64,000 bases of DNA, from contig CM059432.1 of NCBI GenBank assembly GCA_030390025.1, positions 76,634,001 through 76,698,000 on the forward strand, in the 5' to 3' direction. The notes below the pieces were generated by a model that ran no database searches, was not told the DNA's origin, and saw only the letters and a list, made by a program, of their open reading frames with translations. The stretch is from Squalus acanthias (Eukaryota). Positions 1 through 64,000 of this stretch are shown here, in pieces; positions within the stretch are counted from its first letter, which is position 1, and every line of letters begins with the position of its first letter. A program made the translations under genes and the position numbers.

Positions 1-68
1 TGGCGGGGCAGGCTCGAGGGGCCAAATGGCCTACTCCTGCTCCTATTTCTTATGTTCTTATGTTCTTA
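1..68 (+). mobile_element. 3' tail of CR1 (HER1-like) LINE
   Basis: GGCTCGAGGGGCCAAATGGCCTACTCCTGCTCCTAT followed by (TTCTTATG)n; same tail ends the CR1 at 19436-20477. Confidence 0.85.
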
Positions 69-79
69 AAGCTTAAAAC

Positions 80-680
80 CTATCAAGATATCATCATCCC
101 ACCATATTGTGTGGCTGCAATCCTGAACCTGCTACAGAAAGCATGTGAAAGAACTTGCCAGGATTCACATGAGGCACCTCGGCAATACCCTGAATGTTAA
201 ATGGCAGAAAAAAGTACCCAAAACTAAAGTTCTGACACGAGCAACACCACCAGCATTCATTCGATGCAGATAAGGGTGCAGCTGTGCTGGATCGGCCATG
301 CAGTGAAAATGGATGAGGGCCAGCTCCCTAAAAAAAACTCTTATGGCAAGCCTGAGGAAGGAAAAGGCACAAGAGGTGACCAGCACTCTCAAACAACATC
401 TGATTACCTGTGGCTATGCCTAAGGAGGACTGAGAGCAATGGATCAGTCAGGCTACTATCCCATTGTTTACAAAGGAACAATACGGTTCAAAACATCAGC
501 AGCTGGCAGCCTAACAACAGAAAAGACTGAAGAGGAAGATTCAGCTGAAAGCTCAGCCTGCTAGTAATGGCAACCGATGCTACAAATTCAGATTTGGCAC
601 CTTTAACATATTAAAACAACTTAGATTTCTGCGCCTGCATCAGCCTCACTAACCATCTGTGTGTGCATGCGCAATGGGAG
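80..680 (+). mobile_element. old degenerate RTE LINE 3' fragment
   Basis: ORF 264-530 contains QLCWIGHAVKMDEGQLPKK..YGK...GKGTRG, resembling the RTE C-terminus (compare HIVRMPDTRLPKQ in the RTE at 2248-2616); boundaries approximate. Confidence 0.65.
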
Positions 681-2247
681 AATGGGAACATGAAACCAAC
701 CTGAGATTTTCTTTAGCATCCTTGTCGGAATTGACAGGGCAATCATCATCACAGGTTCTTTAGCTCACCTCTGTCAACAAAGATTTGTGATGTTTCTCTA
801 ATGTAATTCTTCCAAATGTAGAAAAATTGGTTTGTTGGATATAAATTTAAAGATTGTGGGAGAATTTGCTGTCCTGTCACTTCTGAAACCTAGATCTAAT
901 CCAAACTAATAAGGCAAAAGTTCCCCCTTCCTACCACCTGAGGTGTCCTATTTGAAATGAGGCTGAACAGTTTTAGCCTGATTCCTAGTGGGTATGATGC
1001 ACAACACAAAACGTAATTCAGCATGTGATGGCACTAAATCTCACTCAGGGAGATAATAGAAATGAGTGGTGTGAAAAGTGGAAAAATTGACACCAATATA
1101 AGAGTACCTTTTTGGGGTTAGTACTGAAGTGCGGGTAAATGTTCTGGTCCCAGTGCTAATGTGGCAGGATCCTTGCCAACACTGCACCGAGCCAACCTAA
1201 TTAGCCATGCCTGGCAAGCTTCCAGTTTTGATTGGTCCTAAAACTGGATGGGAATTGTGCAAATCATCAAAAGGCTGCAGGCAATATTTAAAGGGATGCT
1301 GCCTCAATAACCATGTGGCTGCCATTTATGACCCATGTACTTTAGAGAATATAACCGTGCAGTGACATTTGGCAGTCATGTCACGCTAATGTTGCTATTC
1401 AGGGAAAAAGTAAATGAAAGTGCTTGCCATGCTGACTGATGCTTGATACATGTATAAACAGCACATTGGCTGTTACTGCAGCTAATCTCTATGCTAGCCT
1501 GGAAGTGTTAGAAATCAGGGGTGTCCAAAATGTATATGGTTATGCGTTTACATGATTGTATTAGAACTGCAGACTAGTATTAGAATGATTAGATAGATGC
1601 TTAGAATCTGCTTGTGTTTTGGTTCTCTGCGGATGTTATAGCATTCTGCAGTGTGATGGTCATATATAATCTTGCTGTGTCTTAACTCCCTGGTCCCTAT
1701 CCTCCCTGGTACAATTGGTACTAGGCTTGGCTTTGTCCCCTTTCAATTATGAGGCCCAAGCCAGAGCTGTCCCACTTCAGTTGGTCATTAACTCACTTTC
1801 ATATAACAAACTGCTCCATCCTGAGATGGATACCTTTACTCCCCTAAATTCCTTTTATTCTATGTCTTTCTATACTAATTAACTTTTAATTATCTTCACA
1901 AGCAGTTTTGTTAAGCTAACTCCAATTCCTACCTTAGCATTATATCATGGTTATTAGCAATAATAGAAGAAACATAGACATTGAGCCATAGTTGGTCCAA
2001 TTAGAGATACATAAACAAAGTTGAAATCCTAACTTGAAAACAGCAGATAGTTAGCTTGGAAACAAGATTATATATGACCATCACACTGCAGAATGCTATA
2101 ACATCCGCAGGGAATCAAAACACAATCAGATTCTAAGCATTTATCTAATTATTCTAATACTAGTCTGAAGAGACCTTTTGTCTCCAGTTCTAATACTTCT
2201 CTTCTTCTTAGGCAGTCCCTCGGAACCGAGGATGACTTGCTTCCACA

Positions 2248-5200
2248 CTAAAAATGAGTTCTCAGGTGACTGATGAGTCCAATGCGGGACCTACAGTCTC
2301 TGTCACAGGTGGGGCAGACGGTGGTTGAAGGGGCGGGTGGATGGGGTGCTTGGATTGACGTGCGCTCCTTCCGCTGTTTGCGCTTGGCTTCCGCTTGCTC
2401 CCGGCAAAGAGACTCGAGGTGTTCAGCACCTTCCCAGATGCTTCTTTTCCACTTTGTGCGGTCCTGGGCCAGGGATTCCCAGGTGTCGGTGGGGATGTTG
2501 CACTTTTTCAAGAAGGCTTTGAGGGTGTCCTTGAAGCGTTTCCTCTGACCACCTGGGGCTCTCTTGCCGTGCTGTTTTGGGAGTCTCGTATCGGGCATGC
2601 GGACGATGTGGCTCATCTATCGGAGCTGATCGAGCGTGGTCAAAGCTTCGATGCTGGGGATGTTGGCCTGAGCGAGAACACTGACTTTGGTGCGCCTATC
2701 CTGCCAATGGATTTGCAGGATCTTGCGGAGGCAGCGTTGGTGGTACCTCTCCAGTGCTTTGAGGTGCCTGCTGTACATGGTCCATGTCTCTGAAGCATAC
2801 AGGAGGGCGGGTATTACTACTGCTCTGTAGACCATGAGCTTAGTGCTGGGTTTGAGGTCCTGGTCTTCAAACACTCTCTTCCTCAGGCGACCAAAAGCTG
2901 CACTGGCACACTGAAGGTGGTGTTGGACTTCGTCATCGACTTCTGCCCTTGTTGACAGTAGGCTCCCAAGGTATGGAAAGTGGTCCATGTTGTCCAAGGC
3001 CTCGTCGTGGATTTTGATAATCGGGGAGCAGTTCTGTGTGGCGGGGGCAGGTTGGTAGAGGACCTTTGTCTGACGGATGTTTAGTGTAAGGCCCATGCTC
3101 TCGTACGCTTCGGTGAAGGTGTTGACGATGGTTTGGAGTTCGGCCTCAGAGTGTGCGCAGACGCAAGCGCCGTCTGCATACTGTAATTCGATGACAGAGG
3201 ATGGGACGACCTTGGATCTGGACTGGAGGTGACGGAGGTTGAACAGTTTCCCGTTTGTTCTGTAGATTAGCTCCACTCGAGCAGGGAGCTTACTGAGGGT
3301 GAGATGGAGCATTGCAGCCAGGAAGATCGAGAAGAGCGTTGGTGCGATGACAGAGCCTTGCTTGACCCCAGTCCGTACGTGAATTGGGTCTGTGGTGGAT
3401 CTGTTGGTCAGGATCACAGCTTGCATGTCGTCGTGAAGCAGACGGAGGGTGGTGACAAACTTTTGAGGGCAGCCGAATTTGAGGAGGACAATCCATAATC
3501 CCTCATGGTTGACGGTCTCGAAGGCCTTTGTGAGGTCAAAGAAGGCCATGTACAGTGGTTGGTGCTGTTCCCTGCATTTGTCTTGTAGTTGACGCGCGGT
3601 GAAGATCATGTCCATTGTGCCCCTTAGTGGGCGGAATCTGCATTGCGACTCTGGGAGGAGCTCTTCAGCTACTGGGAGAAGGCGATTGAGGAGGATTCTT
3701 GCGATGACTTTCCCTGTGGCAGACAGCAGGGAGACTCCTCTGTAATTACCACAATCGGACTTGTCACCTTTCTTGAAGATACTCACGATTACAGCATCTC
3801 TGAGATCCCCTGGCATGCTCTCCTCCTTCCAAATAAGAGAAATTAGTTAATGTATTCGCGACAATAGTGCTTCTCCGCCATGTTTTAGCGCCTCGGTGGG
3901 GATTCCATCTGCTCCTGAGGCCTTGTTGTTCTTCAGTTGTCGGATGGCCTTTTCAACCTCATGCAGGGCTGGGGTTGAGCTGAGGTGGTGGCGGGTAGCA
4001 TGCTGTGGGATGGAGTTGAGGACACTCGCGTCGAAGACAGAGACTCAGTTAAGAAGATCTTCGAATTGCTCCTTCCAGTGGGCACTGACTGCCTCTCTGT
4101 CCTTGATGAGTACCTCTCCGTTCTTGGCCCGCAGTGGGGTAGGACCTTGGGTGCTTGGGCTGTAGGTGGTCTTGACTGCGCTAAAGAATCCACGCACGTC
4201 GTGGTTGTTGGCTAGCTGCTGGATCTCCTGCGCTTTCTCCACCCACCATCTGTTCTTTAGGTCACGAGCTTTTTGTTGGACCTCGGCCTTCAGGCGTCTG
4301 TAGAGCTGCTTTCTTGCTCTTGAGTTCTTGCGCTTGCGGCTTATTAGCTCCTGGATCTCCTGGTCGTTCTCGTCGAACCAGTCTTGGTGTTTCCTGGTCG
4401 AGTGACCGAGCGTCTCTTCACAGGTGCTGATTATGGAGGGCTTGAGTGCAGACCAGGCACTGTGGACACTCTGTGTCTCTGAATCACTGGGAGTCGTCAG
4501 GTTTGTTGTAAGGCGTAGGCTGAATAGGGCTTTCTTAGTAGGGTCTTTCAGTGCTCCAGTGTTGATTTTCCTGCGGCATTGCTTCTGTTGCCACCGCTGT
4601 TTTGGGGCTACGTTGATGACAGAGCGGTGGTCTGTCCAGCAGTCGTCAGCTCCTGTCATGGCACGTGTGATGCGGATGGCCTTGCGGTCCCTCGCTCGGA
4701 CGATGACATAGTCCAGCAGATGCCAGTGCTTGGAGCGAGGGTGTTGCCATAAAGCCTTGTACTTGTCTCTCTGATGGAACAAGGTGTTGGTTATGACAAG
4801 GCCATGTTCTAAGCATTTCGTCAGGAGGAGGGTACTGTTGGAGTTGGCTTTCCCTACCCCCTCTCTGCCAATCACACCTCCCCAGAGGTCTGTGTCCTTT
4901 CCAACTCTGGCATTGAAGTCGCCAAGGAGGATCAGCTTGTTGCCTGTTGGGACTCGGGACAGGGATTGTTCGAGGCTGGAGTAGAATTCCTCTTTGGTCT
5001 CGTTGTGGCTTCCAGTGTTGGGGCGTACGCACTGATGACCGTAGCGCACTGGTTCCGGGCTAGGGTGAGCCATTGAGTCATGAGGCGTTCGTTTATTCCA
5101 CAAGGGGAGTCTCTGAGATGTTCAACTAGCTCATTTTTTATGGCGAAGCCTACCCATGGAGGCGGTGTTCTTCTTCAGGTTTGCCTTTCCAGAAGAAGGT

Positions 5201-5377
5201 ATAACCACCGCCTTGCTCTTTGAGCTGGCCTTCCCCTGCCCGCCGGGTCTCGCTTAGGGCGGCGATGTCTATGTCGAAACATCTGAGCTCCTGGGCAACG
5301 ATAGCAGTACAGCGTTCTGGTCTGTCGCTGTTGGGGTTGTCCATGAGGGTCCTGACGTTCCAGGTCCCAAACTTCAT
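2248..5377 (-). pseudogene. RTE ORF (AP endonuclease + reverse transcriptase + C-terminal Cys/His motif), frameshifted
   Basis: MKFGTWNVRTL...SETR, LILLGDFNARVG, LLDYVIVR, WTDHR (APE); NYRGVSLL, FFDLTKAF, GVKQGS, LQYADG (catalytic YADD changed to YADG); CPTCDRDC...HLRTH; split over several ORFs. Confidence 0.92.
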
Positions 5378-5704
5378 TTTAAAGGGTGGAAGATGCCTGT
5401 GCATGAATTCCTTTAATGTGGGGTGGCCATTGCACACCAGCTACCACACGGGCTTGACAGAGCAAGGTCTTGGTCCAATGGCAAGGGCATCCAAGACGAT
5501 TGGAGACCAGTCTCTGCTACATCGGCCTAGCATACACACATAAACATACTCCTACTGTCTTCCTCCCTCCTTCCCGCAGGTCCTCTCTGCCTGGGTTTTA
5601 TAGGCTGCAGTGTGGTGCTCCCGACCCCGCTGCTGTTCCACCCTGCGCCACTCCTGTGCCTCAACCTCGCTGCTGGGCTCACTCACTGGAAGGAGACACA
5701 CTAT

Positions 5705-5930
5705 AAGGAGGTCGGGACCCAGGAGCGAGGTCGAGGCCCAGGAGCGAGGTCGAGGCCCATGGGCGAGGACGGGGCCCAGGAGCGAGGTCGAGGCCCAGGA
5801 GTGAGGTCGGGACCCAGGAGCGAGGACGGGGCCCAGGAGCGAGGACGGGACCCAGGAGCGAGGTCGAGGCCCAGGAGCGAGGTCGGGACCCAAGAGCGAG
5901 GACGAGGCCCAGGAGCGAGGACGAGCCCAG
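5705..5930 (-). repeat. ~19-bp GC-rich tandem repeat forming the RTE 5' end
   Basis: about 11-12 units of CCAGGAGCGAGG(T/A)CG(AGGC/GGAC) on the + strand, ending exactly at the TSD. Confidence 0.9.
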
Positions 5931-7029
5931 CAGTTCTAATACAATCATGTTAACACAGCATTATTCGCGTCATAATTTTATTCGCATAACCATATACATT
6001 TTGGACACACCTGATTTCTAACAGAAGGTGTCAGAGGCAGAAAATCTGACGGAGGAGTTGACATCGACTGTCACAGGGCTATCATCCCAAGGTGCAGGTG
6101 AGCTGCAGATGACCGTGTAGCAGATGGCATGGCTCTGAATCTGGCTCCTTGCTGACCTGGGGCAGATGTAGCCAGCTCTCCTTGATCATTGTAAAAGGGA
6201 GGTGCGTTGGACCCTGCAGAGATGCTTGGTGACATAGTGGTAGGTACATTCAGTCGGGCTCTAGCACCTGCTGATCTCTCTGCCATGTCTTTTTTCATCG
6301 TTTGCCATTTCTGTCCTTGCCAGCGATCCCCACAGCCCGTGAATGAATTTTAAAAACCCTGCACATTAAGAAATGTCCAGTGACACTAAGCACAGGAGGA
6401 GGTGCCTGAATGCAGGTCGCATCGGTACTGAACACGGCGCTGGGAAGGTCTAGAGCAGAATAGCGACCAGCTGTCAGTAAAATCCTTTTCAGAAGGGAAT
6501 TGCAAGCACCAAGGGCCAGAAGTGTGCCAACTCAAACTGATCATATTCATATACAGGTGTAGCCAGGTATATGCAATGTATGCAAATGTTTACACATTTA
6601 TCTCCTAGGACGAAAAATCAGCTGCTAAAAGTTGAGTTTGCAGTGCAACAGATGATATGCTGCCCCAAGGGATCTGGCTGGGAAATCACTGTGTTCCATT
6701 AACTGATGTTCTTTTTATTACCTGCCCTAGCTGCAGCTTGTACTTGACACTACTGCTTCATTCCAGGACCAGACACAGTGCTGCAAGTGGGAATTCCTGA
6801 TCTTGCAATAAATCAGGAATTCAAGAGGGAAAGGAGTGCCAAAGTGATCTACAGGGGTTGGGTTGGAAGTAGAGAGTGTCTTTTGGAACTGTTGTGAGGG
6901 TGTTAGAGGGAGAAAGTAGCTCTGCGACCTGGGGGATTAGAAGGGCAAGAGTCTCTGCTTCTGTGGGCTGCCTTTTGGAAGGGGACAGTGCCTCCGTGAA
7001 AGGGGGAAGTTTAATTCATAGGATTCATT

Positions 7030-7907
7030 GGGGGAAAAATTCAGTATCGCCCCGTTTGGGGCGCAATTATCGGCCGGGCGAAAAGATTAGCGCCTGCCGC
7101 TAATTATTGCCTCCGACTACAAACTTGACTTTTATTGCCCCTGGAGGTGATTGGAGCGCTAAATCAGGCGCTACACATCTGTCTTAAGGCGCAAAGGCCG
7201 AGGAGCGAGGCGCTACCTCAGAGCGCTGGCGAAGCTCATGTGCTGTCAGTCAGCAATGGAACACAGACACAATGGCGCCGGCCAGTTCTTAAAGGGGAGG
7301 GTTGATCTTGCTTTCCATCCACATCCTGCTCATTGCAGCCCTGAATCTCAGGCCTGGAGAGACCTGTACATCAAATCTGCTGGAAAGAACAATGGAGAGA
7401 TCCAGGGAAAGAGTTCAGAGTGCAACCCCCACAGTCAAGGAAGGGTAAATCAAAATGAACCTGCAAAGTGCTGCTCAGTACCCAAAACTCCTTCACACAG
7501 TGTTGAATCTCTCCAGAAGTCACTCTCTCTCTCTCTCAGAATGAGTGGTGCAAAAATGTCACCAACGAAAAAAGGCAGAAAGTGGTCGCCTTTAAATAGC
7601 GCTCCCCCAGTCCCTTCCTGACTGCAAAACGCTCCCCACAACCTGTCGTTGCTACCGGCAGGCGGAAAGGCAGGGGGCGCCACTCAATATCCGCTACGGG
7701 GCGCTACCGGGGCGTTGCACACTCGACTGACGTCATGATCCTCCGGCGCAGGAGATCGTGGTGGTAGTGTTTAGCGCCGCCGCAAAATGTCTCGTTAATT
7801 TTGCGAGCGGCGCAAACATCGCCGCGCCCGGGCGCTAGTTTCTTTGCGCCCCATTAGCACCCACTTAAGGCGCTAACGGGAGGCGCAACCAACTGAATAT
7901 TTCCCCC
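7030..7907 (+). mobile_element. non-autonomous PIF/Harbinger element (copy 1)
   Basis: TIRs GGGGGAAAAATTCAG / CTGAATATTTCCCCC; highly similar inverted copy at 52757-53647 with TTT TSD. Confidence 0.85.
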
Positions 7908-8755
7908 ATAGAGTCATAGAGTTATACAGCACAGAAAGAGGCCCTTCGGCCCATCGTGTCTGCGCCGGCCATCAAGCCCTATCTGTTCTAATCCCATTTT
8001 CCAGCACTTGGTCCATAGCCTTGTATGCTATGGCGTTTCATGTGCTCATCTAAATGCTTCTTGAATGTTGTGAGGGTTCCTGCCTCTACCACCCTTTCAG
8101 GCAGTGAGTTCCAGATTCCAACCACCCTTTGGGTGAAAAAGTTTTTCCTCAAATCCCCTCTAAACCTCCTGCCCCTTACCTTGAAACTATGCCCCCTGGT
8201 TATTGACCCCTCTACTAAGGGGAAAAGTTCCTTTCTATCTACCCTATCTATGCCCCTCATAATTTTGTACACCTCAATCAGGTCCCCCCTCAGCCTTCTA
8301 TGCTCTAAGGAAAACAACCCCAGCCTGTCCAGTCTCTCTTCATAGCTGAAGCGCTCCAGCCCAGGTAACATCCTGGTGAATCTCCTCTGCACCCTCTCCA
8401 ATGCAATCACATCCTTCCTATAGTGTGGCGACCAGAACTGCACACAGTATTCCAGCTGTGGCCTAACTAGCGTTTTGTACAGCTCCATCATAACCTCCCT
8501 GCTCTTATATTCTATGCCTCGGCTAATGAAGGCAAGTATCCCATATGCCTTCTTAACCACCTTATCTACCTGTCCTGCTGCCTTCAGGGATCTATGTACA
8601 TGCACACCAAGGTCCCTCTGATCCTCTGTCCTTCCTAGGGTCCTACCATTCATTGTGTATTCCCTTGCCTTGTTAGTCCTCCCAAAATGCATCACCTCAC
8701 ACTTTTCAGGGTTAAATTCCATTTGCCACTGTTCTGCCCATCTGACCAACCCGAC
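7908..8755 (-). mobile_element. CR1 LINE 3' fragment (subfamily with CTCTATGA tail)
   Basis: ORF 7988-8821: WQMEFNPEKCEVMHFG...RDLGV...[15 protein letters not shown]...RGDLIEVYKI...FFTQRVV. Confidence 0.92.
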
Positions 8756-9670
8756 TATTGACTTCTGTTTTGAATATACCCAATGACAGCCTCCACAGCC
8801 CTCTGGGGTAGAGAATTCCAAAGATGCACCACCCTCTGTGTGAAGAAATTTCTTCTCATCTCAGTCCTGAATGACCTACCCTTTATCTTGAGGCTGTGGC
8901 CCCTGGCTCTAGACTCCCCAGATAAGGGAAACATTCTCCCAGCATCCACCCTATCAAGCCCTGTAATAATTTTGTATGCTTCAATGAGATCCCCCCTCAT
9001 TCTTCTGAATTCAAGAGAATACAGGCCTAGTTTACTCAATCTCTTCTCATACGACAGTCCCGCCATCCCAGGAATCAATCTCGTGAACCTTCGTTGCACT
9101 CCCTCTATGGCAAGTATATCCTTCCTTAGGTAAGGAGACCAACATTGTACACAGTACTCCAGGTGTGGTCTCACCAAAGCCCTATATAATTGGAGTAAGA
9201 CTTCTTTACTCCTGTACTCAAATCCTCTTGTAATGAAGGCCAGCGTACCATTTGCCTTCCTAATGGCTTGCTGCACCTGCACATTCACTTTCAGTGACTC
9301 ATGTACAAGGACACCCAGGTCCCTTTGAGCATCTGCATTCCCCAATCTTTCACCATTTAGGAAATACTCTGCCTTTCTGTTTTTTCTACCAAAGTGGATA
9401 ACTTCACATTTATCCACATTATATTCCATCTGCCATGTTCTTGCCCACTCACTGAGCCTGTCGAGATCCCCTTGAAGCCTCTTCACATCCTCTTCACAAC
9501 TGACACTGCCATCTCGCTTTGTATCATCAGCAAATTTGGAAATGTTACATTTAGTCCCCTCATCCAAATCATTGATATAGATTGTGAATAGCTGGGGCCC
9601 AGGCACCAATCCTTGCGGTACCCCACTAGTCACAGCCTGCCATCCTGAAAAAGACCCGTTTATCCCTACT
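8756..9670 (-). mobile_element. CR1 LINE fragment (RT C-half), 3' end missing
   Basis: ORF 8755-9633: [26 protein letters not shown]. Confidence 0.92.
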
Positions 9671-10951
9671 CATTAACCAGTCATTTACAGTAATTGGAAA
9701 ATACTGTGCATCCGCTTTCTTTATTTCTGCATTATTTTTCCAACTTCATGATCTATTGAGTGTTATTTTATCTTTACTTCCAGTTGTGTAGTTTAATCAG
9801 TAAGTGCAGTATTGGCAGGGGAAAGAAAGAAAATAGTCTACACCTCGCTGCTGCAGCCCTTTAAATAATTGCAGTTATACTGATGAATGCCACCTTTGTA
9901 AGTGTGAGCTTTCAGAGGGAGCCCACTCCGAGGGTGGAAGCTCACTATACAGAATTAATTAGCGGCCAAGTTGGAAGTTATGGTGGAACAGCTGTGGCTT
10001 TATGTCGAGTGGACATCCTGCTGTGCACCACTTCCCACCATGGGAGTACCCTTTCCAGAATTTCTACCCTCCTGTTTCTAGGAAAGGAAATTGATCATCA
10101 AGGTTAACCAGCTTGACAATGATCCAAACCAGAACACCATAAAGGTTTTAAATGTCAGTGCAAGTGGTGATTCTCAAAAGGGGCGATTCCAAAAATAAAT
10201 AAACAATGTTTTCCTCTGACTCCATTTTCTTAGTTCCTCTCCACCCACAACTGAAACATTGCAACAGGATCTTTCAACACAAGAGTATAGAAGTGCTCAG
10301 GGCTTCCTGTGTATATCCTGATTGGTTTAAATATCCCAACAGATTTATAAAAGCTATTTTTAGAGCCCATTAATGATTGTGGTTTTTTTTATGCTTTAGA
10401 CAAATGAGGTTAATTAATAAGGGTCTAAAATTCTGAGCCATATCACATTCCTGTCAGTATAGTTTATCATATTGACAATAGAGTTGGCTGCATTACAATG
10501 TGTGCTGAATGCCATCCTTCAACGTTGGGCTTGCACAGCTTGTGAAGTGGTATTGCAGTGATTTTCTTTTTGAATCCTTTAACCATTGAATTGCTCAGTA
10601 AACCACCAAGTACATAAACAAAGTTTTGGTACAGCCTCTGGATTTTATGGAGAATCTTAACCTATAATTTACTTTGAGCTAATGGCATCTTGTTGTTAGT
10701 GCAGCTGATAAACTATTTGCACAGGACTATGGATATCTAAGATGTTTAAAACTGACTCAAATAACATTCAAACATCACTTCTTAAGTATTGGAAGATATT
10801 AGTATAACAAGGCTACTGGCATGAAGTGAATGTGAATGTGCAAGGGTCAAAAGGCTGAGTGATATTTACTAAGTTAGAGTGAAGAAGATTAATGTAGTAT
10901 TTTTCTACTGCACTGTTTTGTTCCCACACATTTCCAATAGTGTGCGATAAA

Positions 10952-11040
10952 TCATCGACCTGAAACGTTAACTCTGTTTCTCTCTCCACAGATGCTGCCA
11001 GACCTGCTGAGTATTGCCAGCATTTTCTGTTTTTATTTAT
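10952..11040 (+). mobile_element. solo fragment of Penelope-like terminal repeat
   Basis: TCATCGACCTGAAACGTTAACTCTGTTTCTCTCTCCACAGATGCTGCC...; matches the 3' end of the Penelope-like element at 24770-24850. Confidence 0.8.
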
Positions 11041-11399
11041 TATTAATGTAAAACCACTAGCCAGCAGCCAACAAAGCTGAAAAAAACAGTAGAATGAGTC
11101 ACCCTGTGGGAAAGATGACCGAATGATTACTTTAAACATTTTTAGCAGCAGAATCAGAGACATAGCAGATGTTTTCCAGTGTAATCCAGTATAGTCCAGT
11201 GCAGAAGCATATTGGTGTAATCCAAGTCTAGTCCAGTGCAGCAACGTAGTCTTGATGTCCAGAGAAGTCAAGGAATTTGGAAACCAAATTTGAGAAGAGC
11301 ATTCAGCAGCTCAATGAGAGAAGCAGAGAGCAGAGGGGTGGGGGATGGGTAATGGCGGTTTAAAATAGCAGTTAACTTGTAGTTAACTTGGAGTCAGGG

Positions 11400-14109
11400 C
11401 TAAAATACGGCCACTAATGGAGCCAGGGGAACTTGAACAGTGGAAGCGAGGAGATTTGGGAGAGAAAGGGCAAAGGATGGCTGCAGATTCCCATAGATAG
11501 AGGTGAAACAGGTTAGTTGCTGCTTTATTTCTTCTTGCTGTTGCTACAATTCTACACGCTTTTGGTGCTTTCCATAGTTGTTTCAAGTTTCAAAGGTATA
11601 CAGGGAGTAATGTGGCAGGTGCTGAAGTACTTTTTCCTGACTTCAAGGCTTCCTGACATGGGTGCACTAGTAGGGCTTCCTCTTGGAAGCGAGCACGACT
11701 GGGAGAATGAGCAGAGACCATGCAGAGCAGGACAAGCTGCTAGAAGAGAGAGGAGGAGGATGGGGAGAATGGCTCTCAGCAGGAGGCCATATCCGCCCAG
11801 GATGTTGAGGGAGCAATTCTCCTACCTGAACTTCAGCGACAACCAATGGTTGAGATGTCTGCGCTTCACTAAGGAGCTCTTCACTGAAATCTGACAACTG
11901 CTGCAGCCACAACTCCAAACTCAGAGCAGGGCAAGGACCACATTGCCATTGGCTGTGAAGGTGACCGTGGCTATGAACAATCATGTGCCTGGCTCCTTCC
12001 AGGCTGGTGCGGAGATATTTACAACATCTCGCAGTTTTCAGTGCACTGTTGCATAAGGGAGGTCACTGATGCTCTCTATTCAAAGAGAGATAACTTAATT
12101 TCATTCCCTCTTGCCAGAGAGAAGCAGGCGGAGCGAGCACAAAGGTTTGCAAGGATTGCAGGCTTCCCCATGGTGCAGGGTGCCATTGACTGCAGGCATA
12201 TTGCTTTGCGTGCACCTCATGTCTACTCTGCCATGTACTGGAACCAAAAGGGATTCCACTCCCTCAACATGCAGCTGGTGTGTGACCATAGGCAGTGCAT
12301 CATGCAGGTCAATGTCCGATATCTTGGCAGCAGTCATGATTCCTTCATTCTGCAACAGTCCTCTGTTCCACCTGTATTTGAACCACCTTGGCAAGTCAAA
12401 GGCTGGCTAATAGGTGGCAAGAGTTATCCACTCATGACATGGCTCACATCATCCGGTCCAGAACCCACACACACATGCACAGCAGGCATACAATGAGGGC
12501 CATGCTGCCACAAGGAACATTATAGAGCACACCGTCAGACAGACATCTCCAAGTTTGCAGTCCACCATTGTATCAAGGAGGTCACCAAGGCTCTCTATGC
12601 CAGGAAGAATACCTATATCTCTTTCCCAATACAGGGAGAGCACTTCGCTCACATTGCAGACTTTCCCAGGGTGCAAGGTGCCATAGACTGCACCCACGTG
12701 GCCTTGCATCACCATCCTAGCATCGTTCTGAATAGGAAGGGATTCCACTCTCTCACTGTCTATCTTGTTTGCAACCACAGGCAATGCATCATGCAGGTCT
12801 GCGTCTGGTTTCCCAGCAGCAGTCATGACTCATTCATCCTGCGTCAGTCCTCTATGCCGCCTTTATTCCAAGCAGGCCATCAGGTTACAAACTGGATATT
12901 GAGCGACAAGGGCTATTCTCTTCAGACTTAGCTCATGACTCCTGTTAGTAACTGGGGCATAGCTGCAGAGGTGGCCTACAACGAGAGCCATCCTGCCACC
13001 AGGAATGCAATTGAGCAGACTGTCTGGTGTTCAAGCAACGCTTCCGCTGCCTGGACCACTTGCCAGTAGCTTTTCAGTACAGTCCTGACTATGTATCCAG
13101 ATTTGTGGTCTTCTGCTGCATGCTGCATAACTTTGTCATCATGAGGGACCAGTCCTTGCACCCATCTGGGCAACAGGAAGGGCAGCAGGAGGAGCAGGAG
13201 CGTACAGAGGATAAAGAACAGGAGCAGCATTGACTACCAGTGCCCCTTTCTGCCAGAGCTCTCAGAGAGCAGCTCATCAAAAATCGCTTCAAGCGAATCA
13301 TCCCTCCCATCCCCAATACACCAAAAGTTCCACAATCCTTATCATCACCATCCTTACTACCACCATCCGATTGCCTTCCTTCATCCAGACTTATGGATCT
13401 TGCCCTCACTTCTCTACAAATAACCAATACTAAATCCAGAATGAAAAACAAATTTATCAAACAACTCACCAGTGGCTTTGTATCCCCCTGTCCTCGTTCC
13501 TGCGCACATGTGCCCGGTGATTTGCTACATGAAGGATCATCCTCTAGCCTAGCCTCTAAAGTAGGTGTGGTTCCAGTTTCTGAGCTAGTGCGTGATAGAG
13601 TAAGATCAAGTGATGCTGCATCTTCACAAAGGCTGGTCTCCTCTTCCTAAGGTGGCAGTGGTATCTCCACATTTTCAGCACCTGAAATGAAAGAGGGACT
13701 AGAATTAGGTTTTATTGTGAAGAGAGAGCAAAGAAAGATGAGTGGCTGGTGAATGCAGCTGCAGTGTATCATGCAGAGTGTGTAGAGTGAGACAGAGGTA
13801 ATAAAGGAAAAATAGGATAACGTGTGGAGAAACCCTGTATGATGTCTCCCCCAGCATCGCCACTCGCCACAGCCATGACTCTCCCCCAAGCCCGTGTTGG
13901 CCAGCAGGTGCTGGGTGACTTTAAGTGGCGTCAGAGAAGCTCAATTTCCTGCATCCCAAAACAAGTAGTGCCGGCTGCACGACTACATCATTTTAGTGAG
14001 GTCCCAGCACAAATTTCATGTGGTCCCAATTGACCATGTGAAGAGGTGCATGCAGAGTGTGCTCCACCCCCTGCACACCCGTTTTTGAGCACAATTACAT
14101 TTCTAGGCC
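11400..14109 (+). mobile_element. degenerate PIF/Harbinger element A (left end uncertain)
   Basis: HARBI1-like transposase remnants on +; Myb-gene exon remnants on - at ~13480-13880; right end TTTCTAGGCC resembles the right end of element B. Confidence 0.8.
11658..13295 (+). pseudogene. Harbinger (HARBI1-like) DDE transposase, disrupted, catalytic core present twice
   Basis: GFPMVQGAIDCRH...NQKGFHSLNMQLVCDH...GSSHDSFIL, then again VQGAIDCTH...NRKGFHSL...SSHDSFILRQS...LSDKGY; ends FKQRFRCLD...CCMLHNF. Confidence 0.88.
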
Positions 14110-15434
14110 ATGGTGTGTGAATTTCAGTATGTGAACACATAATGCATTAGTCCAGTTAAACCAAATCCTCGTTAAAATACAGAGAAACAAAGGAACTGCA
14201 CATGAATTTCACACTAACATTTGTATGCTAATATTCGCCTAGTACAATTTCAACACGCTAGTCTTTTTGTAACAGAGTGATGTCTATAGTTTACTCCTGT
14301 TTGCTGTGAACTTTACACAAGGCACCTGAGCCAACACTACCAACTAACAGTTTGATGAATCAGAGGAACAAGCCACATCCATTACAGTAAACTAAGCTCA
14401 ACTCACAATGACTGCATTCTTAGCATTGATTCAAAGTGCTTCCACAACCTTCTAACCCAGAGAAATATTCTTTGCTTCTCCGGCTACTGAAACAGCCTTG
14501 AAACTGATCGACTCTTTACAAAGCAAAATTGCAGTCCTGAGACTGATTTATTTCTATTACCTTAGCTGGAAGGAACACTTTAAAAAAAAATGTGCTGCAT
14601 CGAGATTCAATCAATGCACAAGCAGTGATTTTGAACTGGAGGGACTGTTTCCCATTAATGTATGAGACATTTGCACTCCCCCTATATGGAGCAAAGAATG
14701 GATGGTTAGTGCTCGGATCTTCACCATAAGGATATCACTTCATTTCATTATAAGAGGAGTGTAATTCCATTCAGTTGCATGGTAAGTGAATTACAATACT
14801 CACATTTCTTCATACAAATGGAGTCTATTTAAACCCACAATCTCTATCAGTTAATTACATGCTTAATTTTGTTCTTAAACATCCACTGAAACAGTTAAAA
14901 ATTGATCTCTCTTATTGAGATTGAGTCGGCTTAGTTTTGTGGTATTAGTGAGCCCAAAATATGGCACAGACTTTGTGGCATAACAAGTGTAAAATATTGC
15001 TCATATTCTGGTAGAGGGTGTACAAGGTTGTGTCCAACCAAGTTACTAGATTATTCCATATGTTGCACATAATATACATAATTGGCAAGCATGGAATTCT
15101 AATTTTTTCTCACTAATAAAGATAACCTCAGTTTGTTACTTTTGAGTTGTGTCCTCACCAGTAAAACATGGATAGTGCTTTATACTTACTCAGTATGTGT
15201 TCTATTTATTCCATAGACTCATGGTTTAAGCATGTTGAAATAGTAATTTGTAACAAAATCTTCAAACACCTCTGAGACTTACTTGCTTTAATTCAGTTGC
15301 ACTTCTTATTTCTGAGACGACATTGCCCAAAGTGAGAGCATGTTAGCCATTAGGAAGTGATTGCAGTGCTAATTATCATTTGCCAATATTAGCCCTACAT
15401 AATATCACATAGGGAACACAACAGGGAAAAGCAT

Positions 15435-18066
15435 CCCAGTATTAGGAATAGACAAAATATATGGCTGGAGAGCTGGTGCAGGAGGGAGGGCTTTAGATTC
15501 CTGGGACACTGGGACCGGTTCTGGAGGAGGTGGGACCTGTACAGGCCGGACGGGTTGCACCTCGACAGAGCTGGAACCAATGTCGTCGCTGGGGGGGTTT
15601 GCTAGTGCAGTTGGGGAGGGTTTAAACTAATTTGGCAGGGGGATGGGCACCAGGATGTAACATTAGAAAGGAGAAACAAAGTGCACAAAGGATGGGAGAG
15701 AGAGATAGCACTAGAGTAAGAAATAGTATGGTATTAGGTGGGGTCAGACTAAGAGAGAATACAAGAAGGTCGAAGATAGGTATACAGTGCATGTGTGTGA
15801 ATGCACAAAGCGTGGTAAATAAGGTTGGTGAGCTGCAGGTGCAAATAGCCACATGGGAATAATATGTGGTGGTGATAATGGAGACCTGACTCAAAAAGGG
15901 CAGGATTGGGTTTTAAATATTCCTGGATATAAGGTGTTCAGGAACGGATCTGGCCCGGGTAAATTGGAATCAAACATTGGCAGGCAAACTGTAATCGAAC
16001 AATGAGCTGCCTTTAAAGAGGAGATGGTTCGGGTACAGTCGCGTTACATTCCCATGAGGGGGAAAGGTAGAGCAACTAAACCCAGAGCTCCCTGGATGAC
16101 AAAAGAGATAGAGAGTAAGATGAAGCAGAGAATGAGCGCGTATGACAGATGTCAGGTTGAGAATACAAGTGAGAATCAGGCTATATATAGAAAGGTCAGA
16201 GGGGAAGTGAAAAAGGAAATAAGAGGGGCAAAGAGAGAGTATGAGAATAGATTGGCAGCTAACATAAAAGGGAATTCAAAAGTCTTCTATAGGCATATAA
16301 ATAGTAAACGGGTAGTAAAAGGAGGGGTGGGGCCGATTAGGGACCAAAAAGGAGACCTACGCATGGAGGCAGAGGGCATGGCTGAGGTACTAAGTGAATA
16401 CTTTGCATCTGTCTTCACCAAGGAACAAGATGCTGCCAAAGTCATAGTGAAAGAGGAGGTAGTGGAGGTAGTGGAGATACTGGGTGAGATAAAAATTGAT
16501 AAAGAGGAGGTACTAGAAAGGCTGTCTGTACTTAAAGTTGTTAAATTACCAGGACCGGATGGGATGCATCCTAGAATGCTGAGGGAAGTTAAGGAGGAAA
16601 TCGCGGAGGTACTGACCATAATCTTCCAATCCTTCTTAGATACAGGGGTGGTGCCAGAGGACTGGAGAATTGCAAATGTTACACCCTTGTTCAAAAAAGG
16701 GTAGAAGGATAAATTCAGCAACTACAGGCCAGTCAGTTTAACCTCAGTAGTGGGGAAGCTTTTAGAAATGATAATCAGGGACAAAGTTAACAGCCACTTG
16801 GATAAGTGTGTATTAATTAAGTAAAGCCAGCATGGATTTGATCGAGTTTTTTGATGAGGTTAATGACGGCAATGCGGTTGATGTGGTGTACATGGACTTC
16901 CAAAAGGCGTTTGATAAAGTGCCACATAATAGGCTTGGCAGCAAAGTTGAAGCCCATGGAATAAAAGGGACAGTGGTGGCATGGATCCGAAATTGGCTAA
17001 GTGACAGGAAATAGAGAGTAGTGATGAATGGTTGTTTTTCGGACTGGAGAAAGGTATACACTGGTATTCCCCAAGGGTCGATACTAGGACCACTGCTTTT
17101 CTTGATATATATTAATGACTTGGACAGGGCACAATTTCAAAATTTGCAGATGACACTAAACTTGGAAGTATAGTGAACAGTGAGGAGGATAGTGACAAAC
17201 TTCAAGAGTACAGAGTCTGGCTGTTGAAATGGGCGGACACGTGGCAGATGAGATTTAACGCCGAAAAGTGCAAAGTGATACATTTTGGTAGGAAGAATGA
17301 GGAGAGGCAATATAAACTAAAGGGTACAATTCTAAAGGGGGTGCATGAACAGAGAGACTTGGGGGTATATGTACACAAATCATTGCAGGTAGCAGGGCAG
17401 GTTGAGAAAGCAGTTAAAAAATCATATGGGATCCTGGGCTTCATAAATAGAGGCATGGAGTACAAAAGCAAGCAAGTTATGATGAACCTTTTTAAGACAC
17501 TGGTTCGGCCTCAACTGGAGTATTGTGTCCAATTCTGGGCACCACACTTTAGGAAGGATGTGAAGGTCTTAGAGAGGGTGCAGAAAAGATTTACGAGAAT
17601 GGTTCCAGGGATGAGGTACTTCAGTTACGTGGATAGACTGGAGGAGCTGGGGTTGTTCTCCTTAGAGCAGAGAAGGTTGAGAGGAGATTTGATAGAGGTG
17701 TTCAAAATCATGAGGGGTCTAGACAGAGTAGATAGAGAGAAACTGTTCCCATTGACGGAAGGGTCGAGAACCAGAGGACACAAATTTAAGGTGATTGGCA
17801 AAAGAACCAAAGGCGACATGAGGAAAAACGTTTTTACTCAGTGAGTGGTTAGGATCTGGAATGCACTGCCTGAGAGGGTGGTGGAGGCAGAGTCAAGCGT
17901 GGCTTTCAAAATGGAATTGGATAAGTAGCTGAAGGAAAAAAATTTGCAGGGCTACGGGGAAAGCGCGGAGGAGTAGGACTAGCTGAAGTGCTTTTACAGA
18001 GAGCCGGCATGGGCTCGATGAGTCGAATGGCCTCCTTCTGTGCTGTAACCATTCTATGATTCTATA
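15435..18066 (+). mobile_element. CR1 LINE with ORF1 end and internally deleted ORF2
   Basis: ORF1 tail (FRFLGHWDRFW...DGLHL); EN start CMCVNAQSVVNK; RT PGPDGMHPR, WRIANVTPLFKKG, VYMDFQKAFDKVPH; tail ATTCTATGATTCTA. Confidence 0.93.
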
Positions 18067-18502
18067 ATCTGGGTCTTTAGCATCCAGTTAGGATCACAAA
18101 AATTTTATGACAAAATTCTTAATCCATGTGGACATTCCCAGAACTTTTTTATAAATTGCCTAATTTTAGATTTGCAATGCCAGCAATTCCTATAGCCTGT
18201 GAAGTCCAACAAGAATTAAATGTGCTACTGAATGCTTTAAGTTTAAAGATTTTCTTGTTAGTGACCCTAAAAGCAAGTATGCATCCACCAACCTGATCCC
18301 AGTGAATGATATTGCAGGAGATCCTGAGTTCTCTCTTCCACATAAGGTCAAATGTTAAAGACATTGTAACAAGGAATATGTTCCAATATTTCACTTAGTG
18401 GGACTTTGCTGCATTCACTGTACTTTCTATATGGTTTATGTATATTTTCACTTGATTAGCTCTCTGCAAGGGTCTCCAAGAAAATCAATACTTTATTCTG
18501 AA

Positions 18503-18715
18503 CCATAGAAGTTTATAGCACAGTGCCTGTTCCGGTTCTTTGCTAGAGCAATCCTAAACTAATCCCACCACTCAGCTATCTCCCCATATCTATCTCTGCT
18601 TCAAATACTTTTTCACCTTTTCCTTAAAAATTGTAATGTATCTGCCTCAACTACTCCCTGTGGCAAAGCACTCCATGCTCCAACAACTCGCTGCTGAAAC
18701 AAATGTCCCCTACTC
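18503..18715 (-). mobile_element. degenerate CR1 3' fragment
   Basis: CATAGAAGTTTATAGCACAG start and GCCTCAACTACTCCCTGTGGCAAAGCACTCCA resemble the CR1 3' end at 7908-8120. Confidence 0.5.
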
Positions 18716-19435
18716 TGTGGATTTATGAAGGTGGTGCAATGGACTGGCACTAACACTCCTCATGACCACTACATGCAGCACCACCTCCACTTCAGCAGTC
18801 TTCAAACAAGGAATGAGTGCTGGGCTGCTTTGTCACTTGACTGCAAACTCATGCCTGCACATTGGGTTTCCTTTTCTTTCATTTTAACCTGTTATTTCCT
18901 AGCCTTCTGCCCCTTCAGCCTTGGCAAAGACTACGAAGGGGTTGTGATGTCTTTTGAGTGCTGCAAGAATTATTGTGCCCTATTTTGCCACTTCCCTTTA
19001 ATTATCCCTTTAAATTTCACCTATATGCAATTTTCTGCTCCCACCATGAACATGCTCCCTCCACCCATCCAAATTTGCACTGGAGCTGTACATTATTATG
19101 CAAATGGTCTGGCTCATGAATTTTGAGTGCTATAAGCATATTGCCACTCTGGTGAGATTAGCACCAGTTCTTAACCACTTAAAAGTAGACATATCACTGC
19201 ATGAAAATCAGCTTACTGTCTCTAAAGGATAAACAAAGGCTAGAAGGGAATACTTTCTGCAGAAAGGAGTCTAACATCTCTCTCCTTTATAGCATATTTG
19301 CATGGTAATTATTTTTGAAATGGAGTTACAGCAGAGCACTTTGCACAAAATGTACTCTTCCCGAGTCTTACCTTCAACTTCCACCTCTGGGATTCACTGA
19401 GGGAAGTGGTGCAGTGTGATATTAGAGTACTGTTG

Positions 19436-20477
19436 CTTGGCAGGTTGTAACTAGTGGGGTACCGCGAGGATCAGTGCTTGGGCCTCAGCTATTCACAATC
19501 TACATCAGTGATTTGGATGAGGGGACCAAATGTAATATATCCAAGTTTGCTGATGATACAAAGTTGGGTGGAAATGTAAGTTGTGAGGAGGATGCAAGGA
19601 GGCTTCAAGGGGATATAGGCAGCCTAAGTGAGTGGGCAAGAACATGGCAAATGGAATATAATGTGGAGAAATGTGCAGTTATCCACTTTGGTAGGAAAAA
19701 TAGAAAAGCAGAGTATTTTTTAAATGGTGAGAGATTGGGAAATGTTGGTGTTCAGAGGGACCTGGGTGTCCTTGTACATGAATCACTGAAAGTTAACATG
19801 CAGTTACAGCAAGCAATTAGGAAAGCAATTGGTATGTTGGCCTTTATTACAGGATTTGAGTATAAGAGTCTTACTGCAATTATATAGGGCCCTGGTGAGA
19901 CCACACCTGGAGTATTGTGTACAGTTTTGGTCTCCTTACCTAAGGAAGGATATACTTGCCATAGAGGGAGTGCAACGAAGGTTCACCAGACTGGTTCCTG
20001 GGATGGGGGGATTGTCCTATGAGGACAGATTGAGTAGACTAGGCCTATAATCTCTAGAGTTTATAAGAATGAGAGGTGATCTCATTGAAACATACAAAAT
20101 TCTTACAGGGCTTGACAGGGTAGATGCAGAGAGGATGTTTCCCCTGGCTGGGGAGTCTAGAACCAGGGGTCACAGTTTCAGAATAAGGGGTCGGCCATTT
20201 AGGACTGAGATGAGAAGAAATTTCTTCACTCAGAGGGTGGTAAATCTTAGGAATTCTCAATCCCAGAGGGCTGTGGAGGCTCAGTCGTTGAGTATATTCA
20301 AGACAGAGATCGATAGATTTTTGAATATTAAGGGAATCAAGGGATATGGGGATAGTTCAGGAAAGTGGAGATTAGGTAGAAGATCAGCCATGATCTTATT
20401 GAATGGCGGAGCAGGCTCAAAGGGCCAAATTACCTACTCCTGTTCCTATTTCTTATGTTCTTATGTATGTTCTTATG
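19436..20477 (+). mobile_element. 5'-truncated CR1 LINE
   Basis: [32 protein letters not shown]; (TTCTTATG)n tail. Confidence 0.93.
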
Positions 20478-22186
20478 ACTCTAGATGAGGTGTAAATGAC
20501 AATGGCAGAATCATCAACAGCTGCCATGAGAGAGAAAAAAGAAAACATAGGGGCCGAGGTTATAGTCGGAAATTGTTGAACTCGATGTTGAGTCCAGATG
20601 GCTGTAAAGTGCCTAATCGAAAGTTGAGGTGCTGTTCCTTGAGCTTACGTTGAGCTTCATTGGAACAGTGTAAGAGGCCGAGGACGGAGAGATCAGAGTG
20701 GGAGTGGAGTGGAGAATTAAAGTGACAGGCGACCGGAAGCTCGGGGTCACGCTTACGGACAGAACGGCAACTCTCTGACACCTCCTCCTACCTCCCCATG
20801 GACCATGACTCCACTACCAAACATCAAGCCATTGTTTTCAAGACTCTCACTGACCTCAGCTCCTCTGGAGATCTTCCCTCCGTGGCTGTCTACCTCATAG
20901 TCCCCCAACACCGCATAGCCCACTTCTACCTCCTTCCCAAGATCCACAAACAGGGTTGCCCTGGTAGATCCATCGTTTCAGCCTGTTGTTGCCCCACGGA
21001 ACTGATTTCTTCCTATCTCGATGCAATTTTTTCTCCCCTTGTCCCACCTACATTTGCGACTCTTCCGACGCCCTCCGCCACTTTAACAGTTTCCAGTTTC
21101 CTGGCCCCACCGTCTCCTTTTCACTATGGACGTCCAATCCCTCTACACCTCCATCCCCCACCAGGATGGCCTGAAGGCGCGCCGCTTCTTCCTTGAACAG
21201 AGGTCCAACCAGTCCCCATCCACCACCAACCTCCTCTGCCTGGCTGAACTTGTTCTCACATTGAACAACTTCTCCTTTGACTCCACTCACTTCCTCCAAA
21301 TTAAAGGTGTTGCTATGGAAACCCACATTGGCCCTAGCTATGTCTGCCTTTTTGTGGGATATGTGGAACTTTCTTTGTTCCAGTCCTACTCTGGTCCCCT
21401 CCCTCACCACTTTTTCCGGTACATTGATGATGTATTGGTGCCATTTCCTGCTCTCATCCGGAACTAGAAAATTTCATTCACTTTGCTTCCAATTTCCACC
21501 CTTCCCTCACCTTCACATGGTCCATTTCTGATTCTTCCCTTCCCTTCCTCGACTTCTCTGTCTCCATTTCTGGGGATAGGCTATCGAGAAACATCCACTA
21601 TAAGCCCACTGACTCCCACAGCTACCTGGACTACACTTCCTCTCACCCTGCTTCCTGTAAGGACTTTATTCCATTCTCCCAGTTTCTCTGTCTCCACCGC
21701 ATCTGTTACGACGATGCCACCTTCCATACTAGTGCTTCCGATATGTCTTCCTTTTTCCTCAACCGAGGATTCCCCTCTACTGTGGTTGACACAACCCTTG
21801 ACCGTGTCCGTTCCATTTCCCGCACTTCTGCTCTCACCCCTTCCCCTTCCTCCCAGAACCACGATAGGGTTCCCCTTGTCCTCACCTTCCACCCCACCAG
21901 CCTCCACATTCAACGGATCATCCTCCGCCATTTCCGCCACCTCCAATGTGATCCCACCACCAAACTCATCTTCCCCTCACCTCCCCTTTCAGCATTCCGC
22001 AGGGACCGCTCCCTCTGCAACACCCTTATTCACTCCTCTATCACCCCCAACACCCCTTCCCCTTCCCACGGCACCTTCCCGTGCAAGCACAGGAGAAACA
22101 ATGCCTGCTCTTTTACCTCCTCCCTTCCCATTGTCCAGGGCCCCAAACACTCCTTCCAGGTGAAACAGCGATTTACTTGTACTTCT

Positions 22187-24185
22187 CGATCCGAACCTAG
22201 ACTCATGTCCAAATTCCTGCCCGCTCCCCGTAACCCTTAATGCCCTTTACTTCTAGGAAACTGTCTATTTCTGTTTTAAATTTAATTAATGTTGTAGCTT
22301 CTACAGCTTTTTGTGGCAGCATATTCCATGGACCTACCACCCTCTGAGTGAAGTAGTTCCTCCTCATCTCAGTTTTGAAAGAGCAGCCCCTTATTCTAAG
22401 ACTATGTCCCCTAGTTCTCGTCTCACCCGTCATCGGGAACATCCTCCCCGCATCCACCCGATCCAACCCCTTCACAATCTTATATGTTTCAATAAGATCG
22501 CCTCTCATTCTTCTGAACTCCAATGAGTAGAGTCCCAATCTACCCAACCTCTCCTCATATGACCACCCCCTCATCTCCGGGATTAACCGAGTGAACCTTT
22601 TTTGCACTGCTTCGAGAGCAAGGATGTCTTTCCTTAAGTAAGGACACCAAAACTGTATGCAGTATTCCAGGTGCGGTCTCACCAATACCTTGTACAACTG
22701 AAGCAATACCTCCCTATTTTTATATTCTATCCCCCTAGCAATGAAAGCCAACATTCCATTTGCCTTCTTAATCACTTGCTGCACCTGCATACTAACCTTT
22801 TGAGTTTCGTGCACCAGGACCCCCAGATCCCTTTGCACTTCAGTACTCTCCAGTTTCTTGCCATTAAGATAATAAATTGCTCTAGGATTTTTCCTGCCAA
22901 AGTGCATCACCTCACACTTTCCAGTGCTGTATTCCATCTGCCAAATCTCTGCCCACTTACTTAGCCTGTCTATGTCCCCTTGCAGGTTTTTTATGTCCTC
23001 CTCACTCACTACTTTCCCTCCCATCTTTGTATCATCTGCAAATTTTGATATGTTACACTTGGTCCCTTCCTCCAAATCGTTAATATAGATTGTGAAGAGT
23101 TGGGGACCCAGCACTGACCCCTGTGGAACACCACTAGTTACTGATTGCCAGTCTGAGAATGAACCATTTATCCCAACTCTTTGCTTTCTGTTAGATAGCC
23201 AATCCTCTATCCATGCCAGAATATTACCCCCAATCCCGTGATTTTTTACCTTAAGCAATAATCTTTTGTGTGGCACCTTGTCAAATGCCTTTTGGAAGTC
23301 TAAATACACTACGTCCACTGGTTCCCCTTTATCCACTCTATATGTTACTTCCTCAAAGAACTCCAGCAAATTTGTCAAACATGACTTCCCCTTCGTAAAA
23401 CCATGCTGACTTTGTCCTATTAAATTATGATTATCCAAATGTCTTGTTACTGTTTCCTTAATAATGGACTCTAAAATTTTACCTACCACAGATGTTAGGC
23501 TAACCGGTCTATAGTTACCAGCCTTCTGTCTACTGCCCTTTTTAAATAAGGGTGTTACATTAGCAGTTTTCCAGTCTGCCGGGACCTTAGCGGAATCCAG
23601 GGAGTTTTGAAAAATTATTACCAATGCATCTACAATCCCTACCGCCACTTCCTTCAAGACTCTAGGATGTAAGCCATCAGGTCCAGGTGATTTATCCGCC
23701 TTGAGTCCCATTATTTTACCGAGTACCACTTCCTTAGTGATTTTGATCGTGTTTAGCTCCTCTCCCCCTATAGCCCCCTGTTTGTCCAGTGTTGGGATAT
23801 TCTTAGTGTCCTCTACTGTAAAGACTGATACAAAATATTCATTCAGTGTTTTTGCCATCTCCATATTTCCCACCATTAATTTCCCGGTCTCATCCTCTAA
23901 GGGACCAACATTTACTTTAGCCACCCTTTTTCTTTTTATATAACTATAAAAACTCTTACTATCTGTTTTTATATTTTTTGCTAATTTACTTTCATAATCT
24001 ATCTTCCCTTTCTTAATCAATCTTTTTGTTATTTTTTGCTGCCTTTTAAAGTTTTCCCAATCCTCTGTCCTCCCACTAGATTTCGCTACCTTATATGCCC
24101 TTGTTTTTAGTCGAATACTATCCTTAATTTCTTTACTTAGCCACGGATGACTGTCCTTTCTTTTACACCCTTTTCTTTTCAGTGG
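22187..24185 (-). mobile_element. CR1 LINE fragment nested in the Penelope-like ORF
   Basis: Penelope reading ...RFTCTS | NLVYC... is split around it; lacks both the 5' part and the terminal TTCTTATG tail. Confidence 0.93.
22203..24020 (-). CDS. uninterrupted 605-aa CR1 ORF2 fragment (complete RT domain, no endonuclease)
   Basis: [55 protein letters not shown], no stops; TE-derived, expression unknown. Confidence 0.75.
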   Translation of the reverse strand: MIKKGKIDYESKLAKNIKTDSKSFYSYIKRKRVAKVNVGPLEDETGKLMVGNMEMAKTLNEYFVSVFTVEDTKNIPTLDKQGAIGGEELNTIKITKEVVLGKIMGLKADKSPGPDGLHPRVLKEVAVGIVDALVIIFQNSLDSAKVPADWKTANVTPLFKKGSRQKAGNYRPVSLTSVVGKILESIIKETVTRHLDNHNLIGQSQHGFTKGKSCLTNLLEFFEEVTYRVDKGEPVDVVYLDFQKAFDKVPHKRLLLKVKNHGIGGNILAWIEDWLSNRKQRVGINGSFSDWQSVTSGVPQGSVLGPQLFTIYINDLEEGTKCNISKFADDTKMGGKVVSEEDIKNLQGDIDRLSKWAEIWQMEYSTGKCEVMHFGRKNPRAIYYLNGKKLESTEVQRDLGVLVHETQKVSMQVQQVIKKANGMLAFIARGIEYKNREVLLQLYKVLVRPHLEYCIQFWCPYLRKDILALEAVQKRFTRLIPEMRGWSYEERLGRLGLYSLEFRRMRGDLIETYKIVKGLDRVDAGRMFPMTGETRTRGHSLRIRGCSFKTEMRRNYFTQRVVGPWNMLPQKAVEATTLIKFKTEIDSFLEVKGIKGYGERAGIWT

Positions 24186-24753
24186 AACAATTTAGTATAC
24201 TGTTTTCGTTGCTCTCGATGCAGTCTCCTCTATAATGAGGAGACCAAGCGCAGATTGGATGACCACTTTGTGGAACACCTCCGTTCAGTCCGTAAGCGTG
24301 ACCCCGAGCTTCCGGTCACTTGTCACTTTAAATCTCCACTCCACTCTCACTCCGATCTCTCTGTCCTTGCCCTGTTACACTGTTCCAACGAAGCTCAATG
24401 TAACCTTGAGGAACAGCACCTCATCTTTCAATTAGGCACTTTACAGCCATCTGGACTCAACATCGAGTTAAACAATTTCAGACTATAACCTTGGCCCCTA
24501 TGTTTTCTTTTTTCTCTCACATGGCAGCTGTTGATGATTCTGCCATTGTCATTTACACCTCATCTAGAGCCATCTTTTGTTTCTTTACTTGTCCCATTAC
24601 CATTTCCTTTTGCCTTGCACCATCATCCCTTTTGCCTTTTAATCTCTCCTGCCTTCCATCCTATCACAGACCTTCCCTTTGTTCTTTCCGCCCCTCCTCC
24701 CTTTCCCTGCCCCACACTTGCTTAAAAATCTTGTTACATCTCTAACTTTTTAC

Positions 24754-24790
24754 AGTTCTGATGATGGGCCATCGACCTGAAACATTAACT
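24754..24790 (+). ncRNA. minimal hammerhead-ribozyme-like motif (mutated) in the Penelope 3' repeat
   Basis: AGTT-CTGATGA-T-GGGCC-ATC-GACCT-GAAAC-ATT-AACT: stem I AGTT/AACT, CUGAUGA and GAAA cores, imperfect stems II and III. Confidence 0.6.
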
Positions 24791-24889
24791 CTGTTTCTCT
24801 CTCCACGATGCTGCCTGACCTGCTGAGTATTTCCAGCATTTTCTGTTGTTGTTTCAGATTTCCAGCATCTGCAGTATTTTGCTATTGTT

Positions 24890-25215
24890 TAGTTAGTAGC
24901 TCTCTCAGCTCTGAGTCAGAAGGTTATGGGTTCAAAATCCACTCCAGACCTTAAGCACAAAGTGTAGGCACACATTTCAGTGCAGTACTGAGGGTGTGCC
25001 ACATTATTAGAGGCATCATCATCCTGCAGATGGATGTTAAAGATCCAATGGCACTACTTGAAGAAGAAGAGAGAGATATTCTGATCAACACTTTTCTTTC
25101 AACCAACATACCAAAAACAGATGAACTGATCATTCATCCCACTGCTGTTTGTGGGGTCTTGCTGTGTGCAAAATGGCTGCTGCACTTACCTAGATAATGA
25201 CAATGACTACACTTC
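24890..25215 (+). mobile_element. Deu-domain SINE (SacSINE1-like), diverged
   Basis: tRNA-like head (GAGTCAGAAGGTTATGGGTTCAAAATCC) then CAGTGCAGTACTGAGGG...; homologous to 38525-38927. Confidence 0.75.
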
Positions 25216-25646
25216 AGAGTTATGAGGGAGTCTTCAGACACTGGGAGGTACCAGGATTGGAAACAGGATAATGTGGTGCCCATATTTAAAAAGAGTGACA
25301 AAACAGACACAGGCAACTACAGATCCATTCTATTCCATGAAAAATAGTGGAAACAATTATCAGGAGTAAATTCCAGGATCAATTTGTACAATAACCTAGT
25401 TAACAACAGTCCACATGGATTCAGAAGGAGCAGATTCTGCCTGATCACCTCCTCAAATCCTCAACTCCTTCAAGGAAGTGACAACCAAGTGGACTGTGGC
25501 AAGCCCTATGATGTGGTGTACCTTGACTTCCTAAAGGCATTTGGCAAAGTTCGAATTAAAAAGGCTATTACTCAAACTCAAAGCTGTAGGGCTTCAGGAT
25601 AAACCTTTTGAATGGTTAAGAAACTGGTTGAAGGGTAGGAAACAAT
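25216..25646 (+). mobile_element. old CR1 fragment, left part (continues at 29766)
   Basis: NVVPIFKK, SPHGFRRSRFCL, YDVVYLDFLKAFGKV. Confidence 0.75.
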
Positions 25647-26147
25647 GGCTGCAAAATTCGGGGGTTTAACTTCGGCCTTTAAGGCCAGTTTTGATGAAAC
25701 AATGGCAGCCGACTCGCCATCACCCGCTTCCGGCGGGTCCCGCGGCGGACGCCATTTTGGGGAGGTCGGTAGCGCTGCCGTTGCCAGCGCTCACTCCAGG
25801 TTTTTAGATTCGGCATATTGTGACGTCAATGAGTGTGCAACGCTGATTTGATGCACGATCTGCCATTTTGGACGTCGCCGTTCCATTTAACGCCCTCTCT
25901 TAATCACGACCAGCTGAGCAAGCGTTCAGCAGCAGGATGGAGCCCCCAGCAGCGCTAATTAAAGGGATCATCAACAACTTGCAGCTGACTTGATTTTTCA
26001 GTTCTACTGGCTCTGTGTAAGTTTGTGCAACTGTTTGGAGCTTTCTAAAGTGTTTAAAGTTGCTAACGTCACAGGGAATGTTACTGCAAGTGGAGAACGA
26101 CTTGCTTCTCATTTAAAGGCTTCTGCTCACACCACTTGCTCCCAGTC

Positions 26148-27059
26148 ATGGGGGCTCTACTTGCAGTCCCTCTCGCATTCAAGTATGATATGGAGGTGGA
26201 GCGGAGACAGCGAAGAAGAGGACAAGATGCTCGCAGAGGGAGGAGGAGGAGGGGCAAGAAGGCTCTCAGCAGGAGACCTTACCCACCTAGGGTCTTCTGA
26301 GAGCACTTCTTCTACATGCACTTAAGCCAGGAGTAGTGTATTAAGAGGCTCCACTTCACCAAGGAGGTGGTCACAGAAATCTGCCACCTCCTGCAACCAA
26401 ACTTGCAGCTTCAGAGCAGGGCGACCACGGCTCTCCCGGTGGCCCTCAAGGTCACCGTGGCCCTCAATTTTTTCACCCTCGGATCCTTCCAGTCTGCAGC
26501 AGGCGACATAGCTAATATCTCTCAGTTTGCCTTGCATCGCTGCATCATGATCATGAATGCCTGCTATCCTGGCAGCAGTCAGGCTGCCTTCATCCTGCGC
26601 CCATCTAGTGTGCCAGCAATCTTCCAGCCACCACGTCAAACTCGAGGGTGGCTGCTCGGCGACAAAGGTTATCCATTCTGCACCTGGCTGATGACTCCCC
26701 TCTGCAACCCCACCACCCGTGGCCAGCAGTTATATAATGACAGCCATGCTGCCACAAGGAACGTCATCAAACAGACCATCGGGGCGCTCAAGCAACAGCT
26801 TTGCTGCCTTGACCACTCTGGAGGAGCCGTCCAGTACTCGCCAGAGCAGGTGTCCCATTTCGTGGTGGTCTGCTGCATGCTCCACAACTTGGCCATCGTG
26901 AGGGCGCAGCCCTTGCCACCAGGGTTTCCAGGACCATTTCAACAGGAGGATGAGGAGGAAGAGGAAGAGGAAGAGGAGGAGGAAGGGAGGAGGCAGGTAG
27001 CAAATCCCCATTCCAGATGGGCTGTCCGTGAGCACCTCATCAGACTCCAATTCCAATGA
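26148..27059 (+). pseudogene. Harbinger transposase, internally deleted
   Basis: [46 protein letters not shown], acidic tail; the GAIDCTH segment is missing near 26547. Confidence 0.88.
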
Positions 27060-27522
27060 ATGGTACCTCAGATCCCCGTTGCTCACCACTTCCCCATCTT
27101 ACCTCTGTCACGGAACGTCCTCCTGGGCACAAAACTGAAATAAGAGCGACCACAAAACACACATTCCAAACAAAATTCATAAATTTATCAAATTCAAATC
27201 AAAAGAACAAAGTCAACTAATCACCCTTGTGAATTCCCTTAGTGTCTGTCTTTCGTGTGCCTTTTACTACTCTAGTGCTCCTATGAAGTTCTTCCCCAGT
27301 GGCTGCAGCATGGCTGGTGGAAGGCTGCTGACTCTCAGTGGGGGAGACGACAGATGGTCTTGCAGGACGACCTCGAGTAGCTCTGGACCTAGAAGGCCCG
27401 GCTATAGACTGTACCACTTCGGCATGGGCGGCAGCAGTCTGGGCTGGGTAGCTGACAGGCAGCAGCAAGGGCACTGGCAGAGTGGCAGCAGTGGGAATAG
27501 GAATGCTGTCATCCTGAGAGAG

Positions 27523-27739
27523 CCATGATGTGGAGATGTCGGTGTTGGACTGGGGTGGACAAATGTGAGAAGTCGCACAACACCAGGTTATAGTCCAACA
27601 GTTTTATTTGAAATCACAAGCTTTCGGAGCGCTGCTCCTTCATCAGACTTCACCTGCCGAAGGAGCAGCGCTCCGAAAGCTTGTGATTTCAAATAAAACT
27701 GTTGGACTATAACCTGTTGTTGTGCGACTTCTCACATTT
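27523..27739. mobile_element. inverted pair of Penelope-type terminal repeats with hammerhead-like cores
   Basis: 12-bp TSD ATCCTGAGAGAG at 27511-27522 and 27740-27751; arms 27561-27641 and 27659-27739 (1 mismatch in 81 bp); CTGATGA-A-GGAGC-AGC-GCTCC-GAAAGCTT on the - strand. Confidence 0.8.
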
Positions 27740-27863
27740 ATCCTGAGAGAGGACAGCAGGTTATTGTTCCATGGAGCCACTGCTACACCCCCGGGGCGGC
27801 GTTTCAGCAATCCTAGTAATCTGTTGGAGGACAGATTGTTGGCCTGCTGTGAAACCCTACAAG

Positions 27864-28008
27864 CAATGTTCCCCCTAATGTTTTTTTAGGTGCACGGCCC
27901 CTTTAAGGGGCTGTGTGGTCCATCCACAGTTTTGCGAAATTTAACATTGGAAAAGCCTCACGGGACTGGCAGACAGCTGCGCAGCCATGCGGCTTAGAGG
28001 GAACATTG
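27864..28008. mobile_element. 145-bp hAT-type MITE
   Basis: TIR CAATGTTCCCCCTAA / TTAGAGGGAACATTG (14/15); 8-bp TSD CCTACAAG / CCTGCAAG. Confidence 0.88.
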
Positions 28009-29765
28009 CCTGCAAGCCGCTTTCGACACTCACACACCCAGCGATGATGGCAGCAGTCTGAGCTTCCACTGCAGCAGTGAGATGTTGGGTTGCTTCCGCC
28101 TGTGCTGCAGTGGAAGCTGTGACATTGCCCATCACACCCAGCAGCATATTTAGGTTCACAAGGTCTCTCATGGAGTTGCCCATTTTTTCCATCCTGGAAA
28201 TCATGAGCTCCAAGCTCTGCACAAAACCCCGTACAATGTTGGAGCCGCACTCCTCCATGCTCCTCGACACTGACAAGAGTCTTTCTGGCAGGCTTGCCAT
28301 TGCATCCAGCATTTTCGTGTGCATGCCCATCACCCTTCTTCTGAAGGCCACCCCATCGAGGTCATCATCTGAGTCCTGTGGAGCAGAACTCATGTGCAAA
28401 CTCGCCATCCAGGGAGCTGGCACCCGAGCTACCCTTTTCTCCGGCCTGGCTGCAGCCCACTCATGCCAGGTGACTCATCACGTGCAGATCCCACCTCTAA
28501 AGTTCGCGCAGTGCCATTTTTTGAGCTGGTGTCTGCGAATGTCAGATGCAGTGCCAGTGTGTCTTCTTCTTCTCCTCCATCAGTGTCTTCCTCATGTTCA
28601 AGGACAGGCTGGCCAGGTTGCAATTGTTCCGTATCTGAAAGCAGAAAGGCACAAAAGTTGGGTTGTGGTGAGGGGAGGGGGGGAAAGCAAGATATCCATG
28701 CATGCATAATCAGCAGCTTGTAAGTGAGAAGAGATTGTGGGATGAGGGGGAAGTGGGATGTGAGAAGAAGGATTAGATATGAACATACCGTCATCATCAG
28801 CAATGCTTTCCACTTCTCCACTTGCCACGGACTCAGTCACAGCCCCTCCAATTTTTGCAACACTGATTCCTTCAGGTTGGTTAGGTTCTCAACCCTCGCT
28901 TGGCCGCCTCCTGTCTGCTGCTGCTCCCGGCGGTTATGAGCCACCTTTGCATGCAAGAGAAAGGGAAGTGTATCAGTGAGTGTAGTGCAATGTGTTTGGG
29001 TAATGTGCCTGCCATGGTTGAATAGTGTGTGCAAGGTGCGAGATGTGAGTGTGAGTGTTGCAGCAGTGGTAAGTATGTGAGGGTGAAGTGAAGCTATGCT
29101 TGTGAGGTATGAGTGGTGATAGCTAGAGATTGCGGGTAGGTGAGTAATGGGGGTGTGGTGCATTGCGCAGTGTGTGAGGCTTGTGGTGCAGATGGTGGGA
29201 TAAGGCATTTGCTGAAGCCTTCGCTCACCTTGACAAGCTGTGTGAGGTCATTAAACTTTTTGCGGCACTGGATCTAGGTCCTGGGGACAACATTCGTCGC
29301 AGTGACGGATTGTGCTATCTCCTCCCAGATCCTTCTGCTGTTTACCTTTAAAGGCCTCTTACCCCCATGTGGGTATAATACATCCTGTCAACATTGGACC
29401 CCCAGGACCAAGGCCTCCAGTATGACATCTGAGAAATGTTTTGCCCTTTCTTTAGGGTGTTGCACCATGGCTTCTTTTCACCTGACAATGAGGTGCTTCT
29501 GCAACAAAGCACTTCCCCTTTAAATAGTGGAGAGCCTAGGCCAAACATTATTGGTCAGTAGACTGCACCTGATATTGCGCCCCCCCCCTTTGAGCGCTAA
29601 GCCAATCAGCTGCGCATTTAGCGCTGAGATCAACGATGCAATCATGTAAATGAGCAGGCAGCACGAATTTTATGTGCTGCCTGGACCACTTTCAACGGGC
29701 GCAGGCAAATAGCGCTGGGCGGTGCCCTCGCCTGTTTTCAGGCCTTACCCCATTTCTAGACCAAT

Positions 29766-30480
29766 AAGTACTCATTAGAGGAGTTATGTCAGTGTGAGGC
29801 AGGTATACTGATTGGGTGTTTTAGGGCTGATTGCTAGGACTACTGTTTCTAATTTACATAAATGACCTGGATTCAGAAATTCAACACAAAGCAGTCAAAT
29901 TTCCAGATGGTAGTAAACTAGGAGGGACAGTGGAATCAGAGAAGGTAGCTCAGAAACTTTAGAATGAGTTGGACAAGATATGTAAGTGAGCAGAACAATG
30001 GCAAATAACATTTAATACAGACGAATGTAAAGTGCTGCACATTGGAAGAAAACAATAGACGACTCACGTAATCCATGAATGGCTTTGAAAAAGCTAAAGG
30101 ATGAAGCTGAAAGAGATCTAGGAGTCGTAGTAGTCTTGACGCTGAAATTGTCCAACCAATTCAAAGCAGCAATCAACAAAGCCAATAGGATGTTGAACTA
30201 CATAGCCAAAACAGTAGAAGATAAATCATAGGAGGGAATGGTGTAACTTTATAATTCTGTCGTCAGATTGCATTTTGAATACCATGTCTAGTTTTGGTCA
30301 CCAAGGAACAAAAGAAAGATTCAAGTGCTGCGGCGAGGAGCCATGAGATTGATCCTCCATCTCAGAAGTCTGAGTTATGAGGAAAGTTTGGGGAAACTTA
30401 GACTTTCAGCCTGGAAAGGAAGCAACTGAAAGGCGATCTTATAGAGTATGTAAGAAAAAGTTAACCTGGAATGTTACTGT
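29766..30480 (+). mobile_element. old CR1 fragment, right part
   Basis: degenerate AAATTTCCAGATGG (KFAD-like), TGGCAAATAACATTTAAT (WQ..FN), AGAGATCTAGGAGTC (RDLGV), TTTTGGTCACCA (FWSP). Confidence 0.7.
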
Positions 30481-30969
30481 AAGAAGCTTTTAATAATCAC
30501 TGGCGAATGCTTGTTTTATTCATAATTAATTACCCACTAGCAAAGTCACAGGAATATCCAGCTTTGATATATGCAATTTTATTAATGGGTTGTTCGTTAC
30601 CACAAAAATGACTTTCTCACATTTTTCATTGGAAAATGAATATTTCCCCCTAGGATGGGTAATATGGTAAATGGAAAATGTCACACTGCTACAGTAGAGG
30701 TGGTTTGTTTAGCGATTGGTTAAAGTACTTAACTGAGGCAGAGTACAGACAACCTGAAATTGCATCTACCCTGCCCTTGATGCTGACATAGGTTCCAAAA
30801 TGTGCACCCTGATCAACACAAAAATAATAACCCCAACCTATTTAGTAGATACATTACCTTTTCTCAAAAAGGAGCAAATTATGATGTAGGCTAGACCTAA
30901 ATGGCCTTGAAGCTATGGAGTTTCTCAGGCTGCTCTAATACAGGATAAGCCTTATGCGTCTTATAACAG

Positions 30970-31265
30970 TGTAGGTTAGCCTGGTGGTTATGGTCCAGGA
31001 CTAGCAACCTAGTCATAATCCCACCAAAGCAAATTGATTTGAGTTAAGTAAATCGGATCATTTGTGGGCTAGTATGAGAAAAATGGATTGTTGTAAAAAC
31101 CAACTGGTTCCCTATTGTCCTTCAGGGAAGGGACCTGCTAATCTGACCTAGATGTGACTTCAGTTCCACACTATGTGGTTGGCTCTTTATGCTTTTGGAA
31201 CAACTAGGAATGGGAAGTAAATATTGTCTTACCAGTGATGACATATTCCAAGAACAAATTTTTTT
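30970..31265 (+). mobile_element. tRNA-headed SINE with a tail similar to the LINE at 53985
   Basis: TAGCCTGGTGGTTA head; 3' AACTAGGAATGGGAAGTAAATATTGTCTTACCAGTGATGACATATTCC resembles the LINE tail AATTAGGGTTGGGCAATAAATGCTGGCCTTGCCAGCGATGCTCACATTCC. Confidence 0.6.
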
Positions 31266-31426
31266 AAGTCAAAAGTACCACCAGTTATAACATTGACTAC
31301 TTTGTCACATTCATGTGCAATATTACTACATTAAACAATGGATATATGTTCACTTATCAAGGAAAAGGTTGAATAATATAGATAAGGATTTTGATAACAA
31401 TAGCCATCTTTAATTTGTAACTCCTT

Positions 31427-31546
31427 GGGGGTAATTTTGAATTTCCATCAAAGTCAATGAAATGAAAATTGGGAGAGATGTATAATAACGGGTGGCTGAT
31501 CTGATATCGCCTGTTATACACTGCCACCCAGTCAAAATTACTCCCC
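31427..31546. mobile_element. ~120-bp Harbinger-like MITE
   Basis: TIR GGGGGTAATTTTGA / TCAAAATTACTCCCC. Confidence 0.65.
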
Positions 31547-31645
31547 TAAACTTAATCATGGTGAACAAAAGAACAGTTACAAAAACATTTAATATCAAAT
31601 CATTAAAGATTTCAAATAATTCAAGTTACAGGTTCCATTTCTATA

Positions 31646-31917
31646 TAAGAACATAAGAATTAGGAGCAGGAGTAGGCCATATGGCCACTCGAGCCTGCTC
31701 CGCCATTCAATAAGATCATGGCTGATCTTCGACCTCAACTCCACTTTCCCCCCCGATCCCCATATCCCTTGATTCCCCTAGAGTCCAAAAATCTATCTAC
31801 CTCAACCTTAAATATACTCATCGATTCAGCATCCACAGCCCTTTGGAGTAGAGAATTCCAAAGGGTCACGACCCTCTGAGTGAAGAAATTCCTCCTCATC
31901 TAAGTCTTAAATGGCCG
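31646..31917 (-). mobile_element. CR1 3' end
   Basis: TAAGAACATAAGAATTAGGAGCAGGAGTAGGCC...TGAGTGAAGAAATTCCTCCTCATC. Confidence 0.88.
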
Positions 31918-32410
31918 ACACACAAGATCATTAAACCTTTTGCGGCACTGGATCCATGACCGTGCATAAATGGACCTTGCGCTCACCTCCTGAGCAATGC
32001 ACAGCCAGGCTGCCTTGGTCTGCTGAGGAGGCTTCCTCCGGCCATCAGGAGGGAAGAGAATCTCCCTGCGCCCTCTGACAGCATCCACAAGAACCTGGAG
32101 GGACTCATCATTAAAACGAGGAGCTGCCTTGCCTCTGGAAGAAGTCATAGCTGTGAAAAGAAGTGCAGGAAACCACAATGGAAAGGCTCAGGCTGGATGG
32201 CAGCTTTAAAAGCAGCTGCTTTTATGACGTTGTCAGAGGCGGTCAGCCGACCCGATCCCACTCATTGGACCGGCCAGCGCGCCTCCATGAAATTAACAAG
32301 GTAATTGAATAAAAATCGCAACTCTGCAGCTGTTCCCACCGGAAGCGGTTCCCAATCCCGCCCACCACGCAACCTGACTCCAACCCGCCTCGGGAATTAA
32401 AATCGAGCCC
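31918..32410 (-). mobile_element. Harbinger terminal fragment with Myb/SANT exon 1
   Basis: MTSSRGKAAPRFNDESLQVLVDAV...AWLCIAQEVSA...RSWIQCRKRFNDL; terminus GGGCTCGATTTTAA at 32410. Confidence 0.85.
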
Positions 32411-33307
32411 TCTGTCTCTTCCTGTCACACTCTGTTTATTTTTCCCCAAATCGCTACACTGCTCCATTGCCTTAACTTTTCTCTTTAGATTTCTAAATTT
32501 CCCCTCACCTGACCCCTCCCCCCCCCACCTTTATAGTTTAAAGCTATATCGACAGCCCTAGTTATTCAATTCGCCAGGACACTGGTCCCAGCCCGGTTTA
32601 AGTGGAGCCCATCCCAATGGAACAGCTCCCTCTTTCTCAGTACTGGTGCCAATGCTCTAAGAATCGAAATCCCTTCCTCCTACACCACTCTTTGAGCCAC
32701 GCATTTAACTCTCTGATCTGCTTGTCCCTATGGCAATTTGCGCGTGGCTCAGGTAACAATCCAGAGCTTATTACCTGTGAGGTTCTGCATTTTAATTTGG
32801 ACCCTCGCTCCTCAAACTCTCTCAGCAGAACCTCATTCTTAGTTCTACCTATGTTGTTGGTTCCTACGTAGACCACAACAACTGGATCCTCCTTCTTCCC
32901 ACTCCAAATTCTTCTTCAGCCACGAGGAGGTATCCTTAACCCCGGCACCGGGCAGACAACACAGCCTTCGGAACTCCCGGCCGCGGCTGCAGGGAACAGT
33001 ATCTATCCCCCTGACTAGACTGTCCCCTACCACTACAATTTTCCTTTTCACTCCCCCCACTTGAATGGCCTCTTGTATCACGGTGTCGTGGTCAGTTTGC
33101 TCATCCACATTGCAGACTCTGTCCTCATCCAAACAGGCAGCAATGACCTCATACCTGTTGGATAAGAGCAAAGGCCGACGCTCCTCCAGCACTGCATCTG
33201 GGGCTCCCTTACCTGCCTGAGTTGCAGTCACACCCTCCTGTCCCTGACCACTAATCAGACCTGTACCACTACCTAACCTAAGGGGTGTGACTGCCTCCAG
33301 GATCAAA
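32411..33307 (-). mobile_element. CR1 ORF1 fragment (SGNH esterase-like domain)
   Basis: LSNRYEV, VVVGDSLVRGID, CCLPGAGVKD, VGTNNIG, SGLLP, IRELNAWLKEWCRRKGFRFLEHW. Confidence 0.85.
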
Positions 33308-33806
33308 GGCCGGAATTTTCCGTTGCCAAGTGTGCGGGTTTGGGGGCGAGTCGGCAGTTAAATTCGCGGAAATTGCCAGCGTGTTGGGAACCCGCTGCCA
33401 TCCTACTGACTTCCGCATTTAACTCGGGCAGGCGACCTCATTCAAGTACATAAATGCTTGTTGAGAGACCCTTAAGAGGGTTTTTAACAGCAACTTTTTG
33501 TTTTAACTTGTGGAACACGGGATTCACGCACCTCGGGAACCTCACCTGTGAAGGGGAGGCAGAAGCTCAGTGGCCATTGTGCGAGTTCATTAATTGAGAG
33601 CTGGGAAAAACACATAAATACACACACATTACACCTGATTACTTGGCTAATGGAAAGGCTCTTGCTGACTCCATTTTGCGCAGAGTTTTAGCTGTCAGCA
33701 CTTTGCAGGACATTTCTGCAACCTCAGAAGCCACTCTCACTACATTGCTAGTCACTACCACAACATTGAGGAATTGGCCCTCTGACCTACCATCTATTAT
33801 AGCAGT

Positions 33807-35040
33807 ATGGGTGCCGCTTATGCTGTCTCACCTTGGACCTCAGAATCGGACCCAGCACCAACAGCACCAGCCACACCAGCAGCAGCAGCCACAACACCAG
33901 CAGGAGCAGCAACCACAACAACAGCCTTCTCCTCAACGACCTGATGCTGCAGAGAAGAGAGGGGGTCAGCACAGGGCTGCACCGCGCAGGAGGCAATACC
34001 CCAACACAGGGTATACAGGCAGAGGATGAGCTTCCTGGACATGACTGAGCAGCAGTGCTTCAGGAGGCTCAGGCTATCGCGTCAGGTCGTCACAGACAGT
34101 TGTAGTTTGCTGGAACAAGACCTGCTGCCCAGAGGTCCTATTGGACATGCCTTACCAGTGGCTGCCAAAGTCACCACTGCCCTCAACTCCTTCGTCTCAG
34201 GCTCCTTCCAGGGATCTGCTGCAGACATTTGCAGGATCTCGCAGTCGGCCGCCCACAGATGCATCACCCAGGTGACAATGCCATGTTTGACAAGTCAGCC
34301 AATTATGTCAACTTTACCACTGATGAAGCCAATGTTACTGAGCGGGTGCTCGGCTTTGCAGTTCTGGCTGGCTTCCCACAGGTGCAGGGCATCATCAACT
34401 GCACACATGTGGCCATCAAGGCACCCCCACATCACCCAGGAGTGTTTGTGAACCACAAGGGCTTCCACTCCCTCAATGTGCAGCTCATCTGCAACCATAA
34501 AAAGATCATCATGCATGTGTGCGCCAGATTCCCTGGCAGCTGTCATGACTCTTTTGTGCTGTGCCAGTCCACCCTCCCTCAGCTCTTCGCACCTCCAAAC
34601 AGACTGGCTGCTTGGAGACAAGGGCTATCCACTGAAGACGTGGCTCATGACACCCTTGAGGAGGTCAAGTACTGAGGCCCAGAAGCATTATAATGACAGC
34701 CACATGTCCACCAGATGTGTCATAGATCAAGCAATAGGCATGCTGAAGATGCGCTTCAGATGCCTTGACAGATCTGGAGGAGCCCTTCAGTATGCACCAG
34801 CCAGGGGCTCCGGAATCATCGTCCTTTGCTGGTCACTGCACAACATAGCGCAGCAGCAAAAATTGAAGCTGCAGGAGGAGCAAGGCTCTGAGCGCACATC
34901 CTCTTCAGAGGAGGAGGAACAGGTGGAAGACGAGGAGGAGGAGGACAATGAATCTGATGTGTAGTTGGCACCAGCAAGCGGTGCACATTGCTGCCCAGGA
35001 GGCCTGGGATGGCCTCATAATGGCCAAATTTACTTAACTT
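33807..35040 (+). pseudogene. Harbinger (HARBI1-like) transposase, frameshifted, Gln-rich N-terminus
   Basis: [86 protein letters not shown]. Confidence 0.9.
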
Positions 35041-35291
35041 ACTCTAATGCACCTATATGGCTGCCACATTCTGTACTAAGCTCCCCCCTGCCCAACAACA
35101 TCATAAAGCAGCCCTACAATGAACAAGCCATTCCTGTCACCCAAACCCCCAGTGCTCAAGGTTAAGTAATGTCTCACCATTCACTCCAAGTGACAAAGCC
35201 ACTTCCCAGGTAGCAGGCAAAAGTGGACAACACCAGAAAGTGGTGCAAAGAAATACATTTATCTGTGTCATCAAAATAACTCCTTGTGCAT

Positions 35292-46473: not shown

Positions 46474-49234
46474 TATATAGTTTCTTAAAGATTGTAAGAA
46501 ATAAGCAATCCCAAACTTTCAATTTCTATCCTTATATCATCATAAACCCCAATGTGTTGTTATTTCTTGAAACAATTATCTTTCGTTATTTCATTTAAAA
46601 ACTCTGATCACTTGTTCTCATTAAAAACTCCCATCTGTCATACTTTATTACAAACTTCAATCTGTCCTTATCACATTACAATCTCCTCCCCCCCCTTCAA
46701 TCTGTCATTAGTTCATTAAAAAGCAGTCTCTGTAGTTGCTTTTAATACCCTGATCTTACATCGATGCAAGTGCAGACTCCTCAGTCTCTGTGATGTTAAT
46801 GATTTAGGTTGCTACATCTATATGTACAGCAAAAGCTCTGTGTTTATCAAGATCTTTGTTCAGCGGAAGCTTTCCAGGTTTATTATTGTAATGAAGTTGT
46901 GCCTTGAATGTTCAAATTTATTTGGATTTTTTAATTGGACTAAATGTTTCCTTGGATAACAAAGTATCATTAGAAATATTTTAACTGGAAGAATGATCTT
47001 ACTTGATTACTTCATACTGCTGCTTTAAAGTCAAGAATATTCGGCATTCATAAATTGTTTAAATGATTAGAGCAGGTGATGTTGCCGTAGTTTCCAAAAG
47101 ATAAAGAATACAAGTTGATTTAATCAGGTACATGCCCACTCCTCCCGAGAAAAAAGTGGCCCATTTTATTCAGAACTCTCTATTCACTGACAATTCCATC
47201 CTGAAAATGACCCGTTTCTAATTATTAGTAAACAGCGGGTTACTTTTGATATCTGTGAGTTATAACTAGCATGCTGCAATGCGCTATTTTACTCAGTGGG
47301 GATCATGGGAGTTTAAATGCGTTAAAATAGAACACAACGGAAGAACCAATGGGAGCACACCTGCAGTAATCCTGCTGAGCCCCTTGTTGGGCTGCTAATG
47401 ATGCACTTAATGAACTGAAATTTTAAAACAACTTTGTAAATGCTGCTGTGCAGCACACATGCTTCTGATACTTTTTATTCTGATTGGCTTAGCTGAGGGT
47501 GCAGGAAACCTAATGCAGTCAGAAGGCCTTGCATTCACTCAGCCCCTTAAAAACAACACTTCTACTTTATTCCAATAAAATATTCTAACCCTCTGTTAAA
47601 ATCATTCTTTGCAGGAGCACTCTTTGCTGTCTGTTTGATGAGGATTATCATCAGCTCCAATATACTTATTCACCAACTGTTGGACAGGGATAGTATTTTT
47701 TTTAAACTGAGGAGCAAATAATCTCACATGCTTCAAGAGTCATTTTAAGTTAGTGGTGCAAGTTTTTACATAGCATTGCAGAGAATATATAATTCAGTTG
47801 TACTTCAGAGATTAGGGCTGACTTCAATGCTTGGGGCATCGATTTTCTGATTGGCATTAACATAATGCCAATTGGAAAATCTAGACTTGGGTGTTATATT
47901 CATGATATTTTAAAAATGCTCATTATTATGCATTGTAAGTAATAAAAAAAAGTAGCTATCATGCAAGTATTACTGTATCTGAATGGAGCATCTGCAAAAG
48001 AAATAATCACAGTTTGATTATTTCTCCACAATCTTGTGCAGTCATGTAGACATGAAAGAGAATAATATTGAAATAAATGTCGCTGCTTGCAAACTGAGAC
48101 TGTAATTGCAGACCATTGTTCTGCATGGCCTTTCACTGATCTATGTCTCAGTATTACTTCAAACATATTACAAGAAGAATAGCATGAAGTCAAGAATATT
48201 CTCATTTAAAACCTAAAACTTACTAGCCCTGAAATGAAGCCAAGTGATATTACTGGGCAAACATGGAACATTTCTTCTCTGCTATTTTAGTGCAGGTGTT
48301 AATCTATTTATTTTAAATGGGTTAACTCCTCTGCTGTAATAGTGGAGGGGGGAATTTCAGATGAAGACATTAACTTTCATATGCTGCTACCCCGTGGGAA
48401 AAGGACACAGCCCAATTTTTTGAACACATATTTCATAAAGCACAATTATATCATTGAAAATCAATGTAGCATTCCATAGGTCATGTAAAATTTGTCAGCG
48501 CAGCACATAGCCAGTTTACACACTGCAATGCTGAGCAATTGTTTACAGTTATAGTTGTTGGTGCAAGATTAGTTACACGAGCAACACCCAATTTCTGTGC
48601 TCACTTCAGAAAGTAATTTTGACACATCACAACTTTTAAGCACATCTGGTACTCAGCTATCCACACAATAATAACAGCAGATTGAATGTTAGTGGTTTAA
48701 TGCATTTTCATAGTCCTGTTAGTAACATGCTGTGCCTGTGTACATAATCATTGACAGCACAATGTTAATCTGGTTAATGGATCTGTATGGTACCACTCTT
48801 TAGTTCTGCTTTTTCATGTGAAGATATTCAGTATCACAGAAACATAATTCTGTCATGATAGTAATGTTAACATATGCTCTAGACACCGGCATGGTGTTTG
48901 TGACGTGACGAGCAATTTCTTATCAGGACAGCCTGGGTATTTTCCCAATCACCCTGGTGCTCGGTTTCCCCACAAGCCCACATGCTCTTTTTGTTTGTTT
49001 GAGTTCACTGTCCCCACCTTCCCATTCCTTCTGCTGCACTAGCCCAGCTGTTCTGTGGGAAGTGCAAAGCTGAAGAATTTAGTGTGAGATCCCCTTGATT
49101 AACAAGCACAATTGCCACTATCCATCGACTCACCATGTTACTGTAGACATCAGGGAGGAATTTGGGGCCATGCGTATTACATTTGCAAACTGCAGCCTAG
49201 TGCACACTCTAGGCTTTCATCCACTTAAACAGTA

Positions 49235-49710
49235 GCCCTGGTTTTAAGTTGGGGTGGGAATCGGGCAGGCGGGGGCCAAGGCAAGCATTAAACTGTGAGA
49301 CCCAGAAGATTTGGCCTCCCGGGCCTCACGCTGCATGCTCCCGGTCAGTTAACTGTCCAATACTGGCGGGAAACAGCAGCTTGGCAGCATCGGCAGCGGA
49401 ATCTTGGGTGACAAGAGGCCACCACTGGGAACCAAACCAACAGTAAGTTGGGGAGGGGGTTTTGCGTGCACCTCACAATCCTGGGAGGATGCCTGGAGCT
49501 GGGGCGGTCTAAACCTTCCTTGTGGGCTCCAGAGGAGCATTCCCAACCCCACCCCCATCACACCACCAGCCCAACAAGGAAAGCGAAAAGACTCACCTTT
49601 TTACGCCTCTTCCCACTAGGTTTTGCTGGGCTCTGCCCCAAATTCCTGAGTCCCCAGGCAGAAATTAGGCTTTCTCCCCTCTCTGACCACAGGAATTTGA
49701 GGGCCTGATT
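49235..49710. mobile_element. probable Harbinger-type MITE, degenerate
   Basis: GC-rich island starting GCCCTGGTTTTAA, similar in style to the other Harbinger ends; no clear TSD. Confidence 0.35.
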
Positions 49711-49905
49711 TTCTAATTAAACAGAACAAGTGTCAACAGCTACTAAACACATTTCTTTCTGGCTTTTAATAACATTCATTCTGAATCCCATCTTGAGCAT
49801 CTAAATTCAACTGTTACAAATGTTTTAAATAATAGAATTTGTGTTAAAGTAAACAGGATTTGGAATTAAATATTTGTGTAAGAAGGTATTACCTCTCAGA
49901 AATTA

Positions 49906-51520
49906 CAACAACAACAACAACTTGTATTTATATAACACCTTTAACGTAGTAAAACGTCCCAAGGCACTTCACAGGAGTATTATAAGACGAAAAATTTGAC
50001 ACCGAGCCACATAAGGAGAAATTAGGGCAGGTGACCAAAAGCTTGTTCAAAGAGGTAGGTTTTAAAGAGCATCTTAAAGGAGGAAAGAGAGGCAGCGAGG
50101 TGGAGAGGTTTAGGATGGGAATTCCAGAGCTTAGGGCCTAGGCAACAGAAGGCACAGCCACCAACGGTTGAGCGATTATAATCAGGGATGCTCAAGAGGG
50201 CAGAATTAGAGGAGCGCATATATCTCGGGTTGGAGGGGGGGTTGTGGGGCTGAAGGAGATTACAGCGATAGGGAGGGGCGAGGCCATGGAGGGATTTGAA
50301 AACAAGGATGAGGATTTTGAAATCGAGGCGTTGCTTAACCGGGAGCCAATGTAGGTCAGCGAGCACAGGGGTGATGGGTGAACGGGACTTGGTGTGAGTT
50401 AGGACACGGGCAGCCGAGTTTTGGATGACATCAAGTTTGCATAGAAACATAGAAACATAGAAAAATAGGAGCAGGAGTAGGCCATTCGGCCCTTCGAGCG
50501 TGCTCCACCATTCAATATGATCATGGCTGATCCTCTATCATCTCAATACCATATTCCCGCTCTCTCCCCATACCCCTTGATGCCTTTTGTGTCTAGAAAT
50601 CTATCTATCTCCTTCTTAAATATATTCAGTGACTTGGCCTCCACAGCCTTCTGTGATAGAGAATTCCATAGGTTCACCACCCTCTGAGTGAAGAAATTTC
50701 TCCTCATCTCAGTCCTAAATGTCCCACCCCGTATCCTGAGACTGTGACCCCTCATTCTAGACCCCCCACCAGGGGAAACATCCTCCCTGCATCCAGTCTG
50801 TCTAGCCCTGTCAGAATTTTATACATTTCAATGAGATCCCCTCTCATTCTTCTAAACTGTAGTGCATACAGGCCTAGTCAACCCAATCTCTCCTCATACG
50901 ACAGTCCTGCCATCCCAGGAATCAGTCTTGCTCCTGTACTCAAATCCTCTTGCAATGAAGGTCAACATACCATTTGCCTTCCTAACTGCTTGCTGCACCT
51001 GCATGTTTGCTTTCAGTGACTGGTGTACAAGGACACCCAGGTCCCTTTGTACATCAGCATTTCCCAATCTAGCACCATTTAAATAATACTCTATCTTTCT
51101 GTTTTTCCTACAGAAGTGGATAACTTCACATTTATCCACGTTATACTGCATCTGCCATGTATTTGCCCACTCACTCAACTTGTCTAAATCGCCTTGAAGC
51201 CTCTTTGCATCCTCCTCACAACTCACAATCCCTAGTTTCATGTCGTCAGCAAACTTGGAAATATTACATTTGGTTCCCTCATCCAAATCATTGATATATA
51301 TTATGAATAGCTGGGGCCCAAGCACTGATCCCTGCGGTACCCCACTGGTCACCGCCTGCCACCCTGAAAAAGACCCATTTATTCCTACTCTCTGTTTCCT
51401 GTCTGTTAACCAATTTTCAATCCATGCCAGTATATTACCCCCAATCCCATGTAAGGTAGAATGTGGGAGGCCAGCCAGGAGTGCATTGAAATAGTCAAGT
51501 CTAGAGGTAACAAAGGCATA
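49906..51520 (-). mobile_element. L2 LINE 3' fragment interrupted by CR1
   Basis: ORF 50022-50450 IQNSAARVLT...ITPVLADLHWLPVKQRLDFKIL...PKLWN...FKTYLF; (TTG)n tail; resumes at 51452. Confidence 0.88.
50441..51451 (-). mobile_element. CR1 LINE (5'-truncated, internal deletion) nested in L2
   Basis: (CATAGAAA)n tail on +; GVPQGSVLGP, SKFADD. Confidence 0.92.
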
Positions 51521-52089
51521 GTTGCTGCTTTTTGGATATATCTCTGAAAGTGCATCAGCCCCATTCTTTGCCAGTCTAATCAGCTCTGAGATTGCTTCTT
51601 ACCACTGCTTCTGAAGGACTTTGTTCATTATTAAAGGTAGCACATTATCCCAGTATGAGCTGTTAGCAAAACTTCCTCCACATGCATTAAAGTACTTCAA
51701 CTTTCATACAAAATCCTATTTACTTCTTAATGATTTCAATACAGGAGTTACAAATTACTCTCAGACCCCAAAAGTGGCACTGATGAATCATAGATGTCTT
51801 TGTATGCGTACTATCCTTAAAACCCTATGAGGACTGAATTAGCATTTTCACAGCACATGAAAAATTAGTCAGAATCAGAATTCTCAATTTTCTAGAGCGA
51901 TGTTTCTTAGACACTTTACTTCATTTTCCTCATCATTCTGGTTTTGTAGATTGTCTGTTCAAAAATATGTTTGGTTTCACAAATCCAAAGGATATTCCTC
52001 AAAAGATTTAACTCTAATAGTCCTACAATCCTTGCCCCTGCGATTAGCCCATAGATAACTCATTTCATAAGAAGCAAAGAAGCAGCCTT

Positions 52090-52250
52090 AGGAGAAACTG
52101 GGAAAAGCAGTGAGTTAGAACTGCTGTTTCAGCTCTGGGAACTGCGTTTGAATCCAGCCCAGATTGATGGGTTAAAGTTCTCTGTCTGATGGCTGTAAGG
52201 CTCCTTTGTGGAATGTGTTTGGGAGCTCAATGTAGTACTTAGTCCAGTCT
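52090..52250 (+). mobile_element. LF-SINE-like ancient tRNA SINE fragment
   Basis: GTTTGAATCCAGCCCAGATTG...AAAGTT...TCTGATGGCTGT...TGTGGAATG resembles my recollection of the LF-SINE 5' region; not verified by search. Confidence 0.45.
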
Positions 52251-52756
52251 GCAATTTGTCATTAATTGATACTAAATTGGTAGTCTTATTCTGAGATGTG
52301 AAAATAATGGATGTTGTGAGAAATGAATTTTCACACTGATGCAATAGGGAACGCTCTTCCAAGGTTTGGTTAAGGCACCTTGCTGGGGCAGTGTAGCAGA
52401 AAATGTACCCTGCATTTATCCTAAATAGCAAGCCGACATGGGAGGCTGTGCTCTTTCCCATTATCTGGTCAAAAATAAGTAGCTTAGTACAGATTTTAAC
52501 ACTGAAAGGTTTTTTATTGATGTAGTAACATTTAATTAGTTCATTCATTTAGTTTATTCATTTATAGGTTTAAGCTTTCTAAAAGCAATGCAATATATTC
52601 CTTGTTTTTTAAAGTATGCATGCTATACTTTACAAGTGAATATGTGCCAAAAGTGAGAAATTGTTCTACCGCAAGCATCGACAGCCCTCGCCGTGAACAA
52701 CAAAAAAATGTTAAGTTTTGAAGTGGACCCTTTGTATAAGGGCTGCAAGGGAGTTT

Positions 52757-53647
52757 GGGGGAAAAATTCAGTTGGATTGCACCTCCCGTTAGCGCCTTAA
52801 GAAGGCGCTAATGGGGCACAAAGCAACTAGCGCCCGTGCGCGGCGATGTTTGCGGCGCTCACGAAATTAACTAGACATTTTGCGGCGGCGCTAAACACTA
52901 CCGCCACGATTTCCTGCGCTGGCCGATCGTGATGTCAGTCGAGAGTGCAACACCCCGGTAGCGCCCCGGACCGATTATTGAGTGGCGCCCCCTGTCTTAC
53001 CGCCTGCTGCTAGCAACAACAGGTTGAGGGGAGCATTTTGCAGTCAGGAAGGGACTGGGGGAGCGCTATTTAAAGGCGACCGCTTCCTGCCTTTTTTGTC
53101 GGCGAAATTTTTGCACCACACATTCTGAGTGAGAGAGAGAGACTGCAGGAGATATTCAAAGCTGTGTTGAGGTGTTTTGGGTACTGAGCAGCACTTTGCA
53201 GGTTCTTTCTGGTTTGATCTTCCTTGCATCGATTTAGAAGAGAATATGGGGGCTGCAGTCTGAGCTCTTTCCCTGGGCCTCTCCATTGTTCTTTCCAGCA
53301 GATTTGATGTACAGGTCTCTCCAGGCCGAGATTCAAGGCTGCAATGAGCAGGATGTAGATGGAAAGCAAGATCAACCCTCCCCTTTAAGAACTGGCCGGC
53401 GCCATTGTGTCTGTGTTCCATTGCTGACTGACATCACATGAGCTTCGCCAGTGCACTGAGGTAGCGCCTCACTCCTCGGCCTTTGCGCCTTAAGACAGGT
53501 GTGTAGTGCCTGATTTAGCACTCCAATCACCTCCAGGGGCGATAAAAGTCAAGTTTGCAGTCGGAGGCGATAATTAGCGCCAGGCGCTAATCTTTGCGCA
53601 TGGCCGATAATGGCACCCCAAACAGGGCGATTTTGAATTTTTCCCCC
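52757..53647 (-). mobile_element. non-autonomous PIF/Harbinger element (copy 2)
   Basis: TIR GGGGGAAAAATTCA / TGAATTTTTCCCCC; TTT TSD; inverted relative to 7030-7907. Confidence 0.9.
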
Positions 53648-53986
53648 TTTCAGTTTTCTATCTTGGGGCAGGGATGTCATCCGGTACCCTCCTCCCCCAG
53701 CCTTGGAGTCCTCTGGTCACTTCAGCGGTGGGAGGGCACGCCCCGGTCTGCCACTGCCATGTAAATTATGTGACCTCCCCCTGACCCTAAGAATTTGTTG
53801 GGTCAGTGGCCATTTGGGGGTGTGGAGCTGGAAAAGAAGGCCATGTCTCACCAACCTGATTGAATTTTTTGAGGAGTTACTAGGTTGGTGGATGTAGGTT
53901 GTCCGGTCAACATTTTGTATCTTGATTTTCAAAGATATCAAAAAAAAACAGATACCGCACAATAAACTTCAAAATAAAGCTGAGAC

Positions 53987-55275
53987 TTTTTTTTTATTCA
54001 TTTGTGGAATGTGAGCATCGCTGGCAAGGCCAGCATTTATTGCCCAACCCTAATTACTCTTGAGAATGTGGTCGTGAGCCACCTTCTTGAACCGTTGCAG
54101 TCTGTGCAGTGAAGGTACTCCCATAGTGCTGTTAGGTAGGGAGTTCAAGAATTTTGACCCAGCGACGATGAAGGAACGATGAAATATTCCCAAGTCAGGA
54201 TGGTGTGTGATTTGGAGGGGAACTTGCAGGTGGTGGTATTTGCATGCGCTTGCTGCCCTTGTCCTTTTAGGTGGTGGAGGTGCGGATTTGGGAGGTGCTG
54301 CCGAAGAAGCCTTGGTGAGTTGCAGCAGTGCATCCACAGTACGCCAGTGGTGGAGGGAGTGAATGTTTAAAGTGATGAATGGGGTGCCAATCAAGCAGGC
54401 TGCTTTGTCCTGGATGGTGTCAAGCTTCTTGAGTGTTGTTGGAGCTGCACTCATCCAGGCAAGTGGAGAGTATTCCATCACACTCCTGACTTGTGCCTTC
54501 TAGATGGTGGAAAGGCTTTGGGGAGTCAGGAGGTGAGTTACTCATCACCGAATACCCAGCCTCTGACTTGCTGTTGTAGCCACAGTATTTATGTGGCTGG
54601 TCCAGTTAAGTTTCTGGTCAATTGTAACCCCCAGGTTGTTGATGGTGGGGATTTGACGATGGTAACGCCGTTGAATGTATAGGGGAGGTGGTTAGACGCT
54701 CTCTTTTTGGAGATAGTCATTGCCTGGCACTTGTGTGGAGCAAATGTTACTTGCCACTTATCAGTCCAAGCCTGAATATTGTCCAGGTCTTCCTGCATGG
54801 ACTGCTTCATTACCTGTGGAGTTGCGAATGAAACTGAACACTGTGCAATCATCGGCGAACATCCCCACTTCTGACCTTACGATTGAGGGAAGGTCATTGA
54901 TGAAGCAGCTAAAGATGGTTGGGCCTAGGACACTCATACAGCAATGTCGTGGCGCTGAGATGATTGGCCTGCAACTACCACAACTATCTTCCTTTGTGCT
55001 AGGTATGACTCCAGCCAATGGAGAGTTTTGCCCCTGATTCCCATTGACTTCAATTTTACTTGGTCAAATGCTGCCTTGATGTCAAGGGCAGTCACTCCTA
55101 CCTCACCTCTGGAATTCAGCTCTTTTGTCCATGTTTGGACCAAGGCTGTATTGAGGTCTGGAGCTGAGTGGTCCTGGCGGAACCCAAACTGAGCGGTAAT
55201 TGGCCGGTTTGGATTTGTTCTGCTTTTTGTGGACAGGACATACCTGGGCAATTTTCTACTTTGTTGGGTAGATTC
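53987..55275 (-). mobile_element. CR1/L2-group LINE of a distinct family, deleted and frameshifted
   Basis: QFGFRQDHS, ALDIKAAFD, VLGPTIFSCFINDL, GMFADDCT, MEYSPLAWMSAAPTTLKKLDTIQDKAA; polyA-like tail. Confidence 0.85.
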
Positions 55276-55419
55276 CAGTGGGATTAGCAAGCAGATTTTG
55301 GGTTCGATAAGGAACTCGATGCATTCTGGTAGATAGAAAGTAGTTATTAATGGTAGTGGTTCTGCAGATACGGTAGTGTAGTGGTTATATTACTGGACTA
55401 GTAATCCAAAGGCCTGGAC

Positions 55420-56310
55420 AGCTTCTGGATGATCTTATTTAATATAGATAAATGTAGTGTTATGCACGTGTGCACCATGCAGGCTGCTGAACTGAAGAAG
55501 GACCTAGATGATATAATGCATGAACCTTTGAAGATCCATGACCAATGCTATGAGACTATTGCAAAAGCAAATGAATTGTTAAGATGCATTGCCAGGATGA
55601 TTTCATATAAAACAAGAAATACTACACTGTCTCTGTACAATTCCGTGGTTAGGCCTCATGTAAAGTACGGTGTCCAGCTTTGGCCCCCTTACTTGGTGCA
55701 TGATATAAAAGCCCTGAAAAAGGTTCAGAGGAGGGCCACTAGATTGATATCTAGTTTATATGGCCCTTAGTTACCACAACAGGGTTGGAAATTTTTGCTC
55801 GAGGAAAGCAGACTTTAGGGAGATTTGATTCAGGTCTTTAAAATAATGTAGTGTTAGATTCTGTTCATGTGGTTAGGCTTTTTGTGTTACCAAGGGACAC
55901 GAGTATGTGTTACAAAAGCATAAAACTAAGTTAGATGTCAGGAGAGACTTCATTTCACATCAGGTCATTGACCTATGGAATAAGTTGCTGGCCCGTGCAG
56001 TGAGTGCAGATTCACTGCAAACATTTGAAAGGGAATTGGATGAGTTCCAGAATTCAGCCAACATAATTACATATAGAAGGTAGAATGGTATTGGAGGATT
56101 TATCTCATGGCCATTTGGAACTTGTTGGTCATCTTTTGCATTCAGACGGGAATTTCCCTAAGTTTTTTTCTCTGTTTTTTTTGCCTTTCCCAAGGAATTG
56201 CATGGTGGTGGGTGGGGGGAGGGGCATGTGGGGGTTATGGTGTGCAGAAGTTACAAAATGACAGTATAAGATGGACCAGCGAGTCTTTTCCTATCCATGG
56301 TTTTCGTATG
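55420..56310 (+). mobile_element. old CR1 3' fragment
   Basis: FNIDKCSVMH, KANELLRCI, LYNSVVRPHVKYGVQLWPP, LKKVQRRATRLI. Confidence 0.75.
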
Positions 56311-57295
56311 TCAGGAGCAATTTGGGAGTAAATGGCGGAATTTCGGGGACAGCAGCTGTTGCCCTTGTTATCCTGTCATTTGCATACATGCAGCACTTTG
56401 GGGGAAAGGGCCACATCTTCTGCTAGCATCCAATTCACTGGAATTAACATGTATTTTAGACTGTGTGTAATGCTGTATATTTGACCTACTCTCCAAATTC
56501 TGTCCCCCTACACTGGAACTACCTCACTTTCGCCCCAAAAAGTTTGTGGAAATTTGCCCCTATAGTTTTTTGGGGGGGGGGTTTCAGTTGAATTCAGTTA
56601 ATAACACTTTCATTACTTTACTCTCTATGCTTGTCCTAGTTTCCCCTTGGAGTAGCACCTCTATGTCTGCAAACGGAACATGCTCTTACTGTTTGTCCCC
56701 TCATTTACCTCCCGTTTTAATGCTTGTATCCTCACTGCTGTATGATTTGTGTCTCCATGGAGTTCTTGAGCAGAAAGATCATTTTGAAGCAAGTTACATA
56801 TTGTTTTCACAGATAATTACTCTGTGGTGATGTTCAGTAACCCCTCACTTGAACACTTAGGCACTAATGAACTCAAACATGTGTGTTTATCATGGGTTTT
56901 AATAACTAGGGACCATTCTGGCGTGGGGCCAAGTCTTAAACTGAATCTTGTTGTGATGAAACCGATAAACAGTCACTTTTGAGTTCCTTCTTCTGATAAG
57001 ATTACAGGTTTGTGTGTTAAATATCTTTTATTAATTTATTCTCTGCTGCTGAGTTCACAGCTGTAAGTCTGAAAGAAAACAATCACTGGATCTCTGGCTA
57101 AGTTGAAACATAAATCTATCATCAGGTTTTTACAGCAGTTTCAAGCCAATCAGAAGGCTGTTCTGGGCCTACCTGTAACATCATCTCCATTGTACTATGG
57201 CATTGTGCGCGACAAGCACTCTTAATAATTTTTGACTAATATAAAAGTATACAAAACACCCTCGCTGGTTTTTACATGCTTCCAAAATAAAGGAG

Positions 57296-57460
57296 AAATA
57301 AAAACAGAAAATGCTGGAAACACTCAGCAGGTCAGGCAGCATCTGTAGAGAGAGAAACAGCGTTAACGTTTCAGGTCGATGACCTTTCATCAGAGTTGGA
57401 AGATGTTAGAGTTGACAGCTTTTAAGCATGTACAGAGCCAGGGAAAAGGGGGGCAGGGAA
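57296..57460 (-). mobile_element. solo Penelope terminal repeat with intact hammerhead core
   Basis: - strand: CTGATGA-A-AGGTC-ATC-GACCT-GAAAC-GTT (57393-57362); homologous to 24700-24850. Confidence 0.8.
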
Positions 57461-60400
57461 TAATTATTCTATGAATTATTTGCCCAACTAGTTGAGATTC
57501 ACAGAGAAGCAGGTCTATTCTTCAATTTCACAATTATATATTATTTTCCTAATCAAGCCTCTTGCCAAAAGATGCTACAAATAGTCTTCACTTTGCTTCA
57601 GAATTATGAATTATTTCATAATACATGCTAGTTGGAAACCTCCACAATCGCCATATTTGCTTATTATTCTATCAGTGCCAGTGGAACAACCATTTAATCT
57701 GTCTTTAAAAAAATTCTCACTGACCTGTTATGTCTAAATGAAACATATATTTTGGGCCAAAATTAATCAATGCAAATATTGCCATATTACAATAAACTAG
57801 TATCACTGTTCAAAGAATTAAACAATATTTTAACAGCAGTACAATAATCCAAGAAAACTGACAGATAAAGATAAACCCTTTTAATTGTGGACCTCCTTTG
57901 GTGATTAGGGATTACAATATCTGACTGTGGTTTGCTATAGTCTTTGAGATTCTTTAGATCCCATAGCTCTAATCGCATGCTGACAGGGATGACAGTTCAA
58001 AAACATTTTAATTTGATGTTACCTGTCAGCATTACTGCTGGATTTAATGAAAGAAAAAGGAGCTGATTTTATAGGTTTAGCGCTGACTAAACTGAATTGT
58101 GTGCTGGTTACCGGAAAAGGAGCTTTTATTTTTAACCAGCTCCACCTTCCCCCACTCCAAAAAAGGATACTTTCCAGCTGTTCTTAATCTGACACCATAA
58201 GCTTCCACTGTGACTAACCTAAGGAGCTGTGTTAGCGCTGGCTGATGCAAAAGATTCTTTCTTGATTCATTGTAAAATAGATGACTATATTTAACATCAT
58301 GGTGTACACATCAAATGATTCTTTGTAATTTTTCTAAGAAAATGAATCCCTTCTCCAATGAGTCCTACATTGCTTCATTTTAACGTAGTTTAATTACAAA
58401 AGTACATAAATGAATACTATATCAGAGCGATTATGACACTAAAAAGACCAAACCTCACCCCTCCTCATCCTCACTCCACCAAAACACCAGGTATTAAAGA
58501 CATATAAGCACAGCAAAATTGCTGAATTTTAAACGCCTGTAAAAATGTTGTCTGGAAAATGCATTTATAATAAGGCTGCATAAAATAGGGACTTGAAAAT
58601 ATCTGTGAGATTCAAATTATGTTAGTAAGAGTTTAAGAACAGCCTAAGTACAGTGAGAGAAAATCAATGAGACAACATATGCCTATTAATAAGGAGACAA
58701 GACAAATGGCCTCTTAGTTCCTGGTGTGGCTATTACTCTCAGACACAATAGTCAAAATAGTAGCTTTTCTATCTAGCACTCGAAGTCAGATAGGATTATA
58801 ATTACAATGTAGTGCTAGTGCTATTCAGTAACACAACGGGAAAAATTACAATGCATTTTTGGGTAAAGGTATAGCTACAACCTGCTTCATGTGAAATATC
58901 TGAGTTTGGGGTCTCTAGAAAGACCCTTATGTATATGGTAGGATATGAAGAATGGCATTATGCTACATATGATGTCTTGATGATACTAAGCCAGCATCAC
59001 TATATAGAGTCATAGAGTCATATATTTCATATTAAAAGATAATGGCAAAAAAAATCAAATATTTATTGGTGGAATTGGCTATGTAGATTCATATATCTGA
59101 ATCTGTGATTGGTATATGCTGACGGCTTATCTATTATCATCATCAGTGATATTTGAAAGAAGGTGCAAGTTAAGCCATTGCTTGCTCTTCATTCTTTAGT
59201 AAAATGTACATAAATACGCATGGCAGGCAGTTAACTGTTCAAAGAGACTGTGACCTGATTCTATATTCACCAGTGCTGATTCTATAACAAATCTTGTGTA
59301 CCGAAGCATTAAGTGTATCCATTAAGCAATGTGACATGATCAAAAGTGCTGCTCTGTGCATATTTTAATTTATAATTTGCATGTACTGTGCTTATGCACC
59401 GCTAGGCTTTGTCTGAAACACAGAGGACAGATGGGCAGAAACAATACTGGTAAGTGTAACACCAGTTGTCTGCTTGGTTTTTGTACAAAAGTTAAAAGTT
59501 GTTGAAATAAAAATCTATCAACATATATGCTCAAATACTGTTTTGGATTCCTTCCCCATGTACCTTTACCATTTTTTTGATTATAGAAAATGGTGGTTAA
59601 TGGCTCCAAAGTGCCATCAGCAGCAGTGACTTACATTTATATAATTCCCCTCATGTTAAAGAAAATCTCAGATTACTATACAAGAGGGCAGGGATCCTAA
59701 GCAAAACTAGGGAAGAAATAGTGGAGGCCCTGATTACAATTTTCTAAACTTCTGTGGAAAAAAAAATTGTACCAGAGGAGTGGTTATGTTTTGGGGTTTT
59801 CTTTACTCTTTTTTACTCTAAATATCTTCAGTTTCCGTGTGTCAGATTGCCCTCCGAGCTGAGCTTTCTCCCTATGTCCCAACAGTGTTTTCCTTGCCTA
59901 GGTATCTGGGTAAATTTATAATGTGCCCTCTTCAGCTATTGAATTCATAATGCAATCACATGGGATCCTCCTTGTCTTTGGAAGGTGGCAGAATAACACT
60001 ACACTGCCAAATATATTTACTAAACAGTAAAAGAACAAGTAAATAGTAGTGTAACAAAGTGGCGCCAATAATATGATGGTGGGTGCCTGCTACATGTATT
60101 TCTGGGTACAGAGGCCTGAGACTTGCAATACACCAAAGGTGTCGAGTGTGCTACAATGTGGCTAGCAAGCATGAAAGGTGCTGAAAGCCTGTGCACCAAC
60201 TTATGCCAGGCTCATTAAGTCTCCTAAAATATTCTTACAACTTCCTTTTTCCGGCCTATCCCCAATACCCCTGTGCTACCTCTGCCCACACCTGAGCCAC
60301 CTGTGCCTCCATGTCACCATTGTACCCTCTGCGCTCCCTTGCCATTCCTGTCCCAGCTATCTCCCTGCACCACTCCTCCTGGGACATGTTGCCCGCACTC

Positions 60401-60834
60401 AATAGGCAGCCAGCAGCTCTGGACTGGTTGGCTGCTGCCTGAAATGGTCACCACCGGGGCCTTGCTGCTCCCAGCACACCATGCCCTACGCACTGGAAGC
60501 ACCATGTGCAGCTGGGATCACCTGATCAGTCCCAATATATCATTTTTAATGGTAGCTAATTCCATGTGCAGCAAAAAATGATAAATAGTTTGTAACTATT
60601 TTGCCTCTCCTAGGAGATTGGGGGGGAGGGCAGTGCGGGGGGTGGGGGCGGGACGGGTGGGATAAGAAGTGGATAATCGCATAGTTTGGCATTTTCCCAT
60701 CCTAAGTACATAACGTAACAATTGCCCCCAGGGTGGGATTTCTACCTCTATTTTCCAACATTCATTGTGACTAGCATCTTTTTTTCAAATTTACTTATTC
60801 TTTTAATTTAAACTACCCAAAACTGGCTCTTGTA

Positions 60835-61190
60835 AAGAAAGGCTTTCATTTATATAGCGCCTCTCATAACCTCAGGGCGTCCCAAAGTGCTTTACAGCTA
60901 ACGAAATGTTTTTGAAGTGTAATCACTGTCATAATGTAAGAAACACGACAGCCAATTTGCTCACAGCATGGTCCCACAAACAGCAATGTGATAATCTGTT
61001 TTTAGGTTTTGGTTGAGGGATAAATATTAGCCAGGACACTGGGGAGAACTCCCCTGCTCTTCGTCGAAATAGTGCCATGGGATCTTTTACGTCCAACTGA
61101 GAGAGCAGACAGGGCCTCGGTTTGGCATCTCATCTGAAAGACGGCACCTCCGACATTGCAGCAGCTCCCTCAGTACTGCCCTGGAGTGTG
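60835..61190 (-). mobile_element. Deu-domain SINE
   Basis: reverse complement of the 38525-38927 family including the L2-like tail. Confidence 0.85.
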
Positions 61191-62029
61191 TATCTTTATA
61201 CAGTAAAGGAGCACTCCAAGCTGGAGATTCAAATTTAACCAAATAGGAATTAATAATTGCATTAGTGAGTCCAGTAAGTTCTCCATCTGCTTTCCCCCTT
61301 TTTGAGCCCAGCATTTCAGCAGATTATCACTATGAATGTGGCAGTTTCGGTGAGGTAAACCTAGCAGTAGCACCCATGATAGGTGCAATCTACCTGTAGA
61401 TTACATTGGAACCAGCGATAGGAATCACAAGTGAGATAAAGGTCATCTGAATTCATTTAATAAAAGTCATGCTTCATGGTTTCATGTAGAAACCAAATCC
61501 TACACACATTTATTTGCAACCTTCTTGAAATCAGTGATATTTTTCTATTACATTTACAGCACAATTGTATGAGAATTTTAAAACTCCAGAGGCCTCTTCA
61601 GCAGCAACACATCCATTACATTAGGACTCCTAAAGGGAATATCATTCTCAGCTCGTGAGGTGTCAAATAGGTTGAGCACGAAGAAACCTCGCCCCTTATT
61701 GTATAATCTAATAGCTTACATTTTAAAAACTTTTTAAGGCCTTCATGTGTAAATATCTAATTGCTGGTAGTTTCCATTTTTTTCGGATGAATACTTTAGC
61801 TTAATCTCTCATCCCATATCACTGTGAAGAGTTTGTTGGCTAGAAATCCGAGAATGACCACCACCCCCCCCCCACCCCAACCCAACCCGCATAGGGCAGT
61901 TACACTGCAGACAAAGTGTGGGCCTCGGACCTTATTCCCATGAAGATGGCACTGTGGGAGGAGCCCGATCAAGTAAGTGATGGATGAATGGGAGGCTCCC
62001 AACGCAAAGGTAAGTGAAGGCTTCGGGAG

Positions 62030-64000
62030 GGTAATCATGGGTCTCGGGGATGATCGGGGGTCTCGGGGATGATCGGGTGTCTCGGGGGTGATCAGGGGTC
62101 TCGGGAGTGATCGAGGGTCTCGGGGGTGATCAGGGGTCTCGGGAGTGATCGAGGGTCTCGGGGGTGATCGGGGGTCTCGGGGGTGATCGAGGTTCTCGGG
62201 GGTGATCAGGGGTCTCGGGGGTGATCGGGGGTCTCGGGGTGATCGGGGATCTCGGGGATGATCGGGGGTCTCGGGGATGATCGGGGATCTTGGGGATGAT
62301 CGGGGGTCTCGGGGTGACCGGGGGTCGCGGGGGTCCCGGGGGGGGGGGGGTGATCACAGGTCTCGGGGGGTGACCGGGGGTCTCGGGGATGATCGCAGGT
62401 CTTGGGGGTGGTCATGAGTCTCGGGACGATCACGGGGCTTGAGACAATCGTGAGTCTCGGGGTGATCGGGGGTCTCGGGGTGATCGGGGGTCTCGGGGGT
62501 CTCGAGGTGATCGGGGGTCTTGGGGGTGATCGGGGGTCTCGGGGGGTGATCGGGGGTCTCAGGGGGTCACCGGGGCTCTCGGGGTGTCTCGGGGGTCTCG
62601 GTGGGGGGGGGTGGGTAATCACAGGTCTTGGGGGGTGCCCGGGGGTGATCGCGGGTCTCAGGGGGACGATCGCGGGTCTCGGGGTGATCGGGGGTCTCGG
62701 GGTGATTTGGGGTCTCGGGGGTGATCGGGGGTCTCGGGGTGATCGGGGGTCTTGGGGTGATCGGGGGTCTCGGGGGTGATCGGGGGTCTCGGGGTGATCA
62801 GGGTTCTCGGGGGTGATCGGGGGTCTTGGGGGTGATCGGGGGTCTCGGGGGTGATCGAGGATCTCGGGGGTGATCGGGGATCTTGGGGGCCATCAGGGGT
62901 CTCGGGGGGTGGTTGGGGGTCTCGGCGGTGATGGGGGTCTCGGGGTGATCGGGGGTCTCGGGGTGATCGGTGGGTCTCGGGGGTCTCGGGGTGATCGGGG
63001 GTCTCGGCAGTGATGGGGGTCTCGGGGTGATCACAGGACTCGGGGTTATCGGGGGTCTCGGGGTGATCGGGGGTCTCGGGGAATGATCGAGGGTCTCGGG
63101 ATTGATCGAGGGTTTCGGGGTTGATTGGGGGTCTCGGGGTGATCGAGGAACTCGAGGTGATCGGGGTTCCCGGGGGGTGATCGGGGCTCTCGGAGGGATC
63201 TGGGGTCTCAGGGGGTGATTGGGGGTCTCGGGGTGATCGGGGGTCTCGGGGGTGATAGGGGGTCTCGGGGGTGATCGGGGGTCTCGGGGGGTGATTGGGG
63301 TGATCGGGGGTCTCAGGGGTGATCGCGGGTCTCGGGGGTCTTGGGTGATTGGGGGTCTCGGGAGTGAACGCGGGTCTCGGTGTGATCGGGGGTCTCGGGG
63401 TGATCGGGGGTCTCGGGGGGTGATTGGGGGTCTCGGGGTGATTGGGGGTCTTGGGGTGATCGGGGGTCTCGGGGTGATTGGGGGTCTCGGGGGTGATCGG
63501 GGGTCTCGGGGTGATCGGGGATCTCGGGGGTGATCGGGGGTCTCGGGGTGATTAAGGGTCTCGGGGGTGATCGGGTGTCTCAGGGTGATCGGGGTTCTCA
63601 AGGTGATCGGGGGTCTCGGGGTGATCGAGGGTTTCAGGGGTGATGGGGGTCTCGGGGGGTGATGGGGGTCTCGGGGTGATCGGGGGTCTCGGGGTGATCG
63701 GGGGTCTCGGCGGTGATGGGGGTCTCGGCGGTGATGGGGTTCTCGGGGTGATGGGGGTCTTGGCGGTGATGGGGCTCTCGGGGTGATCGCAGGTCTCGGG
63801 GTGATCGGGGGTCTCGGGGGGGGCTGTGATCGAGGATCTCGGGGTGATCGGGGGTCTCAGGGGTGATCGGGGGTCTTGGGGGGATCTGGGGTCTCGGGGA
63901 TCGGGGTCTCGGGGTGATCGGGGGTCTCGGGGGTGATCGGGGGTCTCGGGGTGATCGGGGGTCTCGGGGGTGATCGGGGGTCTCGGGGGGTAATCGGGGG
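62030..64000 (+). repeat. G-rich minisatellite, unit ~18-19 bp (GGGGTGATCGGGGGTCTC), runs off window end
   Basis: roughly 100 imperfect units directly visible. Confidence 0.97.

Follow-up and report, generated by a model that had tools for sequence, protein, structure and literature searches.

A LINE-split inverted-repeat element with Ginger-like ends in Squalus acanthias, probably one copy of a non-autonomous family

A reading of the sequence alone had picked out, in a 64-kb stretch of Squalus acanthias DNA (contig CM059432.1; this whole stretch is referred to as the window), a pair of inverted arms around a retrotransposon and had proposed a hidden non-autonomous DNA transposon of the Ginger type. 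The locus raises the question of whether these arms belong to a mobile family and, if they do, what kind of transposase moved it. The reading favoured here, with a probability of about 0.55 for the statement as a whole, is that of an old copy of a non-autonomous cut-and-paste family moved by an integrase-type transposase.

Structure of the element and its interruption

The interruption is a non-LTR retrotransposon with a match to Pfam RVT_1 (E 8.6e-33), an endonuclease match under the curated cut-off and a 19-bp tandem array (5708-5920) at its 5' end; it is presumably an RTE, a label that comes from the sequence-only reading and general knowledge rather than from a tool. It is bordered by a 12-bp duplication and, among the matches listed, 24 and 12 contigs from public runs leave 2196 into 5943-like sequence, so that LINE-free copies exist and the proposed splitting of the right arm by a 3.7-kb retrotransposon is borne out. 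Contigs were aligned to the element for 4 of the 20 runs considered below, from 4 organisms.

Excision of 2197-5942, that is, of the 3.7-kb LINE with one copy of its duplication, leaves a non-coding element of 772 bp, close to the ~770 bp reconstructed earlier. The element starts with TGTTA and ends with TAACA, with GAAG on either side, as had been claimed (Table 1), and the inverted match of the arms stops at these termini with no possible outward extension. The arms agree at 162 of 169 aligned bases, in four blocks, and the 108-bp arm alone gives a blastn E of 6e-44. The earlier estimate of ~170 bp per arm holds for the left arm (169 bp), but the right arm measures 215 bp, including segments of 29 bp and 17 bp with no left-arm counterpart. 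In contigs from public runs the 29-bp segment is the usual state of the family, and the 17-bp segment is covered by contigs free of gaps. Contig depth in three runs is 6-20 at 1547 against 2300-5000 in the bin 1496-1532. The spacer has the length proposed (~390 bp), but its AT content does not exceed that of the arms, the left of which has 35.5% GC. Within it, a search for coding capacity found a longest frame of 70 aa (recognition score 1739) and matches below 0.9, which is noise; no Pfam match was found in the spacer or arm frames, and a search of Rfam over 1200-6400 returned one match (E 0.13), far under its gathering score. Folding of 1506-2196 gives a z of -14.7, a value that restates the inverted repeat.

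Table 1. Positions of the element, its target site and the inserted LINE within the window
Feature	Position	Strand	Remarks
Left flank	1420..1505	-	Same Harbinger-type gene as right flank, continued in register across one GAAG copy
Left target duplication, GAAG	1502..1505		Sequence and register test
Left terminal inverted repeat, 169 bp	1506..1674	+	29-bp gap after ~1545, 17-bp gap after 1569
Internal spacer, 388 bp	1675..2062		37% GC; coding signal not found
Right terminal inverted repeat, inner 134 bp	2063..2196	-	Holds 17-bp segment 2168-2184 and LINE duplication copy 1
LINE target duplication, 12 bp, copy 1	2185-2196		Inside right arm
Non-LTR retrotransposon	2197..5930	-	Frameshifted; reverse transcriptase and endonuclease frames
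LINE target duplication, 12 bp, copy 2	5931..5942		
Right terminal inverted repeat, outer 81 bp	5943..6023	-	Ends TAACA; holds 29-bp segment 5955-5983
Right target duplication, GAAG	6024..6027		Sequence and register test
Right flank	6024..6140	-	Upstream part of old decayed Harbinger-type transposase gene
Arm block 1	1506-1545 vs 6023-5984		39/40
Arm block 2	1546-1557 vs 5954-5943		11/12
Arm block 3	1558-1569 vs 2196-2185		12/12
Arm block 4	1570-1674 vs 2167-2063		100/105

The claim of a 4-bp target duplication is upheld by the flanks, which rejoin in register over exactly GAAG. When aligned separately, they overlap by exactly CTTC/GAAG on two of the three Harbinger-type transposase copies in the window (reference positions 26486-26489 and 34205-34208), and in protein alignments to such copies both flanks share one Phe codon; the third copy gave no junction. 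The Harbinger reference copy carries Pfam DDE_Tnp_4, and an initial assignment of the flanks to a Harbinger Myb gene was dropped because their alignments show the transposase gene instead. The right-flank DNA scores, 65 and 66, exceed the shuffle maxima of 57 and 58, whereas the left-flank score of 44 lies below its maxima (49 and 53) and is not significant by itself; on two of the three reference copies the left-flank alignment begins at the last 4 bases that the right flank reaches. This register test is stronger evidence for the duplication than a scan of the window for inverted pairs, in which the 1506/6023 pair is the only one of 140 maximal inverted 12-mer pairs within 15 kb to have a flanking direct repeat of at least 4 bp, since ~0.5 such pairs are expected by chance and the scan alone proves little. 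The 4-bp length and the target GGAAGG are both read from a single copy (n=1), and among the matches listed no loose contig ends were found at the outer termini.

PIF/Harbinger elements duplicate 3 bp and are rejected as the mover, given the 4 bp found here. The same holds for hAT elements, with 8-bp duplications in the excerpted descriptions (PMC3845634, PMC9004415), and for Polinton and GingerRoot/IS3EU, which combine a 6-bp duplication with AG or mostly TA termini, against 4 bp and TG at this locus.

Copies, relatives and age

Sampled words of 1506-2197 are present at a share of 0.20-0.34 in 16 of the 20 runs among the matches listed. These 16 come from 7 organisms and 6 studies and include five small runs of 85-255 million letters, while the four runs of small share outside this count are one organism three times and one fish gut metagenome. 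Summed contig depth, which is not a copy number, is 5-26 over the flank at 1200-1347 (0 in the small run) and 475-17,923 over the element in three runs, where the spacer median is 122, 308 and 305 times the value of the lowest flank bin. Spacer and arm bin medians (1360/1653, 2833/4955 and 1614/3733) are of the same order, which indicates that arms and spacer spread together. Each part of the arms and spacer is covered by dozens of distinct contigs (up to 57 at one site) and the flank by one.

A local, single-copy inversion or duplication beside a chance 4-bp repeat might be suspected from the window, which holds no second copy of the element, but this is extremely improbable in view of the contig counts, the LINE-free copies and flanks that rejoin in register over exactly 4 bp; the sequence-only reading had named single-copy sequence as evidence against a transposon, and that possibility is largely refuted. 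Inverted repeats, a true target duplication, multiple dispersed copies and a search that found no coding capacity together make this, with high probability, a non-autonomous TIR (MITE-like) family of elasmobranch-type genomes. The earlier proposal of a non-autonomous family is in this respect sustained by the contigs of 4 runs and by the frame and Pfam checks, and the family is a new one of a known kind.

Contigs from at least one other organism carry the insertion of the element at the corresponding site as well, and this common insertion, the multi-copy family and the LINE-free copies show an old element rather than a local inversion. The longest contig pieces among the matches listed differ from the window copy by a median of 12%. 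Breaks in the contigs near 1780 and 1869/1871 point to further members of the family with a different or longer interior; five pieces among the matches listed break at 1864-1871 with 6-192 unaligned letters and others span the point, a mixture as expected for deletion derivatives. A 21-base terminal pattern had no match in viral contigs, and its sole match, a metagenome contig sharing 23-24 bases at the edge of an unrelated 79-bp tandem array, is probably due to chance.

Affinities of the ends and of the transposase

In the excerpts of PMC2836005 drawn on here, Ginger1 elements have TGTNR ends, 4-bp duplications and TIRs of 40-270 bp, with targets in Hydra that are CCGG (75%) or CCGT/ACGG (24%), while Ginger2/TDD elements have TGTNR termini, a 4-5-bp duplication, TIRs of 45-297 bp in the table and a target preference for RTATAY. 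The shark element, with TGTTA at both ends, a 215-bp TIR and a 4-bp duplication (n=1 copy), agrees with both groups on all three counts. Its target agrees with neither: GAAG is not CCGG, CCGT or ACGG (n=1), and GGAAGG, whichever way it is read, agrees with RTATAY at 2 of 6 positions (n=1). The latter mismatch lowers the case for Ginger2 but leaves room for membership, as RTATAY is only a preference and a single copy was read. Relics of Ginger1 are named in alligator, turtle, coelacanth and frog, the chimaera of the same study not being named in the portion of text concerned (PMC9004415).

Non-autonomous Ginger2/TDD elements, as excerpted, are likewise non-coding, a few hundred bases long and present in tens to more than 100 copies with 4-bp duplications. 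Ginger2-1N1_NV (PMC2836005) and the Ginger2_NA MITEs of Bombyx and Rhodnius (PMC3845634) share the TGTNR ends, with TGTTAC where the shark element has TGTTAG; the insect MITEs starting TGTTAC are 531-651 bp long, and Ginger MITEs are known in these sources from insects and a sea anemone. However, their targets are AT-rich (RTATAY; WRTH, KHTM, TATA) against GAAG here, the TIRs listed for them measure 16-52 bp compared with 215 bp, and they have identified autonomous partners, whereas the shark element has none yet and its host is a vertebrate.

Ginger1 transposases carry YPYY, H2C2, DDE and GPY/F motifs, and those of Ginger2/TDD carry H2C2 and DDE without GPY/F and YPYY (PMC2836005, in excerpt). 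A six-frame search of the window with seven integrase/Gypsy motifs taken from general knowledge gave one match, in an unrelated-looking frame. In the literature searched, no shark or ray was credited with a mobile Ginger family, and the words Ginger and Academ had no match in the supplement of PMC9004415. Judged by its ends, arm length and duplication length, the element appears compatible with Ginger, although membership of Ginger1 or Ginger2 is not established; the Ginger-type assignment of the sequence-only reading stands for these three traits and not for the target, and the integrase was not found. The autonomous integrase partner expected elsewhere in the genome is implied historically but need not survive, given an insertion common to another organism and the median divergence.

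LTR integrases require neither a CCGG nor a TATA-type target, and GAAG is no obstacle to an element that arose as a foldback from two copies of one Gypsy/ERV LTR end, or as an odd solo LTR, and was inserted by a retroelement integrase. TATATAA at both inner arm ends and a minus-strand AATAAA at 1854 would suit such an origin, but motifs of this type are common in 63-65% AT sequence and TATATAA is broken by another base at 2072 in 53-86% of contig depth. A 215-bp inverted repeat is no LTR trait and counts against this origin. An arm/spacer depth ratio of only 1.2-2.3 may point the same way, since arms taken from the ends of an abundant LTR would be expected to reach much greater depth than the spacer. 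Solo LTRs are usually called by TG...CA ends with 4-6-bp duplications (PMC8969392, in excerpt), and those of Gypsy/ERV elements share with the element these ends, a 4-bp duplication and a non-coding length of several hundred bases, but here more than half of the element is inverted repeat and the arms do not appear to outnumber the spacer. Ginger TIRs have themselves been proposed to descend from inverted LTRs (excerpt of PMC2836005). On balance we consider an LTR origin of this element unlikely.

It is similarly doubtful that the element derives from another TIR superfamily with 4-bp duplications. AcademX, the most plausible of these, has long TIRs and YR...YR termini, which TG...CA fits, and neither a CCGG nor a TATA-type target is expected of it. 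The 3- or 4-bp duplications reported in the excerpt of PMC10045372 accord with GAAG, and PMC9004415 (in part) lists an Academ fossil for amniote genomes. The five bases TGTTA, however, conform to the specific TGTNR pattern of Ginger/Gypsy and match it more closely than a rule of two bases would require, and neither an Academ transposase, which a partner element would encode together with a nuclease, nor sequence similarity was seen at the element. A transposase of no described superfamily, among the unclassified DNA transposons with 4-bp duplications, is likewise improbable: the target fails both Ginger preferences and the searches with the terminal pattern and the window motifs found no partner, but described integrase-type elements already have ends and a duplication length of this kind, and the absence of the partner reflects missing data.

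Order of events and significance

In the order of events favoured here, a Harbinger-type transposase gene decayed at the locus before the element inserted there by a 4-bp staggered cut, duplicating GAAG, as the register shows. An intact family member would be ~820 bp long with both arms whole at ~215 bp. The LINE later entered the right arm, an event shown by the 12 duplicated bases, and the left arm lost two short segments, the 29-bp loss being shown against contigs and the 17-bp loss being probable. The element, itself presumably derived from a longer one by internal deletion, would owe its movement to a DDE transposase acting in trans. Such an enzyme, of the retroviral/Gypsy-integrase type to which Ginger transposases belong, would bind the TG...CA ends and cut with a 4-bp stagger, a mode of working like that of a Ginger MITE.

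It is possible, though we hold it tentatively, that an undescribed lineage of integrase-type DNA transposons left this family behind, having amplified to hundreds of copies in sharks or rays with a target choice unlike that of Ginger1 or Ginger2. It would be a third group resembling Ginger, or else an element derived from an LTR integrase and caught in the LTR-to-TIR transition that has been proposed for Ginger. In that case the longer members hinted at by the breakpoints near 1870 would carry its transposase.

Evidence of Ginger in vertebrates consists, in the surveyed portions of the literature, of protein relics and the domesticated genes GIN1 and GIN2. The standing of this family as a vertebrate Ginger-like record depends on its partner being of the integrase type: with such a partner, the family would document Ginger-like transposition in cartilaginous fishes by many copies and with a date, and failing one it simply adds to the unclassified MITEs. 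The insertion common to another organism can serve related species as a presence/absence marker. Because the family has intact ends and many sites of insertion, its target preference can be measured and its partner found, both of which bear on how LTR integrases became cut-and-paste transposases.

Anatomy of the element and of the inserted LINE

The inverted arms with TGTTA...TAACA ends proposed by the sequence-only reading are borne out by the junctions and arms seen in the sequence (table). The left arm and the reverse-complemented right arm share 162 of 169 identities in four aligned blocks, and the right arm (134 + 81 = 215 bp) contains two segments missing from the left, of 29 bp (5955-5983) and 17 bp (2168-2184). 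Once 2197-5942 is excised the element measures 772 bp, with a GC content of 37% in the 388-bp spacer and 35.5% in the left arm. The longest spacer frame is 70 aa, and Pfam returned no match for four short frames from the arm, spacer and left flank.

The LINE, which we take to be an RTE, is a later insertion than the element itself. Its reverse transcriptase frame matches Pfam RVT_1 (E 8.6e-33), and its endonuclease match is weaker, under the Pfam curated cut-off. The 19-bp array at its 5' end, with the inverted unit copy, may be a trait of the LINE family or an acquisition of this copy. The proposed reconstruction without the LINE is confirmed by contigs from public sequencing runs, since 24 and 12 contigs whose alignment breaks off at 2196 carry on with sequence resembling that of the window beginning at 5943.

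Features of the element, its target and other repeats (window positions unless stated)
Feature	Position	Strand	Description
Left junction	1502-1511		GAAG, then TGTTAG
Right junction	6018-6027		CTAACA, then GAAG
Left arm	1506-1674
Spacer	1675-2062
Right arm	2063-2196, 5943-6023
LINE	2197-5930	minus	bounded by two copies of a 12-bp duplication
LINE 5' end	5649-5930		11 copies of a GC-rich 19-bp unit
Inverted unit copy	5649-5678		short
Harbinger-type elements	11600-13160, 26138-27059, 33945-34964, 36886-37452		decayed; transposase and Myb-like frames
Palindrome	27557-27743		near-perfect, 187 bp, 92% self-complementary; TCCTGAGAGAG-like sequence either side
Inverted pair	7030-7908, 52756-53647		89% alike over ~890 bp; non-coding repeat family
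CR1-type reverse transcriptase frame	22203-24191		662 aa, uninterrupted
Proline/arginine-rich-looking frames	61796-63900		long; from a degenerate tandem repeat
Array in metagenome contig L001	L001 213-328, 1429-1780		tandem array, 79 bp, whose unit also has inverted copies

Among the 120 matches listed for the CR1-type reverse transcriptase, the closest named ones are three elasmobranch proteins (69%, 64% and 61%), the other named ones being mostly from birds and turtles at 55% or less.

Copies, divergence and age

There is no second copy of the element within the 64-kb window. When 1506-2197 was searched against public runs, 16 of the 20 runs listed held 20-34% of 70 sampled words (7 organisms, 6 studies), and none held half or more. 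Five of the 16 are small (85-255 million letters) and would presumably assemble mostly repeats. Contigs of four of the 20 were aligned to 1200-2300. Summed contig depth in the three large ones was 5-26 on the flank (1200-1347) against 475-17,923 on the element, with ratios of spacer median to lowest flank bin of 122, 308 and 305; in the one small run it was 0 against 22-391. This excess contradicts the single-copy alternative named by the sequence-only reading. The depths are read as many copies, probably in the hundreds, summed contig depth not being equal to copy number.

From 1546 twenty contigs continue into the 29-bp segment, and the depth is just 6-20 at 1547, so this gap in the left arm is specific to the window's copy; the 17-bp segment is spanned without gaps in the pieces listed. 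Divergence is 4.1% between the arms (95% interval 1.7-8.3%) and 3.4-16.7% (median 12.1%) between the window's copy and 29 listed pieces over the element, long contigs being biased toward divergent copies. At eight listed sites in the right arm many contigs differ, and at five of them the two arms of the window's copy agree, pointing to a subfamily or to conversion between arms. The alignment of five listed pieces ends within 1864-1871, leaving 6-192 letters unaligned, and contig joints jump from 1714-1796 to 1854-1873, with other pieces running through 1864-1871, a pattern that would fit a short deletion derivative together with members having different interiors.

One contig from organism G, a coded run source, covers 157 bases of the flank and goes on for 41 bases into the element, with 15 differences over the 198, and so satisfies the 31-letter bridge rule; contigs from organisms A and H reach only 15 and 27 bases into the element, below that rule. 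The insertion is therefore older than at least one split, unless the organism G contig is a paralogue.

The target duplication

Because chance alone would make four bases match at a set boundary in about 1 of 256 cases, the flanks were tested independently for the GAAG duplication. Both belong to a decayed minus-strand gene for a Harbinger-type transposase, and each was aligned separately to three other Harbinger copies in the window, two of them among the decayed elements tabulated. On two of the three references the right-flank alignment runs as far as 26489 and 34208, respectively, and the left-flank alignment starts at 26486 and 34205, so that they overlap by precisely the four duplicated bases; the third gave no junction. 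In the protein alignment a single Phe is common to both flanks where they meet. At the DNA level the right flank scored 65 and 66, above every one of 200 shuffles (maxima 57, 58); left-flank scores (44, 44) lie below the shuffle maxima (49, 53). The reference at 26337 matches Pfam DDE_Tnp_4 (E 1.1e-16), and that at 33945 has no Pfam match. The proposed 4-bp duplication thus holds for this one copy, the pre-insertion site is taken to have carried one GAAG, and insertion was by a 4-bp staggered cut.

In each large run, 17-36 contigs map to 1459-1505 and have variants in common, indicating that the target itself lies within a repeat, of which paralogous copies with an empty site are to be expected. 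Elsewhere, the tabulated palindrome lies in a Harbinger accessory gene region and resembles a hairpin MITE or a foldback derived from a SINE, and the inverted pair is probably Harbinger-related.

Mechanism and class

The element has symmetric long ends and has spread in multiple copies; the enzyme that moved it in trans would be a DDE type able to recognise TG...CA ends. The window yielded no integrase motif. Scans of two collections with the terminal pattern gave one probable chance match in one and none in the other. The array in L001, the matched contig, resembles the terminus of a eukaryotic foldback transposon unrelated to this element.

In the accessible text of PMC2836005, Ginger1 and Ginger2 are defined by TGTNR ends and 4-bp duplications, with CCGG-type and RTATAY targets respectively. 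The Ginger-type assignment of the sequence-only reading fits as to ends and duplication; however, the target GGAAGG lies outside both preferences and, as a single site, is strong evidence against Ginger1 in its Hydra-based definition and moderate evidence against Ginger2. According to the accessible portions of the sources, non-autonomous Ginger2 elements occur in a sea anemone (PMC2836005) and insects (PMC3845634), Ginger1 relics in alligator, turtle, coelacanth and frog (PMC9004415), and GIN2 in elephant shark (PMC3424704). No description of a Ginger-type TIR family in sharks or rays was found in the accessible literature: the sole 'Ginger' match in the available text of the catshark genome paper (PMC11979771) is an author name, the word is absent from the main text of PMC4350176, and the accessible parts of PMC5753468, PMC12863088, PMC11071193 and bioRxiv 2021.09.26.461848 hold nothing decisive on the element.

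GingerRoot/IS3EU and Polinton are ruled out by the 6-bp duplications given for them in the available text (PMC6839031, PMC10045372), and the 4-bp duplication falls within the 3-4 bp similarly given for AcademX (PMC10045372). Solo LTRs have the same end signature (PMC8969392, accessible text), but with arm depth only 1.2-2.3x that of the spacer an abundant LTR is a less likely source of the arms. The family may already sit unclassified in Dfam/Repbase. A bolder and less likely reading is that it represents an integrase-type lineage not described so far, which chooses targets of its own. The reading preferred here, at a probability of about 0.55, is that the element behaves as a MITE of Ginger type, filed under neither Ginger1 nor Ginger2.

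Follow-up and report, generated by a model that had tools for sequence, protein, structure and literature searches.

Insertions of Penelope-like elements (PLEs) are described as consisting of an inverted, 5'-truncated copy together with a 30–40-bp tail that is often found at one end only (PMC8557442, in part), and a tail of the same length is also reported in the relevant section of PMC11167929. Inverted pLTRs and short extensions serve as curation marks for these elements (PMC8969392, in part). In rotifer PLEs, inverted pLTRs occur together with a 31-bp tail and target site duplications (TSDs) of 8–10 bp, an arrangement that the corresponding section of PMC3846280 interprets as self-priming.

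PLEs of metazoans also carry a minimal hammerhead ribozyme (min-HHR), which was defined in PMC4209133. According to the part of that work drawn on here, pairs of motifs occur on opposite strands about 100–700 bp apart, and single motifs do not cleave. The protein of a PLE from Anolis carolinensis, the Poseidon element PAc, cuts and extends both target strands without a difference between them, and copies uncleaved RNA, on which synthesis starts at two internal sites, one at either boundary of the tail (PMC11167929, in part). Related to PLEs are the metazoan non-LTR retrozymes, which are repeats of two or more head-to-tail units, each with a complete type I hammerhead, that give rise to circular RNA (parts of PMC7229834 and bioRxiv 10.64898/2026.07.22.740005).

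The window analyzed here is a stretch of 64,000 nucleotides from Squalus acanthias. It contains a 217-bp insert (27523–27739) in which two ends of an abundant repeat meet head to head, one of them extended by 38 nt. With high confidence, we identify it as a PLE of a high-copy family that inserted recently, is dead and is heavily truncated at its 5' side, so that it comprises only two pLTR 3' ends placed head to head, one of them tailed, in an older Harbinger-type transposon. The structure is thus of an already known kind, a truncated PLE insertion with an inverted pLTR and a tail, and is ordinary for PLEs.

The Pen2 and Pen2a insertions of Adineta vaga (sections of PMC3846280, with the scheme in the legend to Fig. 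2 of PMC8557442) resemble the locus in having a head-to-head inverted, 5'-truncated pLTR and a 30–40-bp tail at one end, as well as a TSD of about 8–12 bp and an insertion point inside another transposon. However, Pen2a has a 15-bp overlap at its junction, whereas there is none here, and the present locus keeps only two stumps, with no ORF and no direct pLTR. The retrozymes are likewise short, non-coding and PLE-related with a type I hammerhead, but the locus differs from their head-to-tail organization in being head-to-head, with one damaged motif per strand.

Anatomy of the insert

The features of the insert are as follows:

27511–27522, plus strand: TSD, left copy (repeat comparison; single copy at the empty site in contigs)
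27523–27560, minus strand: AC-rich "tail" of 38 nt, on one arm only, its sense strand ending in ATGG (sequence comparison; family boundary in X16 contigs)
27561–27646, minus strand: left arm, a pLTR end 5'-truncated exactly at hammerhead core C3 (sequence comparison)
27614–27646, minus strand: minimal type I hammerhead motif with an intact core (CUGAUGA/GAAA) and a stem I that lacks its 5' strand (motif reading)
27647–27739, plus strand: right arm, a tail-less pLTR end 5'-truncated 7 nt upstream of C3, with the loop at 27647–27653 (sequence comparison; loose contig ends)
27650–27686, plus strand: minimal type I hammerhead motif with stems I and II, a self-complementary AGCU replacing stem III, and C instead of A6 in the core (27657); cleavage is predicted after 27682 (motif reading; contig depth)
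27740–27751, plus strand: TSD, right copy (repeat comparison)

Self-comparison reproduced the near-perfect 81-bp palindrome reported in an earlier note on this DNA, including the coordinates of its arms (27561–27641 and 27659–27739, 81 nt each) and the single base at which they differ (27583/27717). The 17-nt spacer described there was right in part: 17 nt (27642–27658) do separate the 81-nt arms, but pairing continues inwards, so that 27561–27646 pairs with 27654–27739 over 86 bp with three mismatched pairs, and the real loop, GTGAAGT on the minus strand, is 7 nt long and is made of family sequence. The suggestion that the palindrome is a strong hairpin or cruciform former agrees with its folding z-scores (−22 as DNA and −23.5 as RNA, with 0 of 200 shuffles equally stable in either case). 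The predicted fold of a transcript is one hairpin of more than 80 bp in which both hammerhead motifs are buried in pairing.

The left arm carries 38 outer nucleotides (27523–27560) that are absent from the right arm; the two repeat stumps are 124 and 93 nt long. The tail and the arm could form a 9-bp helix, but with a z-score of only −0.8 this does not count as evidence. The reading frame in the tail is just 30 codons long, and the frame opened by the ATG inside the hammerhead core meets a stop after 9 codons. At its end (27523–27527, minus strand), the tail reads ATCATGG. The ATG of the tail thus has a good Kozak context and shares its frame with the hammerhead-core ATG, though behind a stop; it is the tail ATG that may be the start of the autonomous ORF.

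An identical 12-mer at 27511–27522 and 27740–27751 flanks the insert and occurs only these 2 times in the whole window. A lone copy of it is present at the empty site in public sequencing contigs, where 63 contigs of one run (X6) pass from 27522 directly into what lies beyond the second copy of the TSD; an empty-site joint from 27488 to 27740 is also seen in 3 contigs of another run (X1) and in 5 of X6. The perfect 12-bp TSD and the youth of the insertion, both proposed in the earlier note, are thereby upheld: the insert is real, young and well preserved.

The anatomy matches the published PLE pattern, which supports the assignment to a Penelope-type hammerhead repeat: there is an inverted, 5'-truncated pLTR in head-to-head orientation, a 38-nt tail at one end, a TSD, a minimal hammerhead that is conserved in the family, and variable 5' truncation, as seen from the scattered ends among the junction pairs listed. 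BLASTN of the element against the window found no second copy of the family. An ORF with the telomerase-like RT and GIY-YIG endonuclease to which a PLE pLTR is linked was recognized in none of the 35 of 68 window ORF translations scanned for domains, which counts against the assignment. Matches to sigma-70 promoters in both arms were rejected as irrelevant to a eukaryotic sequence.

The hammerhead motifs

The two motifs point outward from the center of the palindrome and are built from a TCAC/GTGA stem I, a CTGANGA and GAAA core, an extra A, a 5-bp stem II and an AGCT tetramer. Both strands read as first written in the earlier note: on the minus strand the core is intact but stem I has lost its 5' side, and on the plus strand stem I (TCAC/GTGA) is intact but the core has an A-to-C change. 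With the metazoan min-HHRs of PMC4209133, as presented in the part of that work used here, the motifs share the CUGANGA and GAAA core, the extra nucleotide before stem II, the 4-bp stem I, the self-complementary tetramer in place of stem III, a high copy number and the occurrence of opposite-strand pairs. However, stem II has 5 bp here versus 7–8 bp in the Schistosoma min-HHR families, and both copies at the locus are damaged. One of the two supplement files of the same work holds no shark entry, and a search of titles and abstract openings in the literature outside subscription papers and Repbase returned nothing relevant on PLE hammerheads in sharks.

A search of the entire window against Rfam at E ≤ 1 gave no hammerhead and a single chance match to a microRNA. 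The motifs are nevertheless considered probable hammerheads, based on the motif itself, on covariation with a second family in the window and on the literature. The motifs of this second family are found at 24754–24790 (plus) and 57361–57397 (minus). That the window holds two ribozyme families unrelated in sequence, as the earlier note had put it, proved correct. There is no primary-sequence similarity beyond the core, and the local alignment scores between the families were reached by 218 of 500 and 152 of 500 shuffles. In the shared fold, 7 of 9 pairs were changed on both sides between the two families and none in slid controls, a weak test with four sequences and a preset structure.

Neither motif at the locus should be able to cleave, judging from sequence and predicted folding, because each is damaged, the two lie on opposite strands and the transcript would be a single long hairpin. 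In addition, the head-to-head placement of the copies on opposite strands makes the same-strand dimer needed by minimal hammerheads (PMC4209133, in part) impossible. The predicted cleavage site, after 27682, lies 28–35 nt downstream of both arm ends.

Other repeats in the window

The window is a repeat-rich eukaryotic stretch in which a domain scan found several LINE remnants. One of these, at 1506–6023 on the minus strand, has an RVT_1 match at 2617–3846 and an upstream ORF at 4045–5121, and has the inverted pairs 1567–1674/2063–2170 (94%) and 1506–1546/5983–6023 (98%) around it. The second hammerhead family is a repeat with three copies, at 24696–24855 (plus), 57295–57452 (minus) and 10952–11038 (plus), the last of which starts inside stem II. 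Three shorter, imperfect palindromes that are unrelated to the palindrome family are located at 43309–43364 (57 nt), 43570–43601 (32 nt) and 47841–47881 (41 nt). Two 896-nt repeats, 7030–7908 and 52756–53647, run in opposite directions and share 89% of their sequence; the overlapping ORFs tested gave no Pfam match. The end of the window, 62001–64000, is G-rich (GC content 0.68, GC skew 0.54) and is probably a tandem repeat.

The repeat family in public sequencing contigs

Logan contigs from 4 of 20 listed runs were aligned to positions 27250–28000 (751 nt) at 85% likeness. X1 and X5 are two samples of organism A, X6 is from organism B, and X16 is from organism A and was guessed to be RNA. The aligned contigs numbered 23,014 in X1, 17,240 in X5, 17,981 in X6 and 2,609 in X16, counting the element and its Harbinger flanks together, and the summed contig depth peaked over the left arm. 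The element and Harbinger are each abundant as repeats, although depth does not give a copy number. The runs contained at most 52% of the sequence words and probably come from individuals other than the one assembled. None of the 32 pieces listed spans the junction of the locus itself. Pattern scans gave 0 matches twice in viral contigs and 0 in one scan of metagenomes; 4 matches of 19–23 nt in another metagenome scan had no wider similarity and were taken as chance.

The family has retained its ribozyme core. Position 27657 is A in 98.7–99.99% of the summed contig depth in all four runs, and the C at the locus is thus private to it, the family core being intact. Position 27642 is mixed (28–74% G of depth), so the family core is CTGAYGA; the consensus, compared with CUGANGA/GAAA, keeps the core in the form CUGAYGA. 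Loose contig ends before 27647 (23 contigs in X1, 39 in X6 and 6 in X16) agree on a common upstream sequence, which shows that the loop was templated and that the ribozyme is not where the family starts. Family boundaries were found at both limits of the tail. At 27524/27525, the family ends in X16 with unrelated, A/T-rich flanks (9 and 11 contigs, agreement 0.46–0.47). Copies therefore share the end of the tail as an insertion boundary, and the family lacks strict site specificity.

Head-to-head junctions other than that of the locus account for 15 of the 21 coordinate pairs among the matches listed, corresponding to 14 events; the joint 27631→27670 in X1 mirrors 27630→27669 in X5, a single junction seen on both strands and in two samples. 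The 21 pairs come from the first 15 rows of one list (245 more) and the first 12 of another (204 more), and the junctions represent other centers only, as copies with the same center as the locus would not show as joints. Relative to C3, the listed antisense ends range from +15 to +89 and the sense ends from −7 to +31. Antisense ends fall within 10 nt of C3 in 0 of the 15 listed pairs, and 0 of the 15 have a junction at the predicted cleavage site. In 4 of the 15, the sense end lies between −7 and 0, although two of these four are at the edge of the aligned reference and may extend further. The clustering of junctions at 27647 is partly an effect of this edge, and that at 27669–27672 partly reflects divergence of stem II between subfamilies.

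The flanks of the insert differ from the read majority at many positions, which make up 35 of the 40 rows listed. In the arms there are five such differences, of which two are seen mainly in organism B; the greater divergence of the flanks indicates that the insert is younger than its Harbinger host copy. At 27564/27736 both arms carry T, whereas about 69% of the depth in X1 is A.

The Harbinger host and a possible target-site preference

The insert interrupts a transposon for which the following features were recognized:

26337–27059, plus strand: Harbinger-type transposase remnant of the host element (PF13359 DDE_Tnp_4, E = 1.1e-16)
27220–27522, minus strand: C-terminal portion of a second, convergent ORF of the host element, split by the insertion (frame open across the modelled empty site, 104 aa)
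27504–27510, plus strand: left half of the target inverted repeat, TGCTGTC, flush with the TSD (sequence symmetry)
27752–27758, plus strand: right half of the target inverted repeat, GACAGCA, flush with the TSD (sequence symmetry)

The interrupted second ORF is 35% identical over 71 aa (E = 4e-4) to 35298–35510, in a copy that has both Myb/SANT and DDE_Tnp_4 matches, domains that we take to mark PIF/Harbinger. At least three diverged Harbinger-type elements are present in the window (11648–13159, 25700–29750 and 33945–37452); they have DDE_Tnp_4 matches and are 66–72% alike in the transposase region, and the last has its Myb/SANT match at 36886–37452.

The empty site has the form TGCTGTC-12 nt-GACAGCA, and both inferred nicks fall directly 5' of a GACAGCA, one on each strand. 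At least seven symmetric pairs around a 12-nt spacer occur at 12 of 63,940 positions in the window, and at 100 positions if spacers of 7–15 nt are allowed. As a DNA hairpin, the empty site has a folding energy of −7.6 kcal/mol. The second Harbinger copy of the window is too diverged to show the site.

Among the matches listed, all 8 of 8 rows that join flank to element (5 coordinate pairs) do so at 27521/27522. They lead into the tail-less end (27563–27566), with differing letters in between, and come only from X1 and X5, the two samples of organism A. Since the locus has the tailed end at this position and the listed joints the tail-less end, there were at least two independent insertions at the same Harbinger position. 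A preference of the PLE family for this symmetric site, recognized within a Harbinger gene, is a tentative possibility. The symmetry was noticed after the fact, and the shorter sides of the joints, 23–24 letters at 85% likeness, are less reliable. The listed joints are part of a longer list (hundreds more rows), which may hold other Harbinger positions. Moreover, an amplified Harbinger copy that already carried the insertion would make several of the joint rows one event, and the high depths suggest as much. The same literature search, by title and abstract opening outside subscription papers and Repbase, found no report on PLE targets in Harbinger, on PLE target specificity or on cruciform targeting.

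How the insert may have formed

Given its identity, the likeliest route to the insert, and one that we favor by inclination more than conviction, is that both strands of a 12-nt staggered cut primed reverse transcription at two PLE start sites and that the resulting cDNAs were joined. The endonuclease of the element would make one nick in each target strand, 12 nt from each other, so that 3' overhangs remain. The top strand would then prime at the outer start site, at the end of the tail (27523). The bottom strand would prime at the inner site (27739), at which the target GGAT could pair with a GUCC in the template through 3 Watson–Crick pairs and a wobble, a pairing derived from a 3/4 match between 27557–27560 and 27740–27743. 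Both cDNAs would be copied from uncleaved RNA, stop at 0 and −7 relative to C3, and be joined without microhomology and filled in. Both arms keep the part of the core that lies upstream of the predicted cleavage site, which argues that the template was uncleaved and that cleavage did not create the junction. The hammerhead would thus be a passenger of the pLTR that did not make the junction.

PAc provides a parallel in several respects (PMC11167929, in part). Its two start sites for reverse transcription bound an AC-rich tail downstream of the hammerhead, as they would here, and in vitro both strands are extended with uncleaved RNA as template, as proposed for the locus. However, PAc has a preference for ATT, and stem II is where its ORF begins, whereas at the locus both inferred nicks precede GACAGCA and not an ATT motif, which counts against the reading favored here, and the core ATG is soon followed by a stop. 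A search by title and abstract opening found nothing relevant on twin priming in PLEs.

A less probable but still appreciable alternative is that the same PLE arrived by another route, in which one cDNA folded back through the 7-nt loop (GTGAAGT on the minus strand) and self-primed the second arm, the tail being lost at one end during resolution by the endonuclease, or in which self-priming took place on an antisense template, as has been proposed for rotifer PLEs. The orientation of the loop fits the minus strand as first strand, and the near identity of the arms and the T that they share at 27564/27736 fit a single template. The 27631→27670/27630→27669 junction of the family turns exactly at stem-loop II, like a 5-bp self-primed hairpin, and self-priming is how the corresponding section of PMC3846280 interprets such structures. 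However, annealing of two cDNA ends would explain the stem II junction equally well, and at the locus itself the priming stem would consist merely of two G–T wobbles. The copy also reaches 38 nt past the start of the arm that it would have copied: if the tail-less arm simply folded back, target DNA would be copied and not the tail, and fold-back of the tailed arm would give a loop in the opposite orientation to that seen. Fold-back of the bottom-strand cDNA followed by trimming of the end is also compatible with the loop orientation. Finally, core position 7, at which the family frequently has either letter, is not the same in the two arms, a difference that a CpG transition would also explain. 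The final sequence cannot separate the two routes, priming from both strands being the one that we consider somewhat better placed.

The earlier note had instead proposed a minimal, retrozyme-like unit with a 5' junction tied to the ribozyme. In this form, a self-standing, non-autonomous palindromic unit would have its 5' boundary set by the ribozyme and be amplified as such. C3 is the exact end point of the left arm, the right arm extends 3 nt beyond stem I, a transcript would include the tail region needed for trans-mobilization, and the four listed pairs with sense ends between −7 and 0 point the same way. However, two of those four sit at the reference edge, and the listed pairs include no antisense end near C3 and no end at the cleavage site. 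The other listed copies invert at scattered positions relative to the hammerhead core, and the family continues upstream. The tandem arrays that such a unit might form were looked for, and 25500–30000 contains none except an AGG microsatellite, whereas retrozymes are head-to-tail repeats (parts of PMC7229834 and bioRxiv 10.64898/2026.07.22.740005). With both motifs buried in a transcript hairpin of more than 80 bp as well, a self-standing unit is improbable.

It is more improbable still that the structure is an assembly artefact caused by a read that folded back, or that one pLTR stump was rearranged later: no listed contig crosses the junction and the C at 27657 is nearly missing from the aligned runs, but these runs are probably from other individuals, a perfect 12-bp TSD encloses the whole structure with its three mismatched pairs and one-sided tail, and many similar junctions are found in two samples. 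A MITE-like DNA transposon with the arms as terminal inverted repeats would likewise be short, non-coding and flanked by a TSD, but can practically be dismissed, as the 38 extra terminal nucleotides on one arm place the start of the left arm 38 nt inside the left TSD, so that the termini are not inverted repeats, and as the centers vary among copies of a family that runs on upstream and has a conserved hammerhead core.

The best overall explanation, held with considerable confidence, is thus a truncated PLE insertion that probably formed by priming from both target strands and carried its hammerhead along as a passenger.

Significance

The value of the locus is that it represents a minimal footprint of the PLE integration reaction, in which one arm is tailed, the junction is blunt and the TSD is clean. 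This footprint fits the activity on two strands and from two start sites that has been demonstrated in vitro for the Anolis enzyme (PMC11167929, in part). Its interest, however, lies mostly in the possible target-site hotspot. If the preference is genuine, it would suggest a dimeric GIY-YIG enzyme that recognizes the palindrome or an extruded hairpin and primes from both strands, with either start site on either strand. Should the Harbinger site prove to be a true hotspot, it would provide a defined natural substrate for the study of target choice, cutting and inverted-end formation by the PLE endonuclease.
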